In this document: positions 1 to 64,000 of the stretch, piece by piece
Numbering within the stretch: position 1 is the stretch's first letter
Layout of the letters: every line of letters starts with the position of its first letter
From: an uncultured delta proteobacterium
GTDB lineage: Bacteria; Desulfobacterota; Desulfobaccia; Desulfobaccales; 0-14-0-80-60-11
Assembly (NCBI GenBank): GCA_963709285.1
Contig: CAVPVR010000002.1
Span: 65,491-129,490 of the forward strand
Direction of reading: 5' to 3'
DNA: 64,000 nt
Made by a program: the position numbers and the translations under genes
Notes under the pieces: model-generated
Told to the model about the DNA's origin: nothing
What the model saw: the letters and a program-made list of their open reading frames with translations, nothing else
Databases searched by the model: none

Positions 1-228
1 GTCGGCGCGGGCCGCCAGGGAGGCCAGGATGCCTTTTAGTTGGTCAGCGTCTTTACCCGCGGCAAAGACCACCTCCGGGAAGCCCTGGCGCAAGGCCCGG
101 TGATGGTCCACCCGGGCGAAGCCCAAGTCTTCGAAGGGCAAGTGGCGGAGGCGCTCCAGGGCCTCGGCCACGCCGAGGCGGCCGGCTTGCACTTCTTTCA
201 GCAATTGCTCTAAGATTTTGGCGTCCAT
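1..228 (-). CDS. larB: LarB-like (AIR carboxylase-related) protein, N-terminal 76 codons; the gene runs off the left edge
   Basis: Own translation from the ATG at 228-226 gives MDAKILEQLLKEVQAGRLGVAEALERLRHLPFEDLGFARVDHHRALRQGFPEVVFAAGKD... This resembles the conserved LarB N-terminal region. The frame stays open to the window edge, so it is absent from the ORF track. Confidence 0.55.
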   Translation of the reverse strand, partial: MDAKILEQLLKEVQAGRLGVAEALERLRHLPFEDLGFARVDHHRALRQGFPEVVFAAGKDADQLKGILASLAARAD

Positions 229-360
229 GGGTTTTTTCCTGGATTTTCATTATATACGTTGTCCCACCCCCGAGGGAATGGTCCTGGCGGGAGATTTCCC
301 TGCCAGAGAAAGATTTATTACTGGGAGCGTGAACTAGATTAACTTTCACCCTCACCCTGA

Positions 361-382
361 CCCTCTCCCTCAAGGGAGAGGG
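361..382. repeat. C/G-tract palindrome (CCCTCTCCCT-CA-AGGGAGAGGG), member of the window-wide hairpin repeat family
   Basis: Perfect 10-nt inverted repeat read directly. It lies between the glycosyltransferase stop and the larB start. Confidence 0.6.
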
Positions 383-522
383 GATGAAAGGAAGGCTACA
401 ATAGTTAATCAATTTTTTGCACTGCAAAAAATGTTCTGGAAGGTGGAGACAGGCGGGGGCGGGTTTCAACCCCATCCTCGCGGGTTCTGGGCCTTCCAGA
501 AAAGAAAATCCATTTTTGCTTA

Positions 523-1659
523 TCATTCCTCCAGCGGTACCAGGATACCCTCCTGGGTGAGACGGTAGCGCCGGCCCTTCCAGACCACCTCATGCCCCAG
601 AAAGCTGGCGAGCCACAGACCGAAGGAAAGAAGGTCCTTCAGGGGCAAGAGGACTAGCGCTGTGGGGGGAAGGTTTCCCCTGAGGCACACGTTTTCGGAG
701 AACCAGGCCAGGACGACGCGCCCGGCCAGGGTGGCGGCCACCAGACCCAGGGCCCAGGGAGCCAGACCGCTGAACAGCCAGACGGCCAGGCTGAAGACCA
801 GGGCGTGGGTGATGCCATAGGCGAAGTAGCCCTTGGGGCGGCAGACCCGGTAGGTGCGGCTCCAGCGCAGTTGATGGGCCAGATAATCCCGGAAACTCAG
901 GCGGGGGTTCACCGTTTCCACCACATAGGGCAATAGGCGCACCGTGAAGCCCGCCTGGCTGATCTGCCAACCCAACTGGTAGTCGTCCGCCAGATAATCC
1001 GCCAGCGCGGCAAAGCCGCCAATACCCACCAGGGCCGTTCGGGTAAAGGCCATGGCCGCACCCAGGGCGAAACGGATGCCCTCCACGTAATGCGCCACCG
1101 CTACTGAGGGGATGAAATCAGCGCTGATGGTCAGGGCCTCAAACTGAGCCCCCAGGGACTCACTGGGGCCAGCCCGGTAGGGACAGGAGACCAGGCCCAC
1201 CCCGGGCTCTGACAAGGCCGCCGCCGCCCGGCCCAGGAAGTCGGGTCCCACCTTGACGTCCCCATCGGCCACCACCAGGAGGTCATAGCGGGCCTGGGGC
1301 TCGAGTTGGCAAAGGGTACTGACCTTGGGGTTTTCCCCCAGTTTCTCGGGGCAAAGAATCACCTCCACCCGTCCTGGGGGTGCAGCTTGGCGCAATTCTT
1401 CGAGGAGTGGCAGCACCGGGTCGGCGGGATCAGCCACCCCAAAGAGCACCTGGTAAGACTGATAATCCTGGGTGAGGAAGCTCTCCAGGCACTCCCGGGT
1501 CTCCGGGTCCAGGCCTGTGACCGGTTTAAACACGGTGATGCCGGGTGACTCCGAAGAAGACGGGCAGGGAAGCGGCTTCTGAAAGAAGCGCCACAGGGAA
1601 ACCAGGGCCAGCACCTGATAGGCCAGGGCGGCACACAGCAGGAGGAGCAGAGACATCAT
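523..1659 (-). CDS. Membrane glycosyltransferase, GT2/GT21 (ceramide glucosyltransferase / HpnI-like)
   Basis: 378-aa ORF with an N-terminal TM helix, a DGD (DxD-type) motif in VVADGDVKV, a QxxRW-type motif (HQLRWSRT), and C-terminal TM helices. Confidence 0.75.
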   Translation of the reverse strand: MMSLLLLLCAALAYQVLALVSLWRFFQKPLPCPSSSESPGITVFKPVTGLDPETRECLESFLTQDYQSYQVLFGVADPADPVLPLLEELRQAAPPGRVEVILCPEKLGENPKVSTLCQLEPQARYDLLVVADGDVKVGPDFLGRAAAALSEPGVGLVSCPYRAGPSESLGAQFEALTISADFIPSVAVAHYVEGIRFALGAAMAFTRTALVGIGGFAALADYLADDYQLGWQISQAGFTVRLLPYVVETVNPRLSFRDYLAHQLRWSRTYRVCRPKGYFAYGITHALVFSLAVWLFSGLAPWALGLVAATLAGRVVLAWFSENVCLRGNLPPTALVLLPLKDLLSFGLWLASFLGHEVVWKGRRYRLTQEGILVPLEE

Positions 1660-1839
1660 GGCCAGAAAAACAGTTCTTTATAATATCTTAGGAGTTCCCG
1701 ATAAAAAAGAAGGAAGATTTACTTAGGTGAAACAGATTGACGGCATATTGCAGCCACCATGACCATGTATGTTTATCATGAAAACCTGAAAATCTGGACT
1801 ATTGTCCGGTATCCAGGCGAGTCCCATTGAGGTTCAGCC

Positions 1840-2559
1840 ATGGCCATCGAAGCGGTCATTTTTGATCTATACGGCACCCTGGTAGATATCTGGACGGACG
1901 AAAGCGACCTGTCCGTCTATGCTACCCTGTGTAAGTTTCTCAATTATTACGGTATCTCTTTTGAGCCGGAGGAACTGGCGGCTCGTTACCAAGAGTCCGC
2001 CATGGCCCAACTTTTTGAGCACCCGGGCCCCTATGGTGAAATCGACGTTTTCCTGGTTTTTGAGGAGATTTTTGCAGAAGGTTTAGGAAAATCTCCGGAG
2101 CGGGCCCTGGTGGTCTGGCTGGCCCGTTTGTTCCGTTCTCTCACCTGCCGCCGTCTGGGCCTCTTTTCTGATACCCTGACAGCTCTAGAGAAGCTGGAGA
2201 AAAGTTATAACCTGGGTCTGGTCAGCGACGCCCAGTGGGTCTTCAGCGAACCGGAAATCCGCTTCCTGGGGCTGGAAAGGTTCTTTGAGACTGTGGTCCT
2301 CTCCTCTCGCTATTACGTGTCCAAACCCGCTCCCCAAATATACTCCCACGCCTTAAAGGCCCTACACCTCGCTCCTTCCCAGGCACTGTATGTGGGAAAT
2401 GACCCCTTAAGGGATGTGCCCGGCCCCCAGGCCATCGGCATGCCGGTGGTCCTCATCCACCGGGAAGGCCCCCGCCCCGAGGTCAAGGTGCCGGTCATCA
2501 ACAATCTTGAGGAGATACCGCAAGTTATCCGGAAACATTTCAGCGACCAGGGGACCTAG
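1840..2559 (+). CDS. HAD-superfamily hydrolase
   Basis: N-terminal motif I IFDLYGTLVD, and a late YVGNDPLRD motif typical of HAD subfamily IA. Confidence 0.8.
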   Translation: MAIEAVIFDLYGTLVDIWTDESDLSVYATLCKFLNYYGISFEPEELAARYQESAMAQLFEHPGPYGEIDVFLVFEEIFAEGLGKSPERALVVWLARLFRSLTCRRLGLFSDTLTALEKLEKSYNLGLVSDAQWVFSEPEIRFLGLERFFETVVLSSRYYVSKPAPQIYSHALKALHLAPSQALYVGNDPLRDVPGPQAIGMPVVLIHREGPRPEVKVPVINNLEEIPQVIRKHFSDQGT

Positions 2560-2843
2560 TTTTTGGTGGTGAAAATCAACCAAAGTAATGGCGATTATCC
2601 AAGAAAAACTGGAATTCATGAAGTACCCATTTGAAAACGGCTTTCAGAAAATCCGCCAGTTTTTACAATTAAGTACCAACCCCCACTCCTAAAACTGCCT
2701 GAAAGCTTACGGGGCCTGATTCCCATTTGCGAAACCCACAAATTTTTCATATAGTAGGTGGAAAACCTGGGGGAAACGGGGGGAGAACTGTGGGGAGAAT
2801 TACGCGTTTCAGCAGCCTGGGAAAACAAACAAATTTTTGGTGG

Positions 2844-3842
2844 ATGGCGCTCCTGGCCAGCCTTTGGGCTCTGACATTTGTCTGGCCGGTGGCCGCGCAA
2901 GAGGAGTGGGACGTCACGGCCCGCTCCTTTGTTATTATGGACGCCCAAACTGGGAAAATTCTTCTGGAATACAATTCCCGCCTGATGATACCACCAGCCA
3001 GCACCATCAAGGTGATGACCGCCAAGTATGTGCTGGACCACCTGAAGATGGACGACAAGGTGCGGGTAAGCGCGTACGCCGCGGCCGCCCCGCCCTCCAA
3101 GATTAACATCAAGCAGGGGGAGGTTTACACGGTGAAGGAACTCCTGTACGCCTTGCTCCTGTCCTCGGCCAACGACGGGGCCCGGGCCCTGGCGGAGGAG
3201 GCCTGCGGCAGTGAGGCCAAGTTCGCCCGAAAGGTCACCCAGCAGGTGCGGCAATGGGGCGCCTATCGCACCAACGTGGCCACCGCCAACGGGCTGCCGA
3301 AAGATAACCAGTACTCCACCGCCGAGGATCTGGCCGTTATCTTCCGCCGGGCCATGCAGGACCCGGAGTTCGCCAAGATCATGAGTACCAAATACTACCA
3401 CATCCGGGGAGAGCGGGAACTCCGCAATCACGACCGCTTTCTCTTCACTACCCCCCTGGCCAAGGGCGGCAAGACCGGCTACACCAGGGCCTCCAAGCAC
3501 ACCTACGTGGGCATGTTTCAGAATCAGGACAAGGTCATTATCATTTCCCTCATGGGGAGCAAGAAAAAGTGGGCGGACCTCAGGACCCTCATCGAAAAGG
3601 GCTTCGCCCTGAGCGGCAGGCCCATCGCCAAGCTCGAGCCCCGGGAGGAGAAGCTCCGCTTCGCCAGGAGACACACGGGCAACAGCATCAAAAAGGGGAA
3701 AAAGAGAAGGAGTAGTAAGAAGAGAGCCACAGGGAAGAAAAGATCATATAAAAAAAAGGCCAAGCGGAGCAGCAGCCAATCCCAGGTTTCGGTAAGCTCT
3801 CTGGCCGGGGTGCCGAGCAAGAAAAAAAGCCGGAGGAAATAG
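2844..3842 (+). CDS. D-alanyl-D-alanine carboxypeptidase (peptidase S11, PBP5/6 type) with a polybasic C-terminal tail
   Basis: SxxK (ASTIKVM), SxN (SSANDGA) and KTG (GGKTGYT) motifs. The signal-peptide-like MALLASLWALTFVWPVAAQ begins at the ATG at 2844. The track start at 2727 is TTG and adds non-homologous sequence. Confidence 0.85.
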   Translation: MALLASLWALTFVWPVAAQEEWDVTARSFVIMDAQTGKILLEYNSRLMIPPASTIKVMTAKYVLDHLKMDDKVRVSAYAAAAPPSKINIKQGEVYTVKELLYALLLSSANDGARALAEEACGSEAKFARKVTQQVRQWGAYRTNVATANGLPKDNQYSTAEDLAVIFRRAMQDPEFAKIMSTKYYHIRGERELRNHDRFLFTTPLAKGGKTGYTRASKHTYVGMFQNQDKVIIISLMGSKKKWADLRTLIEKGFALSGRPIAKLEPREEKLRFARRHTGNSIKKGKKRRSSKKRATGKKRSYKKKAKRSSSQSQVSVSSLAGVPSKKKSRRK

Positions 3843-3965
3843 GGGACCCCGAGAGCCTTTCTGCTCTCCTACAAAAGGCAGGCCAAGGGCCACCGGGTAG
3901 GCTCTCAGACAGGTTACCAAGCGAGATGCGGTCCTCTCTCCCGGGCTGATAAACCGCATCGTTTT

Positions 3966-4235
3966 TTGAAATCCATGAAGGGCCTGTTTAATAAAGTAAA
4001 AAACCGCCATACCCGCCAGCGCTTTGTGGTCTCCACCATCCGTAAGGGGGAAGACTTGTTTGAGACCGCGGTGTTCACCGCTACGTTGTTGTACATTCCC
4101 AAGACCCTGGCCAAGCCGGACCTGACAGTGGCGACCCTCAGCCAAGAGGAGGCCTGGGACATGCACTACCAGATCACGGCCCGCCTGACTATGGAGTATC
4201 CTGCCCGACTCTTCCAGGAATTCACCCCAAGTTGA
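3966..4235 (+). CDS. Hypothetical small protein
   Basis: 89-aa ORF (an ATG at 3975 is possible) followed directly by a hairpin plus T-tract terminator. No recognisable family. Confidence 0.35.
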   Translation: MKSMKGLFNKVKNRHTRQRFVVSTIRKGEDLFETAVFTATLLYIPKTLAKPDLTVATLSQEEAWDMHYQITARLTMEYPARLFQEFTPS

Positions 4236-4248
4236 CCGCCGTGGGTTA

Positions 4249-4274
4249 CTGTCCAAATTTCTGGACAGTTTGTT
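4249..4274 (+). terminator. Rho-independent terminator candidate
   Basis: CTGTCCA-aatttc-TGGACAG stem-loop followed by TTTGTT. Confidence 0.5.
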
Positions 4275-4543
4275 CACCCGCCTGAGCATAAGTACGCCTG
4301 CCGAAATTAAAGTTCCCTGCCGAATTGCCGATTAAATAAACGAAGAATTATCAGGTCACCGACAAGGGCATACTACGCCGAAAGGGTAGGACGCAAAGTC
4401 ACCGGCCTACAGCCTGCGGGCCAGGGTAGCGGGGCTGCCGAAGTGAGCGGCATTCCCACCACCTGTCTGGTCCCTTCCCTTTCCCCGTCGCCCTGTGGTG
4501 CCCCGTCAATTCTTTTTCGGAAGGATGGGCCCTGAGCCGGGGA

Positions 4544-4559
4544 TGGCACGTTCGTTGCT
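4544..4559 (+). promoter_or_regulatory. Sigma-54 (-24/-12) promoter candidate
   Basis: TGGCACgttcgTTGCT matches the TGGCAC-N5-TTGCW consensus exactly. It sits about 165 nt upstream of the tadE-like start. Confidence 0.55.
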
Positions 4560-4725
4560 CATTACCCCTGAGCCGAGTTGGAAGTTTCCCGGAGAACCGG
4601 CTGAAACTGCCTTCGTTTTGGTCCCGGTCCCGGGAGGCCTGCTTTAGCCTGGCCCAGGCCCGCCAACCGAGGCCTCCAGCCGGAGCGAGAGAATCCGGCA
4701 CAATTTTCGGTTATGGGGGGAAGCA

Positions 4726-5238
4726 ATGCGACTTCGATGGTTTACTGGCCCCCGGAGCCACCGGGGAAAGGGCAACGTCATCATAGAATTGGCGTTGGTC
4801 ATGCCCCTGTTTCTTTTCATTATGGCCGGGATTATAGACCTGGGACTGCTTTTCTGGGAAAAGCATGTCATAACCAACGCCACTCGGGAAGGGGCCCGAG
4901 CTGCGGCACAAGCCGTGGACACCGGCACTGCCGTGGTGGCGCGAATGACCCAGAGCCAGGTAAAGCAAGTGGTCCAGGACTACGTGGATAACTTCGGCCT
5001 TAAGAACCTGGACGGCTCTCCCATGGTATTGAACAGTACTAACTTTGCCTACAGCTGGGCGAACACCAGCTCGGGATCTGTTCTCAATGTGTCCCTGAAT
5101 CAAGTCCCTTACAAAATGATGCTTTTGCCCAATTTCAGCACCTTTTTTGGTGGGACCAGAACAAGCGGGGATGAGGCGTTTTACCTGACCGCTCAAACGA
5201 GCATGGCTGCGGAATGGAGTACTCCGCCCGGTCCTTGA
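4726..5238 (+). CDS. TadE-like pilus assembly/pseudopilin protein
   Basis: N-terminus RGKGNVIIELALVMPLFLFIMAGIIDLG matches the TadE/TadG N-terminal hydrophobic signature. A G-rich RBS precedes the ATG. Confidence 0.75.
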   Translation: MRLRWFTGPRSHRGKGNVIIELALVMPLFLFIMAGIIDLGLLFWEKHVITNATREGARAAAQAVDTGTAVVARMTQSQVKQVVQDYVDNFGLKNLDGSPMVLNSTNFAYSWANTSSGSVLNVSLNQVPYKMMLLPNFSTFFGGTRTSGDEAFYLTAQTSMAAEWSTPPGP

Positions 5239-5418
5239 ATGCGAAAAATTTGTGGCAAGCCCCTCGTCCGGGTGCGGCTTCTGTTTCAGGGAAGCCTCCA
5301 GGGCGGGTGAGTAAAGGAAACTGAGGGAGCATCTCCAAGGTGAGCGGTCTGGCGTTCATGCGGAGAATGCCCTCAACATTACTGAAACAAGAATTTGAGG
5401 TTATCTGGAGGTAAGAGC

Positions 5419-6414
5419 ATGTTGCGGAAATTCTGTCGACAGGAGCGAGGGGCGGTGGCACCCATCAGTGCGGTTTATATCATCGTAGCTATGGGTATTC
5501 TAGCCCTGGCCATCGACCTAGGACACATTTTCCTGGTGAAAAGTGAACTCCAGCGGGTGGCAGACTCCGCCGCCCTGGCGGGTGCCTTGCGGTTTATGAC
5601 CCCCAACACCGGTGTGACCCCCGGGGTGATGCCGGCCTCCCCGGATTGTGCCAGGGCCATTACGGCGGCCCAAGCTGTGGGCATGCAAAACGATACCGAC
5701 GGCCAGCAAACCACCCTGGCTAACATTGCCGTCAACCTGGGCACCTGGAACGGGTCCACCTTCGTGAACACAGGCTGCGCCAATCCCAATCTGGTGAACG
5801 CGGTGCAGGCAGTGGCCAGCAAAACCGCCGACATCTATTTCGGGGGCATCATCACGGGCAGCAACACCATCAATCTCTCTGCCTTAGCCACGGTGCTGGT
5901 TGGCTCAGTGGGCGGCTTGCCCCCCGGATATCCAACCCTGCCCATAGCGGTGGACTCCGACAAGCTACCTTCCAATGGCCAGAAGTTAGTGTTGCGACTC
6001 AACCCCACCCCGGGGGACGACGGTTGCTGGCACACCTTTTTCTGGCAAAACCCGGCTGCTTCGCTCGTTCGGGATATCATCAACGGAGATGTGGAGACGC
6101 CCCTCATTAAGGAGGGAGATTATATTAAGGTAAAAGAGGGAGTGGCCGCCTCTGACCTTCAGGCGCTGGGGCAAAAACTGCAGCAGAACGGGGGGACCTG
6201 GGATGTGGTCTTGCCAGTAATCCCACCAGACTCTCATACCGGGTACGCCAGGGTGGATGGTTTTGCAGCGGTGCGTATGACCTTAGTGGAATCCACAGGC
6301 GGCGACAAGCGCGTCGAGTTCGAAACCCTGGATAACAAGCTGGCCCCCACCACTCTCCCGGGCGGCAGCACTAATTTTGGCCTGTCCACTGGCTCTCCCC
6401 GGCTGGTAAACTAA
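5419..6414 (+). CDS. TadG-like (Flp pilus-assembly TadE/G-like domain) protein
   Basis: N-terminus ERGAVAPISAVYIIVAMGILALAIDLGHIFLVKSELQRVADSAALAGA. A GGAGG RBS lies 7 nt before the ATG at 5419. Confidence 0.65.
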   Translation: MLRKFCRQERGAVAPISAVYIIVAMGILALAIDLGHIFLVKSELQRVADSAALAGALRFMTPNTGVTPGVMPASPDCARAITAAQAVGMQNDTDGQQTTLANIAVNLGTWNGSTFVNTGCANPNLVNAVQAVASKTADIYFGGIITGSNTINLSALATVLVGSVGGLPPGYPTLPIAVDSDKLPSNGQKLVLRLNPTPGDDGCWHTFFWQNPAASLVRDIINGDVETPLIKEGDYIKVKEGVAASDLQALGQKLQQNGGTWDVVLPVIPPDSHTGYARVDGFAAVRMTLVESTGGDKRVEFETLDNKLAPTTLPGGSTNFGLSTGSPRLVN

Positions 6415-6665
6415 CGGAAGCCCGTGGGGGTTAGCCTACGGAGAAGACGAAAGAGAAGAAAGTTTTGTAAGGCGCTGCTTGTTGCACTGAAAGAGATATC
6501 TATGGGGGTGCAAGAGGTGCGAGGAACCTTGCGGACTTGCGCCCTTTTCTCCAATGCTAATCAGTTATGTTATTGAATGATCTGATATTCTGAGGGGGTG
6601 AAGTGCTTCTGTGATATTGACCAAGGGGTTGGTGTTCCTGAAATGCCTCTGCCATTCAGATAAAG

Positions 6666-7502
6666 TTATTGAAAATCTTCGTGTTCCGAGTTCTCCCCCG
6701 CCACGCCCCAGACCGCAATACCCGCCTTGTCCGCCAGGGCCAGCATCTCGTCCCGGTCGAAGATTAGAGTCTTGCCGGCCTCGACGCCCAGGACGCTGGC
6801 CTCCACCTCTTGCATGGCCTCGATGGTGCCTTCCCCCACCGCCGGCAGGTCAAAGCGCAGGTCCTGGCCGGGTTTGCACACCTTGACCACCACCGCCCCC
6901 GGACCGGCCAGGCGGCCCCCCCGACGGATGGTGTCGTCGGTGCCTTCGATGGCCTCGAGGGCGGTCACCACCTGGCGGCGCACCACCACGCACTGGCCCA
7001 GGTCCAGGCGGCCCAATTCCTTGGCGATGGTAAAACCGTAATCAATATCCTGGAGTTCCTGAGAGGTGGGCTGGCGGCGGGACAGGCGGCCCGGCTGGGC
7101 TAGCACGTCTTCGAGGAAGAGGAGAGGGGAGACGATGGTAATGCCTTCCTTTTCCAGTTCAGCAGCCAGGCCCCGGAGAAGGCGGTCGTCGTGGCCGGCG
7201 CCCACCCGGCGAACGAGATTCAGGGCTCGGAAATCCGGTCGGAAATCCCGAAAGAGACGGCCCCGACTGACCCCTCCGGCCATGACTGCCTGGGTCACCC
7301 CGGCCTGCTTAAAGGCGCGGATGAGTTTTCCCAGTTGCCCCACAGAAATCCATTGGCACTGGTGGGAGAGGGGTTCCAGGGCGGGGTCGGTCTCTCCCCG
7401 ATGGGCTACCGCCACCACCTCAAGGCCTCGGCGCCGGGCCGCTTGGGCAAAGAGCAGGGGAAACTTCCCCTTACCCGCGATGAGACCGATTTTCTTTGGC
7501 AT
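6666..7502 (-). CDS. lpxI: UDP-2,3-diacylglucosamine diphosphatase LpxI (DUF1009)
   Basis: MPKKIGLIAGKGKFPLLFA start, the LDLGQCVVV...ALEAIEGTDDTIRRGG core, and synteny directly after lpxA. Confidence 0.8.
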   Translation of the reverse strand: MPKKIGLIAGKGKFPLLFAQAARRRGLEVVAVAHRGETDPALEPLSHQCQWISVGQLGKLIRAFKQAGVTQAVMAGGVSRGRLFRDFRPDFRALNLVRRVGAGHDDRLLRGLAAELEKEGITIVSPLLFLEDVLAQPGRLSRRQPTSQELQDIDYGFTIAKELGRLDLGQCVVVRRQVVTALEAIEGTDDTIRRGGRLAGPGAVVVKVCKPGQDLRFDLPAVGEGTIEAMQEVEASVLGVEAGKTLIFDRDEMLALADKAGIAVWGVAGENSEHEDFQ

Positions 7503-8280
7503 CCACGGGCACCAGGCCCCGCTCGGAGCTCTCCAGAAACCAGAGGAGGTGCTGGACTTCGGGACAGGGGGGGATTTCCTCCCGGACCCGGGCCACGGCC
7601 TCCTTGGTGTTCAATCCGGAGGCAAAGAGAAGTTCGTAAGCCTGGCGGAGAGCTTGCAGGGTGGCGTCGGGAAAGCCGCTGCGCTTCAGGCCTATCAGGT
7701 TGAGGCCCACGAGTTTGGCCCGGTTGCCCACCGCCATGGTGAAGGGGGGCACGTCCCGGGGCACCGCGGAGGCCCCACCGATGAAAGCATGACGGCCGAT
7801 GCGGGAAAACTGGTGGACCGCGACGAAGCCTCCGAGAATGGCTTTGTCCTCCACGATGATGTGCCCGCCCAGAGTGGCGGCGTTGGACATAATGACGCTG
7901 TTCCCGATGGTGCAGTCGTGGGCCACGTGAGTATAAGCCATGAACAGGTTGCCATCCCCCACCCGGGTGGTCCCGCCCCCCCCGTCGGTGCCCCGGTGCA
8001 AGGTGGCAAACTCCCGGACGGTGTTGTCGTCGCCGATGATCAGGTAGCTGACCTCCCCGGCGAACTTGAGGTCCTGGGGAATTTCTCCCAAGACGGCGAA
8101 CTGGAAGATGCGGCAGCGGGCCCCGATGGTGGTGTGTTCCTTGATAACCACGTGGGAGCCAATTTCGGTGTCAGGCCCCACCACCACCTGGCTGTGGATA
8201 ATGCTGTAGGGTCCGACGGTGACTCCCTCAGCCAGTTCGGCGGTGGGAGCCACAATGGCGGTGGGGTGAATTCTGGCCAT
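7471..8280 (-). CDS. lpxA: Acyl-ACP--UDP-N-acetylglucosamine O-acyltransferase
   Basis: Left-handed beta-helix hexapeptide repeats, the MARIHPTAIV start, and fabZ-lpxA synteny. Confidence 0.9.
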   Translation of the reverse strand: MARIHPTAIVAPTAELAEGVTVGPYSIIHSQVVVGPDTEIGSHVVIKEHTTIGARCRIFQFAVLGEIPQDLKFAGEVSYLIIGDDNTVREFATLHRGTDGGGGTTRVGDGNLFMAYTHVAHDCTIGNSVIMSNAATLGGHIIVEDKAILGGFVAVHQFSRIGRHAFIGGASAVPRDVPPFTMAVGNRAKLVGLNLIGLKRSGFPDATLQALRQAYELLFASGLNTKEAVARVREEIPPCPEVQHLLWFLESSERGLVPVDAKENRSHRG

Positions 8281-8281
8281 G

Positions 8282-8731
8282 CTAGTCCTCTTTTTTGCCG
8301 ACCATGGCCATGAGCTCCGCTTCGGCCACGAGGTTGTTGTCTACTGTGGCTTTCCCCTCCATTTTGAAAACCGTTTTCCTGCCCTGCAAAACCAGGAGGT
8401 CCAGGATGAGCTGGTCCCCCGGCACTACGGGCCGGCGGAAACGCACCTTGTCCAAGGACATGAGGTAGAGGGCCGGGTTCCCCAGATTCTCCGGGGTGGA
8501 CAGCAGGGCCAGGATGCCGGCCACCTGGGCCATGGCCTCGACGATGAGGACCCCGGGCATAATGGGGTTGCCGGGGAAATGGCCGACGAAAAAAGGCTCG
8601 TTAACGGTGACGTTCTTAAGGCCCACGATATGCTTGCCCAGCTCGATAGTCAAGATGCGGTCTACCAGGAGAAAGGGGTAGCGATGCGGCAGGATGCGGA
8701 AAATTTCATCCAGGGTGGGCGGCTGGGTCAT
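8282..8731 (-). CDS. fabZ: 3-hydroxyacyl-ACP dehydratase FabZ
   Basis: [11 protein letters not shown]...[19 protein letters not shown] motifs. The start was set at the ATG at 8731 ([10 protein letters not shown]), overlapping the lpxD stop (ATGA). The longer track ORF adds a Gly/Pro-rich artefact. Confidence 0.9.
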
Positions 8732-9771
8732 GCTTCCGGCTTCCTTTCCAAGGGGGCGGTCAAGCGGGCCAACTGTTGTTCCAGGCGCCTCACTTTGCGG
8801 TAAAGGTCGGGGAGGGTGCGCCAGCAGGCCCAAACCCGGCGGGTCTCCTTGATGGGCCAGGCCGGGGTTCCCAGGAGCACCTGGTCCGGCGGCACTGAAG
8901 TGGTCACCCCGGCCTGGGCCCCGATCTGGGCCCGGTCTCCCACCTCGATATGTCCTATCAGCCCCGCTTGTCCCCCCAGGGCCACCCATTGCCCGATCCT
9001 GGTGGAACCGGCGATCCCCGCCTGGGCCGCCATCACGGTGTGGTCTCCCAGGGTGACATTGTGGGCCACCTGCACCAGATTGTCGATCTTCACCCCTTGT
9101 CCCACCCTGGTTTCCCCGAGGGCGGCCCGGTCGATAGTGACATTGGCGCCGATTTCCACATCGTCCTCGATGACCACGGTGCCTAATTGGGGGATTTTCG
9201 CCTGGCCCTCGGGGGTGGGGATGAAGCCGAAGCCGTCAGCGCCGATGACCGCCCCACTGTGAATGAGAACCCGCGCGCCCACCTGGCAGCGCTCCAGGAT
9301 GGTGACGTTGGGGCACAGGTAGGTGTCGTCCCCGATGACGGTTTCCGGGCCGACGTAGCACCCTGGCATCAGGGTGACCCGGTCCCCCAGATGAACGCCA
9401 TCCCCCACAAAAACCAGGGGACCGACGGCCACATCCCGACCCAGGTGCACTTCCGCGCCCAGGTAAGCCTGGTCGCTGATACCGGACCACCGAGGCCGGG
9501 CCTGGGCAAAGAGGGCCGCCACCTGGGCGTAGGCCAGGTACGGGTGGTCCACCACAATGAGGGGTTTGTCCAGGGCAGCCCACCGGGGGGAGACGATAAC
9601 GGCCCCGGCCTGACTGGCCTCGCCCAGGGGGGCGAAGCGGGGGTGGGCGATGAAGGTGATGTCCTCCGGCGAGGCCTGGTCCACAGGGGCCAGGCCTCGG
9701 ATCACCAGGTCGGCAGGACCCCGGAGTTCACCCCCTACCAGGGCCGCCAGTTCGCCCAGGGTCTTTTTCAT
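8728..9771 (-). CDS. lpxD: UDP-3-O-acylglucosamine N-acyltransferase
   Basis: 347 aa, an N-terminal LpxD domain (ITFIAHPRF), and a long hexapeptide-repeat beta-helix. Confidence 0.9.
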   Translation of the reverse strand: MKKTLGELAALVGGELRGPADLVIRGLAPVDQASPEDITFIAHPRFAPLGEASQAGAVIVSPRWAALDKPLIVVDHPYLAYAQVAALFAQARPRWSGISDQAYLGAEVHLGRDVAVGPLVFVGDGVHLGDRVTLMPGCYVGPETVIGDDTYLCPNVTILERCQVGARVLIHSGAVIGADGFGFIPTPEGQAKIPQLGTVVIEDDVEIGANVTIDRAALGETRVGQGVKIDNLVQVAHNVTLGDHTVMAAQAGIAGSTRIGQWVALGGQAGLIGHIEVGDRAQIGAQAGVTTSVPPDQVLLGTPAWPIKETRRVWACWRTLPDLYRKVRRLEQQLARLTAPLERKPEA

Positions 9772-9780
9772 GACAACGGT

Positions 9781-10284
9781 TTACCTGAAACGACTGCGCA
9801 CCTTCTCGGTGACGTCCATGGACTTGTTCCGCAAATAAATACCGCCTTTCGGAAAAACAATGTCCAGGTTTTCTTCGTTGGCCACCTGCTCCACCGCCCG
9901 GTTCATCTTATCCATCAGGGGCTTCATTTCTCGTTGGTAGTGATCCTGGAAAGTGCGGGCGGCTTTGTCTTTGGATTGCTGGATGTCGCTGATCTTTTTC
10001 TGGAATTCCGTTTCTTTCCGCTTCAGGGCATCGTCCTTGATGATGCCTGCCTGAGCTTGCTTCTGGAATTCTGCGAGCTGCTGGCCCAGTTCCTGTTCCT
10101 GCCGCTGTAAGGGACGGCCCAGTTCCTCGGACTTTTGCTTCATGCTACTTTCAATGCGTTTGTAATCCGGAGATTTGTTGATGATTTCCTCGATATCCAC
10201 CACTCCGATGCGCACGTCTTTAGCCAGGGCAGGGGTGATCAGTAAACAGGTGATGAAAAGGAAGATTACAGCCAACTTTTTCAT
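9781..10284 (-). CDS. skp: Periplasmic chaperone Skp/OmpH family
   Basis: Signal peptide, a Lys/Glu/Gln-rich coiled-coil body, and a position between bamA and lpxD. Confidence 0.8.
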   Translation of the reverse strand: MKKLAVIFLFITCLLITPALAKDVRIGVVDIEEIINKSPDYKRIESSMKQKSEELGRPLQRQEQELGQQLAEFQKQAQAGIIKDDALKRKETEFQKKISDIQQSKDKAARTFQDHYQREMKPLMDKMNRAVEQVANEENLDIVFPKGGIYLRNKSMDVTEKVRSRFR

Positions 10285-10374
10285 AGATTTTCTCCTTAGG
10301 TATGGGAAGTCTTTGTCAAGGTTTTGTTTTCAGCTTTTCAAGATGGGCCGGTGGCTGTCCGGGATCGTCCCTCT

Positions 10375-13041
10375 TCAGAAAGCGCCGCCGATGGAAAATT
10401 CCCAGGCGCTCTGGCGCTCAAAATCCTTTTTGTTTAGGTTATAGCCCCACTCGACCCGCAGGGGCCCCATGGGTGAAAACCACCGGAAGCCCGCACCGGC
10501 GCTGGTGCGAACATTAGGGTTCAGGGAATCGGTTGTTCCATAGACATTGCCGCAATCGAAGAAAACCAGGCCGACGATCCCATATTTTTTCAGGAAGGGA
10601 AAGGGAAAGCGACACTCCGTGTTGATTTGGAAGAATCGATCGCCGCCGATACGGTCTTTGGTTACGGGGTCCCGGGGACTGATTTCGGCATATTTAAATC
10701 CCCGGATAGAGTCAATGCCCCCCAGGTAGAACAACTCGTAGGACGGTTGCGCCCCGTAATCCAACCCCTGAATGTAGCCCGCCCTGCCATGGAGCACACC
10801 TACCATGCCCCACTTCAAGGGGAAATAGTAAGCCATGTCGGCAATATATCGGATAAAGGCGACGTCGCCTCCCAGACCGGCCCACTCGATGGACAGGCTA
10901 TGGTCCGAGCCACTGGTGGGCAAGAAAAGGGAGTCCCGGGAATCCCGGCGAAGGCCGATGGTCATGGCGCTGGTGGTGCGGATGTCAAGGGCTTCCACAA
11001 TGGCAGGCGTTAACAAAGCGGAATAGCTGAGATCAGTGAGTTTGACGTTCTCAAAACGATAGCTCAGGAAACCCCTGAAGTACTTCCAACGCAGAGGGTG
11101 GGACAGACGGACAGATCCGCCAAAGCTGGTGCGGGTGTATTCGTCGAAAACCCGCGACCAGTTGTAGGCGTCGACGCCAAGGCTTAAAGGACGGTCGAAG
11201 AGATAGGGTTCTATGAAGCTGATCCGATAGCGGGAGGCGATGAACCCGAGAATGGCCTGCACCTGCAGTCGTTGCCCTCGTCCGAACAGATTGTTCTGGC
11301 TGACTTCCACCATGCCCACCAGTTGGTCCTGGGTGCTGTAGCCGACACCCACCCCGAATTGACCAGTGGGCCTTTCTTTGATAGTGACTTTCAGGTTAAT
11401 GCGATCCGGGGCGCTCCCGGGGCTGGTGCTGAGATTCACATCTTCGAAATATTCTAGGCGCCTCAGGTTCCTCATGCTCTCTTTGAGGTTAGTGGCGTTA
11501 AAGAGTTCCTGCTCATAGACCCGCAAATTCCGACGAACCACTTTGTCCCGGGTTTTGATGTTGCCAGCAATCTCGATACGTTCGAAATAAACCTTGTTCC
11601 CCTTACTGATGTCGAAGTTGATATCCACGGTGTGGGCTTGCTCGTCTTCTCTGAGCAGGGGGGTGACGTCGGCGTTGGCGTATCCCTGGTCGGCGTATGC
11701 GTCTGAGAGGGTGGTGATGTCTTTTTGCACCACTTCCCGGCTGTAGATTTTTTCCTTGATGATGCCTAACTTCTTTTTCAGGGTTTCCTTGTCTTCCAGC
11801 AGGTCTCCCTGTAAGTCGACCTTGCCCACCTTGTACTGGGGGCCCTCAGTGATGGGGATGGTAATATAAACCCTTCCCGCCTGGATGTCGACTTTGGGCT
11901 CTCCCACCCTGGCCTTGATATAGCCGTTGTTGAAGTAAAAGGCGCCAATCTTTTCTGCGTCCGCCTCCAAGTTTTCCTGTACCAGCTTGCCCGAGCCGGT
12001 AATTTTGGAGATCAGGGGCAGACCCTTCTCTTTGGTCTCCATGAGCTTTTTGAGCTTACTCGGTTTAAATGCTTGGACGCCTTCGAATTTGATCTCTTTG
12101 ATGGACACCGGGCCCCCCTCGTCGACGTAGAACACCAGGTTGACTTCCTCGGGGGTGACGGGCTCCAGTTTGTGAGTAATGCGGGCCTCGTAATAGCCTT
12201 TCGCCCGATATGGCTTCAAGCCCTTCTCGATGGCTTCCATGATGACGGTTTCAGAGGCCACCGACAGGGTTTTGATTCCCATGGCCTCGAGAAGCGCTTT
12301 CTCCTTAATCTTGCGATTGCCCTGAAAGGTGATGCTGCGGATGGCGGGTTTCTCCGAGACGATCACCATGAGGACCCGGCCCTCGGGGGTGTCGCTCACA
12401 TCGAATTTCACGTCGGTGAAATACCCCATCTTGTAGATGGCTTTCAGGTCTTCCCGCAGGCGTAATGGTGAAATGAGATCCCCCTCCCGGGTTTGCATAA
12501 CCCCTAGGACGGCGTCTGCTTCTATGCGGCGGTTACCTTTCACGGCGAGGCGGTGGAGGCGCTCTTTTCCCAAAATTCGGAGCCCCGCTTCCCCGGCCAT
12601 TTGGCGGCTCATGCCGGTCAGGGAAGAAACCCCCGTTCCCTGGAGTTTCAAGATAACGGGGGCCTGGCGGGCAGTAAGGTCAAAGATGCGGGCTTCTAAA
12701 GAGACCGCTTCCCCGACGAAGATCACCTGTCCGATGATGACCGTATCAGCCCCCAGCTTCCGACCGATCTCCTTGGCCAGGTTTTCATTGAGCGGTTCCT
12801 GCAAGGCTGCGAGCTCTTTGGTCAGTTCTTCTGGGGAGACCATGACAAAACCCTCTGCCTTGAGGCGTTCCACGAATTCCTGGCGTACCTTCTCCCCTAA
12901 ATAGTCCCGAGGAGTTTTGCTCAATACGGTAAAGGGAAAGATGGCCAACTTTTTAAAAGTCAACTCGGGTTCCTGGGCCAGGGTCGGCCCGGTCACCACC
13001 CCAAGCAACAAAAACACTACCACAAGTAGACGTCGCCGCAA
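10375..13041 (-). CDS. bamA: Outer membrane protein assembly factor BamA
   Basis: 888 aa with POTRA repeats followed by a C-terminal beta-barrel ending ...WEFSIGGAF. TTG start. Confidence 0.9.
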   Translation of the reverse strand: MRRRLLVVVFLLLGVVTGPTLAQEPELTFKKLAIFPFTVLSKTPRDYLGEKVRQEFVERLKAEGFVMVSPEELTKELAALQEPLNENLAKEIGRKLGADTVIIGQVIFVGEAVSLEARIFDLTARQAPVILKLQGTGVSSLTGMSRQMAGEAGLRILGKERLHRLAVKGNRRIEADAVLGVMQTREGDLISPLRLREDLKAIYKMGYFTDVKFDVSDTPEGRVLMVIVSEKPAIRSITFQGNRKIKEKALLEAMGIKTLSVASETVIMEAIEKGLKPYRAKGYYEARITHKLEPVTPEEVNLVFYVDEGGPVSIKEIKFEGVQAFKPSKLKKLMETKEKGLPLISKITGSGKLVQENLEADAEKIGAFYFNNGYIKARVGEPKVDIQAGRVYITIPITEGPQYKVGKVDLQGDLLEDKETLKKKLGIIKEKIYSREVVQKDITTLSDAYADQGYANADVTPLLREDEQAHTVDINFDISKGNKVYFERIEIAGNIKTRDKVVRRNLRVYEQELFNATNLKESMRNLRRLEYFEDVNLSTSPGSAPDRINLKVTIKERPTGQFGVGVGYSTQDQLVGMVEVSQNNLFGRGQRLQVQAILGFIASRYRISFIEPYLFDRPLSLGVDAYNWSRVFDEYTRTSFGGSVRLSHPLRWKYFRGFLSYRFENVKLTDLSYSALLTPAIVEALDIRTTSAMTIGLRRDSRDSLFLPTSGSDHSLSIEWAGLGGDVAFIRYIADMAYYFPLKWGMVGVLHGRAGYIQGLDYGAQPSYELFYLGGIDSIRGFKYAEISPRDPVTKDRIGGDRFFQINTECRFPFPFLKKYGIVGLVFFDCGNVYGTTDSLNPNVRTSAGAGFRWFSPMGPLRVEWGYNLNKKDFERQSAWEFSIGGAF

Positions 13042-13042
13042 C

Positions 13043-13780
13043 TCAGTCTCCCCGTAAGGTCATCGTCTTGCCGTCCACCAAGGTGATCTGACGGTTGAGG
13101 GCCCTGGCCAGCTCCAGATTGTGGGTCACAATTACCGAGGTCAGACCTTGCTCGCGATTCAAGTCCATGAGCAACTCGTGCACCTGGCTGCCGCTCTTGG
13201 GGTCCAGGTTGCCCGTGGGTTCGTCTGCCAGGAGGACTTCCGGCTTGAGCATCAGGGACCGGGCCACCGCCACCCGTTGCTGTTCGCCCCCAGAGAGAGT
13301 GGAGACCCGGTGTCGCAGGCGGTCCTGTAGACCCACCCGCACCAGGATAGCTTCGGCCCCTTCCCGGGCTTGGAGTTTGGGAACGCGGGCGATGAGAGCC
13401 GGCATCATGACATTTTCCAGGGCGTCGAATTCGGGCAAGAGATAGTGGAACTGAAAGACAAACCCCACCTTCCGGTTCCGGAAGGATGCCAGACGCCGGT
13501 CGTCGAGGGCGAAGACCTCCTCCCCCTCCCAGAAGACCTGCCCCGCAGTAGGGCGTTCCAGGGTTCCCAGGATGTGGAGCAGGGTAGACTTGCCCACCCC
13601 GGAAGCCCCCACGATCGCCAGGGTCTCCCCGGAATAAATGTCCAGGTCCAGGCCCTTGAGCACCTCCACCACGTTGCCATTGGTGGTAAAGGTCTTCACC
13701 AATCCCTGGACGGCAATCTTTACCGCAGGGGATGTGACTACCGATGCACCTGCCATGGGCTCTAAACCAGAATGGTCCAC
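13043..13780 (-). CDS. lolD: Lipoprotein-releasing ABC transporter ATP-binding protein
   Basis: Walker A GASGVGKST, signature LSGGEQQR, Walker B LLADEPTGNLD. Adjacent to the lolC/E permease. Confidence 0.85.
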   Translation of the reverse strand: MDHSGLEPMAGASVVTSPAVKIAVQGLVKTFTTNGNVVEVLKGLDLDIYSGETLAIVGASGVGKSTLLHILGTLERPTAGQVFWEGEEVFALDDRRLASFRNRKVGFVFQFHYLLPEFDALENVMMPALIARVPKLQAREGAEAILVRVGLQDRLRHRVSTLSGGEQQRVAVARSLMLKPEVLLADEPTGNLDPKSGSQVHELLMDLNREQGLTSVIVTHNLELARALNRQITLVDGKTMTLRGD

Positions 13781-13826
13781 TTTACCACTTTCTTAGCGGA
13801 GCGTCAATTGTGCTCGTATCCACAAG

Positions 13827-15062
13827 CTACTCATATCTGATGGCTTCCACCGGGTCCAGGCGAGAGGCCTGCCAGGAGGGATACAACGTGGCCAGAAAAC
13901 TTATGAGCATAGCCGCCCCCACAATCAGAGCCACGTCCAGGGTCTGTATTTTCACGGGCAAGGTGGAGATGAGATAAACATCCCGGGGAAGCTTGATAAA
14001 CTCATACTGTTTCAAAAGGGAGCACAGGGTCAAGCCCAGGACCAGCCCCAGGGTGGTGCCGAGAAAGCCGATGAGCAGCCCGTCCATGACAAAAATCTTC
14101 ATGATGCTCTGACGCGTGGCGCCCATGGATTTCAAGATGGCGATCTCCTTGGTTTTTTTCATTACCATCATAAAGAGGGTGGAGGCAATGCCGAAGGCCG
14201 CCACCAGGACGATGAGGGTGAGAATGACGAACATGGCGATCTTCTCCAGCTTCAGGGCGGAGAAGAGGCTGTAATTCATGCGTATCCAGTCCAGGAAATA
14301 AAAATCCTGTCCCAGTTTCGTGGTAATGTCTTGACCCATTTCCTGGGCGGCATAAATGTCCCGGATGGTCACTTCCAGACCCGTTACCCGATCCCCAAAC
14401 TGTAAAAGGTCCTGGATGGCGGGAAGGCTGACGTAAACCAGGGAAGTATCAAACTCGTACATGCCGGAATGGAAGATGGCAGCCACCCGAAAAAGCCGCA
14501 GACGGGGAAGCTGGCCCATGGGAGTGAGCGCTCCCCGGGGGATAAAGAGGTTGAAAAAGTCTCCCACCTCCAGGTTGAGACGGCGGGCCAGTTCGTTGCC
14601 GATGGCCACCGGGGGAGGCTCTCCGGGCTCATATGCGGCCAAGTCGGTGAAGTTCCCCTTTTGCACCTTTAAACTTTCCGGCCCTCCGGCTTTGAGGACG
14701 CTTAGATCCAGTCCTCTGAGCATCCCCCCGGAGATGGTTCCGGGGGTGGAAAACATCACCGGGGTATAGAGGTAGGGCTGCACCGTCTCCACCCCGGGTA
14801 CGGTCTTGATTTTGGCTGCCACCTGATCGTAGTGGCCGATGCGGCCCCCCTTGGACAGGATAATGATCTGGGGGTTGACGCTCAGGATTTTTTTCTTCAA
14901 ATCCTCATCGAACCCGGTCATCACGCCGATGACCACAATAAGGGCCATGACCCCCACCGCCACCCCGGCGATGGAGAACAGGGAAGAGAGGGAAATGAAG
15001 CCTTTTTGCCGCCGGACACCCCGAAGGAAGCGCAGGGCCACGAAGGTCTCAAAAAAACCCAT
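13827..15062 (-). CDS. lolC: Lipoprotein-releasing system permease (LolC/LolE, MacB-FtsX family)
   Basis: 411 aa with an N-terminal TM helix, a periplasmic domain, and a C-terminal FtsX-type 3-TM bundle. Confidence 0.85.
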   Translation of the reverse strand: MGFFETFVALRFLRGVRRQKGFISLSSLFSIAGVAVGVMALIVVIGVMTGFDEDLKKKILSVNPQIIILSKGGRIGHYDQVAAKIKTVPGVETVQPYLYTPVMFSTPGTISGGMLRGLDLSVLKAGGPESLKVQKGNFTDLAAYEPGEPPPVAIGNELARRLNLEVGDFFNLFIPRGALTPMGQLPRLRLFRVAAIFHSGMYEFDTSLVYVSLPAIQDLLQFGDRVTGLEVTIRDIYAAQEMGQDITTKLGQDFYFLDWIRMNYSLFSALKLEKIAMFVILTLIVLVAAFGIASTLFMMVMKKTKEIAILKSMGATRQSIMKIFVMDGLLIGFLGTTLGLVLGLTLCSLLKQYEFIKLPRDVYLISTLPVKIQTLDVALIVGAAMLISFLATLYPSWQASRLDPVEAIRYE

Positions 15063-15064
15063 GG

Positions 15065-16549
15065 CTACCTCTCCGGCCTGAGCAGGGGGAAAAGAATGAC
15101 ATCCCGGATGGAGGGAGAGTCGGTGAGGAGCATCACCAACCGGTCGATGCCAATACCCTCGCCGGCGGCGGGGGGCATGCCATGTTCCAGGGCCAGGAGG
15201 AAATCCTCGTCCACGGCGTCAGGCATCTCGTCGTCCCCGGCGGCATGGGCCGCCAGTTGCTGTTCGAAGCGCTGCCGCTGGTCGTCCGGGTCGTTGAGCT
15301 CACTGAAGGCATTGGCCATTTCCCGCCCGGCGATGAAAAGTTCGAAGCGGTCCACCACCTCGGGATTGTCATCGTTTTTCCGGGACAAGGGGGAGGTTTC
15401 GGTGGGATAACCCAGAACGAAGGTAGGCTGAATGAGCCTGGCCTCCACGTGCAGGTCAAAGAGCTTGGTTAAAGCCCGGCCGTAGCCCTCTCCGGAGCGG
15501 AGTTGCACCCCTTCACGGAGGGCCAGCTTCACCAGGGCCTGGCGGTCGGCCACCACTTCCCGGGGTATGCCGCCAATCTCCGTCAGGGACTCTCTGAGAT
15601 CCAGGCGCCGCCAGGGTTGGGTGAAGTCAATTTCCTGTTCCTGGTAAGAGAATTTCAAGGTTCCCAGAGTCTCCTGGGCCAGAAAACAGAAGAGCTCTTC
15701 CGTGAGGACCATCAAGTCCTCGTAGGTGGCGTAGGCCTGGTAAAACTCCAGCATGGTGAATTCCGGATTGTGGAGACTCGACAGGCCCTCGTTGCGGAAG
15801 TTACGGTTGATTTCATAGACCCGGTCGAAGCCTCCCACCACCAAACGCTTCAAATAAAGTTCCGGGGCGATGCGGAGATATAGCTGCATGTCCAGGGCGT
15901 GATGATGGGTGACAAAGGGCTTGGCCGTGGCCCCGCCGGGAATGGGCTGCATCATGGGAGTCTCCACCTCGAGGAACTCTCGTTCATCCAGGAACTGGCG
16001 GATGAGCCGGGTAACGGCTGCCCGGGTCTGGAAGACCTGCCAGACCTGGGGATTCATCAGGAGGTCGAGATAGCGCTGGCGGTAGCGGACCTCAACATCG
16101 GTAAGCCCGTGGTACTTTTCGGGCAGGGGCCGCAAAGATTTGGTGAGAATGGTAAAGCGGCTGACCGCCAGGGTGAGTTCCTCGGTCTTGGTGCGAAACA
16201 GGGTTCCCTCGAAGCCTACGAAGTCACCGATATCCAGCTTCTTAAACCAAGTATAGGCCTCGTTCCCCATCACTTCCCGCTGCACATAGGCCTGGAGGCG
16301 CCCGGTGCCGTCTTGGAAATGGCAAAAAATGGCCTTGCCAAACTTGCGGACCAGCATAAGGCGGCCGGCCAGGCGGAAGGTCAGGTTCAGCTTCTCGAGC
16401 TCCGGCCCCGTCACGGCGCCATGCTCTCCGATCACCTGGGCGATGGAGTGGCTGGGGACGAAGCGATTGAAGAAGGGATCGAGGCCCGCCCGCCGGAACT
16501 CAGTGATTTTTTCCCGGCGCTGGGCCAGGATGTGGTCAGCCAGGGACAT
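15065..16549 (-). CDS. lysS: Lysine--tRNA ligase (class II)
   Basis: 494 aa with an OB anticodon-binding domain and class II motifs (FRNEG..., [11 protein letters not shown]). Confidence 0.95.
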
Positions 16550-16828
16550 GATGGGTTTGCGTTTTTGAAGAGTATTTCACAATGTGTAAAACTGATAGTA
16601 TGTAAATCTATCTTCCCGGTTAGTCAAGCCCAAAGTAGGAAGTGTTAAGCCGGGAAGCGCAGGGGAGCTTGAGTTCTGGGAAAAAGTTGCCAGGCGCGCT
16701 GCCCAGGCCTCCGGCCAGCCCGACCAGCCCCTTGGTCAGATGAATTCCCTGGATTAGCTTTGCTATACCCAGCTTCAAAAATAATTGCGCATCATGAGGT
16801 GCTTCTTCTCATTGTATCATTGCATGTT

Positions 16829-16911
16829 GTCACCCTGAGCCGAAGGCGAAGGGTCTCTCTCCCTTCCGGTAAAAAGGAGATTCTTCGCCGCCTGCGGCGG
16901 CTCAGAATGAC
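16829..16911. repeat. Imperfect inverted repeat (GTCAyyCTGAGCCG...CGGCTCAGrrTGAC type)
   Basis: The left arm at 16829-16857 and the right arm at 16877-16911 are reverse complements with a few mismatches. The repeat is intergenic. Confidence 0.5.
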
Positions 16912-17096
16912 AAATTAGGGGAAAGCAGGACATAGGCGCATTAATTATTTTACTCTGTATAAAAACCCCTGTGAGAGCCTTGCGGGAACCGCACACGAAC
17001 TCCCGGCAAGCCAACACCCACAAAAAGAAAAGCATCCCGCGTGATTTGTTTTTTTGTTTAACCCATAAATTTTTGGTAAACTTACTTTTGCTGCTC

Positions 17097-17525
17097 ATGC
17101 TTACCTTGGAAAATTTCTTCCTGGAAATGAGCACCACGGCCGGGACCGACATTCTGGACCTCACCCACAGGGTCCAGGAGTTGGTTGGGAGTTCGGGCAT
17201 TGCCCAGGGTCTGGTGCATCTTTTCATTTCCGGGTCCACTGCTGCCCTTACCACCATCGAGTATGAATCCGGGGTGGTGAACGATCTGAGGGCTGCCATC
17301 GAGCGCCTCTTTCCCCAAAACATCCCGTATGAACACGACCGCCGCTGGGGGGACGGCAACGGCTATGCCCATGTCCGGGCCGCGTTTTTTAAGCCCTCTC
17401 TCACCATCCCCCTGGAGGACGGGCGCCTCGAGCTTGGCACCTGGCAGCAGATCGTGCTCCTGGATTTCGACAATCGCCCACGCCGACGCCGCATTCGGGG
17501 GCAGGTAATGGGTCTCAAACCATAA
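17097..17525 (+). CDS. yjbQ: YjbQ/UPF0047 family (secondary thiamine-phosphate synthase) protein
   Basis: DILDLTHRV...[22 protein letters not shown]...GNGYAHVRA...[15 protein letters not shown] is a typical YjbQ pattern. The start was set at the ATG at 17097. Confidence 0.8.
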
Positions 17526-17530
17526 TAATC

Positions 17531-18547
17531 GTGAAACCTGCCCACACCCCCATACCACGTAGCACCGAACAGCTCACCCTGGCGGATAATGCCCTGGCCC
17601 AGTCCCTTTTTGGGGAGCAGGGGCACAATCTCCGTCTCATCAGCCGCCTGTTGGGGGTGAAGCTCGCCAGCCGGGGGAACCAGGTCACCATAGAAGGACC
17701 TGAACCCCAGGTGAAGTTGGCCTACCGGGTCATAGAGGAACTCTACCAGCTGCTCGAGACCGGGTATACTCTGGCCCCTCAGGATGTCCAACACGCCGTC
17801 AAAATCCTCCAGGGCCAGGAGGAAACTGCCATCAAGGAAATTTTCCTGGACACCGTCTATATTTCCGCCATGAAGCGGCGGATCACTCCCAAAAGCCTCA
17901 CCCAGAAGCACTACATTGAGGCCATCCGCACCCACGACATTGTTTTCGGGGTGGGGCCGGCGGGGACCGGCAAGACCTATCTGGCCATGGCCATGGCGGT
18001 GGCGGCCCTGATGAAACATGAATTCATCCGCATCGTCCTGGCTCGGCCGGCGGTGGAGGCTGGAGAGAAACTGGGCTTCCTGCCGGGGGACCTCTATGAG
18101 AAGGTGAATCCCTATTTACGGCCTCTGTATGACGCGCTGCACGATATGATGGATTTTGATAAGGCCACCCGGATGGTGCAGCGGGGAATTATCGAAGTGG
18201 CGCCCCTGGCCTTTATGCGGGGCCGCACGTTGAATGACTCCTTTGTCATTCTGGATGAAGCCCAGAACACCACCCCCGAGCAGATGCTCATGTTTCTGAC
18301 CCGTCTCGGTTTCGGCGCCAAGGCGGTGATTACCGGGGACGTGACCCAGATCGATCTCCCGAACGGAGTCACCTCGGGGCTGGTGGAGGCCCGCCAGTTG
18401 TTGTCGGGGATAGAGGGCATTGCCTTTACCCATTTCACCGAGCGGGACGTAGTGCGCCACCCTCTGGTGCAGGACATTATCCGGGCCTATGAGGGCCATC
18501 GCCAGAGGTCCACCATCCCCAAGGGAGACGTGCGCCATGCCGGATAA
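17531..18547 (+). CDS. phoH: PhoH-family ATPase
   Basis: Walker [14 protein letters not shown], the DEAQN box, and phoH-7TMHD-ybeY synteny. Confidence 0.9.
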
Positions 18548-20983
18548 AGAGCTCCCTAAAAATATCTCCCGCTTGCGGGACTGGGGGAACGGTCTGTTAG
18601 CCAGGCGTGGCTGGACTCGCAACCGCAAGTCGGGCCTGTCCCCAAAATACGACCAGTCTGCCAAGATTCTCTTGCTCCTGGGCCTGAGCCTGGCCATTGC
18701 GGTTCTTCTCGCCCCCCACCCCCCAAAACCCCTGGGCGAATATAAGGTCAACGCTATCGCTCAGGAAAACATCAGGGCTGTAGGGGACTTTCTGGTGGAA
18801 GACGAGGAGTCCACCCAGAAGCGCCAGCGTGCGCTTCTGGCTACCCTCCCACCGGTTTTTGATCTGGACGAACAAGTGGCCAGCAATATGCAGGCACGTC
18901 TCCAACAGGCCCTGGAGTTCATGCGCCAGACCTCCCGAACCATAACCCAGGAGCTCACTCCAGTTCAGGGAGAGCAGGCTTCCCTGCAAAAGCCGAACTT
19001 TTCTGATCTTTACCCGAAACTTCGCCAGCACAAACCAAAATTTGACGGTATCCTGGGGATAAACCTCCCCAATGCCACCTTTGAACTCCTGGCCAAGGCT
19101 GAGTTCTCCCCGGCCATGGAGGCCCTCATCGGCCAGGTGCTTACACAGGTTTACCGGCAAGGGGTTATCGCCAGCCGAACTCTGCCCCAATTCAAATCCA
19201 AAAAGATTCTGCTGCGCCGCCTGGCCTCCCAGGAGGAGCGAATTTTGCAGGCTCCCTTTCCCTTTCTGGTGGTGGAAAACCTGCACAAACCCATGGCCAA
19301 CTATTGCCGGCAGATTGCCGCCGACTTCTCTCCCCCGACCGACTCCTGGTTTGCGACATGGTGCAGCACCTGGCGGTTCCCAACATCTCCCTCAATCTGG
19401 CGGAAACCCAGGAGCGCCAGAGGAGAAGTCTCCAGAAATTGAGCCCCACCTACTTCCAGGTAAAACGCGGCGAGCTCATCCTCCGGGAAGGGGAGCGGGT
19501 CACCCCCCTGAATCTGGCCAAATTGAAAGCCCAGGACTCCTCTTATACCCCGCAACGCAGCTTTCTCATCTTCCTGGGGAGTTTTTTAAGCCTGGTACTT
19601 ATCCTGTGGCTGGTCTATAATCTGGCCCGCATATCCCTGAAAACCTTTTCCACCCGCCTGAGGGATCTGGTCTTCCTGGCGGTGTTGATTTTTGTCAGCC
19701 TCCTGGCCAACTATGGTCTGGAAAGTCTGGCGGTCATTCTTTCTCCTCTGAAGCCCATGTTGGGCAAGAATTTGATCTATGCCATCCCCATCGCCCTGGG
19801 CCCCATCTGTGCTGCCCTTTTCCTGGGGCTGGAGACCGGGCTGGCCATGGCCTTCCTGATGGCTACCCTCTCTGCGCTGATCTTGGAGAAGCCTTTTCCC
19901 ATGTTTCTCTACCTGGTGAGCGCCAGTCTCATGGGAGTCTGGGGGGTGCGATCCTACCGGTTGCGCCGTTCCCTGATCAACACCGGTCTGGCCATCTGCG
20001 GGGTCAACCTCTTTATGGTCACCGCCTTTAAGTTTTTGGAGTACCCTTTTGCCGCCCGGGATTTGCTCCTGGGACAGGCCTTTGCCGTGAGCGGCGGCTT
20101 ACTCACGGGGATTTTGGCCTTGGGCCTCACCCCCATTATCGAGACCGTGTTCCGGTACACTTCCAACACCCGCTTTCTGGAGCTTCTCAACCTGGACCAG
20201 CCCCTCTTGAAAGAGCTGATGTTGGTGGCCCCGGGCACCTATCACCACTCCCTGGTGGTGGGCCAGATGGTGGAGGCTGCGGCCGTAGCCATCGGGGCCA
20301 ATCCGCTGCTCGCCAAAGCGGCGGCCTACTATCACGATATCGGCAAGGTCAAAAAACCGGCCTATTTCGTGGAAAATCAGTTCGGCGGGGAAAACAAACA
20401 TGAAAAGCTGGCCCCCTCCATGAGCAGCCTCATCCTTACCGCCCACGTCAAGGACGGGGTGGATCTGGCCCGGAAGCAACAACTGGGGGAGCCCATCTGC
20501 GACATCATCCAGCAGCATCACGGCACCTGCCTCATCAGCTACTTCTACAACAAGGCCAAGAACCAGGCCGCCGACTCCAACAAGGTCAACATCGACAACT
20601 ACCGCTATGCCGGGCCTCGGCCCCAAACCAAGGAGGCGGGGCTGGTGCTGGTGGCGGACCAGGTGGAGGCGGCCTCGAAAACCCTGACAGAACCCACCCC
20701 GGCCCGCATCCAGGGCATGGTGCAGAAGATTATCAATAATATCTTTGCCGACGGGCAGTTGGACGAATGCGAGCTCACCTTAAAAGAGCTTCATCTCATT
20801 GCCAAACACTGCAACAAGATCCTGAGCGGCATTTTTCATCATCGTGTCCAATATCCTTCCCCCGCCGAGAAGACCCGGTCTCATGAAGATCTGGATAAGC
20901 AACCGGCAAAGAAAAACGGCCCTAAGTCCGAAAACGGTCAGAGAAAAAGCCAGGAAGATCTTAAACGCCTTGGGATGGGCTAA
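18537..20983 (+). CDS. 7TM receptor with intracellular HD hydrolase (YqfF/HDIG family), interrupted by a 1-nt frameshift at a C5 tract near 19334
   Basis: The two track ORFs (18489-19442 and 19304-20983) read as one protein if one C is added: ...IAADFSPP|[24 protein letters not shown]... A 7-TM block follows, then the HD domain (HHSLVVGQ...YYHDIGK). Confidence 0.75.
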
Positions 20984-21371
20984 GGCCGAGCTTTCCCTCA
21001 CCCTGATGGGCGACCGGGCTATGGCTCGCTTGAACCGGGAGACCTTCGGGAGGCGAGGGCCCACCAATGTCATCGCTTTTCCCGTGGATGCGATGGAAGA
21101 GTTGGGTGGAGGGGACATAGGGCTTAGGCATTCCTCCGGCCCGCCTCAGAAAAACTCTTCCCAGCCTCCGCCGGTCTTGGGAGAGGTGGTCATCTCCCTG
21201 GAAACCACCCGGCGCCAGGCGGCAGAAACCGGCTGGCCCTGGGAAGAACTCTTCGATTTTTACCTGATTCACGGTATATTACACCTCGTGGGTTACGACC
21301 ACGACACCCCTGAAAACGAGGCGGCCATGACCGCCAGGACCTGGGAGTTGATGGAGAGGTTGAAAGAGTGA
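20883..21371 (+). CDS. ybeY: Endoribonuclease YbeY
   Basis: The HGILHLVGYDH zinc motif and a start at MKIWISNRQ (ATG at 20883). It overlaps the upstream gene by 101 nt. Confidence 0.85.
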   Translation: MKIWISNRQRKTALSPKTVREKARKILNALGWAKAELSLTLMGDRAMARLNRETFGRRGPTNVIAFPVDAMEELGGGDIGLRHSSGPPQKNSSQPPPVLGEVVISLETTRRQAAETGWPWEELFDFYLIHGILHLVGYDHDTPENEAAMTARTWELMERLKE

Positions 21372-21415
21372 GTGGGGAAGGGGGCGAAGAGCCGCAGGAC
21401 CCTCCCCCCATAATA
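21368..21415. repeat. G/C-tract hairpin repeat copy
   Basis: GGGGAAGGGGGCG...CCCTCCCCCC arms lie directly after the ybeY stop. Confidence 0.45.
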
Positions 21416-21437
21416 TCCCTTACCAGGAGGCGCCGGG

Positions 21438-22154
21438 ATGGCGAAGTTGGAAGTGAATGTGGATCATGTGGCGACGTTGCGTCAAGCCCGGAGGATTGAT
21501 GAGCCCGACCCGGTGCATGCTGCGGTGCTGGCGGAGCTGGCCGGCTGTGACGGTATTATTGTGCATTTGCGGGAAGACCGACGTCACATCCAGGACCGGG
21601 ACCTGCGACTCCTGCGGCAGACGGTGAAGACCCGGCTCAACCTGGAAATGGCGGCCACCGAGGAGATGCTGAGAATTGCCTCGGAAGTCAAGCCGGACTT
21701 GGTCACCCTGGTGCCGGAAAAAAGGCAGGAACTCACCACTGAGGGTGGCCTGAATGTCTTGGGTCAGCAGGAACCGCTGCGGGAGTTCATCAGCAAACTC
21801 AAGGAAGTAAATCTTGAAGTCAGCCTTTTTGTGAACCCGGATCCCGCCCAGATCACTGCGTCAAGGGAGGTGGGGGCCGCCTGGGTGGAACTCCACACCG
21901 GCATCTACGCTGAAGCCGCAGGAGAAGCCGAGACCCTGAAGCTCTTTGATGAACTTCTGGATGCAGCCCGCCACGCCAGAAGCCTGGGCCTGAGAGTCAA
22001 GTGCGGCCACGGCCTCAATTATCGGAACCTGAAGCTTTTCCGGGGCCGTCCGGAGTTCGAGGAATTCAGTATCGGTCACAGTATTATCAGCCGGGCGGTG
22101 TTAGTGGGTATGGAGCGGGCCGTGCGGGAGATGCTGGAACTTATTAAACCGTGA
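21438..22154 (+). CDS. pdxJ: Pyridoxine 5'-phosphate synthase
   Basis: The [18 protein letters not shown] start and a full-length 238-aa PdxJ pattern. Confidence 0.95.
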
Positions 22155-22169
22155 AGTAAAGGAGAGGTT

Positions 22170-22727
22170 ATGGAAACAACCGGGGAACGCCCTCAGGCGC
22201 CAGAGACCAACGAACCCGAAATCATGAAATCCCTGACCTTGGGAATTGTGGGAGACCTGGGGAGGCTCTTCAAAGAACATGGCTTGGGCCAAAAACCCAT
22301 TAGAATTTTGGAAGCCATAGTTTTCGCCATGTTCGTGGTCACCGAGGCCTTTGTCTCCGTTAAAAAAGGGCTGGACCAGGCCCAGGAGTCTCTGGACCTT
22401 TTTCACGAAGACATGACGGAATATATCTTTAAAGAATACTTGTTCAAGCAACAGAAAGCCAAGGACATGGAGGAGATCAACGCCCACTTGAGCCAGTTCC
22501 GGGAGTTAATTAATCAGCGCTACCAGGAGTATCGCCAGAATTTCCTGGAAGATTACCAGGACCAGCAGTTGGGTTTTCGCCGCACCCTCACCGCTCTCTC
22601 GGGCCACCTCCTGCAAGAGCCTCTGCCGGAGGGCGAAGAGCAAGACCGCCTCATTTCTGTATTTTCTGTGAAGCTGGCCCATTTCTGGTCAGGCTGCATG
22701 AGTTCCTTTCAACCCGAGTCAGGCTGA
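22170..22727 (+). CDS. Hypothetical protein
   Basis: 185-aa ORF with coding-like composition, 15 nt after pdxJ. No family recognised. Confidence 0.5.
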   Translation: METTGERPQAPETNEPEIMKSLTLGIVGDLGRLFKEHGLGQKPIRILEAIVFAMFVVTEAFVSVKKGLDQAQESLDLFHEDMTEYIFKEYLFKQQKAKDMEEINAHLSQFRELINQRYQEYRQNFLEDYQDQQLGFRRTLTALSGHLLQEPLPEGEEQDRLISVFSVKLAHFWSGCMSSFQPESG

Positions 22728-22734
22728 CAGCAAA

Positions 22735-22800
22735 CCTGGCTCGGGCTCAGGGGTGGGTGGCACAGGCTTCCAGCCTGTGCTATCTTTTTTGTGTGATAAT
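22735..22800. repeat. Copy of the GGCTTCCAGCCTGTG repeat family
   Basis: CACAGGCTTCCAGCCTGTGC is shared with 46812-46830 and, inverted, with 55088-55106. Confidence 0.55.
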
Positions 22801-22859
22801 TGCCCTCCCCCGGAGCATAAGGCACTTAAGCTTGATGCTCTGACCGTGAGCGAAAAAAT

Positions 22860-23726
22860 ATGGCTTTCATAGACCTTCACACCCATTCCAACGCCTCCGA
22901 CGGGTCTTGCCCGCCTCGGGAGGTGGTGCGCCTGGCCAAAGAACGGGGACTGCAGGCCCTGGCCCTCACGGACCACGACACCATTGACGGGCTGGCTGAA
23001 GCGGTGGCCGCCGGGCGGGAGTTTGGTCTGGAGATCATCCCCGGGGTGGAGATCAGCGCCAAACACCCCATCGGCTCCATGCACATTTTGGGGTATTTCC
23101 TGGACTACGAGAGTGAGCTGCTGGCCCAGCGCCTGGCGGTCCTGAAACAGGCCCGTAAGGACCGCAACCCCCAGATCATCGCCAAACTCAACAAGCTGGG
23201 CATCCCTCTCACCATGGAGCAGGTGGAGCGTATTTCCGGCGGCGGCCAAATGGGCCGGCCCCACATTGCCCGGGCTCTTTATGAGAGCGGCTTGGTGCGC
23301 TCCATCCAGGAGGCCTTTGACATTTATCTGGGGAACCACGGCCTGGCTTATGTGAGCAAGTTCCGCTTTCCTCCTGAAGAAGCTATGGCCATGATTCGGG
23401 AGGCGCGAGGCATTCCCGTCCTGGCCCACCCCTTCACCCTGGGCCTTCACACCTCCGAAACCCTGAGACCCCTCCTTAAGGAACTCAAGGCCCTGGGCCT
23501 GGCCGGAGTGGAGTGCTACTACCCCGAACACTCCTTTGGCCAGGAAGCCCTTTACCTTTACCTGGCCCGGGAGCTGGGCTTGCTCATCACCGGGGGCTCC
23601 GACTTCCACGGCGACAATAAGCCGGAGGTGACCCTGGGCCGCATCACCTGCCAGCCCCTCCTCGTCTACGACCTGGTGGTGGCCATGAAGCAGTGGCGGG
23701 AAAAAGAATTTGGGGGAGGGGGCTAA
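22860..23726 (+). CDS. PHP-domain phosphoesterase (TrpH/YciV-like)
   Basis: The IDLHTHSNASDGS N-terminal metal motif and later HP...GGSDFHG. Confidence 0.8.
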   Translation: MAFIDLHTHSNASDGSCPPREVVRLAKERGLQALALTDHDTIDGLAEAVAAGREFGLEIIPGVEISAKHPIGSMHILGYFLDYESELLAQRLAVLKQARKDRNPQIIAKLNKLGIPLTMEQVERISGGGQMGRPHIARALYESGLVRSIQEAFDIYLGNHGLAYVSKFRFPPEEAMAMIREARGIPVLAHPFTLGLHTSETLRPLLKELKALGLAGVECYYPEHSFGQEALYLYLARELGLLITGGSDFHGDNKPEVTLGRITCQPLLVYDLVVAMKQWREKEFGGGG

Positions 23727-23849
23727 GGGTCGCACAAGGTAAATACCCCCCTTCCCAAGCCTACACAACCAATACCGTTCATAATTACCAGTAAGCAGTG
23801 ACCAGTGACCAGAAAAAGATAATCACTGAGCACTGACTGCTGGCTCCTG

Positions 23850-23915
23850 GACTTATGGGGGTGTGGGGGGGAGGGCGAGGGCTGCGCTCCCTGGCCCTCC
23901 CCCCATATCTTTCCC
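23850..23915. repeat. G/C-tract hairpin repeat copy
   Basis: GGGGGGGAGGGCGAGGGCTGCGCTCCCTGGCCCTCCCCCC is palindromic and lies just downstream of the queA stop. Confidence 0.5.
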
Positions 23916-23917
23916 CC

Positions 23918-24979
23918 TCACACAATCAACATGCAGTCGCCGTAGCTATAGAAGCGGTAGCAATGCCGGATGGCGTCTTGATAGGCCTCAAGGATCAGGT
24001 CCCGGCCGGCGAAGGCGGCCACCAGCAGCAGCAAGGTGGACCGGGGCAGGTGGAAGTTGGTGAGGAGCTGGTCCACGGCCTGAAACCGGTAGGCAGGGAA
24101 GATGTAGAGGCCGCACCAGCCTTCTTGAGGGATGAAGCCCTGGGGCCCGGCGCAGTGCTCCAGGACCCGTACGCTGGTGGTGCCCACGGCCACCAGCCGT
24201 TTGCCTGTCGCCCGGGCCTGGTTGAGGCGCTGGGCGGTCGTGGCCGGCAGAATAAAATATTCCGGCTGCAACTGATGTTGGGTGTAGTCGGGGGTACGTA
24301 CCGGGAGGAAGGTCCCGGGCCCCACGTGAAGAGTAAGAGCAGCCGTTTCGATGCCGCGGTTTTTTAGTTTCGCCAGGACCTCTGGAGTGAAGTGCAGCCC
24401 CGCCGTAGGCGCGGCGATGGCGCCTGGTTGGGCGGCATACACGGTCTGGTAGCGGTCCTGATCCGCCGTCTCCGGAGCCCGGCGGATATAGGGCGGCAGG
24501 GGCACTTCCCCCCGGGCCAGGATTGCCTGGCAGACATCCCCGGCCGTGGTTCGGAAGCGCACCTCGGCCACCCCCGACCCCACCAGCGCGGTGATTTCCC
24601 CCTCCAACTCGGTGTCAAAGTGCAGCACCAGGCCCACCCTGAGACGATGGCCCCGGTAGCTGGCTTGGACCTGGACCATATTGGGGTTATGGCCCGACTT
24701 TACTGATTCGGGCAGATGGTGCAGAAGCAGCTCTACCTTGCCACCGCTGGCCTTGCGGCCATAAAGACGAGCCGGAAAGACCCGGGTGTCGTTGAGAATG
24801 AGAAAATCCCCTTCAGCCAAAATCTCAGGGAGTTCCGCAAAAGCGCGGTGCTGCCAGGACTGACGGGCCCGGTCCACCACCATCAGGCGGGAGTCCTCCC
24901 GGCGGGTGGCAGGGTGCTGGGCGATGAGCCCGGGGGGAAGGTGGTAGTCAAAATCGGTGAGGGTGAATGGCATTTTCAT
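23918..24979 (-). CDS. queA: S-adenosylmethionine:tRNA ribosyltransferase-isomerase
   Basis: The FDYHLPPGLIAQHP start and a full-length 353-aa QueA pattern ending ...RFYSYGDCMLI. Confidence 0.95.
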   Translation of the reverse strand: MKMPFTLTDFDYHLPPGLIAQHPATRREDSRLMVVDRARQSWQHRAFAELPEILAEGDFLILNDTRVFPARLYGRKASGGKVELLLHHLPESVKSGHNPNMVQVQASYRGHRLRVGLVLHFDTELEGEITALVGSGVAEVRFRTTAGDVCQAILARGEVPLPPYIRRAPETADQDRYQTVYAAQPGAIAAPTAGLHFTPEVLAKLKNRGIETAALTLHVGPGTFLPVRTPDYTQHQLQPEYFILPATTAQRLNQARATGKRLVAVGTTSVRVLEHCAGPQGFIPQEGWCGLYIFPAYRFQAVDQLLTNFHLPRSTLLLLVAAFAGRDLILEAYQDAIRHCYRFYSYGDCMLIV

Positions 24980-25275
24980 CTACCAGGGAAAATCCCCTGA
25001 CTAAATTAACCAGGAAACAAGCGGTTGCGGCCCCTTGCATTTTCTCGGGTAAAATAATCACACCCCGCGCCCACGATGGCCAGCGCCTGCAAATGATCGC
25101 CTCCTGGTCAGGGTTGGATAAGATTGGCTGTGAATGGCATTCGGGCTCCGACCAGAGGATTTTTGTCAACCTGCAACTCATTTTAATATAATAAATTGCA
25201 GAGCCACCAATTGAAAATTTTTCGGGACATAAAGGATATCAACAAACCCCATGATGAGGTTCCGGATGCAAAGGG

Positions 25276-25512
25276 ATGGCAATCATGTTTAACCTGGAGG
25301 ATTTTCGGGCCGGAAGTTACGGGGTGCCTTATTCCTGCGCCGGGGAACTGCCGGCCTGCTGTTTTCAGTGCTGGTACTTGATTCACCAAGAGTCCCAGGT
25401 GTGTTACTGTGACGCTCCGTTTTACTATTATTGCGGTTATTCCTGGCCGGACAAGCTCACCCAGACCATCCCGCCCTGCCTAGAAAAGGCGAAGGGGCTG
25501 GCGACCATCTGA
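25276..25512 (+). CDS. Hypothetical small Cys/aromatic-rich protein
   Basis: The 75-78 aa ORF contains CAGELPACCFQCWYL...CYCDAPFYYYCGYSWPD. An AAGGGA RBS lies about 8 nt before the internal ATG at 25285. No family recognised. Confidence 0.3.
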   Translation: MAIMFNLEDFRAGSYGVPYSCAGELPACCFQCWYLIHQESQVCYCDAPFYYYCGYSWPDKLTQTIPPCLEKAKGLATI

Positions 25513-25670
25513 AGGGGTCTGGGGGGGACGCAGGGAGAAAGGAAACCTTTCCCCTGAGGCTGCAGGAGATAGAGAAAAGCGCTTTATTGAGGAAATGGCA
25601 GGTAATAACCGGAACTTTAATCCTGTGGGGGCGCCTTCTTCGCAGGAGCAAAGTTTGGACCGCGGGCTTT

Positions 25671-25793
25671 TCAGAAAACCGTGGCAAACATGTGGTTATG
25701 ATAGGCGTAAGTGAGGGATAAACACCAGAAGGCCAGGATCAGGTCGAGGCTCCAGAAGATCACGATAAGTCGGTCGATGAGTCTGGGTTTCAT
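25671..25793 (-). CDS. Possible 40-aa hydrophobic peptide (below the ORF-track cutoff)
   Basis: Own translation gives MKPRLIDRLIVIFWSLDLILAFWCLSLTYAYHNHMFATVF, with a GAAAGGGA-like RBS upstream. It could be chance. Confidence 0.2.
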   Translation of the reverse strand: MKPRLIDRLIVIFWSLDLILAFWCLSLTYAYHNHMFATVF

Positions 25794-25906
25794 GGCAGGT
25801 CCCTTTCGGGATTGAGGTAATATCAAGAAATGTACCAAATGCCATGTAATTGAAATATTTATATTTATTGGATTACTAGGGGTTGCGGCGTGTTCAAAAA
25901 GTAAAT

Positions 25907-25922
25907 ACTTTGTTTACAAAGT
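25907..25922. promoter_or_regulatory. Perfect palindrome ACTTTGT-TT-ACAAAGT in an AT-rich region
   Basis: 16-bp dyad read directly, about 250 nt upstream of the fwdB-like gene. Its half-site ACTTTG recurs upstream of the Ubl gene. Confidence 0.25.
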
Positions 25923-26171
25923 GAAACAAAGCTTGGGCTTTCTTTGATCTCTTTTTAATAATTTGTCTCACTTAATAGAGACTTTTTCCCGAAAATTCCC
26001 CCCATCATGGTTGCCTCCCCTGCAAGCCTGGCTGGTCGGTCTGCCAGATTCCACGTGACCACCTGGTTCATCTGGCCCGGCTAGGATAGCCGATCCTCCC
26101 TGAAATAATGCTGGGCATCACCAGCCAATGTTGATAATATGTAAATTGTTTAAACCAGATCAGGTGCAAGT

Positions 26172-27440
26172 ATGACCAGGGAGTCCCTTGTCTGCCCCGG
26201 ATGCAGTTGCCTCTGCGACGACCTGGACGTGACCTTGGAAAATGGCCGGATTGTGGCGGTGGCCAACGTTTGCCTCTGGGGTGCAGGCAAGTTCCTATCT
26301 ACTAAAAAATTCCACACCAAGAGTCCCCGCAGTCGGTTGACGGCCTTCCAGGTTCGGCGCCGAGGGCGCTGGCAGGAGGTGCCGTACGAGGGGGCCCTGG
26401 AAGAAGCGGCGGCCCTTCTCACCAAGGCCCGGCGCCCACTCATTTTCGGTCTTACCAACTCAGGGGTTTGGGCCCAGGAGGCAGCCCTGAAGCTGACCCG
26501 GGGGCTCAAGGCCCGCCTGGAGCCGGGTGACCTGAGCTTCATGGCTCCCTTCTACCAAGCCGTCAAGGCTCATGGCCTCTTCTGGGCGCCCCTGGAGGTC
26601 ATCCGGGACGAAGCGGACACCGTGCTTTTCTGGGGGGCCAATCCCATCCACTCTACCCCCCGGCACCTGGTGCGCTACGCCGTCTTTGCCCGGGGCCGCT
26701 TCACTGAGCGAGGGGTAGAGGATCGGCGGGTGGCGGCGGTGGATATTTATCCCACCGAACTGGGCCACTTCTGCCGCCCCTTTATCCAGGTGCAGCCCGG
26801 CCAGGAGTTGGCTTTGGCGGAAGCGCTCATTGCCCGGCTCACCGGAAGGACGGCGGAAACTGCGGCCGTCTCCGGAGTCTCGGATCTGGCCGACTTCCTG
26901 GCCCAGACCGCCTACGGCGTGATGTTCCTGGGCCGGGGGGTGAGCTACGGGCCGCATCATGAGCTGGTTGAGCGTCTGGCGACGCTGGTGGCTTGGCTCA
27001 ACCGTGAGCGCCCTTTTGCTCTCTTACCCCTTCCCGGGGATTTCAACAGTGCCGGTCTCTACCACCTGCTCCTCCAGGAACTGGGAAGTCCGGGGGCCCC
27101 GGATTTCAGTACGGGAGGGGAGGTGGTTAGTCATCTTACCCCGGTGGATTTCCAGGAGGTTGATGCCATTCTGGTTGTCGGCGCCGACCTTGTGTGGTTT
27201 TTGCGAGATGAGCAAGTTCAGGATTTGAAACGCCGCCAGGTGCCATTAGTGGTGTTGAGCCCCTTTGCCAACCGTACCACGGCCCAGGCGGCGGCGCTTT
27301 TCCCGGTGGCCCTCGAGGGGGTGGAGGTGGATGAGGTAGCCTATCGGCTGGATGGGCTGCCGGTGCCGCTTAAAGCCCCTCTATCTTCACCCTGGCCCGC
27401 AGCCCACCGGATTTTAGCCGACCTGGCCCTGTTTTGTTAA
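26172..27440 (+). CDS. Formylmethanofuran dehydrogenase subunit B-like protein (FwdB/FhcB family)
   Basis: N-terminal CPGCSCLCDDLDV cluster motif, and VLFWGANPIHSTPRHLVRYAVFARGRFTERG as conserved in Fwd/FmdB. Confidence 0.7.
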   Translation: MTRESLVCPGCSCLCDDLDVTLENGRIVAVANVCLWGAGKFLSTKKFHTKSPRSRLTAFQVRRRGRWQEVPYEGALEEAAALLTKARRPLIFGLTNSGVWAQEAALKLTRGLKARLEPGDLSFMAPFYQAVKAHGLFWAPLEVIRDEADTVLFWGANPIHSTPRHLVRYAVFARGRFTERGVEDRRVAAVDIYPTELGHFCRPFIQVQPGQELALAEALIARLTGRTAETAAVSGVSDLADFLAQTAYGVMFLGRGVSYGPHHELVERLATLVAWLNRERPFALLPLPGDFNSAGLYHLLLQELGSPGAPDFSTGGEVVSHLTPVDFQEVDAILVVGADLVWFLRDEQVQDLKRRQVPLVVLSPFANRTTAQAAALFPVALEGVEVDEVAYRLDGLPVPLKAPLSSPWPAAHRILADLALFC

Positions 27441-27470
27441 CGACTCAAGATCATGAAATAACTTTTCATA

Positions 27471-28010
27471 ATGGAGAAAAACATGACCCAAGCCGCGGCG
27501 AAAAACCCCGTGGTAATTTTGGAAACCAGCCTGGGGTCCATCAAGCTTGAACTTTTTCCCGAAAAGGCTCCGGTGACGGTGGCCAATTTCCTCGCCTACG
27601 TGCGGGAAAGCTTTTATGATGGGCTTATCTTCCACCGGATTATCTCCAACGCTATGGTCCAGGCAGGAGGCTTTAGGCCGGGTCTGGCTTACCAGGAGCC
27701 CACTCACCCTACCATTGTCAACGAAGCTCAAAACGGCCTTGCCAACGAGCGGGGTACCATTGCCATGGCCCGGGCCTTTCCCATCGATAGCGCCGCGGCC
27801 CAGTTTTTCATCAACGTGGTGGACAACTCCGACCTCGACCACCGGGGTTCGGAGCCCCAGGATTTTGGCTACGCGGTCTTTGGCCGGGTCATTGAGGGCA
27901 TGGAGGTGGTGGACAAAATGACCTGGATACCCACCGGGCCGGTGGGAGAGCATCGGAATGTGCCCCAGGAGAACATCATCATCAACAAGACCAGCGTAGT
28001 GGAGGATTGA
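27471..28010 (+). CDS. Peptidyl-prolyl cis-trans isomerase, cyclophilin type
   Basis: LFPEKAPVTVANFL...FHRII...QAGGF...GTIAMAR...SAAAQFFIN motifs. Confidence 0.9.
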   Translation: MEKNMTQAAAKNPVVILETSLGSIKLELFPEKAPVTVANFLAYVRESFYDGLIFHRIISNAMVQAGGFRPGLAYQEPTHPTIVNEAQNGLANERGTIAMARAFPIDSAAAQFFINVVDNSDLDHRGSEPQDFGYAVFGRVIEGMEVVDKMTWIPTGPVGEHRNVPQENIIINKTSVVED

Positions 28011-28027
28011 AGCCCCCGGAGCCGTTC

Positions 28028-29404
28028 ATGCGTCTGAAGATCACCGGAGGCCGGGTGTTCGACCCAGCCCAGGGCTGGCAGGGAGAGGTCCGGGACCTGT
28101 ACCTCGACGGGGACCGGATGGTCTCCCGCCTCCCCAAGGTGGATGAAGTTATCGATGCCCGGGATCAGGCGGTGGTGCCGGGAGGCATTGACCTGAGAGG
28201 ACAGGTGGCCACCTATGGCCTGAATTTCCTGCGCCTCTGGGGGATGTGCCCCAGTCCCGGAAAGCTGGGGGAGACCTACGCCACTCTGGGCTACACTCAT
28301 GTCCACGAACCCTATGTGACCCTGGCCACGGCCGCTTATGTGCATCGTGAGCTCGCGGCCCTGCCGGTGGTGGATGTGTCCGCCTCTTTGGTGGTCAACC
28401 TTCGGGACCTGGACCTCTGGCTCAGGGACACCGACAAACTGCCCGAGTTGGCGGAAACCCTTCAGTTTTTCCAGGAAAAGACTCGTACCTTGAACTTCAG
28501 GGTGGTGGAGCCCTGGGTGCGGCATCGCCAGGAGTTTTATGCGCACCGCACCCTTCCCTTGGAGGAGACCCTGGAAGTTTTGGCCCGGCTGGCTGGGGAA
28601 CTGCAAACGACCCTGGTGGTGGAGGCCTCTCCCGAGGTGCTCCGGGCTGCGCTGCCGGAGCCCCGGGCCTTCCACTTGGCCGCTCTGGGGGCGGCCCTGA
28701 GTGCAGACGACCTGGTCGAGGCCGCCCTGGCCCACCTGGAGCAAGGGACCAGCGCCGATCTAGGCCTCATGTGGCCCCAGAAAATTGCGGGAGGAAATGG
28801 CGTTCCCGTCCAGGTAGACCTGGGCTTGTGCGAGCCCTTGTCCCTGGCGCCAACCGCAGAGAAGGGTCAAGCCCGGCGGGCTCTCTCCCTGGCACTGGCC
28901 GTAGAGGGAACCACAGCGGCCTTTTCCGGGGCCGGCGCGGTGTGGGCGCCGATCAAGCACTATCCTGATTTTTTTGCCTGGTTAGGGGACCGAGAAGCCC
29001 GACAGGAGTTCTGGGGTGACGAGATAAGCCCGCGCCGGTATTCTTGGTTCGATTGGGTCCGGGCCACCCGCACCCTCCCGGCCCGGCTTCTGGGCCTGGC
29101 CGACCGGGGCCACTTGGGTCCCGGGGCCCGGGCTGATGTGGCCTTTTTTGACCTGCCTCCGGAGGGTGCTGAAGACCGCTGGCCGGAACAGGTCAGGCGT
29201 TGCCGGACACTCATCAAGGCCGGAACGGTGGTGGTGGACAATTTCAGTCTGGTCCGCCCCGAAGTCCCCAAGGCCGCCTGTTTCCGGCGCACCGGGGCGG
29301 AGTCCACGGCCCTGGTGGACGAGCTTTGCCAGTACCGGAGTTTTCGACCGGAAAACCTGTGGATGTCCGGGGACCTGGAAGGCGCCACCTGGGTGGAGGT
29401 TTAA
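28028..29404 (+). CDS. Formylmethanofuran dehydrogenase subunit A-like amidohydrolase-fold protein (FwdA/FhcA family)
   Basis: The MRLKITGGRVFDP start, VVPGGID strand, and C-terminal GLADRGHLGPGARADVAFFDL are as in Fwd/FmdA. The start was set at the ATG at 28028. Confidence 0.6.
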   Translation: MRLKITGGRVFDPAQGWQGEVRDLYLDGDRMVSRLPKVDEVIDARDQAVVPGGIDLRGQVATYGLNFLRLWGMCPSPGKLGETYATLGYTHVHEPYVTLATAAYVHRELAALPVVDVSASLVVNLRDLDLWLRDTDKLPELAETLQFFQEKTRTLNFRVVEPWVRHRQEFYAHRTLPLEETLEVLARLAGELQTTLVVEASPEVLRAALPEPRAFHLAALGAALSADDLVEAALAHLEQGTSADLGLMWPQKIAGGNGVPVQVDLGLCEPLSLAPTAEKGQARRALSLALAVEGTTAAFSGAGAVWAPIKHYPDFFAWLGDREARQEFWGDEISPRRYSWFDWVRATRTLPARLLGLADRGHLGPGARADVAFFDLPPEGAEDRWPEQVRRCRTLIKAGTVVVDNFSLVRPEVPKAACFRRTGAESTALVDELCQYRSFRPENLWMSGDLEGATWVEV

Positions 29405-29465
29405 GGTGGAGTTCTGCATTGATTCAAATTTCCCATGCATTTTCGATCGGTTTACCAAGACAATA

Positions 29466-29549
29466 CCCCCTTTTTTAAAGGGGGGCCAGGGGGGATTATA
29501 AACAATGTCATAGTAATCCCCCTAAATCCCCCTTTAGAAAAGGGGGACT
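29466..29549. repeat. About 85-bp nested-palindrome element, family A, copy 1
   Basis: CCCCCTTTTTTAAAGGGGGG...GGGGGGATTAT...ATAATCCCCCTAAATCCCCCTTTAGAAAAGGGGGAC. Near-identical copies lie at 45058-45140 and, inverted, at 44735-44820. Confidence 0.8.
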
Positions 29550-29608
29550 TAAAACAGCTTTATGGAATCCCGGTTGTATTTTAACAACGAATAATAAACC
29601 CTAATGTA

Positions 29609-30061
29609 ATGACTACCGACAAGGAACTGCTGGAATTTTTGCCCGGCACGGATTGCGGGGAGTGCGGCCTGACCTGTGCCGAATTTGCGGCTCGGTTGCT
29701 GGTCCGGGAGTCGGCTCCGGAGGACTGCCCGGTCCTGCACACTCCGGATTACGCCGGCTACATCGAGGCCCTGCATGAGCTCTTGGGAGCGGTGGCGGAA
29801 GCAGCCCCGGCGATGCACATCGATCCGGAAAAGTGCAACGGCTGCGGCATTTGCGTGGCCATGTGCGAGCATCACCTGGGAAACTGCACTGAGGCCCGTC
29901 TGGGCCGGGGTCCTCGTCCCCATGAGCAGGTGGTCTTCCACGTGGTGAACGGCACTGTGGTGGTGGTGCGCCAGGAACTCTGCGTCCGGATGCTGCAGGC
30001 TGCGGAGAAGTGCAGCAAGTGCGCCGAGCACTGCCCGACGGAGGCCATAACCTTTGGGTAG
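29609..30061 (+). CDS. Fe-S protein: RnfB-type N-terminal 4Fe-4S domain plus a ferredoxin-like domain
   Basis: LPGTDCGECGLTCAEFA (a C-x2-C-x4-C pattern as in the RnfB/CdhD Fe-S domain), then CNGCGICVAMCE and CSKCAEHCP cluster motifs. Confidence 0.7.
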   Translation: MTTDKELLEFLPGTDCGECGLTCAEFAARLLVRESAPEDCPVLHTPDYAGYIEALHELLGAVAEAAPAMHIDPEKCNGCGICVAMCEHHLGNCTEARLGRGPRPHEQVVFHVVNGTVVVVRQELCVRMLQAAEKCSKCAEHCPTEAITFG

Positions 30062-30150
30062 AGGGGATGAAGTAAACAAATTTCGCACCTCTTAAGTAGG
30101 CTTAGTGAGAAGGAATTACTGGGTAAGAAGCAGATTTTTGGAAGAAATGT

Positions 30151-30231
30151 TGTAGGGCACGTCTTACGCGCCATAAATTGGAACTAGCTGAGAATATAAC
30201 AGGAATATTGGTGCGTAAGACGCACCCTACA
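30151..30231. repeat. Inverted repeat TGTAGGGyrCGTCTTACGCrCC (arms about 22 nt, 37-nt spacer)
   Basis: The left arm at 30151-30172 and the right arm at 30210-30231 match at 19 of 22 positions as reverse complements. It lies upstream of the hdrC-like gene. Confidence 0.55.
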
Positions 30232-30328
30232 TTTACTGGTCCCTCGTTAGGAAAGGGGGAAAATGTTCTATCCTGTTGTGGTTCTTTACAAAAGAGGCTC
30301 AAACGAGGACTTTTATTATAGTTAATTA

Positions 30329-30826
30329 ATGCCCATGGACGAAACCCTGCATATCCACGAACTCGACCCCCTGTTCAAGGAAGAGGTGGCCCGGGAGCCG
30401 GGTTGCCAGCACCTGCTGCGCTGCTTCGCCTGCGGGGTGTGCACCGCCACCTGCCCGGTGGCCGAGATCGAGCCGGAGTTCAGCCCCAGCCACATCATCC
30501 GCCAGATTCTTTACGGTATGAAAGACCAACTGCTCGCGTCGCCGGCCCTCTGGTATTGTGCCCGTTGTGCGCAATGCTCCTTTTCCTGCCCCCAGGACGT
30601 GCGCTTTCTGGACATCATCCAGGGGCTGAGAAACCTGGCGGTGCGGGAAGGGGCCATCACCGCGGCACGGGCCGCCCGTCTGGCCCAGGGGGAGAAACTC
30701 ATTCAGGAACTCCGGCGCTCCCTTTTGGCGGCCCTCCTGGCGGCCCCGGAGGATGGTCTTAACCTCAAGGCGGAACTTACCCGGGCCCTGGCCGACGTTG
30801 ATATGCCGCCTCCGGAGGAGGATTAG
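30329..30826 (+). CDS. HdrC-like 2x[4Fe-4S] protein
   Basis: CFACGVCTATCP and CARCAQCSFSCP motifs with HdrC-type spacing. Confidence 0.7.
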   Translation: MPMDETLHIHELDPLFKEEVAREPGCQHLLRCFACGVCTATCPVAEIEPEFSPSHIIRQILYGMKDQLLASPALWYCARCAQCSFSCPQDVRFLDIIQGLRNLAVREGAITAARAARLAQGEKLIQELRRSLLAALLAAPEDGLNLKAELTRALADVDMPPPEED

Positions 30827-30832
30827 CCCTAA

Positions 30833-33800
30833 ATGGCGTTGGTCCGGCCCCTGTCGCAGGTTGTCAGTTCCCGGGTGATGGTGGTGGGCGGGGGCATCGC
30901 GGGTCTTACCGCGGCCCTGGACCTGGCCGCAGTGGGTCTTCCCGTCACCCTGGTGGAGGAAGGTCCTTCCCTGGGGGGCCTGATGGCCCAGTTGGACAAG
31001 ACCTTTCCCACCAACGACTGCGCCATGTGCATCCTGGCGCCCCGGCTGCTGGAAGCGGCCCGGCATCCCCTGATTGAGATCCATACTCTGACCCGGGTAA
31101 TGGGGATGGAGGGACAGCCCGGGGATTTTAGGATACACTTGGCCCGCCGGCCGCGGTACGTGGACCCGGCCAAATGCACGGGTTGCGGGGAATGCGTCCG
31201 GGTTTGTCCCAAACGCATTCCCGACCCCTACAACCTGGGACTCAAGCCGGACCAAGGCCATCCACGTGCCCTTCCCTCAGGCGGTGCCGCAGGCGGCCTA
31301 TATCGACCCGGAGGCCTGCCGCCACCTGCAGGGGCGCGAGGAAACCTCCTGTGTTCAGGTGTGTTCGGCGGGAGCCATCAACTTTGCAGACCAGCCGGAA
31401 ATCTTTGTGAAGGAGGCCGGGGCCGTTATTCTGGCGCCTGGGGCCCGGCCCGCGCCGGTGCAGGACTTTCCCGGGGCCTGGCACCCGGATGTAGTCACCA
31501 GCCTGGAATTCGAGCGGCTGCTGAGTGCCACCGGTCCTCATGAAGGCAAGCTGCTGCGGCCCTCAGACCAGCAGGAGCCCCAGTCCATAGCCTATATCCA
31601 GTGTGTGGGGTCCAGGGACCAGGAGGCGGGCGCGGCTTATTGTTCCAGTCTTTGTTGCTTGTCCAGCCTGAAAGAGGCCCTGGTGGCCCAGGAGCTTACC
31701 CAGGACCGGGCCGCGACCACCATTTTTTACCTGGACCTGAGGGCCCAGGGCAAAGAGCAGGAGCGCTATCTGGAGACGGCTCAGGCCCGGGGGGTCGAGC
31801 TGGTGAGGTCCCGGGTCACTGCGGTCCACCCGCATCTGAAGGGTGGCCTGGCGGTGCGCTACACCGACCCCCGAGGCAGGCCCCAGGAGAGGATTTTTGA
31901 CTTGGCGGTCCTGGCGGTGGGACTCAGGCCGGCGGCGCACCTGCGGGATTGGGCCGGGCGGCTCGGCATAAGTCTCAACGAACACGGATTTATCAAGGAA
32001 GGGCAGCCTTTTTCTCCGGTTACGGGGCGGGAGGGCGTTTATCTTTGCGGCACGGCCCAGGAGCCCATGGACATTACCCTGTCCGTGGCCAACGCCAGCT
32101 CGGCGGCTCAAGCTGCAGCCCAACTCCTGGCCGTGAGCCCCCGGCCTGCCCTGGCCAGGGTGTCACGGGAAAAGCCGCTGAGCACCGATGGGCGCCCCCC
32201 GAAAATCGGGATTTTTCTCTGTCATTGCGGCACCAACATCGCGCGCACCGTCGATCCGGAGGCCTTGAGCAAGATGGTCCGGGAAATCCCCGGGGTGGCC
32301 CACGTGGAGGATTTCCTCTTCAGTTGTTCGGCGGACGCCACCCAAAAGATGGCGGCCATCATAGAGGAGCAGGGTTTGAACCGGGTGGTGGTGGCCGCGT
32401 GCAGCCCCCGCACCCACGAGGCCGTCTTTCGGGAGGTGCTGGCTGCAGCCGGGCTAAATCCGGGGTATCTCGCCTTCGCCAATATCCGGGAGCAGTGCGC
32501 CTGGGTGCACCAGGATGACCCGGACGCGGCCCTGGCCAAAGCTGCAGACCTGGTGGCCATGGCGGGGCGCGGGGCCCTGGAACTGGCCCCCATCACTCCC
32601 GCCACGTATCCGGTGATGCCCCGGGCCCTCGTTTTAGGAGGCGGGGTGGCCGGTATGAGCGCCGCCCTTTCTCTGGCCGACCAGGGCTTTCACACCTATC
32701 TGGTGGAACGCACTCCCCGACTGGGGGGGCTGGCCCGCAACCTGCGCTTCACCCTGGAAGGGTTAAATCCCCTGGAGTTAATCCAGGCCCTCGAAAATGC
32801 AATCTCCTGGCACCCCAACGTGGAAGTGCTCACCCAAACCGAACTGGTGTCCCTGGAGGGTACTGTGGGGCGCTTCCGGTCCCGGGTCCGCCAGTTGATA
32901 CAGGAAGAATGGGAGGAGAGGCGCCTGGAGCATGGGGTGGTGCTGGTGGCCACGGGTGGCCGGGAAATGCAGCCCGAGGGGAGCTATCTTTACGGTGAGG
33001 ACCCCCGAGTGCTCACCCAACTGGAACTGGAGGAGAAGATCAGCACCGGCGGCAAAGATCTGGACCGGGCACGGCGGGTAATCATGATTCAATGCGTGGG
33101 TTCCCGTTCTCCCGAGCGCCCTTACTGCAGCCGCTTGTGCTGCACCGAAGCCCTGAAAAACGCCCTTCTCCTCAAAAAGCGTTATCCCCTGGTGGAGATC
33201 GTTGTCCTCTATCGCGACATCCGGGCCTTTGGCTTCCGGGAATTGGCCTACCAGGAGGCCAAGGAGCGGGGCGTGGTCTTTATTCCCTACGACCCGGACC
33301 GGCCCCCGGAGGTGAGCGCGTCTCGGCGGCGGCCGTTGACAGTGCGGGTCTGGGACGAACTTTTAGAAGAGACCGTGACCTTGCCGGCGGATTTTCTAGT
33401 CCTGAGCGCCGGCATCGAACCGGCGGCGGGGAGCGGCAAGGCGGCCCACCTGCTCAAGGTGCCGCTGGCCACGGGCGGCTTTTTCCTCGAGGCCCATCAG
33501 AAACTCAAACCGGTGGAAACCATGGTGGATGGGGTCTTTATCTGTGGCCTGGCCCACTACCCCAAGAGCCTGGGAGAGGCGGTGGCCCAGGCTCAGGCGG
33601 CGGCCATCCGGGCCGCGGCCCTCCTCTTTCAGGAGGAAATCCAACAGAGTGAAATCTCTGCTATCATACTGAGCGAGAACTGCCAATTATGTCTTGCTTG
33701 TGTGAAAAGTTGTCCTTTTGCAGCCATTGTTGTGGGTGAGGGGGGAATACCCCAAATTATGGGAGAACTCTGCCGGGGCTGCGGGGTCTGCGCTGCGGAG

Positions 33801-33929
33801 TGCCCCGCCGGCGTCATTCGGATGAGCCGTTTTACCGACGCCGAGTTGACCGCCCAGATCATGGCTGCCCTGGAGCGTCCCCAAGGAGAGGAACATGGTG
33901 AGAGAGAGCTATTGCGGTCTGTGCGATGA
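30833..33929 (+). CDS. hdrA: Double-length HdrA-like flavoprotein (two FAD-binding modules plus ferredoxin domains), interrupted by a 1-nt frameshift near 31247
   Basis: GxGxxG appears twice (VVGGGIAGLTAAL, VLGGGVAGMSAAL), along with CVGSRD motifs and C-terminal CxxCxxCxxxCP clusters. Track ORFs 30833-31543 and 31266-33929 join as NLGLK(R)TKAIHVPFPQAVPQ if one C of CCGG is dropped. Compare the paralog sequence NLGLKSRKCIRIIFAQAVP. Confidence 0.75.
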
Positions 33930-34323
33930 CTGCCAGTTGGGCCATCCTGAATTCCTCAAGGCTGTGGCCCTGTTACAGGAATATCTGGACCGCTTTCGGG
34001 CCAACTGGTGGGTCCACTGTTTTCCGGAGAAGGAGGGCTTTAACTTCCCGGAATTCCGGCGAGGGTTGGACTGGTTTTTAGCGCACACGGAGTGCCCGGG
34101 CTGCAAAGGGGGTAAGGGATTGGAACTCTGCCCCATCCGGACTTGCGCCGTGGCCCGCGGGCTGGCGCACTGCTCCCTCTGTCCGGATTTGGTTCCTTGT
34201 GACAAGTTTGACCACCTGCTTGAGCAGTTCCCTGACGTGAAGATCAGCCTGCGCCGCCGTCAGTTGAAGATCAAGGCCATACATTTTCACCAGCAGTTAG
34301 CCGCCATAAAAAAGGAAGGCTGA
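33895..34323 (+). CDS. DUF3795-like Cys-rich protein
   Basis: N-terminal YCGLCDDCQLG and later CPGCKGG...CPIRTC...CSLCPDLVPC motifs. Confidence 0.5.
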   Translation: MVRESYCGLCDDCQLGHPEFLKAVALLQEYLDRFRANWWVHCFPEKEGFNFPEFRRGLDWFLAHTECPGCKGGKGLELCPIRTCAVARGLAHCSLCPDLVPCDKFDHLLEQFPDVKISLRRRQLKIKAIHFHQQLAAIKKEG

Positions 34324-34356
34324 GGGGCCTGACCCGGTTTTGCCGAGTTATTTCCC

Positions 34357-35211
34357 ATGAAAACGTTGGTCCACAAGCGTGAAACCAGAAGCGCCATTGA
34401 ATTGACCCTCCGGATGTACCAGGAGCTGGTAGAGCTGCGCCTGGACAAAACGGCCTGCCTCAAGTGCGAGGTCTGCTCCCTGGTCTGCCCTCGGGGGGCG
34501 GTGGCCGTCACGCCTGCTGACGAGGGCCTGGATATCACCATTGATCCCCGCGTCTGCGTGCTCTGCGAAATTTGCGCCCACTTTTGCCCTACAGGAGCGG
34601 TGAGCTTGAGGCTCAACGGCGTCCCCAAGACTATTTTATTCGACCATCTGGGTCTGGCGGCCTTTTTGGACAAGATCAGGATGGACAAGGAAAGGTGCAC
34701 CGAGCCCTGCCCCCAGGATGAAAAAGGGCAGGAGCACTGGTGCCGGCAGCAGCTGAAGCTGGTGGGAGGCCTGCTCACGGAGTGCCCCAAACACTGCCAC
34801 AAGTGCCTGACTGTGTGCCCCCGTCAGGCCATTGTCCTGGACCCGGAGGGCCTGCACACCATGCCCGAGCCCGACCTGTGCCTGCGCTGCACCCAATGTC
34901 TCTCGGTGTGTGAACAGGAAGCCCTGGCGGTCAACCCCCAGTTCACTGGCGACCTTGACATTGACGACAGCAAGTGCCCGCCGGACTGTATGCTGTGCAT
35001 CGAAGCCTGTCCCGTTAAGGCCATCGTGCGGGAAGGGGAGCGGGTCTACCGGAAGTTAGAAACTTGCAGCTACTGTGGGGTGTGCTACAACATTTGTGAT
35101 TACGAAGCCGTTAGCCTAACCCGGCGGCAGGTGGTGGCCCTCAAGGGGGAATTTTCCCAAGCCTGGGAAGAGGCGGTGAACCGGCTCCTCTCCCGGGAAA
35201 TGGTTCGATAA
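34357..35211 (+). CDS. Polyferredoxin (six 4Fe-4S-type motifs; MvhB/FwdF-like)
   Basis: CLKCEVCSLVCP, CVLCEICAHFCP, CHKCLTVCP, CLRCTQCLSVC, CMLCIEACP, CSYCGVCYNIC. Confidence 0.8.
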   Translation: MKTLVHKRETRSAIELTLRMYQELVELRLDKTACLKCEVCSLVCPRGAVAVTPADEGLDITIDPRVCVLCEICAHFCPTGAVSLRLNGVPKTILFDHLGLAAFLDKIRMDKERCTEPCPQDEKGQEHWCRQQLKLVGGLLTECPKHCHKCLTVCPRQAIVLDPEGLHTMPEPDLCLRCTQCLSVCEQEALAVNPQFTGDLDIDDSKCPPDCMLCIEACPVKAIVREGERVYRKLETCSYCGVCYNICDYEAVSLTRRQVVALKGEFSQAWEEAVNRLLSREMVR

Positions 35212-35235
35212 GTTGCGTTAAGCAAAAAGGCGTTT

Positions 35236-37599
35236 GTGGAACCTGAACTTCGCATCGGCTTATATATCTGTCACTGCGGCCTCAATATCGCCGGGGTCAT
35301 CAGTCCGGAGGCCCTGTCGGTTCAGGGGCAGGGGCTCCCTGAGGTGGCGGTCAGTCGCCATCATTTGTACACCTGCTCCGAAGCCGGCCAAGCCGAGATT
35401 CTGAAAGACATCAAGCACTTTAAGCTTGATCGGGTGGTTATTGCCGCCTGTTCACCCAAGCTTCATGAAGTCACCTTCCGCCGGCTGCTGTCGGAAGCGG
35501 GGCTGAATCCCTACCTGGTGGAAATGGTGAACATCCGGGAGCACTGCGCCTGGGTGCACGCCGGGGAGCCGGAGGCGGCCCAGGAAAAGGCGTTGGAGCT
35601 CATCCGCATGGGGCTAGCCAAGGCGTGTCTGGCGGTCCCCTTGCAAGACCGCCAGGTGCCCATGACCAGGCATGCCCTGGTTATTGGCGGAGGCCCAGCG
35701 GGACTGCGAGCCGCCCTCGATATTGCCCATGCCGGCTACCCCGTAACCCTGGTGGAACGGGAGCCCATCCTAGGGGGCATGGCCAACCGGCTGCATCGCA
35801 CCTTTCCCCGGGGGGAAAGCGCCCTGGCCCTGATCAATCCCCTCATGGCTGCGGTGGCCCTGCATCCCGGCATCCAGGTGCTCACCCAGAGCGAGGTCAC
35901 CGAGGTGAGCGGGCATTTGGGGGAGTTTGCCGTCACGGTGCGGGAGACCCTGCCCCTGGTGGGGGAGGCCTGCGACCGCTGTGGGCACTGTGCTGAGGTC
36001 TGTCCGGTGGTGGTTCCCGATACCGTGGCCGCAGGTCTTGGCACCCGGACTGCCATCTATCTGCCGGCCCCCCATGCTTTTCCCGGCCGCTATGTGGTGG
36101 ATCTGGAGCACTGCGACCGCTGCGGCGAGTGTATAGCTGCCTGTCCCCAGGAGGCCATCAGCCTGGAGGAAGGGGAACGAGAGCATCACCTCACCGTGGG
36201 GAGCATCGTGGTGGCCACGGGCTTCACTCTCTTTGATACGGCGGGGAGCCGCTATGAGAACTGGGCTGACCATCCGGGAGTTGTCACCACGGTGGCCCTG
36301 GAGCGCCTTCTGGCGGGGGCAGGACCCACCCAGGGAAAGGTAAGCCTTGCCGATATTCCAGAAGAGGTGCGGGATGTGGCTTTTCTGCTGTGCGTGGGCT
36401 CCCGGGAGGAGGAGGGCAACCGTTACTGCTCCCGGGTGTGCTGCCCCACGGCCTTGAAGCAGGCCCTGGAGCTGAAAAAACGCCTCCCGGAGGCCCGCAT
36501 TCGTATCTATTACCGGGACATCCGCACCAACAAAAAAGACTGGGAGGCCCTTTACACCGAGGCCCGGGAAGCGGGGGTGCTGTTTTTGCGGGGGCGGGTG
36601 GAGGAAGTAAAAGCCGCCCAAGATGGGGGCCTGCTCATTCGTGCCTTTAACGAGACCTTTCAGGTTCCCACCGAAGACCGGGTGGACCTGGCGGTCCTGG
36701 CCGTGGGCATGGTCCCCGGGAACGGCGCCGCTCTCCGGGAGGTGTTGAAGCTGCCGGTGGGACCGGACGGCTTTTTCATGGAGGCCCACCCCAAGCTCAA
36801 GCCCCTGGAGACGGTGCTGGACGGCATTTTTCTGGCCGGGGCCTGTCAGGGTCCCAAGGACCTGGCCGAATCCTTCACCCAAGGAAGCGGCGCGGCCGCC
36901 AAGGTTCTGGCCCTCTTTGCCCACGAGACCATCACCCTGGACGGCCTGGTGGCCCAGGTGGACCCGGAGGTCTGTGTGGGCTGCGGGGAATGCGCGGCAG
37001 CCTGTCCGTTTCAGGCCATGGAGATGGTGGGGGAGGAAGAAAAGCAGCAGGCCCAGGTAGTTACTGCAGCCTGCAAGGGCTGTGGGGTCTGCGCCGGCGC
37101 CTGTCCTACGGGGGCGGTCATCCCCGCGGGGTTTACGGACGAGATGATCCTGGCTCAGATCGACGAGGCCTTGGCGGAGGCTCCGGAACAGAAAATTTTG
37201 GCCTTTTGCTGCAACTGGTGCTCTTATGCCGGGGCGGACTTCGCCGGGGTGTCGCGGCTGGCCTATCCCCCCCAAGTGCGCATTATCCGAACCATGTGCT
37301 CTGGCAGGATTCACCCCAAGTTTATCCTCCATGCGTTTGAGCGGGGCGCCGGCCAGGTTTTGATCTCCGGTTGCCACCCTCCGGGGGAATGCCATTATAT
37401 TTCTGGAAATCTTAGGGCTCAGGAGCGGGTGGAAAAGCTCCGGCCCAAACTTGCCAAAAAAGGCATCGACCCTTCCCGCCTGCGGCTGGCGTGGGTTTCA
37501 GCCACGGAAGGGAGGGCATTTCAACGGGTCATTGAAGAAATGGCCGCGGCCCTGGAGCCTGAAGAGACGGTCAAACAAGCGAGCGGTCAGGGGAAATGA
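35236..37599 (+). CDS. hdrA: HdrA-like flavoprotein fused to a C-terminal MvhD-like domain
   Basis: LYICHCGLNIAG N-terminal cluster, VIGGGPAGLRAAL FAD motif, CVGSRE, ferredoxin motifs, and a C-terminal ILAFCCNWCSYAGAD...ISGCHPPGECHY (MvhD signature). GTG start. Confidence 0.85.
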   Translation: MEPELRIGLYICHCGLNIAGVISPEALSVQGQGLPEVAVSRHHLYTCSEAGQAEILKDIKHFKLDRVVIAACSPKLHEVTFRRLLSEAGLNPYLVEMVNIREHCAWVHAGEPEAAQEKALELIRMGLAKACLAVPLQDRQVPMTRHALVIGGGPAGLRAALDIAHAGYPVTLVEREPILGGMANRLHRTFPRGESALALINPLMAAVALHPGIQVLTQSEVTEVSGHLGEFAVTVRETLPLVGEACDRCGHCAEVCPVVVPDTVAAGLGTRTAIYLPAPHAFPGRYVVDLEHCDRCGECIAACPQEAISLEEGEREHHLTVGSIVVATGFTLFDTAGSRYENWADHPGVVTTVALERLLAGAGPTQGKVSLADIPEEVRDVAFLLCVGSREEEGNRYCSRVCCPTALKQALELKKRLPEARIRIYYRDIRTNKKDWEALYTEAREAGVLFLRGRVEEVKAAQDGGLLIRAFNETFQVPTEDRVDLAVLAVGMVPGNGAALREVLKLPVGPDGFFMEAHPKLKPLETVLDGIFLAGACQGPKDLAESFTQGSGAAAKVLALFAHETITLDGLVAQVDPEVCVGCGECAAACPFQAMEMVGEEEKQQAQVVTAACKGCGVCAGACPTGAVIPAGFTDEMILAQIDEALAEAPEQKILAFCCNWCSYAGADFAGVSRLAYPPQVRIIRTMCSGRIHPKFILHAFERGAGQVLISGCHPPGECHYISGNLRAQERVEKLRPKLAKKGIDPSRLRLAWVSATEGRAFQRVIEEMAAALEPEETVKQASGQGK

Positions 37600-39218
37600 T
37601 AACCAAGACCCAAGTTCTCTTGTGCGCCTGCCCGGACCTCAAGGTGGAGGTCCAGAACTTGGCCCAACGCCTCTCCCAGGCCGGGCTGAGGGTCGAAGTA
37701 TCCCCGCCTCTCTGCACCCCCGCGGGTTTGGAGGAATGGGGGCCACGCCTGACGGCCGAACCCCGGGAGTGGCTGGTGGCCGCGTGCGGACCGGCACAGC
37801 ATCACGGCCTTTTTCAACGTCTGGCCGGGGATGAACCTCTGGCCATGGTGGATCTCCTAGCCGCAGACGATCTGGAAAGCGCTGTGGCAGCCGTCCTCCT
37901 GGCCCAAAAGGAGGAAATTCGCCTGGTTTCCGCGGGCGCACCCCACAGCCGGGAGGTGCTGGTGGTGGGGGGCGGGGTGGGGGGCTGTCAGGCCGCCCTG
38001 GACCTGGCCAATGCCGGTTTCAAGGTACATCTGGTGGAATCCTCCCTCTCCATCGGTGGCACCATGGCCCAGTTGGACAAGACCTTTCCCACGCTGGACT
38101 GCTCCATCTGCATCCTGGGACCCAAGCTGGTGGAAGCCGCGGCCCACCCCTTGATTGAGCTCCTCACCTTTGCGGAAATCACCGGCATTTCCGGCCAGGC
38201 CGGGCGATTTACGGTGGATGTGACCCTGAAGCCCCGCTATGTGGACATGAGCCGGTGTGTGGGCTGCGGCAGTTGCGTCCAGGTCTGCCCGGTCATTGTT
38301 CCCAGTCGCTGGAACCTGGGGCTCAAGTCCCGCAAGTGCATCCGCATCATTTTTGCGCAGGCGGTGCCCCTTATGGCCACTATCGAAAAAGAATACTGCA
38401 TCGACTGCCAGATGTGCCTTGAGGCCTGTGAACACGGGGCCATTCACCCTTTGTCCCGCCCGGAGGAACGGCGCCTCGAGGTGGGGGCGGTGGTTCTGGC
38501 TACCGGGGCCCGGCCCTTTGACCCGGCCATTCAGAGTGAATACAGTTATGGCCGTCTCCCCGGGGTCCTCACCAACCTGGAGTTCGAGCGCCTGGTGTGC
38601 GCCACCGGTCCTACTCAAGGACATCTCCTGACCCCCGCCGGGCAACCGGTGAAGCGTCTGGCCTTCATCCAGTGTGTGGGCTCCCGGGACCGGCGCTTCC
38701 TGCCCTACTGCTCGGGCTACTGCTGCACTGCGGCCATCAAGCAGGCCATGCTGACCCTGGAGCATGAACCCGACGCCGAGGTCACCATCTTTTTCAACGA
38801 CATCCGCACGTCGGGGAAGGGCTTCGAGGAACTCTATTTGCGGGCCCAAGCCGCGGGAGTGCGCTTTACTAAAGGTCTGCCGGGGCGTATCGAGGCGGGG
38901 GAGGCTGGCAGCCTCATAATCATTTATGAAGATCAGCAAGGCGGCCAGCGGGGCCGTCTGCCCGTGGACCTGGCGGTCCTGTCCGTAGGCCTGACCGCAC
39001 CCCGGGAGGGACTCCCCTTCACAGAGATCGGGCCGGTGCGGGACAACCTGGGATTTTATGACAGCCGGCACCCGATCCTTCATCCCCTGGAGTCCACGGT
39101 GCCGGGAGTCTTTCTGGCCGGCACCGCCCAGGGGCCCCGGGATATTTCTGAAACGGTGTGCACCGGCAGCGGGGTTGCGGCCCGGATCATCAACCTGCTC
39201 AATTCTCTGCCCCAGTAG
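37596..39218 (+). CDS. hdrA: HdrA-like flavoprotein (third paralog, with a distinct N-terminal extension)
   Basis: VVGGGVGGCQAAL, DKTFPTLDCSICIL, CVGCGSCVQVCP and IQCVGSRD motifs. Its start overlaps the upstream stop (ATGA). Confidence 0.8.
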   Translation: MITKTQVLLCACPDLKVEVQNLAQRLSQAGLRVEVSPPLCTPAGLEEWGPRLTAEPREWLVAACGPAQHHGLFQRLAGDEPLAMVDLLAADDLESAVAAVLLAQKEEIRLVSAGAPHSREVLVVGGGVGGCQAALDLANAGFKVHLVESSLSIGGTMAQLDKTFPTLDCSICILGPKLVEAAAHPLIELLTFAEITGISGQAGRFTVDVTLKPRYVDMSRCVGCGSCVQVCPVIVPSRWNLGLKSRKCIRIIFAQAVPLMATIEKEYCIDCQMCLEACEHGAIHPLSRPEERRLEVGAVVLATGARPFDPAIQSEYSYGRLPGVLTNLEFERLVCATGPTQGHLLTPAGQPVKRLAFIQCVGSRDRRFLPYCSGYCCTAAIKQAMLTLEHEPDAEVTIFFNDIRTSGKGFEELYLRAQAAGVRFTKGLPGRIEAGEAGSLIIIYEDQQGGQRGRLPVDLAVLSVGLTAPREGLPFTEIGPVRDNLGFYDSRHPILHPLESTVPGVFLAGTAQGPRDISETVCTGSGVAARIINLLNSLPQ

Positions 39219-39254
39219 AGGGCCTTGCAGACCTTGTGAAATATAGAGATAATA

Positions 39255-39283
39255 ACTTTGAGGACTTTGACAAAAGACTTTGG
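39255..39283 (+). promoter_or_regulatory. Three direct ACTTTG(A/G) repeats upstream of the Ubl-like gene
   Basis: AACTTTGAGGACTTTGACAAAAGACTTTGG read directly. The half-site is the same as in the 25907 palindrome. Function unknown. Confidence 0.25.
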
Positions 39284-39297
39284 AAAGGCGAACTAGC

Positions 39298-39672
39298 ATG
39301 TCGGATATTCAGATAAAACCGGAAGAACAACCGAAAAAATTACAAAAACCCTTGCCCCTGGTCCTGGAGATCATTCCCGGGCAGGCCGGGGAGGGGCTCG
39401 TGGTGGTAATGGAGCCAGGGAGCTACGAGGGCAGCACCCTGAGGGAGCTCTGTGATCAGGCTTTGAGCCGCCCCGACTTCAGCATCGAGGAGCGCCAGAT
39501 TTTAGAGGACATCCAGCGGCAGCTTCAGGGTGGCAAGCTCCTTTGCCAGGGCCGGGACCTCGACGGACCCGCCCAGGTCTTCGGAACCGTTGAGGAGACG
39601 GAAGCCGGGGAGGCTTATCTTTATGTGCCTGTCCGGGCCATCAAGCCTCAGGAGGGGGGCCTCTTCCCTTAA
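39298..39672 (+). CDS. Ubiquitin-like (beta-grasp) protein candidate with C-terminal GG followed by LFP
   Basis: 124 aa from the ATG at 39298, with a GGAAAGG RBS 8 nt upstream. It shows a beta/alpha alternation compatible with a beta-grasp fold, ends ...YLYVPVRAIKPQEGG-LFP, and sits in an operon with E2-like, JAB and E1 genes. Confidence 0.5.
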   Translation: MSDIQIKPEEQPKKLQKPLPLVLEIIPGQAGEGLVVVMEPGSYEGSTLRELCDQALSRPDFSIEERQILEDIQRQLQGGKLLCQGRDLDGPAQVFGTVEETEAGEAYLYVPVRAIKPQEGGLFP

Positions 39673-39675
39673 GGA

Positions 39676-40878
39676 ATGGGAACGGGAGCGGGGATGTGGA
39701 GGTGTTTTGAAGCCGACCTGGAAATCCTGGTGCACCGGGGCCACCTGTACCTTCCCCTGGTTTTAGATCCAGAGATCAACCAGGAGATTCAGGCCCCGAT
39801 TTCCCCAAGTTATTCGTGGGATCAATCGCCCGGCGGGCTCAGCCGTTCACCGGTGCCTACGGTCCTGGCTGTCCTGGATAGATGGTTCGTCCAGGCGGTG
39901 AGCGCTTCCTCCCTGGTTGACAACTACGCCCAGCTTTTTCCCCAAGACCACGAAGACCGCCGGCGGACTCTCCGTGAACAATACTCTCTGACCGCGGACC
40001 TCTTTGGGGTGGCCCTGGACCCCCACCTGGTCGCCATCGTTTTTCACATTTTACCCCATTTTCTCAGGCGGGATGGATTTCAGAGACGGCGGCGCTTACA
40101 GGAGGGGGAGGTCCTGGATTTCATCCGGGAGCGAGTCCAGGTGCCCCACTACTTCGACCAACAAGCGCGGAGTTTCCTGGATGTCAATCCTCTGAAGGAG
40201 GCCCTCCGGCGCCTGGAAACCGTTCATCTTGAGCCCAAACCACCTCCAGAGGGATTGGTGCCGGCAGCCGATCTGGGGGCCTGGTGGGAGGAGGTCCTAA
40301 CAGCCCAACTTCTGGCCGAGGAGCGCAACCGCCTCTTCCAGGAGATCGAGGAACGGGAGCACTGGGCCACGGCTCAGGAAAGTCGTCTGGCGGTTCTGCT
40401 CTATTTAGCTCAAAAAGGGTCCCTGGAACTGGACGGCTTCGGGTTCTCCCGGATGAGGCGGGGCCAGGATTACCGGGTTTACAAGCGCACCGGGCCCTAT
40501 GCCCTCCAGGACTTTTATGGCCATTTGTACCTCTTCCCGGATTGCCGGGTGGCGGTCACCACTTTGGGGCGCCTGCGGCCCGTGGTGGTGGATCACTATA
40601 AGCACCCGTTCCTGAGAAGGTACGCTTCTGGCCAGGAAATCTGCATAGGTCCCGAAAGCAGTAATCTTTCTTTTTCGGCAAAAAACGCCATCCAGGTCCT
40701 GGAGGAAGGGATCAACGCGCTCTTGTACAGCTACGACGGCCGGCACCGCGCCGGCTACCACAGACTGTTTGTGCTGCCGGGGATGATGCGACTGGTGGAC
40801 TTCGAAGACATTCGCATCCCGAAGGACCACCCCCTCATCGTCTCAGGGAAAGTGGAAGTGAAGAACCGGGCCACCTGA
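39676..40878 (+). CDS. E2/UBC-like protein candidate with a large N-terminal extension
   Basis: The C-terminal region YLFPDCRVAVTTLGRLRPVVVDHYKHPFLRRYASGQEICIGPES...AIQVLEEGINALLY mirrors the UBC layout (FP..., HPN-like HPF, G-x-x-I-C-[LI], following helix). The candidate catalytic Cys323 codon is at 40642-40644. Confidence 0.45.
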   Translation: MGTGAGMWRCFEADLEILVHRGHLYLPLVLDPEINQEIQAPISPSYSWDQSPGGLSRSPVPTVLAVLDRWFVQAVSASSLVDNYAQLFPQDHEDRRRTLREQYSLTADLFGVALDPHLVAIVFHILPHFLRRDGFQRRRRLQEGEVLDFIRERVQVPHYFDQQARSFLDVNPLKEALRRLETVHLEPKPPPEGLVPAADLGAWWEEVLTAQLLAEERNRLFQEIEEREHWATAQESRLAVLLYLAQKGSLELDGFGFSRMRRGQDYRVYKRTGPYALQDFYGHLYLFPDCRVAVTTLGRLRPVVVDHYKHPFLRRYASGQEICIGPESSNLSFSAKNAIQVLEEGINALLYSYDGRHRAGYHRLFVLPGMMRLVDFEDIRIPKDHPLIVSGKVEVKNRAT

Positions 40879-40879
40879 C

Positions 40880-41287
40880 ATGGACCTTAAGGACTCTTTT
40901 CGCCGGGACCGGCTTCGGGGGAAGGAGAAGGAGCCCTGGGCCCCCTCCCTGTTCTCTCAGGTCGGAGGGCTGGTGCGGCGTCATCGACTGGGAGAGGCAT
41001 TTTGTCAGCTTCTCGGGCAGATGACTACGGCAAGTGCGGAAACCTTAGCGCAGACCCACCGATCTGCTCCCAAGGCCCCTTTCGAGCCACCCCTGTTTTT
41101 TTTGGCCACCGCAGAGGATTATCAGGTGATTCAGAAAATTCTCTCGGGCCTAAACAACCCCTACCTGGCTTGGGCCTGCAGTCCGGAGGAAATTCTTCTG
41201 TCGCCAACCCTGTGGAGCCGGCGTCCCGGCCTTGACCCAGAGGTGCTGGCCACCCACCACTTTGCGGCGTTGCTTTTACATGATTAA
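40880..41287 (+). CDS. Hypothetical protein of the Ubl operon
   Basis: 135-aa ORF starting 1 nt after the upstream stop. No family recognised. Confidence 0.5.
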
Positions 41288-41289
41288 AT

Positions 41290-41340
41290 TTGAGAGGAGG
41301 GCTGGGGGAGCGCGGCTCCCCCACTCTCCCCCCAAAAAAC
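41290..41340. repeat. G/C-tract hairpin repeat copy
   Basis: GAGAGGAGGGCTGGGGGAGCGCGGCTCCCCCACTCTCCCCCC is palindromic and lies between the 135-aa gene and the clpX-like gene. Confidence 0.5.
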
Positions 41341-41364
41341 CTGTTCACATCACAAGGAGTACTC

Positions 41365-42468
41365 ATGCCGAATGGCATAACTGATGAGAAGCGGCGGCGC
41401 CTCGAAGAAAAGATGGAGCAGTTTCGGGAACGTCAGATAGACGAGGCGGTGCAGCACATCCTTGAATTCGACAAGACTCCTACGACCCTGAAGGCCGAAG
41501 TGGACCGGTTCGTCATCGGCCAGGAGAAGGGGAAAAAGATTATCGCCACGGCCATCGCGTTCCATTATAAGCGGCTGGGTGCCGCGTTGAAGCGCACCTT
41601 GGGAGAACACAACGGCAGCATCGAGAGCGCCCTCAAGAGCACCCGTACCCCCAAGGCCAACATCCTCATGGTGGGTCCCACCGGGTGCGGCAAGACCTAC
41701 ACCAGCGAGACCGCCTCGGAGCTGGTGGGGGTGCCCTTCGTGGTAGAGGACATGACCAAGTTCAGCGAGGTGGGCTACGTGGGCATGAATGTCAGCGACA
41801 TCCTGGTGGACCTCCTCATCTCCGGAGACGGCAACCCGAATGTGGCCCAGATGGGTATCGTCTACCTGGACGAAGTTGACAAGATTGCCGCCGAGACCTC
41901 CACCGTCCGGGATGTTTCGGGGAAGGGAGTCCAGAAGGGTCTTCTCAAGCTGGTGGAGGGGGTGGACAACACCCTGGAGATCGGCAAGGAGCGTTTCTCT
42001 CTTTCCACCAAGCACGTGCTGTTTATTGCCGGGGGGGCTTACGACAGCCTGGAAGGCATCGTCAGGAAGCGCCTGGCCCGCCTGAATGTGACGGGCGACT
42101 GGCGGGACCACCTGGCCACCGAGGACCTGGTTTCCTTCGGTATGGAGCGCCAGCTTGTGGGCCGCTTCCCGGTCCGGGTGGTGTATGATCGCCTCACCAC
42201 CCAGGAACTCCAGGACATCCTGACCAAGAGCGCCGACAGTCCCCTCCGGGCTTACGTCCAGGACCTGGAAAGCTGGGGCATCGACCTGAAATACACCGAG
42301 GAGGCCCTGGGGGAGATCGCCCGCCGGGCCAAGCGGGAGGGCACCGGGGCCCGGGGACTGGTGGGCATCCTCCACCGGGTGCTGCTCGAGGACATGTTCC
42401 GCCTACCCGGCAACTACACGGGAGAGCTCATGATGGACGGAGCCTACATCCGGGAGAAACTGGGATGA
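41365..42468 (+). CDS. ClpX-like AAA+ unfoldase lacking the Zn-ribbon, RKH and IGF (ClpP-docking) elements
   Basis: VIGQEKGKK, Walker A GPTGCGKT, pore loop GYVG, Walker [30 protein letters not shown], and sensor region GARGL. There is no N-terminal C4 domain and no GIGF motif. A CAAGGAG RBS precedes the ATG at 41365. Confidence 0.85.
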
Positions 42469-43262
42469 GGTTCAAGGCCCTCAAGGACCTGAGCCGGACG
42501 GCGCCCCAGGAGATTGTGCTGGCCTCTCTCCCGGAGCAGGTCCTGATGACGGACTTTGCCAAAGCCAAGGCCTTTGCGGTGAGTGAACTGGTGCGCCGGG
42601 TGCATGGGGAGGCGTTCGAGTGGTACGGCTTCACCCTGGCGGAGCGGGCCCGGCCGGAGGTCATCGTGGATGTGGGGCTTCCCGAAAACGACGAGAACCA
42701 GGAGACTTACACCAGCATCAGCCCGGAACGTATTGCAGCTTACCAGGAAACCCTACCGGCCGGGCAGATAATCAACGGCTGGCTCCACTCCCACGGCGCT
42801 CTGGAGTACCGTCAGTTCTCCCCGGTGGACGACCTCAACCAGGCGACGGTGCTGGACTACGTCACTTCCCTGCTCAAGATGCCCGTGGCCAAAAAGGAGG
42901 TGGTGATCCGGGATTTGACCTTCCTGTTGTTGGATGAGGAGGAGGCCGCAATCCAGGCCGCAGGCAGCGTCACCCTCCTCACCGATGTGCCGGTGGGCCG
43001 GGCCAAACTCCTGGAGACCATTTATGGGGGCTTCTGCTTCGGCATGGTCATCGGTGACAAAGGCTGGACCAAACAGGAGATCCATTACAAAACCCGGGGC
43101 GTCCTCACCGGCGAGACCCTGGTGAGCAAACGGGAAGCCGACCTGACCCTGGTGGCAACCGGGAAAAACCTCACGACCTCGGACCTGGAGGCCCTGGAAC
43201 TGGAGGTCAAGGAACGTATCCGACCCATTACCTATACCCCGGAAAAGCTGGAGCGGGGGTAG
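42465..43262 (+). CDS. JAB/MPN+ (JAMM) metalloprotease-like protein
   Basis: Upstream Glu (GEAFEWYGF) and [18 protein letters not shown] (H-x-H-x8-S-x2-D, one residue longer than the canonical x7), encoded at 42786-42830. Its start overlaps the clpX-like stop (ATGA). Confidence 0.7.
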
Positions 43263-43432
43263 GGGGAAAGGCAAATTAAAGTATCACTGGAATGTTGGGG
43301 TTGATTTGGTAATTGCATTTTTTTCTTTTCCCATATCTAAAAAGAATTTTTATATCTAATTTATTCTTTTAGATTTTGTTTAGATAGTTAAAATATACTA
43401 GAAGTTACTAAAAAGATGATGGTACTAACTTC

Positions 43433-44431
43433 ATGATTGAGTCTTGCGTATGGCGCCGCCTTTGTCGTCCCGAGGTTGGGATTCCGAACTCGATAAGTGA
43501 TCTGATTGCCCGGGAAGAATGGCTGAAAGGGGATTTTTTAACTTCCGTACGTATGGGGCCAACACTATTTATAGCGAGTGATTATGGTGGAGCGCACAAG
43601 GGTGCTGTATATGAGACCCTCTCGTTTCTCATGGCCGACTTGACATATGTTTGGTTATTTGACGAATTGCGTACAAAGCTACGCAATGAAGCGGTTCTAA
43701 AAAGTCGCCGTATGGCATACAAATCTTTAGGCGACCGTCGGAGACAAGAAGCACTTGTGCCGTTTCTTCGATCGGGTAACACGATCCCGGGACTTCTAAT
43801 GAATATTGTATTAGATAAAAACGCCTCCCAATTACTTTCAGAATCCTATCAACCTAAATTTGCCTTTGGCGAACTTAGCCATTGGTGTAAAGGGTCCTTT
43901 GAAAAACTCACGCGCGTTGGACAACTGGGAGCGATGCTTGTTGAGGGAATGTGCGCTCCAGGTCAGAATGTATTATGGATTTCTGACGAAGATGAGATAG
44001 CGCCAAACAGAGAGAAGTTGTTTGAGGCAACTAACGTTTTAGGCCATTACCTGAATCATTTCTGTTCTAATCAGATGGGGCACATGAGATTTGGAACTAC
44101 AAACGTGGACAATGGCAACCTCCGAATTGAAGATCTTGTCGCGCTCGTTGATCTTGCAGCTGGATGCCTCTCGGAGATCTTTACGCAAACGATGAAACTG
44201 TTTGGAAGCCCTGCAAGCAAAATCCTTATACCTGGGACGCACTCGTCATCTAAGAAAGCAAGAATTATTGCAAATTGGATGGCCCAGGGTAATCATCCTC
44301 TGAAGAAGCTAATCGTGTTGGTTGAAGCTCAAAATAATTCTTATATCACGAAAGTCGTAAACTTTTATCCAGAAGGCACAACAAACATTTTCGACTGGGT
44401 AGCCGATTTCGAGGAGTTGCTCAGAAATTGA
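43433..44431 (+). CDS. Hypothetical protein on a low-GC insertion
   Basis: 332-aa ORF, visibly AT-richer than its neighbours and preceded by a 170-bp AT-rich spacer. No family recognised. Confidence 0.6.
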   Translation: MIESCVWRRLCRPEVGIPNSISDLIAREEWLKGDFLTSVRMGPTLFIASDYGGAHKGAVYETLSFLMADLTYVWLFDELRTKLRNEAVLKSRRMAYKSLGDRRRQEALVPFLRSGNTIPGLLMNIVLDKNASQLLSESYQPKFAFGELSHWCKGSFEKLTRVGQLGAMLVEGMCAPGQNVLWISDEDEIAPNREKLFEATNVLGHYLNHFCSNQMGHMRFGTTNVDNGNLRIEDLVALVDLAAGCLSEIFTQTMKLFGSPASKILIPGTHSSSKKARIIANWMAQGNHPLKKLIVLVEAQNNSYITKVVNFYPEGTTNIFDWVADFEELLRN

Positions 44432-44497
44432 CTACTTCTAACTCTTTGAATTGTTTGACGTTTTAATATGTTAGCATCTTAGCGTTAGAATGTGAGT

Positions 44498-44728
44498 ATG
44501 AAGAATTCACCGAAACGAGCCACCATCTACTTCGAATCCGACCTGCACCGGGCCTTACGGGTGAAGGCGGCGGAGGTGGGCCAGTCGATGTCCGAACTGG
44601 TCAATCAGGCGGTGAAGCTTTCCTTGGCCGAGGACGCTAAGGATATAGCGGCCTTCGAGGAGCGCCAGCACGAACCCAGCCTGCCCTTTGAGGACGTCCT
44701 GAAAGACCTCAAGATAGGGAAGGGCTGA
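44498..44728 (+). CDS. Ribbon-helix-helix (CopG/antitoxin-like) protein, orphan
   Basis: KRATIYFESDLHRALRVKAAEVGQSMSELVNQAV is a typical RHH beta-strand plus two helices. No adjacent toxin ORF is seen. Confidence 0.7.
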   Translation: MKNSPKRATIYFESDLHRALRVKAAEVGQSMSELVNQAVKLSLAEDAKDIAAFEERQHEPSLPFEDVLKDLKIGKG

Positions 44729-44734
44729 GAGCAA

Positions 44735-44820
44735 GTCCCCCTTTGACAAAGGGGGATTTAGGGGGATTTTCGAGGGGTCAGGAAAAATCCCCTGACCCCC
44801 CTTTATTAAAGGGGGGGATT
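44735..44820. repeat. Family A nested-palindrome element, copy 2 (inverted)
   Basis: Its reverse complement aligns with 45058-45140 and 29466-29549 (…CCCCCTAAATCCCCCTTTgtcAAAGGGGGAC). Confidence 0.8.
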
Positions 44821-44852
44821 TTAAGCATAGGATATGCTAAGGAGCATTAAGG

Positions 44853-45041
44853 ATGGCAGAGCATTGGTGTAAAACCTGCTTTTTCAGAGGCCAATATGAC
44901 AAAAACCCCCAGTCATTGTTGGGGAGATTGTGGAAATGGCATGCCAACTGGTGCCCGGGCTGGAAATCCTACATGAGATCCATCCCGGATGAGGAACGCC
45001 TGGAATTAGCCGAAAAATATGATTTACCCAAATTCAGGTGA
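44853..45041 (+). CDS. Hypothetical small CxxC protein
   Basis: 62 aa reading MAEHWCKTCFFRG...WCPGW, with an AAGGAG RBS upstream. It is bracketed by inverted family A repeats. Confidence 0.45.
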   Translation: MAEHWCKTCFFRGQYDKNPQSLLGRLWKWHANWCPGWKSYMRSIPDEERLELAEKYDLPKFR

Positions 45042-45057
45042 AGCGACTGCCTATTTA

Positions 45058-45140
45058 CCCCCCTTTCTTAAAGGGGGGGTAGGGGGGATTATGTAAGGCT
45101 TTGATAATCCACCTAAATCCCCCTTTAGAAAAGGGGGACT
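45058..45140. repeat. Family A nested-palindrome element, copy 3
   Basis: Near-identical to 29466-29549 in the same orientation. Confidence 0.8.
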
Positions 45141-45218
45141 TTCAAAGTTCAATCCTGAAGTGACTCAGATAATGAGCCTGGTAATTCATGGAACACTACA
45201 TTAGCTGACTAAACCATT

Positions 45219-46721
45219 GTGACCTTGCCTGAAAACACCTATTTATCCCGGGATGAAGCAACTCCGGACGAGCGCCTGGACCGGCAGGTGCGCATTCCGG
45301 GGTGGAACCAGGAGGCGTTGGCCCAGGCCCGGGTGGGGGTGGTGGGAGACGACCCCTGGCTCACTGGCCTGGTGGTGACTTCGGCTGCGGCCCTGGGAAT
45401 CAACCGGCTGACGGTGGTGGCCCCGGACCTGGACCCCCGCTTGCTCTCGGCGACCCGGGGGCTTAATCCGGAGTTCAACCTTGCCTGGTTCCCAGGCTTT
45501 TTCAGCCATTCCCTCCTGGAGGACCTGCTCCGGGAATGCACCGTCCTGATTGACCTGGGCCACCACGGCCTGGCCACCAAGCTCCTCCTCAATCTGGCCC
45601 AAAGGAAAGGTCTCCCCCTGGTGCGGGCGTCTGACTTTGAGGAGGATGGGGTGGCGGGCCTCAGGCTCTTCACCTATCAGCCAGGCCGGGAATGGCGGGA
45701 ACTCCTGGAAGTGCTTCCTCAAGCCCAACTTCCTTCCCGGTGTCAGGGCGACCCGGTGCTGGCTCTGGTCACGGTGGGGCTGGTTCTCGAGGAAACCAAA
45801 AAGCTCCTCCTGGGGGAGGCGGTAACACCGGAGGTGATCTCATACTCTCGGGCCAGCTTAAAGACATTTAATTTGAGGGAGAGGGCTAGGGGCCGTGAGC
45901 CCCTACCCCCTCCCTCAAACTCCCTCCCCCAACCCCTTAAGGGGGAGAGAAATGCTGTAAAGTCGGGGCAAGCTGCCCCGACTTTACAAGCACATTGCGG
46001 GATGGGAGGGGGGCTTGATGGGAAGAAAGGGACCGGTAGCATGGGCTTCCAGCCCGTGGCACCCTGGCCTTACCCTCATGAGCTCATTTTTCTGGATTCC
46101 CCCATCGCGGTGGTGGGCGCCGGGGCCCTGGGGAACTTTGTGGCGTTGGGGTTGGCCGCTCTGGGCTTCACCCGCCTCACCTTTATCGATCCGGACCCGG
46201 TGGAGGTCACCAATCTGAACCGTCAGGTTCTCTTCTGGGACGCCGTGGGACAGCCCAAGGCCGAGGCGTTAGCAGAAAAAATCAAGGAGTGGTTCGGGGT
46301 GGCGGTCAGGGCTGACACGACATACATCACCCGGGAGACTGACTTGCGCGAGTTTGCCGTGGTGTTCGACTGCACGGACAATTTTGCCAGCCGCATTATC
46401 CTGAGCGAAAAGTGCCGGGAATATGGCCAAATCCTCATCAGCGGCGGCACCGGGGTGGAGGCCGGACAGGTAGTGGTCTTCGACCCCGCGCAAGGCGGCC
46501 CCACCCCCGCAGAGCTTCTGGGGCTTTATGACATCGTGGGACAGCGTGACATCGACGTCAAAGAGCGGGAACGGGCCTCCTGCGTCTATGCCCCTGAAGC
46601 CGCCATAATCATGACCAACCAGATCGTCGGGGGCCTTATGGTGGACACCCTGAGAAGACTGCTTACGGGAGAGCCGGCACCCAACCTCTTCTACGACGCC
46701 CGGAGTGAAAGGATGATTTAG
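45219..46721 (+). CDS. E1-like (ThiF/MoeB/UBA family) activating enzyme with a degenerate N-terminal and an intact C-terminal adenylation domain
   Basis: The C-terminal half, IAVVGAGALGNFVALGLAALGFTRLTFIDPDPVEVTNLNRQVLF...FDCTDNFASR, is a classic ThiF fold. The N-terminal half has a Rossmann-like layout but a degenerate loop (VGVVGDDPWLTG). GTG start. Confidence 0.8.
   Translation: MTLPENTYLSRDEATPDERLDRQVRIPGWNQEALAQARVGVVGDDPWLTGLVVTSAAALGINRLTVVAPDLDPRLLSATRGLNPEFNLAWFPGFFSHSLLEDLLRECTVLIDLGHHGLATKLLLNLAQRKGLPLVRASDFEEDGVAGLRLFTYQPGREWRELLEVLPQAQLPSRCQGDPVLALVTVGLVLEETKKLLLGEAVTPEVISYSRASLKTFNLRERARGREPLPPPSNSLPQPLKGERNAVKSGQAAPTLQAHCGMGGGLDGKKGTGSMGFQPVAPWPYPHELIFLDSPIAVVGAGALGNFVALGLAALGFTRLTFIDPDPVEVTNLNRQVLFWDAVGQPKAEALAEKIKEWFGVAVRADTTYITRETDLREFAVVFDCTDNFASRIILSEKCREYGQILISGGTGVEAGQVVVFDPAQGGPTPAELLGLYDIVGQRDIDVKERERASCVYAPEAAIIMTNQIVGGLMVDTLRRLLTGEPAPNLFYDARSERMI
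45873..46062. repeat. G/C-tract hairpin repeat modules inserted in frame inside the E1 gene
   Basis: TTGAGGGAGAGGGCTAGGGGCCGTGAGCCCCTACCCCCTCCCTCAAACTCCCTCCCCCAACCCCTTAA matches the intergenic element at 57548-57616. It also contains the hairpin AAAGTCGGGGCAagcTGCCCCGACTTT and a GGCTTCCAGCCCGTGGCAC motif. Confidence 0.7.
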
Positions 46722-46935
46722 GGGGGAAATATGCGGGAGAGGGGGGAAAGGGTCACAGACCCTTTCCCCCCCACTCCCAATCCCTCACATTAAGCGGGAG
46801 CAGAGGCTTCCAGCCTGTGTAGGAACAGGTAGGATGCCTGTTCTCCCGGTCAAGGGGAAGTGGGAGGAGGGTGTGGGAAGAGGGCATGTAAGGGCGGGTT
46901 TAAAACCCGCCCCTACGTCCCCGGCCTCCCCTCCA
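46719..46935. repeat. Cluster of repeat modules (G/C-tract hairpins plus the GGCTTCCAGCCTGTG/GAACAGG...CCTGTTC module plus the GGGCGGGTTTAAAACCCGCCC hairpin)
   Basis: Read directly. Positions 46795-46865 are the inverted counterpart of 55050-55125. Confidence 0.7.
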
Positions 46936-46944
46936 ACTCATGCT

Positions 46945-47745
46945 ATGCTGACTAATTTCCGAGAACCGCGCTTGTTGGGGCGCACCGGTCTCAAGGCGGG
47001 GCGGCTGGGGGTGGCTTCGAGTTTTGGGGCCCCGGCCGCGGCCTATGAGGAGGCCTTTGACGCGGGCTGCAATTACTTTTACTGGGGGTCTCTGCGCCGG
47101 GCCGGGATGCGGGAAGCTATTCAGAACCTCTGCGGCCGGGGCCAGCGGGAGGGCTTGATTATCGTGGTCCAGAGTTACTCCCGCCTGCCCTCCCTTCTGG
47201 AGGAGTCCCTGCGCCGGGCCTTGAGGCGGCTGGGGTTGGATGCCGCCGATGTCCTGCTTCTGGGGTATTATTCCCGGAGACCGCACCGGCGGCTGCTGGA
47301 GCGAGCCTTAAAAATGCGGGAGCAAGGAATGTGCCGTTTTCTCGGTCTCTCCGGGCACCACCGGCCTTTATTCCCCGAGCTGGCGCGAGAGGGCCTCTTT
47401 GACCTTTTCCACGTCCGCTATAACGCCGCTCACCAGGGGGCGGAAACCGAAGTTTTTTCACCCCTCTTAGAAATTCCCCACTCTCTGCGCCCCGGCATAG
47501 TCACCTTCACCGCCACCCGTTGGGGGCAGCTCCTGAAGGCCAAAAACATGCCCCCGGGGGAGTCGCCGCCTCCGGCCGCGGATCTGTACCGCTTCGCCCT
47601 GAGCCATCCGGCGGTGGACGTTTGTCTCTCTGGCCCCGCCAGTCAGACGCAGATGAGGGAGGCCCTGAGGGCCTTGGACCTGGGGCCCTTATCAGAGATG
47701 GAATTGGCCCGCCTCCGGCGTCTGGGCGATCATGTTCACGGTTAG
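46945..47745 (+). CDS. Aldo/keto reductase family oxidoreductase
   Basis: LGRTGLKAGRLGVASSFG...NYFYWG... pattern. The start was set at the ATG at 46945 because the longer track ORF runs through the repeat cluster. Confidence 0.75.
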   Translation: MLTNFREPRLLGRTGLKAGRLGVASSFGAPAAAYEEAFDAGCNYFYWGSLRRAGMREAIQNLCGRGQREGLIIVVQSYSRLPSLLEESLRRALRRLGLDAADVLLLGYYSRRPHRRLLERALKMREQGMCRFLGLSGHHRPLFPELAREGLFDLFHVRYNAAHQGAETEVFSPLLEIPHSLRPGIVTFTATRWGQLLKAKNMPPGESPPPAADLYRFALSHPAVDVCLSGPASQTQMREALRALDLGPLSEMELARLRRLGDHVHG

Positions 47746-47932
47746 GTCCGGGTTGCAACCATATCAAAATATGGCCCAGATTCAATGACGCAGAGGCATG
47801 CGCTTCCCTTTTCCACGCCCCTGATTGCCGCCTTTCTACTTGCATCTCCAGGGGAAGTGGGCTAAATTCGGATAACTACTTGAGTTCTGCTGAAATTTCC
47901 TTTCTCATATTCCCCTTACTACGGAGCGCTTG

Positions 47933-49375
47933 ATGAAACGCTATGAAGATCCCAAGTGGACGACCACCCAGGCCGTCAGTTTGGATTATAATTATGCCAT
48001 GGCGGATTTTATCGGAGACCGAGGTCTCCGGGCCGAAGAGATGAACGCCCTGACCCCGAAGCTGGCCCAGGTGCACGAGGAACTGCAAACCGGGCGGGAG
48101 AGCGGTAAATACGCCTTTTTCGATCTCCCCTATGACACCGAGGTCATCAAGGATATTCGCCGTCTGGCCAAGCCTCTCCTGGAGTGGTGCTGGGAGTTTA
48201 TCGTCCTGGGCATTGGCGGCTCGGCCCTGGGGGCCCGGGCTCTGCACCAGGCCCTCTGCCACCCTCAGCACAATATGCTCCCCGTGGGTCGAAGGAAGCA
48301 CCACCCCGGCTTGTGGGTTTTGGACAATATCGATCCGGACTTCATGTATGGCATGCTGGACGCCCTCAATATGAAACGGGTGGCAGTGAATGTCATTAGC
48401 AAGTCCGGCAGCACCGCCGAGACCCTGGCCCAGTTTCTCTTTCTTTACCGGCTGCTGGCGAGCCGGCTGGGGGGTGAGGACAAGGTGCACGAACGCCTGA
48501 TCATCACCACCGACCCCGAGAAAGGCCCACTCCGGGACCTGGTGGAACAAAAAGGCTTCCAATCCCTGGCTGTCCCGCCCCGGGTAGGAGGCCGCTATTC
48601 GGTGCTCACTACCGTGGGTCTGTTTCCGGCCCACCTGGCGGGCATTGACGTGGAGGAATTGTTGGCCGGGGCCCGCTTTATGGACCAGCGTCTGCAAGAT
48701 AGCTCGGTGGAGGACAATCTGGCTTACCGGCTCGCAGCCCTCTATTATCTTTTCTTCAAGGACAAAAGCCGTCCCATGCTGGTGACCATGCCCTATGCCG
48801 CCAATCTAGCCGCCATGGCGGACTGGTTCGCCCAGCTCTGGGCCGAGAGTCTGGGGAAGCGGGTGGACCTGGCCGGTAACCTGGTGGAGACGGGCAGCAC
48901 CCCGGTCCGGGCCGTGGGGGTGACAGACCAGCACTCCCAGTTGCAGCTTTACGGGGAAGGCCCGCATGATAAGCTCATCACCTTTTGGACCGTGGCAAAG
49001 TTTCAGCACTCCCTGGAGATTCCCGCTGCTTTCGGGGAGTTTGAAGGCATAGGCTACCTCGGGGGACACCCGCTGAACGAACTTTTGAAAGCGGAGGAGA
49101 CCGCCACTGCTTTCAACCTCATGAAGGCCGGACGGCCCAACCTCACCCTCGGTCTTCCGGAGGTCAACGCTTTTACCGTGGGCCAACTCATTTATCTCCT
49201 GGAAGTGGCCACCGTGGCGACGGGAGGACTCCTCGGAGTCAACCCCCTGGACCAACCCGGGGTGGAGGGGGGGAAACAAACTGCTTGTGGCCTTTTGGGG
49301 CGACCCGGGTACGAGGCCTACCGGCGGGAGTTTACCGAAGCTGCACCCAAGCTGTCTAAATATATGGTAAAATAA
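47933..49375 (+). CDS. pgi: Glucose-6-phosphate isomerase
   Basis: LGIGGSALGARAL, ISKSGSTAET and VGGRYSVLT motifs. Confidence 0.9.
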   Translation: MKRYEDPKWTTTQAVSLDYNYAMADFIGDRGLRAEEMNALTPKLAQVHEELQTGRESGKYAFFDLPYDTEVIKDIRRLAKPLLEWCWEFIVLGIGGSALGARALHQALCHPQHNMLPVGRRKHHPGLWVLDNIDPDFMYGMLDALNMKRVAVNVISKSGSTAETLAQFLFLYRLLASRLGGEDKVHERLIITTDPEKGPLRDLVEQKGFQSLAVPPRVGGRYSVLTTVGLFPAHLAGIDVEELLAGARFMDQRLQDSSVEDNLAYRLAALYYLFFKDKSRPMLVTMPYAANLAAMADWFAQLWAESLGKRVDLAGNLVETGSTPVRAVGVTDQHSQLQLYGEGPHDKLITFWTVAKFQHSLEIPAAFGEFEGIGYLGGHPLNELLKAEETATAFNLMKAGRPNLTLGLPEVNAFTVGQLIYLLEVATVATGGLLGVNPLDQPGVEGGKQTACGLLGRPGYEAYRREFTEAAPKLSKYMVK

Positions 49376-49429
49376 AACAACTTTGGGGATTGACCTGGAG
49401 CAGGCTCTTCCTGCCGGGTGGCAAAGGCT

Positions 49430-50884
49430 ATGGCGAGGGGGAAACAGAAAACCTCATGGTGGACCTTAGGCCGGGACGTCCAGACCTTCCGGTTGGCGAA
49501 ATTCTTTTCCCTGACCAGTTTTCTAGTCATTATAGTGTTCACGGTCATTCTCACCCTGTTGCTGGCCTTTGGGGTCCGCAGGATAGCCCTGGCTAAAAAT
49601 GAAGAATATCTCAGGCTCCTGGCTGCCAACCTGAACCACCAGGTATTCCAGCAGTTTCTCATCCCTACGGCCATCGAGAAACAGGGGCGTATCCAAATCG
49701 CTGACCCGGAGCAGTCCAGACGCTTGGACGTAGTGGTGAAAGACACCATCCGCGGCTTCCATGTGGAACAGTTGGCTATTTATGACCAGCTGGGGATATT
49801 GTCCTACAGCACCACTAACCAAGGCCTGGGCCAGGATTCCTATGAAATTTACGGAGTGAAAACGGCCCTTTTCGGGGAGCAACACTTCGAGCGCCTGGGA
49901 AGCAGTTTCTTTTTGGATCTCATACCTCTTTGGGGTACCGGCAACCAACGCCTGCGGGCCTATTTCCCCTTCCGTCTGGAGGGCAAGCCCGGCTCCGAAC
50001 TGGGCCCCGTGGTGGGAGTATTTGAAATCACCCAGGACATTTCCGGTGACCTCATTGAGATTAGCAAGTTTCAGGCCATCATCATACTTATCTCCATTTT
50101 GATCATCGGCCTCCTCTTCCTGGTCTTGCTTCTGATTGTCAAGCAGGCGGAAGTGATCCTGGAACGGCGTCAACAGGAGCAGTTGGCTCTGGAGGGTCAA
50201 CTGCACCACGCGGAGCGCCTGGCGGCCCTGGGGGAAATGACTGCAGGAGTGGCCCACGAAGTGCGCAACCCCCTGGGGATCATCAGCTCCACGGCGGAGC
50301 TCTTGAAGGAGCGCTTAAACCGCTACGAACCTGACAACCGGTTGGCCCAGATCATTGTGGAGGAGGCCAACCGCCTGAATACCAAGGTCTCGGAATTTTT
50401 AGACTTTGCCCGACCCCGGGAGCCTAATTTGCAGCCCTGCCGATTGGATAAGGTCCTGGACCGGAGTCTGGAGCTCCTTTACCCTGAGATCGACCGGCTG
50501 GATATCTCCGTGACCCGGGATTACCCGGCAGATGGTAAATTGCAGGCTGCGGACCCCAGCCTGTTGCACCAGGCCTTTTTGAATATCCTGTTAAACGCCA
50601 TTCAGGCCATGCCAGGTGGAGGGACCCTCACCGTGGCAGTGGCTTCCGGTCCCAATGGCCAGGGAAGCGAAATCCAGGTCCAGGACACGGGCGATGGTAT
50701 TAAACCTGATAACTTGAAAAAGGTTTTCAATCCTTTTTATACCAGCAAGGAAAAGGGGAGCGGCCTGGGTCTGCCCATTGTCAAGAGCATCATCGAGAGC
50801 CACCAGGGGACCATCACCGTCGATAGCACCTTGGGTCAGGGAACCTCAATTACTATTCAATTGCCGGAATTGCCGTTGCCGTAG
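49430..50884 (+). CDS. Sensor histidine kinase
   Basis: Two TM segments, H-box GVAHEVRNPL, N-box LLNAIQA, G1 DTGDGI, G2 GSGLGL. An alternative GTG start lies at 49418. Confidence 0.85.
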   Translation: MARGKQKTSWWTLGRDVQTFRLAKFFSLTSFLVIIVFTVILTLLLAFGVRRIALAKNEEYLRLLAANLNHQVFQQFLIPTAIEKQGRIQIADPEQSRRLDVVVKDTIRGFHVEQLAIYDQLGILSYSTTNQGLGQDSYEIYGVKTALFGEQHFERLGSSFFLDLIPLWGTGNQRLRAYFPFRLEGKPGSELGPVVGVFEITQDISGDLIEISKFQAIIILISILIIGLLFLVLLLIVKQAEVILERRQQEQLALEGQLHHAERLAALGEMTAGVAHEVRNPLGIISSTAELLKERLNRYEPDNRLAQIIVEEANRLNTKVSEFLDFARPREPNLQPCRLDKVLDRSLELLYPEIDRLDISVTRDYPADGKLQAADPSLLHQAFLNILLNAIQAMPGGGTLTVAVASGPNGQGSEIQVQDTGDGIKPDNLKKVFNPFYTSKEKGSGLGLPIVKSIIESHQGTITVDSTLGQGTSITIQLPELPLP

Positions 50885-50917
50885 GTAGGATAACCAGGTG
50901 AGGCAAGTTAGGAACAT

Positions 50918-52291
50918 ATGGATACCATTCTGGTAGTAGACGACGAAATTAATTACCTCACGGTCATGGAGACTCTCTTGGGGGAGGAGGGCTACGAGGT
51001 GCTCACCGCCCCTGGGGGCCCGGAGGCCCTGAAGATCGCGGGTGGCAGTGATCTGGACCTGGTGCTCACCGACATGAAAATGCCCAAGATGAACGGTATC
51101 GAGCTGTTGGCAGAGATGAAACGCCTCTATCCAGACCTGCCGGTTATTATGATGACCGCCTACGGCACCGTGGAAAAAGCGGTGGAGGCCATGAAGACGG
51201 GGGCCTTTGACTACGTCTTGAAGCCCTTTAAAAATGAAGAGCTCCTGATGACCATCGCCAAAGGCCTGGAACACTACCGCCTCATCCTGCAAAACCGCAT
51301 GCTCCTCCAGGAGCTGGATAAAAAGTACGGCGCCCCTAACATTGTGGGGGAAAGTATGGCCATGCGGGAGATCTTGGCCCTGGTAAAGCGGGTGGCCACC
51401 TCCCGGGCCACCGTGCTCATCAGTGGAGAAAGTGGCACCGGCAAGGAATTAGTGGCCCGGGCCATCCACCAGCAAAGCCCCCGGGCAGGCAAGACCTTTG
51501 TTTCGGTGAATTGCGCCGCCCTGACGGAGACGCTCCTGGAAAGCGAGCTCTTCGGTCACGAGCGGGGGGCCTTTACCCACGCGGTGGTCATGCGCAAGGG
51601 CCGCTTCGAGCTGGCCGACGGCGGGACGCTCTTTCTAGACGAAGTGGCGGAGATGTCCCCGGCTCTCCAGGTCAAATTGCTGCGCGTCCTGCAGGAAATG
51701 GAATTCGAGCGGGTGGGGGGCAACAAGACCATCAAGGTGGACGTCCGGGTGGTGGCCGCCACCAACCGGGAACTCAAGGAAGAGGTGGAAGACGGCCGGT
51801 TTCGGGAGGATTTGTACTACCGCCTGAACGTGGTGCATCTGCACATTCCGTCCCTGCGTGAGCGTCAGGAGGACATTACCCCCTTAGCCACCCACTTCCT
51901 GAAAAAATACGCTCAGGAAAACGCCCGGGGTGAGGTGCACCTTTCCCCAGAGGCCATGAAGCTTCTCATCCAGTATGCCTGGCCGGGCAACGTCCGGGAG
52001 CTGGAAAACGTTATGGAGCGGGCGGTAATCCTGTGCAACCAAAGCCTCATTACCGTCAACGACCTCCCCGGGGAGCTGGCCGGCGAGCCCCGGGAGTCCT
52101 CCCGGCTCAATATCGACCGCTTTATTCCCTTACAGACACCCCTTCCTGAAGTTCTAGAACAGATCGAGGAGCAGATGATCCGCCGAGCCCTGGAGCAAAG
52201 CGGCCAGGTGCAGGTCCGAGCTGCCGAGCTTTTGGGCATCACCAAGAGTCTGTTGCAGTACAAGCTGAAAAAATATCATCTTACGGTGTGA
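50918..52291 (+). CDS. Sigma-54-dependent NtrC-type response regulator
   Basis: Receiver domain (LVLTDMKMP), AAA+ GESGTGKE, ESELFGHERGAFTHA, and a C-terminal Fis-type HTH. Confidence 0.9.
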   Translation: MDTILVVDDEINYLTVMETLLGEEGYEVLTAPGGPEALKIAGGSDLDLVLTDMKMPKMNGIELLAEMKRLYPDLPVIMMTAYGTVEKAVEAMKTGAFDYVLKPFKNEELLMTIAKGLEHYRLILQNRMLLQELDKKYGAPNIVGESMAMREILALVKRVATSRATVLISGESGTGKELVARAIHQQSPRAGKTFVSVNCAALTETLLESELFGHERGAFTHAVVMRKGRFELADGGTLFLDEVAEMSPALQVKLLRVLQEMEFERVGGNKTIKVDVRVVAATNRELKEEVEDGRFREDLYYRLNVVHLHIPSLRERQEDITPLATHFLKKYAQENARGEVHLSPEAMKLLIQYAWPGNVRELENVMERAVILCNQSLITVNDLPGELAGEPRESSRLNIDRFIPLQTPLPEVLEQIEEQMIRRALEQSGQVQVRAAELLGITKSLLQYKLKKYHLTV

Positions 52292-52330
52292 TCCTGTAAT
52301 GAACTAGAGTTATTGCATGCCGAATAGATA

Positions 52331-52354
52331 TTTTTTCAATTTAGATTGAAAAAA
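52331..52354. promoter_or_regulatory. Perfect AT palindrome TTTTTTCAAT-ttag-ATTGAAAAAA
   Basis: Read directly. It lies between the ntrC-like stop and the DUF433 gene, and could be an operator or a weak bidirectional terminator. Confidence 0.3.
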
Positions 52355-52385
52355 TCCTTAGGGCTTGGGTGATAAGGTAATACAA

Positions 52386-52637
52386 ATGGAAATCCGCCAT
52401 TACAAATTCCCTCGCATTACGTTGAATCCTGAAATGTGTTTCGGCAAGCCCTGTATTCGTGGGCTGAGAATTCCAGTGGCAACTATTCTCAACTACTTGG
52501 GTTCAGGGATGACTATAGAGGAGATCTTGAGGGAATGGCCTGAACTGGAAAAAGAGGACATTCATCAGGCTCTCGGCTATGCAGCCTGGGCTATGGAAGA
52601 GAGAGTGGTGTCTTTGGAAGAAACAAGAGCCCCATGA
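52386..52637 (+). CDS. DUF433 antitoxin-like protein
   Basis: [49 protein letters not shown] is the characteristic DUF433 core. Its stop overlaps the next start. Confidence 0.75.
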
Positions 52638-52999
52638 AATTCCTCCTAAACATGAACCTTCCTCGTTCCTTGGGGAAGAGCCTGGAGGGAGTGGGGCATG
52701 AATGCCGTCATGCAGGGGATATAGGCTTATCCCAGGCGATGGACATTGATATCATGACTGAGGCTGGAAGAAGGAAAGAAATCATCCTTACGCATGACCT
52801 AGATTACGGTCACCTACTAGCGTTTTCCGGAGATACGGCCCCTTCTGTGGTCATTTTTCGTTTGCGGAATAGCCACCCTGACAGGCTCTTTGCCCGCCTA
52901 CTAGCAGTTTGGCAGGAAATTGACAAGCCCTTGCAGGAAGGGTCAATTGTTATTTTAGAAGACACAGCAGTAAGGATTCGGAGATTACCCATTTCCTAA
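52634..52999 (+). CDS. DUF5615 (PIN-like/Mut7-C-like) toxin candidate
   Basis: [10 protein letters not shown]...[12 protein letters not shown] pattern, the usual partner of DUF433. 4-nt overlap (ATGA). Confidence 0.7.
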
Positions 53000-53035
53000 A
53001 AAAATAACCGAGTAACTTTTCCCCAGGGAGCCGCC

Positions 53036-54502
53036 TTGAAAAGTTCTGAATTTCCTCAAGATATTCAGGAACATCTCATCCCTACCCCCACCGGGGACAT
53101 GGTGTACCGCTGCCTGGAGTGCGCGGCTGAGTTTGACATCACTGAACTCCTGTACACCTGCCCGGAGTGCAAGGGGCTCTTTTTATTGATAGACCGCAAC
53201 GAGGGGCGTCTTCAGGAAAGGTCCGGGGCCTTCTGGCGGCGGCTGTTCGACTACCGGCGGATGCTGAATGTCCCGGCCCTTCAGGGGATTTTCCTCTACT
53301 ATGAGCTCATCGCACCGGTGATTCCCCTGGACCAGATCATCTACCTGGGGGAAGGCCATACCCCCCAGGTGGCGGCCAATGACGACCTGGCCGGCGAGGT
53401 GGGGGCGGCCTTTTATTTTAAAAACGACGGCCAGAACCCCAGCGCCTCCTTCAAGGACCGGGGCATGGCCGCGGCCCTGAGCTACCTGAATTTTCTGGTT
53501 AACTCCCGCAATCTCGGGAAAATTCTGTCCATCTGCGCCAGCACCGGGGACACCTCCGCGGCCGCGGCCCTGTATGGGGCCTACCTGGGGGACAAAGTCG
53601 CGTCGGCGGTGATTCTCCCCCACGGCAAGGTGACGCCCCAGCAGTTGGCCCAGCCATTGGGGGCCGGGGCCCGGGTGTTGGAAATTCCCGGGGTTTTCGA
53701 CGACTGTATGCAGGTGGTGGAGGCCCTGGCGGACAACTACCAGGTGGCCCTGCTCAACTCCAAGAACTCCTGGCGCATCCGGGGGCAGGAGTCTTACGCC
53801 TTCGAAATCGCCCAGTGGTTCGACTATGATCTCACCGGCAAGGCCGTGGTGGTGCCCATCGGCAACGCCGGCAACATCACCGCGGTCATGCAGGGATTTT
53901 TAAGACTCCACGATCTCGGGATCGTCGAAAGCCTTCCCCGGGTGGTGGGGGTGCAGTCCCGCCACGCCAACCCGGTATTTCGCTATTACCTTGAACCTGA
54001 CCGGGCCCAGCGCGTCTTTATGCCGGTGACGGTAACGCCCAGCGTGGCCCAGGCCGCCATGATCGGCAACCCGGTCAGCATGCCCCGGGTCATCCGGCTG
54101 GTGGAGGAGTACCGCCGTCGGGCCGGGGAGGGGAGCGTGGCTGTGGTGGAGGTGACCGAACAGGAGATCATGGACAGCATGATCCTGGCCAACCGTCACG
54201 GCCATATCGCCTGCACCCAGGGGGGCGAGTCCCTGGCGGGCCTCCGAGCAGGGGTGGCGGCAGGCCTTTTGGACCAGGGTGAACTGGCGGTCCTGGACGC
54301 CACCGCCCACCACCTCAAGTTTGTGGGGTTTCAGGAGATGTATTTCGAAAACACCTTTCCCCCGGAATTCGAGGTGACCCCGAAGGCGGCCTATCAGAAC
54401 CGGCCCCAGCTCCTCACCCCGAAGAGTGGGGACCCGGCCCAGAAAGTTTCCGAATTAGCCGACCAGATCGCCCAGCTGCTAAGGTTAACTCCTAAAAACT
54501 AA
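53036..54502 (+). CDS. thrC: Threonine synthase (long form with N-terminal Zn-ribbon)
   Basis: CLECAAEF...CPECKG ribbon and the PLP-lysine motif NPSASFKDRG. TTG start with an AGGGAG RBS. Confidence 0.9.
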   Translation: MKSSEFPQDIQEHLIPTPTGDMVYRCLECAAEFDITELLYTCPECKGLFLLIDRNEGRLQERSGAFWRRLFDYRRMLNVPALQGIFLYYELIAPVIPLDQIIYLGEGHTPQVAANDDLAGEVGAAFYFKNDGQNPSASFKDRGMAAALSYLNFLVNSRNLGKILSICASTGDTSAAAALYGAYLGDKVASAVILPHGKVTPQQLAQPLGAGARVLEIPGVFDDCMQVVEALADNYQVALLNSKNSWRIRGQESYAFEIAQWFDYDLTGKAVVVPIGNAGNITAVMQGFLRLHDLGIVESLPRVVGVQSRHANPVFRYYLEPDRAQRVFMPVTVTPSVAQAAMIGNPVSMPRVIRLVEEYRRRAGEGSVAVVEVTEQEIMDSMILANRHGHIACTQGGESLAGLRAGVAAGLLDQGELAVLDATAHHLKFVGFQEMYFENTFPPEFEVTPKAAYQNRPQLLTPKSGDPAQKVSELADQIAQLLRLTPKN

Positions 54503-54571
54503 CCTGCCTCTCATCTTGTGGAGAGAAACTTATCAGGAGATTTCCCATTTTTTATTGGAAAGGAAAATGAC

Positions 54572-54973
54572 ATGCGGAAGGTGTTGTTATTAATATTGGT
54601 ATTCGCCGTCAGTCTGGCGCTGACCGTCCCGTGTCAGGCCGGTAAGGAAGAACTCCGGGTTGACAAAGACACTCTGAAAAGCTGGTTGGCTGAACACCAG
54701 GTTCTCATTGTTGACGTGCGCGTGGGGAGCAGTTGGGAAAAGAGCGGTACCAAGATCAAAGGTGCGGTCCGTCAGGATCCCCACAAGGTGAAAGACTGGG
54801 CCGCCAGCCTACCGAAAGATAAAAAATTAGTCTTGTACTGATCCTGAGCCAATGAGGCTACCAGCGCCCGGGTGGCGCTGCAATTGCGTGACATGGGTTT
54901 TCCCCAGGCCATGGCTCTAAAAGGCGGCTGGAAGGAATGGGAAACGGCGGGTTACCCCACGGAGCCTAAATAG
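54572..54973 (+). CDS. Secreted rhodanese-like protein with two in-frame TGA codons at the CxC active-site positions (candidate selenoprotein, or a pseudogene)
   Basis: Signal peptide MRKVLLLILVFAVSLALTVPCQA. The rhodanese pattern VLIVDVR...KDKKLVLY-[TGA]-S-[TGA]-ANEATSARVALQLRDMGFPQAMALKGGWKEWETAGYP continues in frame to the TAG at 54971-54973. The TGAs are at 54839-54841 and 54845-54847. Confidence 0.6.
54862..54880 (+). promoter_or_regulatory. SECIS-like hairpin downstream of the two TGA codons
   Basis: CAGCGCC-CGGGT-GGCGCTG is a 7-bp perfect stem with a G-rich 5-nt loop. It starts 20 nt after the first TGA and 14 nt after the second. Confidence 0.4.
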
Positions 54974-54990
54974 AGACGGGTAAATGTCAT

Positions 54991-55200
54991 TCGAGTGGAG
55001 GGCCGGGGGACCACGGGTCCTTCGGCCCTCCACTCGAGCTTCCCTCCCAACCCCCCTTGACCGGGAGAACAGGCATCCTGCCTGTTCTTGCACAGGCTGG
55101 AAACTTGTGCTCCCGCTTAATATAGGGGGTTGGGGGAGTGGGCCTGGGCGAGGGGGCAGGGGTCCGCGACCTCTGGCCCCCTCTCCCAAAATCTATTAGC
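54991..55200. repeat. Cluster of repeat modules, including a 15-bp-stem hairpin and an inverted copy of the 46795-46865 module
   Basis: TCGAGTGGAGGGCCG (54991-55005) pairs with CGGCCCTCCACTCGA (55023-55037). Also present are GAGAACAGGCATCCTGCCTGTTCT, CACAGGCTGGAAAC, and TAGGGGGTTGGGGGAG...CTGGCCCCCTC. Confidence 0.75.
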
Positions 55201-55215
55201 ATCAGCCTGCAAAAA

Positions 55216-55650
55216 GTGAAAATCCCCATCAACGATAACTACTGTTTCGTGTGCGGCCGGGACAACCCCCGGGGCCTGAAAATCACGGTAAAACTCTTTC
55301 CGGAGGAGATGGCGGCCGAAACTGAATTGGCCTTGCCCCGGGAATACCAGGGCTGGGCCGACGTCATCCATGGGGGGATTTTGTCCACCCTTCTGGATGA
55401 GATGATGGCCCAGGCGGTGTGGCATTTCGCCGGCCCGGGGTTGACCCTGAACATGGAGGTGCGCTTCCATCATCCCCTCAAGCCCGACGAAGCCATCCGG
55501 GTCCGGGGGATAATCATCGCGGCCAACGGCAGCCGCCGCACTGCGGCAGCCGAAATTACCCGCAGCCGCGACAACCGCAAGATCGCCAGCGCCAAGAGCC
55601 GGTTTTTGTTGCTGGAGGAGAGGGGTGGGGTAGGGGGCTCGGAATCCTGA
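55216..55650 (+). CDS. PaaI-family hotdog-fold thioesterase
   Basis: CFVCGRDNPRGL..., HGGILSTLLDEMMA. A GTG start at 55216 is proposed because the upstream part of the track ORF lies in the repeat cluster. Confidence 0.7.
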   Translation: MKIPINDNYCFVCGRDNPRGLKITVKLFPEEMAAETELALPREYQGWADVIHGGILSTLLDEMMAQAVWHFAGPGLTLNMEVRFHHPLKPDEAIRVRGIIIAANGSRRTAAAEITRSRDNRKIASAKSRFLLLEERGGVGGSES

Positions 55651-55810
55651 AATTTTGTCTTTCCCATCCCTCTATTGAGGGATATGGTAATCTTGCCTTT
55701 GTCCGGTGGGTTATGGGGTGGGTTTTAAACCTACCCCGTTGTTTTCTGATGTATTGGTACTGCCCCTGATTCGGAGTGTCTACAAACCCGCTTATTGATA
55801 AAATCAAATA

Positions 55811-56281
55811 ATGCTCCAGGTCGTTATTCTCATGGTGGGGAAAACCCGGGAAGCTTTCGTTCAGGAGGGCTTGGACTTCTATACCAAACGCCTGCGGCCC
55901 TTTTTCCGGCTGACGGTGAAAAGTGTGCGGGAGGAGAAGGAAGGAAAGAAACTTGCAGCAGAAATAATAAAAATCAAGGAGGGAGAACGCCTGCGGGCCC
56001 AGATACCCCCCCGAGCCTATGCCGTGGCCCTGGACCCTCGGGGGAAAGAATGCACCACCGAAGAATTTGCCTTCTGGTTGGCCCAACGGGAGGAAGACGG
56101 TCGGCCCCTAACCTTTCTTATCGGGGGGCACCTTGGTCTGGACGCAGCCACCCTGGCCGCGGCCCACGATCAGTTAGCCCTCTCTCGCCTGACCCTCACC
56201 CACGAACTGTCCCGCTTGGTGCTCCTGGAACAACTCTACCGGGCCAAAACCATCCTCATCGGCCACCCGTATCACGTGTAA
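55811..56281 (+). CDS. rlmH: 23S rRNA (pseudouridine1915-N3)-methyltransferase
   Basis: 156 aa, LIGGHLGLD...LSLSRLTLTHEL...EQLYRA...HPYH signature. Confidence 0.9.
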   Translation: MLQVVILMVGKTREAFVQEGLDFYTKRLRPFFRLTVKSVREEKEGKKLAAEIIKIKEGERLRAQIPPRAYAVALDPRGKECTTEEFAFWLAQREEDGRPLTFLIGGHLGLDAATLAAAHDQLALSRLTLTHELSRLVLLEQLYRAKTILIGHPYHV

Positions 56282-56285
56282 AGGC

Positions 56286-56391
56286 AGTGGGGGGAGGGCC
56301 AGGGACCTGAGGTCCCTGCCCTCCCCCCACACCCCCCTCCCAACCCGCAGAGGGGGCTGGCAAGACGGGGCCTAAGCCCCGTCTTGCCAGC
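56286..56391. repeat. Two stacked hairpin repeats after rlmH (probable terminator function)
   Basis: GGGGAGGGCCAGGGACC-tga-GGTCCCTGCCCTCCCC, and a perfect 16-bp stem GCTGGCAAGACGGGGC-ctaa-GCCCCGTCTTGCCAGC (56356-56391). Confidence 0.65.
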
Positions 56392-56422
56392 CATTTCTCT
56401 ATCCCTTATACCAAGATGCAAT

Positions 56423-57037
56423 CTAACAAGTAATATTAAGGTAGGGGAAGTTTGTCATCGAACGAAGTTTTTTCGGGTCTTTGGCAAGATTGTTCAGACC
56501 CTGACAGAGGTTGTCCTCTACCTCATCAAGATCCCTTAACGCCTTGTTGGCAAAATTCTTCTCCCGTAACTCCTCCCAAATATGTTCGGAAGGATTCAAC
56601 TCTGGGCTGCGCGGAGGCAACTTGATCAGCCTAATATTTTCGGGTACCTCCAATCTCCGGGAGATATGCCACCCGGCCTGATCTACCAGCATGAGGATAA
56701 AATAATCCGGAAAATCCTCCGCCACCTGCCTCAAGAAGATATTCATCATCTCCGTATTGGCCCAAGGCAAGATGAGGGAGGTCATTCTCCCCAATGCCGG
56801 GCACACCGCTGTGAAGACATAGAGATAAGTTCTAATAACCTGCCGGGGCGCTTGCGGCCTCGTCCCCAGAGGCGACCAGGCGCGCCTGACATCACTGATG
56901 CGGCCAAAGCGTCCCTCGTCTTGAGCAAAGAGTAACACCGGACGATGATCTTCCGGGGCTCTGTCGGCCAGTTTTTCAGCCATTATTTCGGGAAGTTTTT
57001 TTAAAAGCCTCCTGCTCCTCTTTATCGGCATCGACAT
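56423..57037 (-). CDS. IS630 transposase, DDE catalytic part (ORF B, +1 frame relative to ORF A)
   Basis: LLFAQDEGRFG..., MLVDQAGWH..., LPPRSPELNPSEHIWEELRE (DDE_3 signature). Confidence 0.85.
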   Translation of the reverse strand: MSMPIKRSRRLLKKLPEIMAEKLADRAPEDHRPVLLFAQDEGRFGRISDVRRAWSPLGTRPQAPRQVIRTYLYVFTAVCPALGRMTSLILPWANTEMMNIFLRQVAEDFPDYFILMLVDQAGWHISRRLEVPENIRLIKLPPRSPELNPSEHIWEELREKNFANKALRDLDEVEDNLCQGLNNLAKDPKKLRSMTNFPYLNITC

Positions 57038-57482
57038 GGAACGGCCGGGGCACCACTTTCCGCCAACCCTGCCGTTTAAGTAACCGATAGACGGTGGTCT
57101 TGTGGACTGTTCGACCGATCCGTCTTTCCAAAGCCTCCTTGATTTCTGCTACGGTAACAATCTGGCCGGTAAGCGCCATCTGCCTGAATGATTCTATAAA
57201 GGCAGTCTCTTCGTCCCAGCTTAAATAGGAGCGGCGCCGTCCACCCTTCCCGGGTCCCTCCACCGCTTCCGGCCCCCAGCGATTATATCTGGAAATCAGA
57301 TTATGAACCGATTGCTCCGCAAGTCCGGTATGCAAAGCAATTTCCCCGGCAGAGCGAGGATCAACCAGGGCATTCCAAATAACCAGCCATTTTTGCACTC
57401 GCCAAAACCCCACCGTTGCTTTAATTTTTGCCTGAATTTCTTCCTTGGAAAGGTGGGGGATACTCTTGGTAACTTTTCCCAT
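56976..57482 (-). CDS. IS630 transposase, N-terminal HTH part (ORF A)
   Basis: 168 aa with helix-turn-helix/winged-helix regions. It ends inside an A7 tract (T7 on the plus strand, 56996-57002). Confidence 0.8.
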   Translation of the reverse strand: MGKVTKSIPHLSKEEIQAKIKATVGFWRVQKWLVIWNALVDPRSAGEIALHTGLAEQSVHNLISRYNRWGPEAVEGPGKGGRRRSYLSWDEETAFIESFRQMALTGQIVTVAEIKEALERRIGRTVHKTTVYRLLKRQGWRKVVPRPFHVDADKEEQEAFKKTSRNNG

Positions 57483-57567
57483 GACTGCCCCCTTGATAAT
57501 TTTTGGAGCAGTCTATCATATTACTCATTAGAACGCAACTTAGTATTAGGGGGTTGGGGGAGGGAGC

Positions 57568-57614
57568 TTGAGGGAGGGGGCCAGGGGTCTGTGACCCCTG
57601 GCCCCCTCCCTCAA
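57568..57614. repeat. Perfect 21-bp-stem G/C-tract hairpin (reference copy of the family)
   Basis: TTGAGGGAGGGGGCCAGGGGT-ctgtg-ACCCCTGGCCCCCTCCCTCAA, lying between the IS630 end and the Nfu-like gene stop. Confidence 0.8.
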
Positions 57615-57626
57615 ACCAATATTTCA

Positions 57627-57848
57627 CTAAATCGACTGGACTTCCTTGACTCCGGGGACTTCTTTAATGAGAGCTCGTTCCACCCCCTGTTTGAGGGTCA
57701 TCTGAGACATAGGGCAACCCTGGCAGGCGCCGGTGAGTTGGACTTTTACGATGCCGTCGTCAGTGACATCAATCAGTTGAATATCGCCACCGTCCCTCTG
57801 CAGGAAGGGGCGGATTTTCGCCAAAGCCTGTTCCACTTCTTGTTTCAC
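57627..57848 (-). CDS. NifU C-terminal domain (Nfu-type) Fe-S scaffold protein
   Basis: IRPFLQRDGGDIQLIDV...LTGACQGCPMSQMTLK signature. GTG start. Confidence 0.8.
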   Translation of the reverse strand: MKQEVEQALAKIRPFLQRDGGDIQLIDVTDDGIVKVQLTGACQGCPMSQMTLKQGVERALIKEVPGVKEVQSI

Positions 57849-57939
57849 AAAATGCCTCCAGACAAAATATTTTCTAAATAGTAACCACCGTATTTACGCT
57901 TGTAAAGGGAAGGTGGGAAAAGAAATCTCTTCTCTGGGC

Positions 57940-58722
57940 TTAAGGGGCCAGCGCAAAGGTTACGGTGAGGCGGGCCTTGAAGGTAATCTCCCCCACCTCG
58001 ATAAGTGTCTCCATCTCCTTGCCGCCGGGTGGTGCGGCTGCGCTGGCCAGACCGAACATTCGGGGGTGAATGTCATGCGTGGTGTTTATTTGTTTCACCC
58101 GGGTGACTTTCAGCCCCGCGGCCTGGGCCAGGGCGTCGGCTAATTTGCGGGCCCGTTCCAGGGCCTTGACCGCGGCCTGGCGTTGCAGGTCCTCCTGCTG
58201 GGTATGGCTGAAAAAAGGCCCCTGTACCTGATTGGCGCCATTTTTCAGGGCGGTGTCAGAAACCTGGCCGATTTTCTGCAAATCCCTGAGCTCCACCTTA
58301 AAGCGATGGGAAGCCCGATACCCGGCGATTTCGTCCGTCCTGATTTTCTTGTTGCCCTGAACTATTTCCTTTTTACGGAATATCGGCAAGACCCGATAAT
58401 CCAGGGTTTCCACCTTGTCCTCTTTTCCCAAGGCTTTTTTGACAGCCGTGAGAAATTTTTCGGCCTCTTGGGCGTTGGCCTGGGCGGCCTCCGGGGCTTG
58501 GGGCGCCTCGGTCAAGATGGTGAAGTGCAGGGTGGCTTTATCAGGTGTGGCCTGCACTTGGCCTTCCGCCTCAACTTTAACGGTAGTATCCTGGTTTTTT
58601 TCAGCAGCCGCCCCTAAGAGGGGAAAAATTGCCAAAGGGACCGCCAGGGTCAGGATCAGAAAAACCTGCCGCCATCTGACCGAAAAACCGAATTTGGCAA
58701 AGAACTGTTCGTTTATTTTCAT
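57940..58722 (-). CDS. SIMPL/DUF541 periplasmic protein
   Basis: Signal/TM segment and a two-lobed SIMPL pattern ending ...ITFKARLTVTFALAP. Confidence 0.7.
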   Translation of the reverse strand: MKINEQFFAKFGFSVRWRQVFLILTLAVPLAIFPLLGAAAEKNQDTTVKVEAEGQVQATPDKATLHFTILTEAPQAPEAAQANAQEAEKFLTAVKKALGKEDKVETLDYRVLPIFRKKEIVQGNKKIRTDEIAGYRASHRFKVELRDLQKIGQVSDTALKNGANQVQGPFFSHTQQEDLQRQAAVKALERARKLADALAQAAGLKVTRVKQINTTHDIHPRMFGLASAAAPPGGKEMETLIEVGEITFKARLTVTFALAP

Positions 58723-58807
58723 GAAAATTCCCCTTCAGGAAAAATAACTTCAATTCAGGGCCCAAATTGGCGGAGGGAAAAAGAGACCTAGGCCATTTCC
58801 TGGGGTT

Positions 58808-59812
58808 TCACCCTTCCATGGCCAGCACTGCGGCACCGTCGATTTTACCGGCTTTCAGGAGTTTGAGAGCCTGGTTCGCTTCGGCCAGGGGGAAGAGTTG
58901 AACCTGGGGGCGGATGGGTATTTGGGCCGCCAACTCCAGAAGTTCCTGGCCGTCCTGGCGGGTGCTGGCCGTCACTGAGCGCACGGTTTTCTCAAAGTAC
59001 AGGTGCTGGTGATATTCCAAGGAAGGGATGGTGGACATATGAATGCCCGCCAAAGCCAGGGTCCCACCCCGGTCCAGCACCCTCAAGGCTTCGGGGATGA
59101 GGATACCGGCGGGGGCAAAGATGATGGCCGCGTCGAGCTTGGTGGGCGGCGTGTCCTGGGCCTGGCCCACCCACACGGCTCCCAGTTTCCGGGCAAGCTC
59201 CTGGTGACCGGGACTCCGGGTGAAGACCAGGACTTCGCAGCCCCAGTGGCGGGCCACCTGAATGGCGATGTGAGCTGAGGCCCCGAAGCCGTAGAGCCCC
59301 AGTCGTCCTCCGGGCTTGATCTCAGAAAGACGAAGGGCCCGGTAGCCGATGATGCCGGCGCACAGCAGGGGTGCAGCGCTTTCACCTGGCAGATCCGCAG
59401 GCAAAGGATAGACAAAGTCGGCCTCCGCCGCCACCTGCTCAGCGAACCCTCCGTCCCGGTGCAAGCCGGTGAATTCCGCCGACTCGCAGAGATTCTCCTG
59501 GCCGCCCAGGCAAAAGCGGCACTCCCCGCAAGTTTTGAAGAGCCAGGCCAGGCCGACCCGGTCCCCGGGCTGGAAGCGGAGGACCCCCGGCCCTTGATCC
59601 ACCACTCGCCCTACCACCTGGTGGCCGGGGATAACGGGCAGCCGTTCCAGGGGAAGCTCCCCCTCCACGGTGTGCAGGTCGGTGTGACAGACCCCGCAGT
59701 GACTCACCTGGATGATTATCTGCCCGGGGCCGGGCACCGGGGGGGGCAGTTCCACGGGTTTCAAGGGAGAGCTGGCGGCGGGGCCGGGGAACTCCAGGAG
59801 CATGGCTTTCAC
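58808..59812 (-). CDS. Zinc-dependent alcohol dehydrogenase (MDR family)
   Basis: [10 protein letters not shown] catalytic Zn motif, [15 protein letters not shown] structural Zn motif, and [13 protein letters not shown](P) loop. A GTG start at 59812 (VKAMLLEF) is proposed. The track ORF extends to 59857. Confidence 0.85.
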
Positions 59813-60033
59813 GGCACGGACCTCTTCTTGGGGAAATGGTATGGGGAGGAGGGACAAGAAGCGGAGAACCCTGCCTGCACCCCAGGACTAACCCTTGTTA
59901 TGTTACCATAATTCCAGACAAAGAGAAGGCATTCTGTGTCTCTGATCAGGATGAGTCGCAGCTTGCGCATTATTTCCCCCTCTTTTATACTGTAGCCAGT
60001 CCGTCATTGCCCTGGCAACAGTATGAGGTGATC

Positions 60034-61926
60034 ATGGCCCAAAGACCCTTGCGTTTTTCCATCTGGTACTTTCTGTCGTTTTTCCTGATCCTGGTGGCGA
60101 TCCAGACCTTCTTTTCCATCCAACGCTCTTATCCCTTAAGTTACCGGGACTTTCGTAAACTCGTAGAAACCAAGGGCGTGGATGACCTGGAGATCTCAGG
60201 AGAAAACATTACCGGGATCCTCCAGCCCCAGGGGGTGGAGTATCTGGCCAAAGAGACTAAGGACCCGGAACTGCCCCAACGTCTGGAAAAGCAATTCCCC
60301 AAGCAGCCGGTTTTTACCACCGTGAAAATGGAAGACCAAGACCTGCTGGACCGCCTGGACAAGCAGGGCATCAAATACCGGGCCCTCCCCGACCGGACCT
60401 GGCTCACGGCTCTCCTTTCCTGGGTGGTGCCCATGCTGCTGCTGGTGGGCCTGTGGCTGTTCATCTTCCGCCGCTTGAGCGCCGGTGCCGGGGGGATCAT
60501 GTCCATCGGCAAGAGCAAGGCCCGGGTCTACGTGGAGGATGAAACCAAGACCACTTTCGCCGACGTGGCCGGCGTCGAAGAAGCCGAAGAAGAGCTCAAG
60601 GAAATCATCGAGTTCCTCAAGAATCCCAGCAAGTTTCAGGTTCTGGGGGGCAAGATCCCCAAGGGGGTGCTGCTGGTGGGTCCTCCCGGCACCGGCAAGA
60701 CGCTTCTGGCCCGGGCCGTGGCCGGAGAGGCCGGGGTGCCGTTCTTGAGCCTGACCGGCTCGGACTTTGTGGAAATGTTCGTAGGGGTGGGCGCTGCCCG
60801 GGTGCGGGATCTTTTCCAACAGGCCCAGGAAAAGGCCCCTGCCATTATTTTCATCGACGAACTGGACGCCCTGGGGAAGGCCCGGGGGCTTAGCCCCATG
60901 TCCGGCCACGAGGAACGGGAGAACACCCTGAACCAGCTGCTCTCGGAGATGGACGGCTTCGACACCAGGAAGGGGGTCATCATGATGGCCGCCACCAACC
61001 GCCCGGAGATCCTGGACCCGGCCCTCATCCGTCCCGGGCGTTTCGACCGCCAGATCCTGGTGGACCGTCCCAGCCTTATGGGCCGGGAGGACATCCTGAA
61101 AATTCACACCAGAGAGGTCAAACTGGCTGATGATGTCAACCTTCGCACCCTGGCGGCCCGGACCCCGGGCATGGTGGGGTCGGACCTGGCCAACATCGTC
61201 AATGAGGCGGCCCTGCTGGCAGCCAGGAAAGACAGGAGCGCGGTTTCCATGAGCGACTTCGAGGAGGCCATTGACCGGGTGGTGGCGGGCCTCGAGAAGC
61301 GCAACCGCATGATGAATCCCCGGGAAAAAGAGATTGTTGCCTACCACGAGACCGGCCACGCCCTGGTGGCCGAGGCTCTCCCCAACGTGGACCCGGTACA
61401 CCGGGTGTCCATCATCCCCCGGGGCATCGGCGCTCTGGGTTACACCATGCAACTTCCCACCGAGGATCGCTATCTTATGACCAAGAGCGAGCTCGAAGAC
61501 CGCATGGTGGTGATGCTGGGGGGCCGGGTGGCCGAAGAGGTTCACTTCGGGGAAGTATCCACCGGAGCCCAAAACGACCTTTACCGGGCTACGGACATTG
61601 CCCGCTCCATGGTGCGGGAGTATGGCATGAGCGAAACCCTGGGGCCCATGACCTTCGAGCGGGAACGGCGGCCCCTGTTTCTGGAGACCATGATGCCCCC
61701 GACCAGCAAGGACTACAGCGAAGCCACGGCCCAGGAAATCGACCGGGAAGTGAGTGGCCTGGTAGAGCGGGCCCATAACCGGGCCAAGGAAATTCTGGAG
61801 ACCAAACGAGACACCCTGGAGAAGGTGGCTAAAGTTCTCCTGGACAAGGAGGTCTTGGAGGGGAAGGAGCTGCGGCATTTATTGAATGAGAAAAAAGGCA
61901 ATTTAGACGAAGATATAAAGAATTGA
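60034..61926 (+). CDS. ftsH: ATP-dependent zinc metalloprotease FtsH
   Basis: Two TM segments, [17 protein letters not shown], the SRH region, and the HETGHAL Zn motif. The start was set at the ATG at 60034. Confidence 0.95.
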
Positions 61927-61992
61927 CCCCCTGCCCTTGTTACTGAGCGGAACTCGAAAGCGAGGATCCCGGCATTGACCAAAACAACTCAA

Positions 61993-63345
61993 ATGAATGT
62001 CATAAGATTCTTGTGGGTGGTTTTTCTTGCCATCGCCGTATGGCTCGTTATTCAGGGAAGTATTGGGTCGGCATTTGCCAAGGTACTCTATTTATCTCCT
62101 CACGGTAATGACGCCCAGCCGGGAACCGAACGCCAACCCTGGCGGACCTTGCAGCATGCAGTCACCACGGCCCAGCCGGGGGATACCATTTTCTTGAAAG
62201 CAGGCAGCTATCAAGAGGAGGTCCATCTGACCAAGTCGGGTGGCCTGAAAAATCCCCTGACCATCGCCGCGGTTCCGGGGGAAGCGGTAACGGTGCTGAG
62301 TTTGTTAGTGGAACCGGGTGTATCCCATCTCAAGCTGAAGGACTTCACCGTCAAAGGGTATCAGAATTGGGGCATCGAGCTGAGCGGCGACAATCACCAT
62401 ATTCATCTCAGCGGGCTGAAGATTCAGGGCGGGGAAGTGGGGGTGCGCCTGACAGTGGGGGATTCCGGCCAGGCCCCCCAGTATGGTCCGGTGTCGCATG
62501 TCACCCTGGAAGACTGTGTCATTCAAAATACCGTGTATGCCGGAGTTGACGGCACCCCCGGGCCCTGCAACTATCTCAACTTCCGGAAAGTGGAAGTTTC
62601 CGGCGCCGGTCTTGTAGGTCAGGAATCCTACGCGGCCGACGGCATATCCATTGAGAGAGGCCACCATATCACGGTGGAGGATTGCTTCGTCCATGACAAC
62701 GGCGGTGACGGTATCGACCTGAATTCCCGGGATCGGGAGGGCCGGGTGCCGGGTATCGTGGTGCGGGGCAATAGAGTAGTGCGCAACCGCCTGAACGGGA
62801 TAAAAGTCTGGGCGGGTGGCAGCGTTGAGCACAATGCCATCTGGGGGCAGGGGGACAATCCGTTAGTGGTGGGGATTTTTCCCTGCGAGGCGGAAGTCGT
62901 CCACAATACGGTGGCGTATAACATGTGGGCCAAGGGCTATGGCGCTCGCAATTACGCGGCCACCTTTGGTTACCCGGAGCCTGAAAGCGGCGGGCCTTCT
63001 CGTCCTCAGGTTGACCTGATCATGCATCATAATATCTTTGCCTTTAATACCGGCCCGGTTCACGGGGAACCCACCGGTATCTATGTGGGCCCCGGGGTGC
63101 GCCTGAAAGAGGAACAGGACAATCTGTTTTTCAGCCGGGCCGACAATGAAATATTCCTGGCCCAAAAAGGCCAAGAGGATGGGCGGGAAATTAGCCGGCA
63201 GGACATTGCCCAGGGCTTGTGGGCTCGACTGACCGGTCAGGGCAAGGGGGACCTGACGGCGGATCCCAGGTTTGTCTCGGGTTGGCCCAGGGTGAACCTG
63301 CAGCTTAAACCGGGAAGTCCGGCCACAGGCCGGGGGGCTTATTAA
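61993..63345 (+). CDS. Secreted right-handed parallel beta-helix repeat protein (DUF1565/pectate-lyase-fold like)
   Basis: Signal peptide, YLSPHGNDAQPGTERQPWRTLQHAV...GDTIFLKAGSY, and repeated G-x-x-I/V beta-helix turns. Confidence 0.7.
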   Translation: MNVIRFLWVVFLAIAVWLVIQGSIGSAFAKVLYLSPHGNDAQPGTERQPWRTLQHAVTTAQPGDTIFLKAGSYQEEVHLTKSGGLKNPLTIAAVPGEAVTVLSLLVEPGVSHLKLKDFTVKGYQNWGIELSGDNHHIHLSGLKIQGGEVGVRLTVGDSGQAPQYGPVSHVTLEDCVIQNTVYAGVDGTPGPCNYLNFRKVEVSGAGLVGQESYAADGISIERGHHITVEDCFVHDNGGDGIDLNSRDREGRVPGIVVRGNRVVRNRLNGIKVWAGGSVEHNAIWGQGDNPLVVGIFPCEAEVVHNTVAYNMWAKGYGARNYAATFGYPEPESGGPSRPQVDLIMHHNIFAFNTGPVHGEPTGIYVGPGVRLKEEQDNLFFSRADNEIFLAQKGQEDGREISRQDIAQGLWARLTGQGKGDLTADPRFVSGWPRVNLQLKPGSPATGRGAY

Positions 63346-63485
63346 TCACGATTGATAAAAAATCCGAGAGCATATTTTTATATTTTCTCCATAAAAGCTG
63401 TGGGTTGGCAGGAGTCTTGCCTCCCACCGGACACATAAGCCTGGGAGAACCGGGCTGATCTGGATTTCTCAGCGAAAATTTCCCT

Positions 63486-64000
63486 ATGACCCACCTGGAG
63501 AATTTCTCATCCAGTGCAGCTTTGCAACAGTATCTTCTGGATGAGACGGAACCAGGTTCCCTGGTAATCGTCCCCCACCGGCGGCTGGCCCGGCAGGTTT
63601 GGCATAAGCAGCGTTTGGCTAACCGAGAGCAAGGGCGCTCCGCCTGGGAGCCCTTGCCCCTCACTACCCTGCCGGACTGGTGGACCGAGCTCTACCAAAA
63701 TCTCTGGCCTCCTTACGCTCGTGCCCCGTCCTTAGTACGCTTGGCTCTCTGGCACCAGGCCATGGAAGCTGGTCCCTCCCTGGAAGGAGTTTCCCCCGCC
63801 CTGGAGTGGGCCCAAGCCCTGGACGAGGCTCACGAACTGCTCCTGCGCCACGCCCTGCCTCTGGACACTTCAGGTTCGGCCGAAGCGCCCCTGATACGCT
63901 GGCGCCGGGAGGTCACCCGGATCTATGGGGAGCTTCTCCGGGAAGAGGGGTGGCTGGCTCCTGGAGAGGTGCCGGGATACCTCCATGCAGCCCTGGAAAA
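63486..64000 (+). CDS. 5' fragment of a large protein, possibly an AddB-like/PD-(D/E)XK helicase-nuclease subunit; runs off the right edge
   Basis: Own translation gives MTHLENFSSSAALQQYLLDETEPGSLVIVPHRRLARQVWHKQRL..., open to the window end. The family assignment is tentative. Confidence 0.35.
   Translation, partial: MTHLENFSSSAALQQYLLDETEPGSLVIVPHRRLARQVWHKQRLANREQGRSAWEPLPLTTLPDWWTELYQNLWPPYARAPSLVRLALWHQAMEAGPSLEGVSPALEWAQALDEAHELLLRHALPLDTSGSAEAPLIRWRREVTRIYGELLREEGWLAPGEVPGYLHAALE

Follow-up and report, generated by a model that had tools for sequence, protein, structure and literature searches.

Does a bacterial protein that matches no family model carry an E2-type (UBC-fold) enzyme in its C-terminal third, and does this enzyme serve a ubiquitin-like tag encoded next to it? 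The question arises from one gene in the window, by which we mean the whole stretch of 64,000 nucleotides that was analysed, from an uncultured delta proteobacterium. An initial annotation, made from the sequence alone, had read an E2/UBC-like catalytic core centred on Cys323 in the C-terminus of a 400-residue product. We examined this reading by comparing related loci, searching sequence and structure libraries and modelling the protein.

The target gene and its conserved operon

Translation of the forward strand from 39676 to 40878 contained the annotated ORF and every sequence element that had been quoted from it, and the codon of the proposed cysteine had been placed correctly (Table 1). 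GGGAG lies upstream of the ATG at 39694 and most homologues are 394 residues long; this ATG is likely to be the true start of the gene, with a predicted product of 394 residues. Because this start gives 394 residues, Cys323 of the longer form is Cys317 in the family numbering. The span originally given for the E2-like core, 40450-40878, was too short, since 40450 corresponds to residue 259 and lies inside the domain, which begins near 40378. The N-terminal region was modelled as mainly helical with two β-hairpins. It had been described as belonging to no recognisable family and, in agreement, Pfam, NCBIfam and PADLOC contained no match to it. Detectable similarity to this region was found in just 4 of 23 distant relatives, and it is therefore the variable part of the protein. 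A substrate- or ATPase-binding role for it, as the initial annotation proposed, is speculative.

Table 1. Positions of the operon genes and of the main features of the target protein within the window
Feature	Position	Strand	Remarks
Small protein gene (124 aa), candidate ubiquitin-like modifier	39298..39672	+	ends ...VRAIKPQEGG then LFP
GG codons of the candidate tag protein	39655-39660	+	followed by 3-residue tail LFP
Target gene (ORF)	39676/39694-40878	+	394/400 residues; unannotated protein
N-terminal region, residues 1-228 (394-aa numbering)	39694..40377	+	alternative start ATG 39676
Predicted C-terminal UBC/E2-like domain, residues 229-394	40378..40878	+	AlphaFold models, Foldseek, recurrence in relatives
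First helix of the domain, RLAVLLYLAQKG	40384-40419	+	
His-Pro-Phe, H304-P305-F306 (H310-F312 in 400-aa numbering)	40603..40611	+	codons cac ccg ttc
Cys317 (Cys323 in 400-aa numbering), candidate catalytic thioester cysteine	40642..40644	+	codon tgc
135-aa protein (p135) gene	40880..41287	+	basic N-terminus, conserved NPYL..SP[DE]EILL block
ClpX-like AAA+ ATPase, 367 aa from Met26	41365..42468	+	ORF opens at 41290
JAB/JAMM metallopeptidase, 265 aa	42465..43262	+	JAMM-type motif
Window-specific insertion splitting the operon: 332-aa ORF and RHH antitoxin-like ORF	43433..44728	+	lower GC
E1-like ThiF-family adenylating enzyme, 500 aa	45219..46721	+	Pfam ThiF 8.6e-39, two stretches

The target gene belongs to a conserved six-gene operon that encodes a candidate tag protein, the E2-like target, a 135-residue protein (p135), a ClpX-like ATPase, a JAB peptidase and an E1. 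By tblastn, 85 related loci contained the GG-protein in 74 cases, p135 in 80, the ATPase in 75, the JAB protein in 74 and the E1, which adjoins the rest of the module, in 64, all in the same order. The C-terminus of the tag protein was strictly conserved in the 74 loci that encode it: an invariant [VI]RA[IL][KR]PQEGG was followed by 0-19 non-conserved residues, and in 9 species the protein ends exactly at GG. The tag protein itself had no Pfam match and no sequence match in the PDB, and a PDB profile search with it was uninformative.

Directly 3′ of the target gene, p135 was considered as the operon's real E2 and rejected, since its alignment held no catalytic-looking invariant residues and no conserved Cys or His; a PDB profile search with it was likewise uninformative. 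In two loci (L083 and L085) p135 and the ATPase are missing together, and p135 may serve the ATPase as an adaptor. The ATPase scored 267 bits against the NCBIfam ClpX model, under the 359-bit cut-off, and also matched Pfam AAA_2. Aligned with E. coli ClpX, it has kept the Walker A and B motifs, the GYVG pore loop, the sensor and the Arg finger; the N-domain with its zinc finger, the RKH loop and the IGF loop through which ClpX docks on ClpP have been deleted. Of these, the zinc-binding N-domain and the IGF loop characterise ClpX proper, and the ATPase would be placed outside it.

In the JAB protein, E52, H108-S-H110, S119 and D122 were invariant in 29 sequences, fitting the E ... H-x-H-x(7-8)-S-x-x-D metal-binding pattern. 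The window protein matched Pfam Prok-JAB weakly, under the cut-off, and in a PDB sequence search the family profile matched the Rpn11-like 6fju best (E 0.52); JAB homologues adjoining distant relatives of the target exceeded the Prok-JAB cut-off. Among 57 E1 homologues, the first half of the protein is a degenerate Rossmann fold, with GD where GxGxxG is expected, and the second half carries G.GALG, NLNRQ, D..DN and an invariant Cys455; the C-terminal half is predicted to be the one active in adenylation. Between the JAB and E1 genes the operon is split by an insertion that appears specific to the window: its 332-residue protein had no match in the 85 related loci, and its RHH matches were weak, under the Pfam cut-offs.

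The target family was present in at least 113 species genomes and is concentrated in Thermodesulfobacteriota, as are most of the 85 loci. Many of the host species are sulfate-reducing or syntrophic bacteria, and one cultured host, Desulfoferrobacter suflitae DRH4 (L080), carries the module. The module also occurs in metagenome-assembled genomes labelled Binatia, Methylomirabilota/Methylomirabilales, Acidobacteriota, Nitrospiraceae and Acidithiobacillales. Reduced operons retain the GG-protein, the E2-like protein, the JAB peptidase and the E1. Proteins of 330-540 residues carry the C-terminal domain behind a variety of N-terminal regions, and distant relatives that share this domain alone adjoin Pfam-confirmed Prok-JAB and/or ThiF proteins. 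At three of these loci (L087-L089) the upstream small protein ends in ...SH[DE]E[GC]G plus a tail. A scan of viral contigs for the distant group found no relatives. We also considered whether the operon is part of a defence island and rejected this, since PADLOC matched just the adenylation domain of the E1 (through its E1-E2 models) and the flanking genes are housekeeping, not defence, in L001-L005, the five related loci for which genes were called.

An invariant cysteine in a predicted UBC-like domain

Sequence models gave no sign of an E2. Scans with Pfam, NCBIfam and PADLOC returned nothing for the window protein, for 60 family members or for 10 distant relatives, and this includes the Pfam E2 models (UQ_con and the Prok-E2 families) and the PADLOC E2 models for the window protein. 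Searches of PDB sequences, run with the single protein and two profiles, yielded chance matches only, to shikimate dehydrogenase and AKT kinase. An HMM of canonical E2s run over 267 family proteins scored them no better than shuffled sequences. The profile-profile comparison that the initial annotation had suggested also failed: hhalign of a diverse C-domain alignment against six canonical E2s gave a non-significant probability of 0.3%. The sole stretch that it aligned, in this non-significant result, paired HPF..C with HPN..C, with Cys317 opposite the catalytic Cys85. The family appears to escape current sequence models of E2s.

AlphaFold models were built on family alignments of 60 sequences for the full-length protein and 32 for the domain alone. 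The domain-only model had a pLDDT of 79.6 and a pTM of 0.73, and the domain pLDDT was about 80 in both models. When the domain model was compared with the PDB by Foldseek, as had also been suggested, the best 50 matches were UBC-fold E2/UEV proteins in 50 of 50 cases, among them Cdc34, Ube2g1/g2, Ubc9, Rad6, UbcH5/7 and Ubc13/Mms2. The matches were weak, with a best E of 0.017, probabilities of 0.77-0.84, TM-scores of 0.28-0.39 and an rmsd of 6-9 Å; none reached E ≤ 1e-3 and the TM-scores lie below the usual same-fold threshold. For the full-length model, E2s made up about 30 of the 50 best matches, and in the viral library giant-virus E2 was the sole recurring annotated family.

The UBC core consists of a helix, a meander, the HP loop, the catalytic Cys, a short helix and a long helix. 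The modelled domain has the same order: helix RLAVLLYLAQKG, β-meander, YKHPF, GQEIC, a short helix, the long helix AKNAIQVLEEGINALLY and a GYH-containing tail. The element order claimed in the initial annotation is the one seen in the model, whereas its four-strand meander is not, as the modelled sheet has five to six strands. About 11 extra residues separate the FPDCRVAVTT strand from KHPF in the models, and the C-terminal helices of canonical E2s are absent. In the model, Cys317 occupies a loop that corresponds to the site of the E2 catalytic Cys, and the non-significant hhalign alignment places it there too.

In an alignment of 60 family members, H304, P305, Q314 and C317 were invariant. 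Across 52 diverse sequences, a set that takes in very distant relatives and has a mean column identity of 27%, the only invariant columns were the Y, H and P of Y-x-H-P and Cys317. Because of this invariance in both alignments, the resemblance to the E2 motif is more than chance. The cysteine was conserved in every homologue examined, as the original reading would predict. The second cysteine, in FPDC, and the GYH histidine lost conservation in distant relatives; the FPDC cysteine (Cys284/290) was rejected as the catalytic residue, since several distant relatives have Ala or Phe there.

His-Pro-Phe appears to be the counterpart of the E2 HPN motif, and the protein has the arrangement expected of an E2, a conserved Cys in a loop a few residues past an HPN-like motif. 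The distance from His310 to Cys323 (400-residue numbering) is 13 residues, compared with 10 (H75 to C85) in the canonical E2s; it had rightly been described as 3 residues longer, and it ranges from 7 to 14 across the superfamily. Phe takes the place of the HPN Asn, the residue that in canonical E2s stabilises the transition state; this holds for the window protein and for at least 90% of the 52 diverse sequences, the remainder having Ser, Ala or Leu. This Asn is not universal among divergent E2-like families.

A candidate E2 for the operon's putative tag

Gene context is the strongest evidence for the E2-like reading. The E1 and the candidate tag with a C-terminal glycine that an E2 would need are encoded beside the target (64 and 74 of the 85 loci, respectively), and no other gene of the module has a conserved cysteine able to serve as an E2. 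We conclude that residues 229-394 probably form a highly divergent UBC-fold (E2-type) domain, in which Cys317 most likely accepts the upstream GG-ended protein as a thioester from the operon's E1. The E2/UBC-like core proposed by the initial annotation is thereby supported by the invariant cysteine, by weak UBC-fold matches and by a Ubl/E1/JAB operon with no other E2 candidate.

Three other explanations were weighed against this one. The domain might have a UBC/UEV-like or similar shape and serve as a non-catalytic scaffold or adaptor for the tag, the E1 or the ATPase; Cys317 would then be structural, and the E1 would tag targets directly, as in the archaeal SAMP/UbaA system. The missing HPN Asn, the weak fold match and an N-terminal region as large and variable as an adaptor's would be are consistent with this, and there is a precedent in Haloferax, where a ThiF-type E1 conjugates the SAMPs without an E2. 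However, a structural role is hard to square with the invariance of this cysteine where all but Y-x-H-P has drifted, and with its location in a loop where E2s have their catalytic Cys. Inactive E2 relatives of the UEV type characteristically lack this Cys, and we consider a scaffold unlikely. Another possibility keeps the cysteine catalytic in a different chemistry: the domain could be a hydrolase or transferase that depends on its cysteine, such as a peptidase using Cys317 and His304 to process the tag or take it off. The tag's tail does need cleaving, and an invariant His and an invariant Cys stand 13 residues apart. Yet the operon already encodes a JAB protein whose intact metal-binding motif suits cleavage, and peptidase folds were absent from the best 50 PDB matches of the domain model. 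The order of the two residues also argues for an E2: papain-like, OTU and UCH enzymes have Cys then His, whereas in E2s the His of the HP motif precedes the Cys by a few residues, as it does here. A hydrolase of this kind is quite improbable.

The resemblance to E2s could also be coincidental, the domain being an unrelated new fold and its AlphaFold model misleading. All sequence-based tests were negative, the TM-scores fall under the usual same-fold threshold and the models rest on alignments of just 60 and 32 sequences. Chance nevertheless fails to explain why a single fold class fills 50 of 50 domain-model matches and emerges from two separately run models, or why the protein occurs in a Ubl/E1/JAB operon otherwise without an E2; we regard coincidence as very improbable.

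The analysis shows how residues and operon are conserved, that the predicted fold resembles the UBC fold and which domains the neighbouring genes encode; with the target as the operon's E2-type enzyme, we infer the biochemistry of the whole system as follows. The JAB peptidase would trim the tag's variable tail to expose ...PQEGG, and the two-domain ThiF E1 would adenylate the tag C-terminus and carry the tag on its invariant Cys455. Cys317 would then receive the tag, and the E2-like protein would attach it to lysines of target proteins, with the variable N-terminal region, possibly together with p135, substituting for a separate E3. Tagged proteins may be engaged by a hexamer of the ClpX-like ATPase, which has the pore loop and is without the ClpP-docking loop, and be unfolded or remodelled, while the JAB peptidase would recycle the tag during unfolding. 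Tentatively, the operon may constitute a housekeeping, non-antiphage pathway in which cysteine-based E1-E2 tagging is read by a ClpP-independent ClpX-type unfoldase and an Rpn11-like JAB, a bacterial counterpart of the tag, unfold and deubiquitinate logic of the proteasome regulatory particle or Cdc48. If the biochemistry holds, the operon adds an E2 family invisible to sequence models and a case of tag-directed protein unfolding by ubiquitin-type chemistry in bacteria, and it offers a tractable system for studying the route by which ubiquitin tagging and AAA+ unfoldases came to be linked.

Comparison with known conjugation systems

The closest structural matches of the domain, Cdc34, Ube2g1 and Ube2g2, are eukaryotic E2s with active-site insertions. 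Like the domain, they follow the helix-meander-HPx-Cys-helix order and have their Cys in a G-x-I-C context. The domain differs in its His-to-Cys spacing (13 rather than 10), in having Phe for Asn and in the roughly 11 extra residues before the HP motif; its GYH-containing tail replaces the two C-terminal helices, and it is fused to a 228-residue N-terminal region.

Among whole systems, the Pup-Mpa/proteasome pathway of Actinobacteria is similar by functional analogy only, in that an AAA+ unfoldase reads a small protein tag. Pup itself is a disordered protein whose ligation needs no E1 or E2, being carried out by an enzyme that resembles glutamine synthetase, and the components of the pathway have no homology to those described here. 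The archaeal ubiquitin operon of the Caldiarchaeum type encodes ubiquitin, an E1, an E2, a small RING protein and an Rpn11-like protein (see PMC3082918, PMC5654768). A GG-ended tag, an E1, an E2 and a JAB peptidase are common to both operons; in contrast, the operon in the window has no RING protein and encodes an AAA+ unfoldase. The archaeal E2 and ubiquitin are close to their eukaryotic counterparts and detectable by sequence, whereas the putative E2 and tag described here escape such detection. The Rpn11-like protein 6fju, which topped the PDB sequence search with the JAB family profile, comes from Caldiarchaeum.

In bacteria, the sources consulted describe ubiquitin-like conjugation in CBASS Cap2/Cap3, Bil and Bub. 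These systems are sparse, their function, where known or suspected, is antiphage defence, and none is described there with an unfoldase. In the literature searched, we found no Ubl/E1/E2/JAB operon described as including a ClpX-like ATPase. Type II CBASS also combines E1, E2 and JAB activities, but its Cap2 is an E2-E1 fusion that conjugates the CD-NTase, whereas the window operon has separate genes and a small GG protein as cargo; no CD-NTase match was found among the window operon proteins scanned. Bub (formerly 6E) comprises a Ubl, an E2, an E1 and the DUF6527 serine protease BubE, DUF6527 being always encoded, and its intermediates are oxyesters, formed on the Ser that is the catalytic residue of the E2 and on a Tyr in the crossover loop of the E1. 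It resembles our operon as a diverged bacterial Ubl-conjugation operon whose E2 is hard to recognise from sequence. Here, in contrast, the E2-like domain and the E1 each conserve a Cys, and Pfam found no DUF6527 among the window operon proteins scanned; with none of the Ser-E2, Tyr-E1 and DUF6527 features of Bub, the operon would fall outside that group.

Bil (bacterial ISG15-like) types I and II consist of the Ubl BilA, the E2 BilB, the JAB BilC and the E1 BilD (summarised in 10.1101/2024.11.21.623953). As in Bil, the tag, the E2-type protein, the JAB and the E1 are encoded by separate genes, and the invariant Cys residues of the E1 and the E2-like domain suggest a cysteine-based cascade. The operon differs from Bil in its E2-like protein, which is 394 residues long, has an N-terminal region that is unrelated and is matched by none of the E2 models of Pfam or PADLOC, in the added ClpX-like ATPase and 135-residue protein, and in its flanking genes (housekeeping rather than defence in L001-L005) and concentration in Thermodesulfobacteriota. 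Together, the evidence supports the operon as a variant of the bacterial ubiquitin-like conjugation systems with new features, its tag/E1/E2-like/JAB core being joined to a ClpX-derived AAA+ motor predicted to be unable to dock on ClpP.

Conservation of the E2-like protein and its C-terminal domain

The gene for the E2-like protein has two in-frame ATG codons, the first lying 4 nt past the stop codon of the preceding gene. Translation more likely starts at the second, since GGGAG precedes it and the resulting 394 residues are the length of most homologs. For the same reasons, although the open reading frame of the initial annotation stands and its translation contains all of the stretches quoted there, the length of 400 aa probably does not, and its residue numbers are probably 6 too high. 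The codon of the proposed catalytic cysteine (Cys323 there, Cys317 in the 394-aa form used here) was confirmed, and the His-to-Cys spacing is indeed 3 residues longer than canonical, i.e. 13 residues compared with 10 in the canonical E2s examined. The domain span had been started too late, downstream of its first helix.

Positions of features in the window (the last row is in the coordinates of related locus L001)
Feature	Position	Remark
Two HdrA-like flavoprotein/ferredoxin genes	35236-39218	before the operon
E2-like protein, longest reading	39676-40878	+ strand
First in-frame ATG	39676	
Second in-frame ATG	39694	
Helix RLAVLLYLAQKG	40384-40419	
Domain start in the initial annotation	40450	residue 259
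His-Pro-Phe codons	40603-40611	
Cys317 codon	40642-40644	tgc
332-aa and 78-aa ORFs	43433-44728	between JAB and E1
E1	45219-46721	
89-aa ORF (L001)	14851-15120	after E1

A search of 5.8 billion proteins returned 149 homologs, all unnamed and none with a Pfam domain, with Desulfobaccales, Binatia and Methylomirabilales MAGs as the named sources. Residues invariant in an alignment of 60 homologs included C284 (in FPDC), Y302, H304, P305, Q314, C317 and G354/H356. When 1.84 billion cluster representatives were searched exhaustively with a profile, 209 proteins were found, many of them 430-540 aa long and aligned over their C-terminal 170-200 residues only. Therefore, the C-terminal domain (residues 229-394) is a module joined to differing N-terminal regions; similarity in the N-terminal region was detectable in only 4 of 23 distant relatives. 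Across 52 sequences of the module, in which column identity averaged 27%, invariance was confined to Cys317 and to the Y, H and P of Y-x-H-P, and neither the FPDC cysteine nor the GYH histidine was kept. This sole invariance at such low identity argues that the Y-x-H-P/Cys pattern is a real feature under strong selection and not a chance motif. The cysteine singled out in the initial annotation thus held in both alignments.

Comparison with known E2 enzymes

Pfam, NCBIfam and PADLOC gave no E2 or other family match for the window protein, and scans with curated models gave none for 60 family members or for the distant relatives. PDB sequence searches returned chance matches only, and a canonical-E2 HMM scored the family no higher than shuffled copies. 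The profile-profile search proposed initially was unsuccessful with the alignments assembled: hhalign of a diverse C-domain alignment against six canonical E2s gave a probability of 0.3%, and the sole aligned stretch paired YkHPFL..Q.ICig with iyHPNv..G.iCLd.

The full-length AlphaFold model (pLDDT 79.9) has a mostly helical N-terminal region, followed from residue 229 by a helix, antiparallel strands, a long HPF-bearing loop, the cysteine and a long helix (329-345). In Foldseek searches of the PDB with this model, E2 enzymes made up ∼30 of the top 50 matches, none with E <= 1e-3. With a separate model of the C-domain alone (m2b5c6fc5de69; pLDDT 79.6, pTM 0.73), all 50 of the top PDB matches were UBC-fold proteins, including Cdc34, Ube2g1/g2, Ubc9, Rad6, UbcH5/7, Ube2S and Ubc13/Mms2 (best E 0.017, probability 0.77-0.84, TM 0.28-0.39, rmsd 6-9 Å). 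In the viral structure library BFVD, giant-virus E2 was the only recurring annotated family (ranks 24-50). Ranking above these were uncharacterised 373-435-aa proteins of crAss-like and podovirus-type phages, the top matches in that library (E 0.03-0.14, probability up to 0.84). Judged from the model, a UBC core of helix, meander, HP loop, Cys, short helix and crossover helix appears to be present, whereas the pair of C-terminal helices seen in canonical E2s is replaced and extra strands are added. The structural check suggested initially therefore gave an E2-only PDB list for the C-domain but low scores, and the fold evidence is consistent and exclusive, yet weak.

Gene context and partner proteins

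Gene context is the strongest evidence on the E2 question. Gene calls around two homologs gave the same neighbours (a ∼124-aa protein, the E2-like protein, a ∼140-aa protein, an AAA ATPase and a ∼265-aa protein), with a ThiF protein next in one of them. Scanning one genome per species, we detected the family in 113 species, mostly Thermodesulfobacteriota (Desulfobaccales, Syntrophobacterales, Desulfobacterales, Desulfarculales), and also in MAGs labelled Binatia, Methylomirabilota/Methylomirabilales, Acidobacteriota, Nitrospiraceae and Acidithiobacillales; a cultured carrier is Desulfoferrobacter suflitae DRH4. In tblastn searches of 85 loci with the window proteins, the E2-like protein was present in all 85, the 135-aa protein in 80, the ClpX-like ATPase in 75, the small GG-ended protein and the JAB protein in 74 each and the E1 in 64, part of the absences falling at contig ends. 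Gene order was constant, except that the E1 is placed either upstream or downstream.

Scanning metagenomes with aligned distant relatives of the C-domain added 15 loci. In seven of these (L087-L093), a ∼500-aa homolog precedes a JAB protein of 550-890 aa; two of these JAB proteins scored 35-38 bits with Pfam Prok-JAB (cut-off 25 bits). A ThiF E1 comes next in L087, L088, L091 and L093, and the contig ends earlier in the others. Upstream of the homolog, L087-L089 encode a 166-190-aa protein ending in ...SH[DE]E[GC]G plus a ∼10-residue tail. These seven look like a second, undescribed operon type. In L095, L096, L099 and L100, a 333-418-aa homolog lies directly upstream of a ThiF E1. The neighbourhoods of these relatives confirm, at the level of gene content, the predicted link of the C-domain with JAB, E1 and tag genes. 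None of the distant loci has a ClpX-like gene, and two reduced operons lack both this gene and that for the 135-aa protein: L083 (E1, GG-protein, E2-like protein and JAB) and L085 (E2-like protein and JAB). Therefore, the constant core is tag, E2-like protein, JAB and E1, and the 135-aa protein and ClpX-like ATPase are an added pair that tends to come and go together. A further reduced operon, L060, combines the E2-like protein with the 135-aa protein and the E1.

At its C-terminus, the small protein has an invariant [VI]RA[IL][KR]PQEGG and then 0-19 unconserved residues; in 9 species it stops exactly at GG. This is the signature expected of a tag processed to a C-terminal diglycine. The 265-aa protein has an invariant JAMM-type motif (E52, H108-x-H110, S119, D122); the best PDB sequence match of its family profile (A5) was an Rpn11-like protein (E 0.52). 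In the E1, the N-terminal Rossmann half is degenerate and the C-terminal half is active by motif (G.GALG, NLNRQ, D..DN). Its invariant Cys455 lies downstream of the adenylation motifs, presumably about where the crossover loop is expected. Between its Rossmann halves (residues ∼215-290), the window E1 also has a Pro/Gly-rich insert of ∼75 poorly conserved residues, which is missing from 57 E1 homologs of typically 414-436 aa. Since the 135-aa protein has no conserved Cys or His, the E2-like protein is the module's only candidate E2. Aligned with E. coli ClpX, the ClpX-like ATPase keeps Walker A/B, the GYVG pore-1 loop, sensor residues and Arg finger. Absent are the zinc-binding domain at the N-terminus, the RKH loop and the IGF loop, which docks ClpX on ClpP. 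From these features, the ATPase appears to be a translocating unfoldase that makes no delivery to ClpP; its NCBIfam ClpX score (267) is under the 359-bit cut-off.

In the window, the JAB-E1 interval holds two ORFs, one of 332 aa that matches no family and an RHH antitoxin-like one of 78 aa, with GC lowered to 0.53-0.55. As none of the 85 related loci gave a match to the 332-aa protein, the interval looks like a window-specific insertion splitting the operon. In 12 related loci (L003-L010, L033, L034, L056, L070), including divergent ones (57-66% identity), the gene immediately before that for the GG-protein is a homolog of the second HdrA-like gene; in a 13th, L001, just a short fragment on the opposite strand is present. 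Either plain synteny or a functional link could account for this adjacency. The 89-aa ORF, probably a coiled coil, follows the E1 in L001 and L002; it matches no family and did not appear among the conserved module members.

Proposed function and relation to known systems

We consider it likely that the protein acts as an E2. The C-domain could instead be a non-catalytic UEV-like scaffold or a cysteine enzyme of another kind, or its resemblance to E2s could be coincidental. All three alternatives are weakened by the invariance of Cys317, by the intact JAB peptidase that the module already has and by the exclusive E2 match lists of the fold searches.

With the protein as an E2, we infer the following steps from sequence features, the part directly observed. 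JAB would trim the tag to ...PQEGG, and the E1 would adenylate it, carry it on Cys455 and pass it to Cys317. The E2-like protein would then move the tag onto target lysines, its own N-terminal region, with or without the 135-aa partner, replacing an E3. Finally, the ClpX-like hexamer would bind the tagged proteins and unfold or remodel them while JAB takes the tag off. This full tag-then-unfold scheme is tentative, and we lean slightly against its holding in every step.

Bacterial systems described in the literature searched are CBASS Cap2/Cap3, types I and II of both Bil and Bub, and related MBL/Pycsar variants, and the operons listed by Iyer et al. 2006 include none with a ClpX-type ATPase. 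The same literature contained no description of a tag/E2-like/p135/ClpX-like/JAB/E1 module, an absence that is no proof of novelty. The module is like Bil in its separate putative tag, E2-like protein, JAB and E1 and its predicted cysteine chemistry. In contrast, Bub uses Ser/Tyr oxyesters and a DUF6527 protease, and Cap2 is an E2-E1 fusion conjugating a CD-NTase. Compared with CBASS Cap2, Bil and Bub alike, only this module has a predicted E2 family that models miss and a built-in putative unfoldase, and it has housekeeping-type neighbours (in related loci with gene calls).

Follow-up and report, generated by a model that had tools for sequence, protein, structure and literature searches.

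A ClpX-like AAA+ ATPase lacking the ClpP-docking loop is encoded in a putative ubiquitin-like conjugation operon of Desulfobacterota and DPANN archaea

Introduction

The eukaryotic ubiquitin-proteasome system is defined by the step in which a tagged protein passes to an AAA+ motor and Rpn11 takes off the tag at the pore, and Cdc48 is a precedent of ubiquitin-directed unfolding without an attached protease. To our knowledge, the roles so far assigned to tagging by bacterial ubiquitin-like proteins (Ubls) are sulfur transfer and phage defence (CBASS, Bil and Bub), and no such system has been reported with a dedicated unfoldase. In ClpX, the zinc domain serves adaptors and the RKH loop serves ssrA-type degrons. 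The IGF loop is the element that binds the hydrophobic pockets of ClpP (PMC9035409).

The Type I and Type II Bil systems (BilABCD) carry a Ubl, an E2, a JAB protein and a tandem E1, and the single chain of BilD holds two adenylation domains, of which one is active and the other inactive (PMC11601596). On this description, the same component list is found at the locus analysed in this work, including the domain arrangement of the E1. However, the E2-like protein at this locus has 394 residues with large extra domains, a 135-residue protein (p135) and a ClpX-like ATPase are integral to the cluster, and the genomic context is one of housekeeping, not defence. The parts of the Bil and Bub papers covered here (PMC11601596, PMC10557695) mention no AAA+ partner and no ClpX relative, and a search of the openly accessible literature returned no description of a ClpX-like ATPase in a Ubl operon.

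The combination of an AAA+ translocase and a JAMM isopeptidase that takes off a diglycine-linked modifier, itself made by an E1 (and E2) cascade, would be shared with Rpt1-6 and Rpn11 of the 26S proteasome and with archaeal PAN, SAMP and HvJAMM1. In these systems the ATPase is of the classical AAA (PAN/Rpt) branch, whereas the ATPase described here comes from the ClpX/HslU branch, has no OB ring, HbYX tail, 20S or other chambered peptidase, and its pairing with the JAMM protein is deduced from gene overlap only. In Pup-Mpa/ARC-Dop of Actinobacteria and in Cdc48/p97, a small protein tag is likewise served by an AAA+ unfoldase of its own and by an enzyme that removes the tag, but their tag chemistry is different (Pup ligase versus E1/E2) and their ATPase and de-tagging families are unrelated, the resemblance being a functional analogy only.

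Here we analyse the ClpX-like gene in a 64-kb window, that is, the whole 64,000-nucleotide stretch of contig CAVPVR010000002.1 from an uncultured delta proteobacterium. This gene shares an operon with Ubl-like, E1 and JAMM genes in about 50 bacterial and archaeal genomes, and sequence comparison shows its product to be a subunit of an AAA+ ring that derives from ClpX and has kept the motor intact.

Results

Organisation of the cluster

The ClpX-like gene is the fourth of a conserved chromosomal cluster of six genes with the order pro-Ubl, E2-like, p135, ClpX-like, JAMM and tandem-domain E1 (Table 1). Its open reading frame is genuine, running from the ATG at 41365 to a TGA stop at 42466-42468. 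Most members of this clade are labelled 'ClpX' by JGI, and the label at NCBI is 'AAA family ATPase'. The window cluster is interrupted by two inserted genes, one of 332 aa that is unrelated to the system and one resembling an RHH antitoxin. A scan of the operon for promoters and terminators returned sites no more common than in shuffled sequence. When the Ubl, E2-like, p135 and JAMM proteins were searched against Pfam, NCBIfam and PDB sequences, nothing significant was obtained, the JAMM protein alone being weakly Prok-JAB/Rpn11-like.

Table 1. Positions, within the window, of the cluster genes and of the motifs discussed in the text
Feature	Positions	Strand	Remark
Pro-Ubl-like modifier (putative), 124 aa	39298..39672	+	mechanical ORF starts at TTG 39280
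PQEGG of pro-Ubl-like protein	39646-39660	+	
E2-like protein, 394 aa	39694..40878	+	mechanical ORF starts at 39676
Y-K-H-P-F...Q-x-I-C motif of E2-like protein	40603-40644	+	
p135, 135 aa	40880..41287	+	directly 5' of ATPase gene
Shine-Dalgarno AAGGAG	41354..41359	+	5 nt 5' of ATG 41365; read from sequence
ClpX-like AAA+ unfoldase (predicted), 367 aa	41365..42468	+	ORF read from sequence
ClpX-like: charged N-terminal helix-like segment	41386-41469	+	sequence reading only
ClpX-like: Walker A	41674-41697	+	
ClpX-like: GYVG pore-1 loop	41773-41784	+	
ClpX-like: Walker B	41857-41883	+	
ClpX-like: pore-2 region	41908-41961	+	
ClpX-like: RKH-equivalent	41962-42000	+	shortened
ClpX-like: IGF-equivalent stub	42070-42108	+	
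ClpX-like: Arg finger	42160-42174	+	
ClpX-like: sensor-2 GARGL	42346-42360	+	
JAMM/JAB metallopeptidase-like protein, 265 aa	42465..43262	+	
JAMM catalytic Glu, EWYG	42618-42629	+	
JAMM HSH-x8-S-xx-D motif	42786-42830	+	
p62, Cys-rich, 62 aa	44853..45041	+	between JAMM and E1 genes
E1-like activating enzyme, 500 aa	45219..46721	+	
E1 degenerate N-terminal adenylation-like domain, VGVVGDD	45333-45353	+	
E1 active ThiF domain: GAGALGN	46116-46136	+	
E1 active ThiF domain: TNLNRQ	46209-46226	+	
E1 active ThiF domain: DCTDN	46368-46382	+	
E1 conserved Cys in RASCVY	46572-46589	+	

Comparison of the ATPase with ClpX

A sequence-only reading of this DNA had proposed similarity to ClpX throughout the AAA+ module and the absence of three ClpX elements, and each of these points is borne out below. 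The ATPase aligns with ClpX structures over its full length (E 3e-59), and all of the motifs quoted in that reading are present. Among PDB sequences, ClpX chains match at E values from 3e-59 (H. pylori ClpX) to 1e-50, compared to 4e-36 for HslU, and the NCBIfam model of HslU (6e-49) falls behind that of ClpX (PRK05342, 3e-79). Neither ClpX model reaches its family threshold, with 266.8 bits for PRK05342 against a cutoff of 359 bits, and 235.3 bits for TIGR00382 against an equivalog cutoff of 370.75. On these scores, ClpX is the nearest known relative of the ATPase, ahead of HslU.

Retention and loss of elements were read from an alignment of the ATPase family comprising 47 orthologues and E. 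coli ClpX. The HCLR-clade AAA+ module is complete, with Walker A and B, the GYVG loop, the Arg finger and sensor-2; the RDVSGxGVQ pore-2 segment and the ClpB_D2-small lid are likewise shared with ClpX and HslU. The GYVG and GARGL motifs and the arginine of the Arg finger are invariant over the 48 aligned orthologues, and Walker A and B are near-invariant in the same set, varying at single non-catalytic positions. A 13-residue segment of the ATPase that lies N-terminal to Walker A is missing in E. coli ClpX; H. pylori ClpX has it as well, and it is therefore no peculiarity of the ClpX-like clade.

The interfaces are different. The ATPase has no N-terminal C4 zinc domain and no counterpart of E. 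coli residues 1-60. In place of the domain are about 45 Cys-free N-terminal residues, of which residues 8-35 or so read as a charged helix. The segment equivalent to the RKH loop has 13 residues, compared to 20 in E. coli ClpX, and the RKH tripeptide is absent. The segment equivalent to the IGF loop is reduced to 14 residues from 29, with no [ILMV]-G-[FL] tripeptide, and a single Trp is the only residue of this segment that is invariant in the 48 aligned sequences. The possibility of a cryptic IGF loop was considered and ruled out, as the family alignment shows a short connector in which the Trp alone is invariant; as a control, the same alignment procedure readily reveals IGF, IGL or MGF in more distant homologues. 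Every ClpX-specific interface (zinc domain, RKH loop and IGF loop) is thus lost from the aligned sequence, which describes a ClpX-derived motor predicted to have no ability to dock ClpP. The ATPase also differs from ClpX in its operon with Ubl, E1 and JAMM genes and in its occurrence in DPANN archaea.

Search for a protease partner

The absence of a clpP gene nearby, noted in the sequence-only reading, is confirmed. Neither E. coli ClpP nor E. coli HslV gave a tblastn match in the 64-kb window, and the same holds for 54 related loci, which were searched with flanks of up to 8-10 kb; in none of these 54 loci does the ATPase gene adjoin clpP. The C-terminus of the ATPase reads ...EKLG, with a [KR]-E-[KR]-L-G ending conserved in the bacterial orthologues, and a proteasome-docking tail of the HbYX type was looked for at this end and is absent. 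The JAMM protein is the only peptidase conserved in the cluster.

The JAMM peptidase and its coupling to the ATPase

The downstream gene had been called a JAB gene, and the family alignment agrees, since the 27 orthologues without exception have E52, H108-x-H110, S119 and D122. The spacer of the zinc site is x8 here, instead of the x7 of H-x-H-x(7)-S-x(2)-D. A comparison of the family to known JAMM sequences by hhalign gave a P value of 6.5e-5 with the catalytic residues in the correct register, and a Caldiarchaeum Rpn11-like protein aligns with the JAMM protein at the motif. The Pfam Prok-JAB model (PF14464) matches 16 of the 27 members weakly, below the gathering score (best E 6.7e-5). The C-terminal half of the protein consists of about 130 residues. 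By these alignments, the gene 3' of the ATPase gene encodes a JAMM/JAB peptidase, the catalytic activity being a prediction.

The overlap of the ATPase stop codon with the JAMM start codon, also pointed out earlier, is present as ATGA at 42465-42468. Where both genes are intact, the bacterial loci share this 4-nt overlap with a single exception (L044), which has a 1-nt gap and an apparently truncated ClpX-like ORF. Archaeal spacings lie between 8 nt of overlap and a gap of 2 nt. The JAMM gene directly follows the ATPase gene at each of the 52 loci with a long enough contig. From the gene overlap we infer that the ATPase and the JAMM protein may form a stoichiometric pair with Rpn11-like docking.

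The modifier and its predicted conjugation enzymes

The modifier gene heads the cluster in every locus with sufficient upstream sequence (at least about 3.5 kb). Its product opens with about 17 variable residues, continues with a conserved core and runs to an invariant C-terminal ...AIKPQEGG, followed in the window by the 3-residue tail LFP. K/E-P-Q/E-E-G-G precedes a tail that is not conserved and has 1 to about 30 residues in 39 of the 40 aligned copies, the remaining one (L014) diverging at the C-terminal motif. A diglycine that would be exposed by removal of a tail is a hallmark of Ubls. No match to the modifier was found in Pfam or among PDB sequences, and its comparison by hhalign to Ub/NEDD8/SUMO and ThiS/MoaD was uninformative. 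We regard the small protein as a putative Ubl, with a presumed beta-grasp fold.

The E1-like protein is matched by Pfam ThiF over residues 293-488 (E 8.6e-39), and its N-terminal half is a degenerate copy of the adenylation domain. When the family is aligned with E. coli MoeB, the GxGxxG, NRQ and DxxDN motifs are conserved, as is the Cys in RASC. Against NCBIfam, the ThiF and MoeB models score best, all below their cutoffs, with a weak match to 6A-MBL cap2_3. The window copy bears a linker insertion of about 85 aa. A match to the E1-like protein lies in the fetched flank of 39 of the 54 loci, just 3' of the JAMM gene or just 5' of the Ubl gene; it was not found within ±10 kb in L001 and L056, or in L012 within 6-7 kb on either side.

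Most homologues of the E2-like protein start with MWRC.. and have 394 aa, with no Pfam domain. A long helix separates the domains of the N-terminal part from a C-terminal domain carrying the Y-K-H-P-F...Q-x-I-C motif, in which Y302, H304, P305, Q314 and C317 are invariant in the family. The AF2 model has a pLDDT of 78.5, and in a Foldseek search against the PDB about 24 of its top 42 matches are E2/UBC enzymes, none of them significant (E 0.5-4, TM 0.27-0.37). Alignment to six E2s by hhalign was likewise non-significant (P 0.1) and placed HPF..C onto HPN..C. Taken from the motif and the model, the 394-aa protein is a candidate E2 enzyme. The operon partners, from which the sequence-only reading had the unfoldase draw its specificity, are of the kind then presumed: a modifier of Ubl type, the E1 and this probable E2.

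Two further small proteins belong to this region. p135 is conserved in every bacterial locus where its position falls on the contig, except L001, and at the same position the DPANN loci have a protein of 400-500 aa. The AF2 model of p135 is all-alpha (pLDDT 84.9, pTM 0.76); a fold search against the PDB returned no neighbour (best E 2.0), and there was no Pfam match. The Cys-rich p62 has no match in Pfam, and its tblastn matches are confined to 7 loci, all of the Desulfobaccales type, which makes its membership of the system uncertain.

Distribution and genomic context

The bacterial hosts of the cluster are Desulfobaccales, Syntrophobacterales, Desulfobacterales, a Binatia MAG and a Nitrospiraceae MAG, and the archaeal hosts are the DPANN groups Woese-, Nano-, Pace- and Aenigmatarchaeota. 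The ATPases are 53-97% identical across these phyla. The minimal locus, L001, retains only the Ubl, ATPase and JAMM genes, which points to this trio as the functional core. A second metagenome scan (query P0329) revealed a divergent ATPase subfamily of 44% identity on two short contigs (L057 and L058), in which the ATPase gene again adjoins that of a tandem-ThiF E1; the related L057 E1 protein has two ThiF stretches, and no JAMM or Ubl is detectable on these contigs. No match came from a scan of metagenomes for which the query was P0335, the IGF-less representative that diverges most.

The neighbours of the cluster are metabolic or housekeeping genes. Synteny is conserved with hdr-like genes located 5' of the cluster in the window, L002 and L056. 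Relatives were also sought on viral contigs, and none was found.

Discussion

With the ClpP-docking loop lost and with Ubl, E1 and JAMM genes in its operon, this ATPase resembles a proteasome cap that works without a protease. We consider it somewhat likely that it acts as a ClpP-independent unfoldase dedicated to a Ubl-conjugation system, paired with a deconjugating peptidase, the biochemistry being inferred. The JAMM peptidase would trim the variable tail of the pro-Ubl and expose the Gly-Gly, upon which the E1 would adenylate the terminal Gly. Through Cys thioesters, the E1 would then hand the Ubl on to the E2-like protein, which would join it to target proteins. The ClpX-like hexamer would then recognise the Ubl-marked proteins, with the charged N-terminal helices and/or p135 replacing the zinc domain, and may also grip the disordered N-terminal tail of the Ubl, in the way that Mpa engages Pup. 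It would act as a segregase or remodeller, unfolding or extracting the marked proteins without degradation, and the JAMM peptidase, positioned over the pore much as Rpn11 sits on the Rpt ring, would remove and recycle the Ubl.

It is unlikely, in our estimate, that the ATPase and the JAMM peptidase act instead on the Ubl itself as a maturation or activation machine controlling the supply of active modifier, in which the ring would grip the tail or the N-terminus of the pro-Ubl and present the Gly-Gly to the JAMM peptidase, or unfold the Ubl and recycle it from E1/E2 adducts. The gene content of L001 would suffice for such a role, and the longer of the variable tails (1 to about 30 residues) could be pore-initiation segments. 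Pre-processing of bacterial Ubls by JAMM enzymes is documented for BilC and BubCD (PMC10557695, PMC11601596). However, known JAMM enzymes cut Ubl tails without an ATPase, some of the tails are, at 1-3 residues, too short for an AAA+ pore, and an ATP-driven hexamer is expensive for one cut.

Quite improbable is a role in degradation, with the ring feeding Ubl-marked proteins to a peptidase that is encoded elsewhere and docked via a new interface, which would make the system the counterpart, in bacteria and DPANN archaea, of Pup-Mpa-20S or SAMP-PAN-20S. Apart from the analogy with the Pup/Mpa and SAMP-proteasome systems, this reading could draw on the invariant Trp of the IGF stub or the conserved bacterial C-terminus as possible docking elements. 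Against it, none of the 54 loci has a gene for ClpP, HslV or another such peptidase, the IGF loop itself is down to a connector of about 6 residues, the HbYX motif is absent, and the sole conserved peptidase of the cluster is the JAMM isopeptidase.

A Bil-type anti-phage or conflict system, with the unfoldase recruited as effector or amplifier, for example in dismantling tagged phage structural proteins, has little probability. The Ubl, E2-like, JAMM and tandem E1 proteins do match the BilABCD list (PMC11601596), the weak cap2_3 match of the E1 and the two genes inserted in the window cluster would fit such a system, and PADLOC gives generic matches of CBASS Cap2-type E1-E2 models on the E1, with weak AAA noise on the ATPase. 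On the other hand, the Ubl, E2-like, p135 and JAMM proteins are without a match among the PADLOC models. The metabolic or housekeeping surroundings and conserved synteny, the viral contigs without relatives, and the high conservation of the proteins across orders and domains, unlike that of typical defence genes, also speak against defence. A sulfur-carrier or cofactor pathway, with a thiocarboxylate carrier of the ThiS/MoaD/CysO/QbsE type, a ThiF-type E1, a JAMM protein and the ATPase as accessory chaperone, is very improbable: GG plus a tail, JAMM and ThiF-type E1 do typify catalogued sulfur-carrier operons as well (PMC1779556) and the best, sub-cutoff NCBIfam matches of the E1 are ThiF/MoeB, but the conserved cluster has no sulfurtransferase, rhodanese, cysteine synthase, MoaE or ThiG, its E1 is a single-chain tandem of inactive and active domains as in protein-conjugating E1s, and it also holds an unfoldase and an E2-like protein with an invariant Cys.

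Returning to the ClpP-independent unfoldase, we tentatively extend it to a more specific proposal, that of a proteasome cap without a proteasome, which is possible but less than even in likelihood: a ClpX-derived hexamer with a JAMM isopeptidase at its pore would act on a Ubl conjugated by E1 and E2, as a housekeeping system of Desulfobacterota and DPANN archaea that is independent of the PAN/Rpt lineage.

The present analysis defines a sizeable clade for which the current annotation is wrong, and shows that ClpX-family ATPases exist in DPANN archaea. If the cap-without-proteasome reading is true, ubiquitin-type tagging was joined to ATP-driven unfolding, with co-translocational de-tagging, on at least two occasions, and the six small soluble proteins would form a set compact enough for in vitro reconstitution of tag reading and tag removal during translocation. 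The cluster would then represent an independent invention, or a relic, of the hand-off from tag to motor.

A ClpX-type motor without three interface elements

On sequence grounds, the resemblance of the AAA+ protein under study to ClpX is not a matter of chance. A sequence-only reading of this DNA had described the similarity as running through the whole AAA+ module, and database searches bear this out. The protein carries the Pfam domains AAA_2 (E 6e-21), AAA and ClpB_D2-small, and NCBIfam ranks ClpX (PRK05342, E 3e-79) above HslU (E 6e-49). The top PDB matches are bacterial ClpX proteins from H. pylori and others (E 3e-59 to 1e-50), followed by mitochondrial CLPX and then HslU. At 266.8 bits, the PRK05342 match stays under the equivalog cutoff of 359 bits, and identity to E. 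coli ClpX across the clade, in which almost all orthologues have 366-371 residues, is 31-40%.

Elements kept and lost were read from an alignment of 48 clade members and E. coli ClpX. Walker A (GPTGCGKT) and Walker B (IVYLDEVDK) vary at single non-catalytic positions only, the GYVG pore-1 loop and the key residues of the arginine finger (GRFP) and sensor-2 (GARGL) are invariant, and the pore-2 region RDVSGxGVQ is retained. All motifs quoted in the sequence-only reading are present, and its three claimed losses hold in the alignment. The C4 zinc-binding domain is wholly missing, with ~45 Cys-free residues in its place; the sequence of residues 8-35 suggests a charged helix. The RKH loop, which grips ssrA-type degrons in ClpX (PMC9035409), has seven residues deleted, RKH among them. 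At least 15 residues are deleted from the IGF loop, leaving a short connector with Trp as its sole invariant residue, and no cryptic IGF loop is found. Since it is through its IGF loops that ClpX engages the hydrophobic pockets of ClpP (PMC9035409), a well-established rule, we infer that ClpP docking is lost here. The ClpX-type motor is intact, minus three ClpX interface elements. It works like ClpX, yet falls outside ClpX in four of six membership tests. The clade should not be annotated as ClpX, the label that JGI gives to most members.

Searching 1.84 billion cluster representatives brought up further homologues (38-51% identity) without zinc domain or IGF loop that retain the 'DW' stub (P0321, P0323, P0324, P0326, P0328, P0329, P0332, P0335-P0337); beyond these lie IGF-bearing ClpX proteins. 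Another representative, P0320 (1238 aa), contains three tandem ClpX-like AAA+ modules, none with the IGF motif. P0329 is a divergent member with a 170-residue C-terminal extension. Proteins of its type follow a tandem-ThiF E1 and a 270-aa protein in two metagenome contigs (L057 and L058) of low GC, in which JAMM and Ubl are not recognisable. The nearby PAC2 proteasome-chaperone gene indicates that these contigs are probably archaeal. Because the divergent type adjoins a tandem-ThiF E1, the association with E1-type systems extends to a deeper level than the core clade, but that with all six genes does not. In a neighbor-joining tree, a distance tree with E. coli ClpX as single outgroup from which the direction of transfer is not readable, the DPANN copies are basal to a monophyletic bacterial group.

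A conserved gene cluster

Related loci came from a one-genome-per-species scan (51) and from contig look-ups (five, three of them before the survey), and 54 were surveyed by tblastn with the window proteins. The genes for the small protein, the 394-aa protein, the 135-aa protein (p135), the ClpX-like protein, the 265-aa protein and the ThiF-type E1 form one conserved cluster in this order in Desulfobaccales and archaea, where E1 comes right after the 265-aa gene; in the other orders E1 stands immediately in front of the small-protein gene. E1 was not found in loci L056 (within 10 kb) and L012 (6-7 kb fetched on each side). The closest relatives of the window are Desulfobacca-type MAGs of Desulfobaccales (87-97% identity). 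The other bacterial hosts are Syntrophobacterales, Desulfobacterales, one Binatia MAG and one Nitrospiraceae MAG; the archaeal hosts (53-59%) are Woesearchaeota, Nanoarchaeota, Pacearchaeota and Aenigmatarchaeota.

Features of the cluster and of related loci (window positions unless a locus is named)
Feature	Position	Strand	Remarks
Heterodisulfide-reductase-like, FlpD and ferredoxin-domain genes	34357-39218		directly upstream of cluster
Small protein	39298-39672		first gene of cluster
394-aa protein	39694-40878		second gene
p135	40880-41287		third gene, upstream of ClpX-like ORF
AAGGAG	41354-41359	+	precedes ATG 41365
ClpX-like ORF	41365-42468	+	367 residues, start ATG 41365
265-aa JAMM protein	42465-43262		after ClpX-like ORF
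332-aa ORF	43433-44431		no family match; between JAMM and p62/E1 genes
RHH antitoxin-like ORF, 78 aa	44492-44728		between JAMM and p62/E1 genes
p62, 62 aa	44853-45041		Cys-rich (MAEHWCKTCFF...WCPGW...), just upstream of E1 gene
ThiF-type E1	45219-46721		last cluster gene in window
Perfect hairpin	45955-45989		16-bp stem (CTGTAAAGTCGGGGCAAGCTGCCCCGACTTTACAA), inside E1-like ORF
Minimal cluster	L001:9543-11901 (CP070692.1)		Ubl-like, ClpX-like and JAMM genes only
Proteins replacing p135	L042:6718-7926, L049:3598-4953, L046:6287-7783		DPANN loci, 400-500 aa
Tandem-ThiF E1, 270-aa protein and divergent IGF-less ClpX-like protein	L057:1877-5812, L058:269-3197		ClpX-like protein of 563 aa, with two repeated C-terminal helical modules

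The 265-aa gene directly follows the ATPase gene in all 52 loci whose contig is long enough. The overlap of the ATPase stop with the JAMM start, pointed out earlier, is 4 nt and recurs, with a single exception, in every bacterial locus with both genes intact; archaeal spacing ranges from an 8-nt overlap to a 2-nt gap. The 332-aa gene was not found by tblastn in any of the 54 related loci and GC content falls to 0.53-0.55 over the inserted stretch, so this gene and the RHH gene are likely a recent insertion rather than parts of the system. The p62 protein, without family match, is conserved solely in seven Desulfobaccales-type loci. The heterodisulfide-reductase-like block also occurs in the upstream flanks of loci L002 and L056, whose ATPase is only 68% identical, and may be no more than conserved gene order or may point to a functional connection with redox metabolism.

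JAMM peptidase and its putative substrate

In the 265-aa protein, E52, H108, H110, S119 and D122 are invariant among 27 orthologues (E...HSH-x8-S-xx-D). Prok-JAB matches are weak and found for 16 of the 27 (best E 6.7e-5). The motif in the family profile aligns with that of a Caldiarchaeum Rpn11-like protein, and comparison of profiles with three JAMM sequences (P 6.5e-5) puts all catalytic residues in register. From these alignments, the protein is taken to be a JAMM enzyme, an assignment that leaves out the last 130 residues. At the extreme C-terminus the bacterial JAMM proteins share the conserved motif P-x-E-x-[ILVM]-E-R-M, and their N-terminus is invariably M-R-x-x-x-L; either end could be an ATPase docking element.

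The small protein has a variable N-terminal stretch of ~17 residues and, in 39 of 40 aligned copies, an invariant KPQEGG near its end, after which come 1 to ~30 non-conserved residues. Diglycine plus variable tail is the signature of a modifier made as a precursor, from which a peptidase frees the diglycine, as described for BilA (PMC10557695). Pfam, PDB sequence search and hhalign gave no link to the beta-grasp family, and the C-terminus and operon context point to a putative Ubl.

E1, E2-like protein and p135

E1 has a ThiF domain as its C-terminal half (E 8.6e-39), in which GAGALGN, TNLNRQ and DCTDN are conserved; a conserved Cys lies in RASC, and a degenerate copy (VGVVGDD) makes up the N-terminal half. 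This single-chain arrangement of inactive and active adenylation domains is the one reported for BilD and eukaryotic E1s (PMC11601596). The hairpin is located in a low-complexity linker of ~85 aa between the adenylation domains, missing or shorter in other members, and may represent a small palindromic element inserted in frame.

Sequence searches gave no family match for the 394-aa protein. Its invariant Y-K-H-P-F-x8-Q-x-I-C, preceded by Y-L-F-P-D-C-R-V-A-V, reads like the HPN...C active-site segment of E2 enzymes. Its AlphaFold model (pLDDT 78.5) has no significant PDB neighbour, with E2 enzymes making up ~24 of the 42 top Foldseek matches (E 0.5-4), and hhalign places HPF..C onto HPN..C at only P 0.1. 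It is at most a probable E2-like protein. The model of p135 is confident and all-helical (pLDDT 85), with no structural neighbour in the PDB. Among the larger proteins that replace it in DPANN loci, that of L046 has an N-terminus 28% identical to p135, the rest being without Pfam match.

Possible mode of action and comparison with known systems

In the proposed mechanism, the pro-Ubl would be matured by the JAMM and conjugated to proteins by E1 and the E2-like protein. The ATPase ring would recognise the tag via its N-terminal helices and/or p135, or via the disordered N-terminus of the Ubl, and would unfold or extract the tagged protein without proteolysis, the tag being removed at the pore by the JAMM.

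Locus L001 has no E2-like, p135 or E1 gene within 10 kb, and its retention of Ubl, ATPase and JAMM suggests that this trio is the functional core. That ATPase and JAMM constitute a machine for Ubl maturation or recycling is unlikely. Slightly less likely is a system for degradation whose protease is encoded elsewhere: tblastn with E. coli queries detected no ClpP or HslV genes in the 64-kb window and the 54 related loci, so that the clade is not encoded beside clpP, in line with the earlier reading that no clpP lies near this gene, and the ATPase ends in ...REKLG, without a proteasome-docking motif of the HbYX type. We give little credence to a Bil-like defence system: the cluster, its probable E2 included, does match the parts list of BilABCD and adds the unfoldase and p135, but its proteins are highly conserved, and its neighbours are of housekeeping type (hdr-like genes, CoA transferases, cytochrome oxidase, Tat, two-component regulators). 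A sulfur-carrier pathway is very improbable.

Tag-directed unfolding with release by the JAMM would functionally resemble Rpt/Rpn11, PAN/SAMP/JAMM, Mpa/Pup/Dop or Cdc48. No ClpX-like ATPase in a Ubl operon is described in the literature consulted, mostly outside subscription journals and including the Bil/Bub papers and Iyer et al. 2006. The cluster unites the ATPase-JAMM pair with a tandem E1, a probable E2 and a small protein that ends in diglycine, and this neighbourhood is the real finding.

Follow-up and report, generated by a model that had tools for sequence, protein, structure and literature searches.

A stretch between the JAB and E1 genes of a deltaproteobacterial operon is probably a layered record of three events around a single foreign gene

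The 2-kb stretch separating the JAB and E1 genes of a Ubl operon, at positions 43263–45218 of the window (the whole 64,000-nucleotide piece of DNA analysed), is not one island. It is a composite that probably preserves the traces of three events, one upon another, in an operon passed on vertically. Recently acquired foreign DNA makes up only ~1.2 kb, with one gene, coding for a 332-aa protein; the two small genes downstream, an RHH antitoxin-like gene and a 62-aa CxxC gene, are old residents. The joint reading, in which the three-event history is combined with a 332-aa conflict nuclease independent of the Ubl machinery, is held with fair confidence. The features of the stretch and of its two conserved flanks are:

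42465–43262, plus strand: JAB/JAMM-like peptidase gene, identified by motif; left conserved flank
43263–43432: AT-rich spacer/leader, GC 0.265
~43270–44446, plus strand: foreign single-gene cassette of ~1.18 kb (AT-rich leader, 332-aa gene and short trailer)
43433–44431, plus strand: 332-aa ORF, GC 0.448, GC3 0.432
44447–44491, plus strand: parD promoter/operator region, where homology to relatives restarts
44492–44728, plus strand: RHH (ParD-type) ORF, weak RHH Pfam matches
44733–44816: palindromic repeat copy 1
44853–45041, plus strand: 62-aa CxxC ORF
45058–45141: palindromic repeat copy 2
45219–46721, plus strand: E1 (ThiF-family) gene, GTG start at 45219, Pfam ThiF 8.6e-39; right conserved flank

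The AT-rich spacer, the AT-richer 332-aa gene, the RHH gene, the 62-aa ORF and the repeat pair had been described in an earlier, sequence-only reading of the window. All lie where that reading placed them, and both motifs that it quoted are present in the 332-aa protein. The sliding GC plot that it proposed puts the minimum of all 1-kb windows (GC 0.426) inside 43263–45218. The remaining window has a mean GC of 0.589 (sd 0.038), so that the dip reaches z ~ -3 to -4 for 1-kb windows and is therefore not a chance drop. Low composition is not sustained up to E1. The earlier statement that normal composition returns at the E1 gene holds for the dips on either side of the RHH gene and fails for that gene itself, which is already native (GC 0.58, GC3 0.77). 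GC3 is 0.43 in the 332-aa gene, as against 0.77 in parD and 0.71–0.82 in the operon genes. The second dip is due to the repeats and to the CxxC gene, whose GC3 (0.59) is near that of its orthologues (0.52–0.70).

Eleven related loci were read; two were too short to call. The operon is native in composition and syntenic, residing between HdrA-like and PGI genes in a housekeeping-like locus. Orthologues of the JAB gene in L004–L007 are 73–85% identical, and residues E52, H108-S-H110, S119 and D122 are invariant in five orthologues. The protein is a putative JAB peptidase by its motif only: it has no Pfam match, its profile hits PDB sequences at chance level, and a single-sequence AF2 model was uninformative (pLDDT 30). 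E1 orthologues in L004–L006 and L017 are 61–70% identical. The CxxC gene lies directly upstream of E1 in L004, L005, L006, L007, L017 and L026–28, that is, in every related locus extending that far, and is therefore part of the operon. Its product is 66–77% identical in L004–L007 and 56% identical in L017, where the copy is frameshifted. The pattern is CxxC...H..WC, with C6, C9, H30 and C34 invariant in five aligned copies, and the family is large (1753 clusters). By these features the 62-aa CxxC protein is the product of a native operon gene, of a predicted zinc-binding type.

The DNA that follows JAB differs from locus to locus. The shortest arrangement is found in L026–28, three near-identical Desulfobacca-like contigs, in which JAB, 106 nt, CxxC, 16 nt and E1 follow one another; nothing further stands between JAB and E1, and the spacer contains no parD remnant. 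The order in L017 is JAB-parD-parE-CxxC-E1, and L005 has the same order plus a 242-aa low-GC gene (GC3 0.38). In L006 parD alone resides between JAB and CxxC. L004 and L007 carry an N-terminally truncated parD, and L007 also a 268-aa gene (GC3 0.25), whose product has a weak DUF4145 match (E 0.01) and an R-x4-H motif recognized by eye only. A Schlafen/AlbA_2 gene (Pfam 7.8e-16) follows JAB immediately in L014, in low-GC DNA, and L015 shows an AT-rich leader (0.26) and the start of another gene. Different cargo genes are thus found in four loci (L005, L007, L014, L015) and none in six (L004, L006, L017, L026–28); the 332-aa gene is missing from all related loci that could be read. Every cargo gene lies on the operon strand. 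SLFN_AlbA_2 in L014 is the only cargo that can be assigned to a named family, and PADLOC matches no protein among the four cargoes. A nucleotide cyclase assignment considered for the 242-aa protein of L005 was dropped, as it is unsupported by Pfam, NCBIfam and PADLOC.

Conserved flanks with accessory content differing among relatives mark the site as a variable hotspot, and the variable cargo slot suggested by the sequence-only reading was borne out by the unrelated low-GC genes at L005, L007, L014 and L015 and the empty site of L004, L006 and L017. The companion suggestion, secondary insertion into an older operon, applies to the 332-aa cassette, absent from relatives, and not to the whole of 43263–45218 as cargo. 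Nor are all three genes foreign: the RHH and CxxC genes keep their positions in relatives with native composition, the CxxC gene always directly upstream of E1, so that for two of the three genes relatives show just what that reading had named as its refutation. Homology to relatives stops no more than ~15 nt after the JAB stop (~43270) and restarts at 44447. No target-site duplications were seen at the cassette ends; no motif is common to the cassette ends of the window, L005, L007, L014 and L015, and neither a recombinase nor an attC-like site was seen at the slot. No integrase was found among the proteins scanned between 39.3 and 47.7 kb.

The RHH gene probably starts at the ATG at 44498 (76 aa), as in its orthologues and in an independent gene call. 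Orthologues occur in five relatives: those in L005, L006 and L017 are 62–76% identical, those in L004 and L007 are the truncated remnants. The ParE toxin is encoded downstream of parD, which it partly overlaps, only in L005 (Pfam 1.9e-12) and L017, the second ParE copy being 79% identical. No ParE remnant was detected by tblastn in the 64-kb window, and the description of the RHH gene as an orphan antitoxin was thus upheld. Since only the antitoxin is found here, while the orthologous L005 and L017 loci have ParE, the window parD is the orphan remnant of a parDE module. A sigma-70-like site at 44463–44491, upstream of parD, aligns with TTGACG-17-TATAAT in L017 and TTGACG-17-TAAAAT in L005, and tcttagcg repeats are shared. 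As parD is intact and native in composition, it may have been retained as promoter or regulator of the downstream CxxC-E1 genes.

The two palindromic repeats measure ~85 nt, are mutually inverted and 76% complementary. A third copy resides at ~29466–29536, where 0.01–0.1 matches are expected by chance. Copy 1 stands where L005 and L017 have parE, and the element of copy 2 is also found in L005, again in the spacer between CxxC and E1.

These comparisons suggest the following history. The ancestral order would have been ...ClpX-like - JAB - CxxC - E1 with short spacers, as it persists in the Desulfobacca-like contigs. Between JAB and CxxC, the ancestor of the window's lineage would then have received a parDE type II toxin-antitoxin cassette that brought a promoter along. 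In the window parE would then have been lost, the 85-nt palindromic repeat taking its place, and the orphan parD left with its promoter. The spacer from the JAB stop to the parD promoter would have become a permissive site, at which single low-GC, co-oriented genes were gained independently across lineages, the gain in the window being the 332-aa RNase H-like gene. We infer the order of events from the 11 related loci, by parsimony, as well as the mode of cassette entry. A less likely alternative is that parDE was lost in the Desulfobacca-like lineage.

The description of the 332-aa gene as one of unknown family was confirmed in Pfam, NCBIfam, PADLOC and PHROGs, none of which matches the protein. 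Its profile found chance matches only among PDB sequences, and no homologue is present in the phage collection. The search for remote homology and structure that had been recommended revealed an RNase H-like fold by AF2 and Foldseek. The AF2 model is confident (pLDDT 90.9) and has the order beta1-beta2-beta3-alpha-beta4-alpha-beta5-alpha; DSSP assigns strands at residues 44–52, 60–69, 120–128, 179–184 and 218–222, and helices at 153–173, 193–210 and 231–257. The modelled five-stranded mixed sheet carries carboxylates at the positions expected in the RNase H-like superfamily, all invariant: D50 at the end of beta1, D185 and D187 after beta4, and E233, D234 and D240 in the helix after beta5. Among PDB entries Foldseek retrieved archaeal RNase HII with E 6e-4 (range for RNase HII 6e-4 to 2e-3, probability 0.99–1.0), along with RNase HIII, RT RNase H, Argonaute and EndoV. 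In BFVD, which covers viral proteins, a DUF3800 protein ranks first in structural similarity (E 3e-6, probability 1.0). As modelled, the protein is RNase H-like in fold and DUF3800-like, without a sequence-family assignment, and is a predicted metal-dependent nuclease.

The 332-aa family comprises 1405 cluster representatives (~1400 at 50% identity), and no Pfam domain was found in 107 members checked. The nearest homologue is 59–62% identical and comes from unrelated contexts; homologues match the composition of their own hosts (L001 0.57, L003 0.57). In the 12 genomic contexts examined, which point to mobile elements or defence, the family is never accompanied by Ubl, E1 or JAB genes. Instead, a serine recombinase and a relaxase are found nearby in L025, an IS200/605 transposase in L023/24, a group II intron RT together with LexA in L008, and a type IIG restriction-modification gene in L012. 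On plasmid pSymA of S. meliloti (L032) the family gene is located between an Hna-like helicase and a GapS1-like protein. In five distant taxa (a peat metagenome, Bipolaricaulota, Kribbella, Actinoplanes and Rhizobiaceae) it adjoins a pair formed by TcmP and a DUF5131/SPL-like protein. Since neither TcmP nor the partner gene was found in the 64-kb window by tblastn with four queries, the window copy is solitary. Blastn of the flanks of 10 family loci detected no conserved segment. PADLOC gives no match and so does not tie the protein directly to any validated defence system. The sequence-only reading had left the 332-aa protein as either an effector or an unrelated hitchhiker. Relatives free of cargo and the 12 contexts lacking Ubl, E1 and JAB speak against the effector and in favour of the hitchhiker, and the gene most likely encodes a hitchhiking conflict-system nuclease, not a Ubl-pathway effector. 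It would act in genetic conflict, in an anti-phage or mobile-element role, apart from the Ubl/JAB/E1 machinery.

The co-orientation of all four or five cargo genes at one spacer could mean either functional coupling or a need for operon transcription. By analogy with CBASS-type systems with swappable effectors, the Ubl/ClpX/JAB/E1 system might draw on interchangeable effectors housed in the slot, with sensing or regulation left to the core operon and execution to the variable gene (RNase H-like, Schlafen/AlbA_2, 268-aa or other). At least four different cargo genes occupy the identical spacer, all co-oriented; two of them, the RNase H-like and SLFN_AlbA_2 genes, have nucleic-acid-targeting folds or domains, and scanning revealed no terminator that would separate JAB from the cargo. 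This division of labour is nevertheless unlikely: because L004, L006, L017 and L026–28 are cargo-free, the operon works without cargo; the cargo is strongly foreign, whereas the operon is native and syntenic; and the 332-aa family occurs in 12 other contexts lacking Ubl, E1 and JAB. Quite unlikely, too, is a stronger form, in which the post-JAB spacer is a dedicated, orientation-constrained cassette slot that couples the Ubl/ClpX-like/JAB/E1 machine, either through read-through expression or under Ubl-dependent control, to interchangeable nucleic-acid-targeting effectors. If true, the immune architecture would be one for which Bil, Bub and type II CBASS operons offer no described precedent. 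Capture of promoterless cassettes by a site-specific, integron-like mechanism, with expression by read-through, would account for single genes in one orientation, for entry always at the same junction directly after the JAB stop, and for a 170-nt leader with no predicted sigma-70-like promoter. It is decidedly improbable, given that no integrase is among the proteins scanned between 39.3 and 47.7 kb, a trailer of only ~15 nt, too short for attC, and cassette ends with nothing in common; moreover, the AT-rich leaders may hold promoters missed by a simple scan.

Two further explanations concern the 332-aa gene itself. It is adjacent to the RHH gene, co-oriented with it and 60 nt away, and toxin-first toxin-antitoxin orders exist; the two might form a functional pair acquired together, RHH serving as antitoxin or repressor. 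Such joint acquisition is very improbable and largely refuted, as the RHH gene has its orthologue in the parD of parDE pairs (L005, L017) and occurs without the 332-aa gene, the GC3 values differ (0.77 vs 0.43), homology to relatives restarts upstream of parD's own promoter, and no RHH neighbour recurs beside other family members. The toxin-antitoxin assignment of the two genes was rejected, RHH belonging with ParE and being native in composition. That the 332-aa gene is native and low in GC through constraints of its own is scarcely credible. The gene is intact and keeps all family-invariant residues; against this, it is absent from all related loci, has a GC3 ~0.3 below its neighbours, finds its nearest homologues in unrelated contexts, and has homologues elsewhere that are matched in composition to their hosts. 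The layered history, with the 332-aa gene as a late and independent arrival, is preferred to all of these.

The analysis separates a conserved Ubl-ClpX-JAB-CxxC-E1 operon from later additions, namely the 332-aa gene, the antitoxin remnant and the repeats. The locus is also a clean example, in nature, of a hotspot set within an operon; it seems to have been opened when a toxin-antitoxin module inserted, and it has five or more alternative occupants. An unannotated family of ~1400 clusters emerges as a candidate for a new conflict-system nuclease, one that recurs beside the TcmP/DUF5131 pair and, on pSymA, beside validated defence genes. A weaker version of the unlikely cassette-slot reading concerns the 332-aa family by itself: with TcmP and the three-Cys DUF5131/SPL-like protein it might make up a three-gene system, so far undescribed, for defence or DNA modification, and the window copy would then be its nuclease on its own.

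Among known proteins, RNases HII and HIII share with the 332-aa protein the fold and strand order, and carboxylates at beta1, beta4 and the C-terminal helix. TM-scores are only 0.44–0.52 (target) and 0.31–0.37 (query), at 8–14% identity. In the 332-aa protein, beta2 and beta3 are separated by a helical insertion of ~50 residues, and the C-terminus carries an additional beta-hairpin domain; the gene is accessory and patchy, not housekeeping.

DUF3800 (PF12686) has been described as the RNase H2-like partner of type VII retrons (PMC7736814) and as a domain associated with Cas12a2 (PMC10910872). RNase HII, the top PDB match of the 332-aa protein, has been reported in the same role for DUF3800 itself (PMC7736814, PMC10910872). 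DUF3800 and the 332-aa family match in fold, and both are stand-alone accessory genes in conflict contexts. The DUF3800 motifs are an N-terminal DE and a C-terminal QxxD (PMC7736814). In contrast, the N-terminal motif of the 332-aa family is S-D50-Y51-G-G, with a nearly invariant Y, hence D-Y and not D-E, and the C-terminal one is E233-D234-x5-D240-L-A-A-G, with invariant D240 and no conserved Q. Because the first catalytic position is D-Y rather than D-E, the active site may have a changed layout, or catalyse a phosphoryl transfer of another kind. At a threshold as loose as E<=1, PF12686 matches neither the window protein nor the 51 family members scanned; a profile search of a 5.8-billion-protein set at E<=10 led to no Pfam domain, and none was found in five members that are extended or fused, one of them 619 aa long. 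The tie to DUF3800 is therefore one of structure, not of sequence. The retron VII models of PADLOC do not match the protein. RNA motifs have been described for DUF3800 (PMC5737381); no such motif, reverse transcriptase or CRISPR array was found near the 332-aa gene. Rfam searches gave chance-level matches only in 42900–45400 at E<=10 and nothing at gathering threshold in 10 loci (6 of the family), and the leader folds no better than shuffled sequences (z +0.5).

Homologues of the 332-aa gene stand directly beside the "mobile pair" made by TcmP (TIGR04474) and a three-Cys partner (DUF5131/Gp37-Gp68-like or SPL-like), which the window copy lacks. Like ParDE type II modules, the parD region combines an RHH antitoxin with a promoter of its own and with operator repeats; unlike them, it has a palindromic repeat in place of the toxin. 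The slot as a whole departs from defence islands and hotspots, being set within an operon, filled by a single gene at a time in strict co-orientation, with no recombinase or tRNA nearby and no cargo known to PADLOC; it resembles them in its conserved flanks, in an accessory gene varying by genome, in the toxin-antitoxin module and in foreign composition.

The operon that holds the JAB and E1 genes runs, at window positions 37596-46721, in the order HdrA-like, 130-aa putative Ubl (ubiquitin-like), 400-aa, 135-aa, ClpX-like AAA+, JAB, 62-aa CxxC, E1, and its synteny is kept in at least 8 Desulfobacterota loci (listed with the window: L004, L005, L006, L017 and L026-28). Conservation is housekeeping-like (identity 73-85% for JAB, 79-90% for the ClpX-like protein). 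E1 belongs to the ThiF family (Pfam, 8.6e-39), and no family match was obtained for the 400-aa and 135-aa proteins. The JAB protein has no match in Pfam; a JAMM-type pattern (E52, H108-S-H110, S119, D122) is invariant in five orthologues, and the label is drawn from this motif only, because the single-sequence structure model reaches a pLDDT of just 30. Unfoldase, JAMM peptidase, Ubl and E1 occur together here; the compositions of the published Bil and Bub operons differ, as these have no AAA+ unfoldase (10.1101/2024.11.21.623966). Several more HdrA-like paralogues, with 36-57% identity to the gene at 37596-39218, are found just before the operon (30866-36918). A c-di-GMP-I riboswitch aptamer was found at 4357-4442, + strand (Rfam RF01051, 68.3 bits, E 3e-11).

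The interval from JAB to E1 had been described, in a sequence-only reading, as a low-GC cargo island that looked like a secondary insertion of foreign or accessory DNA or, alternatively, a variable cargo slot. All the features named there were located, at the positions given, in the ORF map and sequence.

Features of the JAB-E1 interval (window positions)
42465-43262, JAB ORF
43263-43432, spacer, 170 nt, GC 0.265
43433-44431, 332-aa ORF, with both motifs quoted in that reading, GC 0.448, GC3 0.43
44492-44728, RHH (parD) ORF, GC 0.58, GC3 0.77
44733-44816, palindromic repeat of ~85 nt, copy 1
44853-45041, 62-aa CxxC ORF, GC 0.47, GC3 0.59
45058-45141, palindromic repeat of ~85 nt, copy 2, inverted relative to copy 1
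45219, GTG start of the E1 gene

GC falls from ~0.62 to 0.39-0.47 across the stretch, and the 1-kb minimum of the whole window lies here (0.426 vs 0.589 +/- 0.038 elsewhere, z ~-4). The dip is real, but not uniform, because GC and GC3 differ from feature to feature and the RHH gene is native-like (operon genes have GC3 of 0.65-0.82). Two other stretches, at ~25000-26170 and ~52000-53300, have 1-kb GC of 0.47-0.49; in the former, ~1.1 kb is devoid of a convincing ORF, and neither tandem repeats nor an Rfam match were found. A third copy of the palindromic repeat lies near 29466-29536, and the same element is present between CxxC and E1 in a related genome.

Related loci were collected from a JAB-protein scan of species-representative genomes (L004-L007, four syntenic loci in Syntrophobacterales, Desulfobaccales and Desulfobacterales MAGs), from a metagenome scan (L014-L019), and through look-up of a CxxC homologue (L026-28, three Desulfobacca-like contigs). 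Intervals were read by tblastn with all window proteins and ORF maps; L016 and L018, too short to call, were left out.

Content of the interval in related loci
L026-28, JAB to E1: 106 nt, CxxC, 16 nt; spacer without antitoxin remnant
L017, JAB to E1: parD, parE, CxxC (frameshifted)
L005, JAB to E1: 242-aa gene, parD, parE, CxxC
L006, JAB to E1: parD, CxxC
L004, JAB to E1: truncated parD, CxxC
L007, after JAB: 268-aa gene, truncated parD, CxxC; contig stops before E1
Window, JAB to E1: 332-aa gene, parD, CxxC
L014, directly after JAB: Schlafen/AlbA_2 protein gene (Pfam 7.8e-16), low-GC DNA (0.435)
L015, after JAB: AT-rich leader (0.26), then start of another gene

In L026-28, JAB and E1 have no gene between them other than the CxxC gene. 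This gene lies directly upstream of E1 in all 8 loci reaching that far; its product is 66-77% (L004-L007) and 56% (L017) identical to the window copy, and C6, C9, H30 and C34, a zinc-binding-type pattern, are invariant in five aligned copies. It is native to the operon and is not cargo. The L017 copy (4249-4433) looks frameshifted, as tblastn covers residues 6-62 and the ORF diverges after ~20 codons; this copy is a pseudogene, or else the assembly has an error there. With 1753 clusters, the CxxC family is large, and the name IS1 family transposase is sometimes wrongly applied to it. In Ignavibacteriae, a 66-aa homologue without any E1 (L029 5378-6201; L030 269-1092) comes after an unknown 194-aa gene; AbiEii, SEFIR/TIR and RhuM genes are part of the same island.

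The RHH gene, likewise, had been counted as part of the island. Its orthologues are 62-76% identical across loci, like the flanks (JAB 73-85%, E1 61-70%), its composition is native, and its promoter region is kept: a sigma-70-like site (44463-44491) aligns with TTGACG-17-TATAAT of L017, and 'tcttagcg' repeats are common to both. Orthologues and an independent gene call point to a start at ATG 44498 (76 aa) rather than at the listed GTG 44492. The 86-aa gene of L005 encodes a ParE toxin (Pfam 1.9e-12), 79% identical to the L017 copy; parE is gone from the window, and a repeat copy occupies its place. By homology, the RHH gene is the antitoxin of an old parDE module.

What stands of the proposed secondary insertion is the 332-aa gene, found in none of the related loci. 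DNA homology to relatives ends no more than ~15 nt from the JAB stop, and restarts at 44447, shortly before the parD promoter; the foreign cassette therefore spans ~43270-44446 (~1.18 kb). No obvious Shine-Dalgarno sequence precedes the gene. A six-codon mini-ORF (43415-43435, ATG ATG GTA CTA ACT TCA TGA) has an ATGA overlap with its start codon, which could reflect translational coupling or chance. The alternative of a variable cargo slot was borne out, as different low-GC genes reside in L005, L007, L014 and L015, and none in L004, L006, L017 and L026-28. Cargo of L005 and L007 is also GC3-poor (0.38 and 0.25 vs 0.82 for JAB).

By parsimony, the original operon would have been contiguous (JAB-CxxC-E1). 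A parDE cassette would have been inserted between JAB and CxxC and undergone lineage-specific decay, leaving a non-essential, separately promoted gap, which would repeatedly have gained single foreign genes immediately ahead of the parD promoter.

Searches of Pfam, NCBIfam, PADLOC and PHROGs gave no matching model for the 332-aa protein, and the phage collection yielded no homologue. A word-indexed search gave 57 relatives at 90% clustering, none named or with a Pfam domain; an exhaustive profile search gave 1405 cluster representatives (E<=1e-3). D50 (S-D-Y-G-G), R84, R92, Q178, W182, D185, D187 (D-E-D-E), N192, E233, D234, D240 and K275 are invariant in a 51-member alignment. The structure searches proposed earlier revealed an RNase H-like fold: the confident AlphaFold2 model from this alignment (pLDDT 90.9, pTM 0.91) has the corresponding strand-helix order, with invariant carboxylates where beta1 ends, right behind beta4, and in the helix that follows beta5. 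Top Foldseek matches are archaeal RNase HII in PDB (E 6e-4 to 2e-3, probability ~1, TM 0.44-0.52 on target), followed by RNase HIII, retroviral RNase H, Argonaute and EndoV, and a DUF3800 protein in BFVD (E 3e-6). DUF3800 has been described as an RNase H2-like domain, its activity unknown, that is linked to or fused with the reverse transcriptases of type VII retrons (PMC7736814). It is also reported as a fusion with TPR repeats next to some Cas12a2 genes (PMC10910872), and eleven RNA motifs that lack an explanation are linked to it (PMC5737381). Assignment to DUF3800 by sequence was rejected, as no member matches PF12686 and other residues stand in place of the DE and QxxD motifs. A search for structured RNA associated with the family found none. 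The family is new, sizeable and unannotated within a known superfamily, and on the model is best described as a separate RNase H-like family whose shape comes nearest to DUF3800 and RNase HII.

Twelve contexts of the family were examined outside the window.

Neighbours of family genes
L001/2, L021/22: solitary among housekeeping genes
L003, Mycobacteroides abscessus: helicase and deaminase
L008: lexA and group II intron reverse transcriptase, on either side
L023/24: IS200/605 transposase
L025: large serine recombinase and relaxase
L012: type IIG restriction-modification gene nearby
L035, Paraburkholderia plasmid: IS elements and DUF4238 gene
L034, Bacillus megaplasmid: alone

Five phylogenetically distant cases feature TcmP (TIGR04474) and a three-Cys partner, a DUF5131/rSAM-mobile-pair-A-like or SPL-like protein, directly beside the family gene.

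Cases with the TcmP pair
L009-11, peat metagenome (L009 1421-4524)
L013, Bipolaricaulota (3684-6972)
L012, Kribbella (3754-6972)
L025, Actinoplanes (5001-8060)
L032, S. meliloti pSymA (3700-7855); L033, Agrobacterium pAt (1737-5864)

The three genes may form an undescribed module; neither TcmP nor the partner is present in the 64-kb window. In pSymA the block lies between an 845-aa helicase, which adjoins the TcmP gene, and a GapS1-family protein. PMC12445080 lists the Hna defence gene SMa2245 and SMa2243, likewise next to a TcmP gene; the 845-aa DEAD/DEAH helicase is Hna-like and may be Hna itself. In pAt the same block is found beside a DEAD/DEAH (Hna-like) helicase, followed by a CHAT-domain protein.

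The 332-aa protein had been viewed as either an effector or an unrelated hitchhiker. Every cargo gene lies on the operon strand and no terminator is predicted after JAB, features consistent with cargo that depends on operon transcription or is functionally coupled to the Ubl machinery; both are given a low probability. Ubl, E1 and JAB genes occur in none of the twelve contexts, which favours a hitchhiker and leaves the effector role improbable. Fold, family contexts and analogy to DUF3800 suggest, as the most plausible reading, that the window occupant, with its intact acidic site, is a metal-dependent nuclease that plays a role in conflict systems and is carried as a hitchhiker. Gene anatomy, composition, the series of related loci and the fold are established; the order of the insertions and the way foreign genes entered, like the activity and role of the protein, are inferred.

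The analysis corrects the boundaries of the foreign DNA, assigns the CxxC gene to the operon, and provides a lead on an RNase H-like family and the TcmP/DUF5131 genes found near it. The site resembles small variable hotspots and defence islets in having conserved flanks with varying content. In contrast to the usual ones, it lies inside an operon, accommodates only a single gene at once, and seems to owe its origin to a toxin-antitoxin module.
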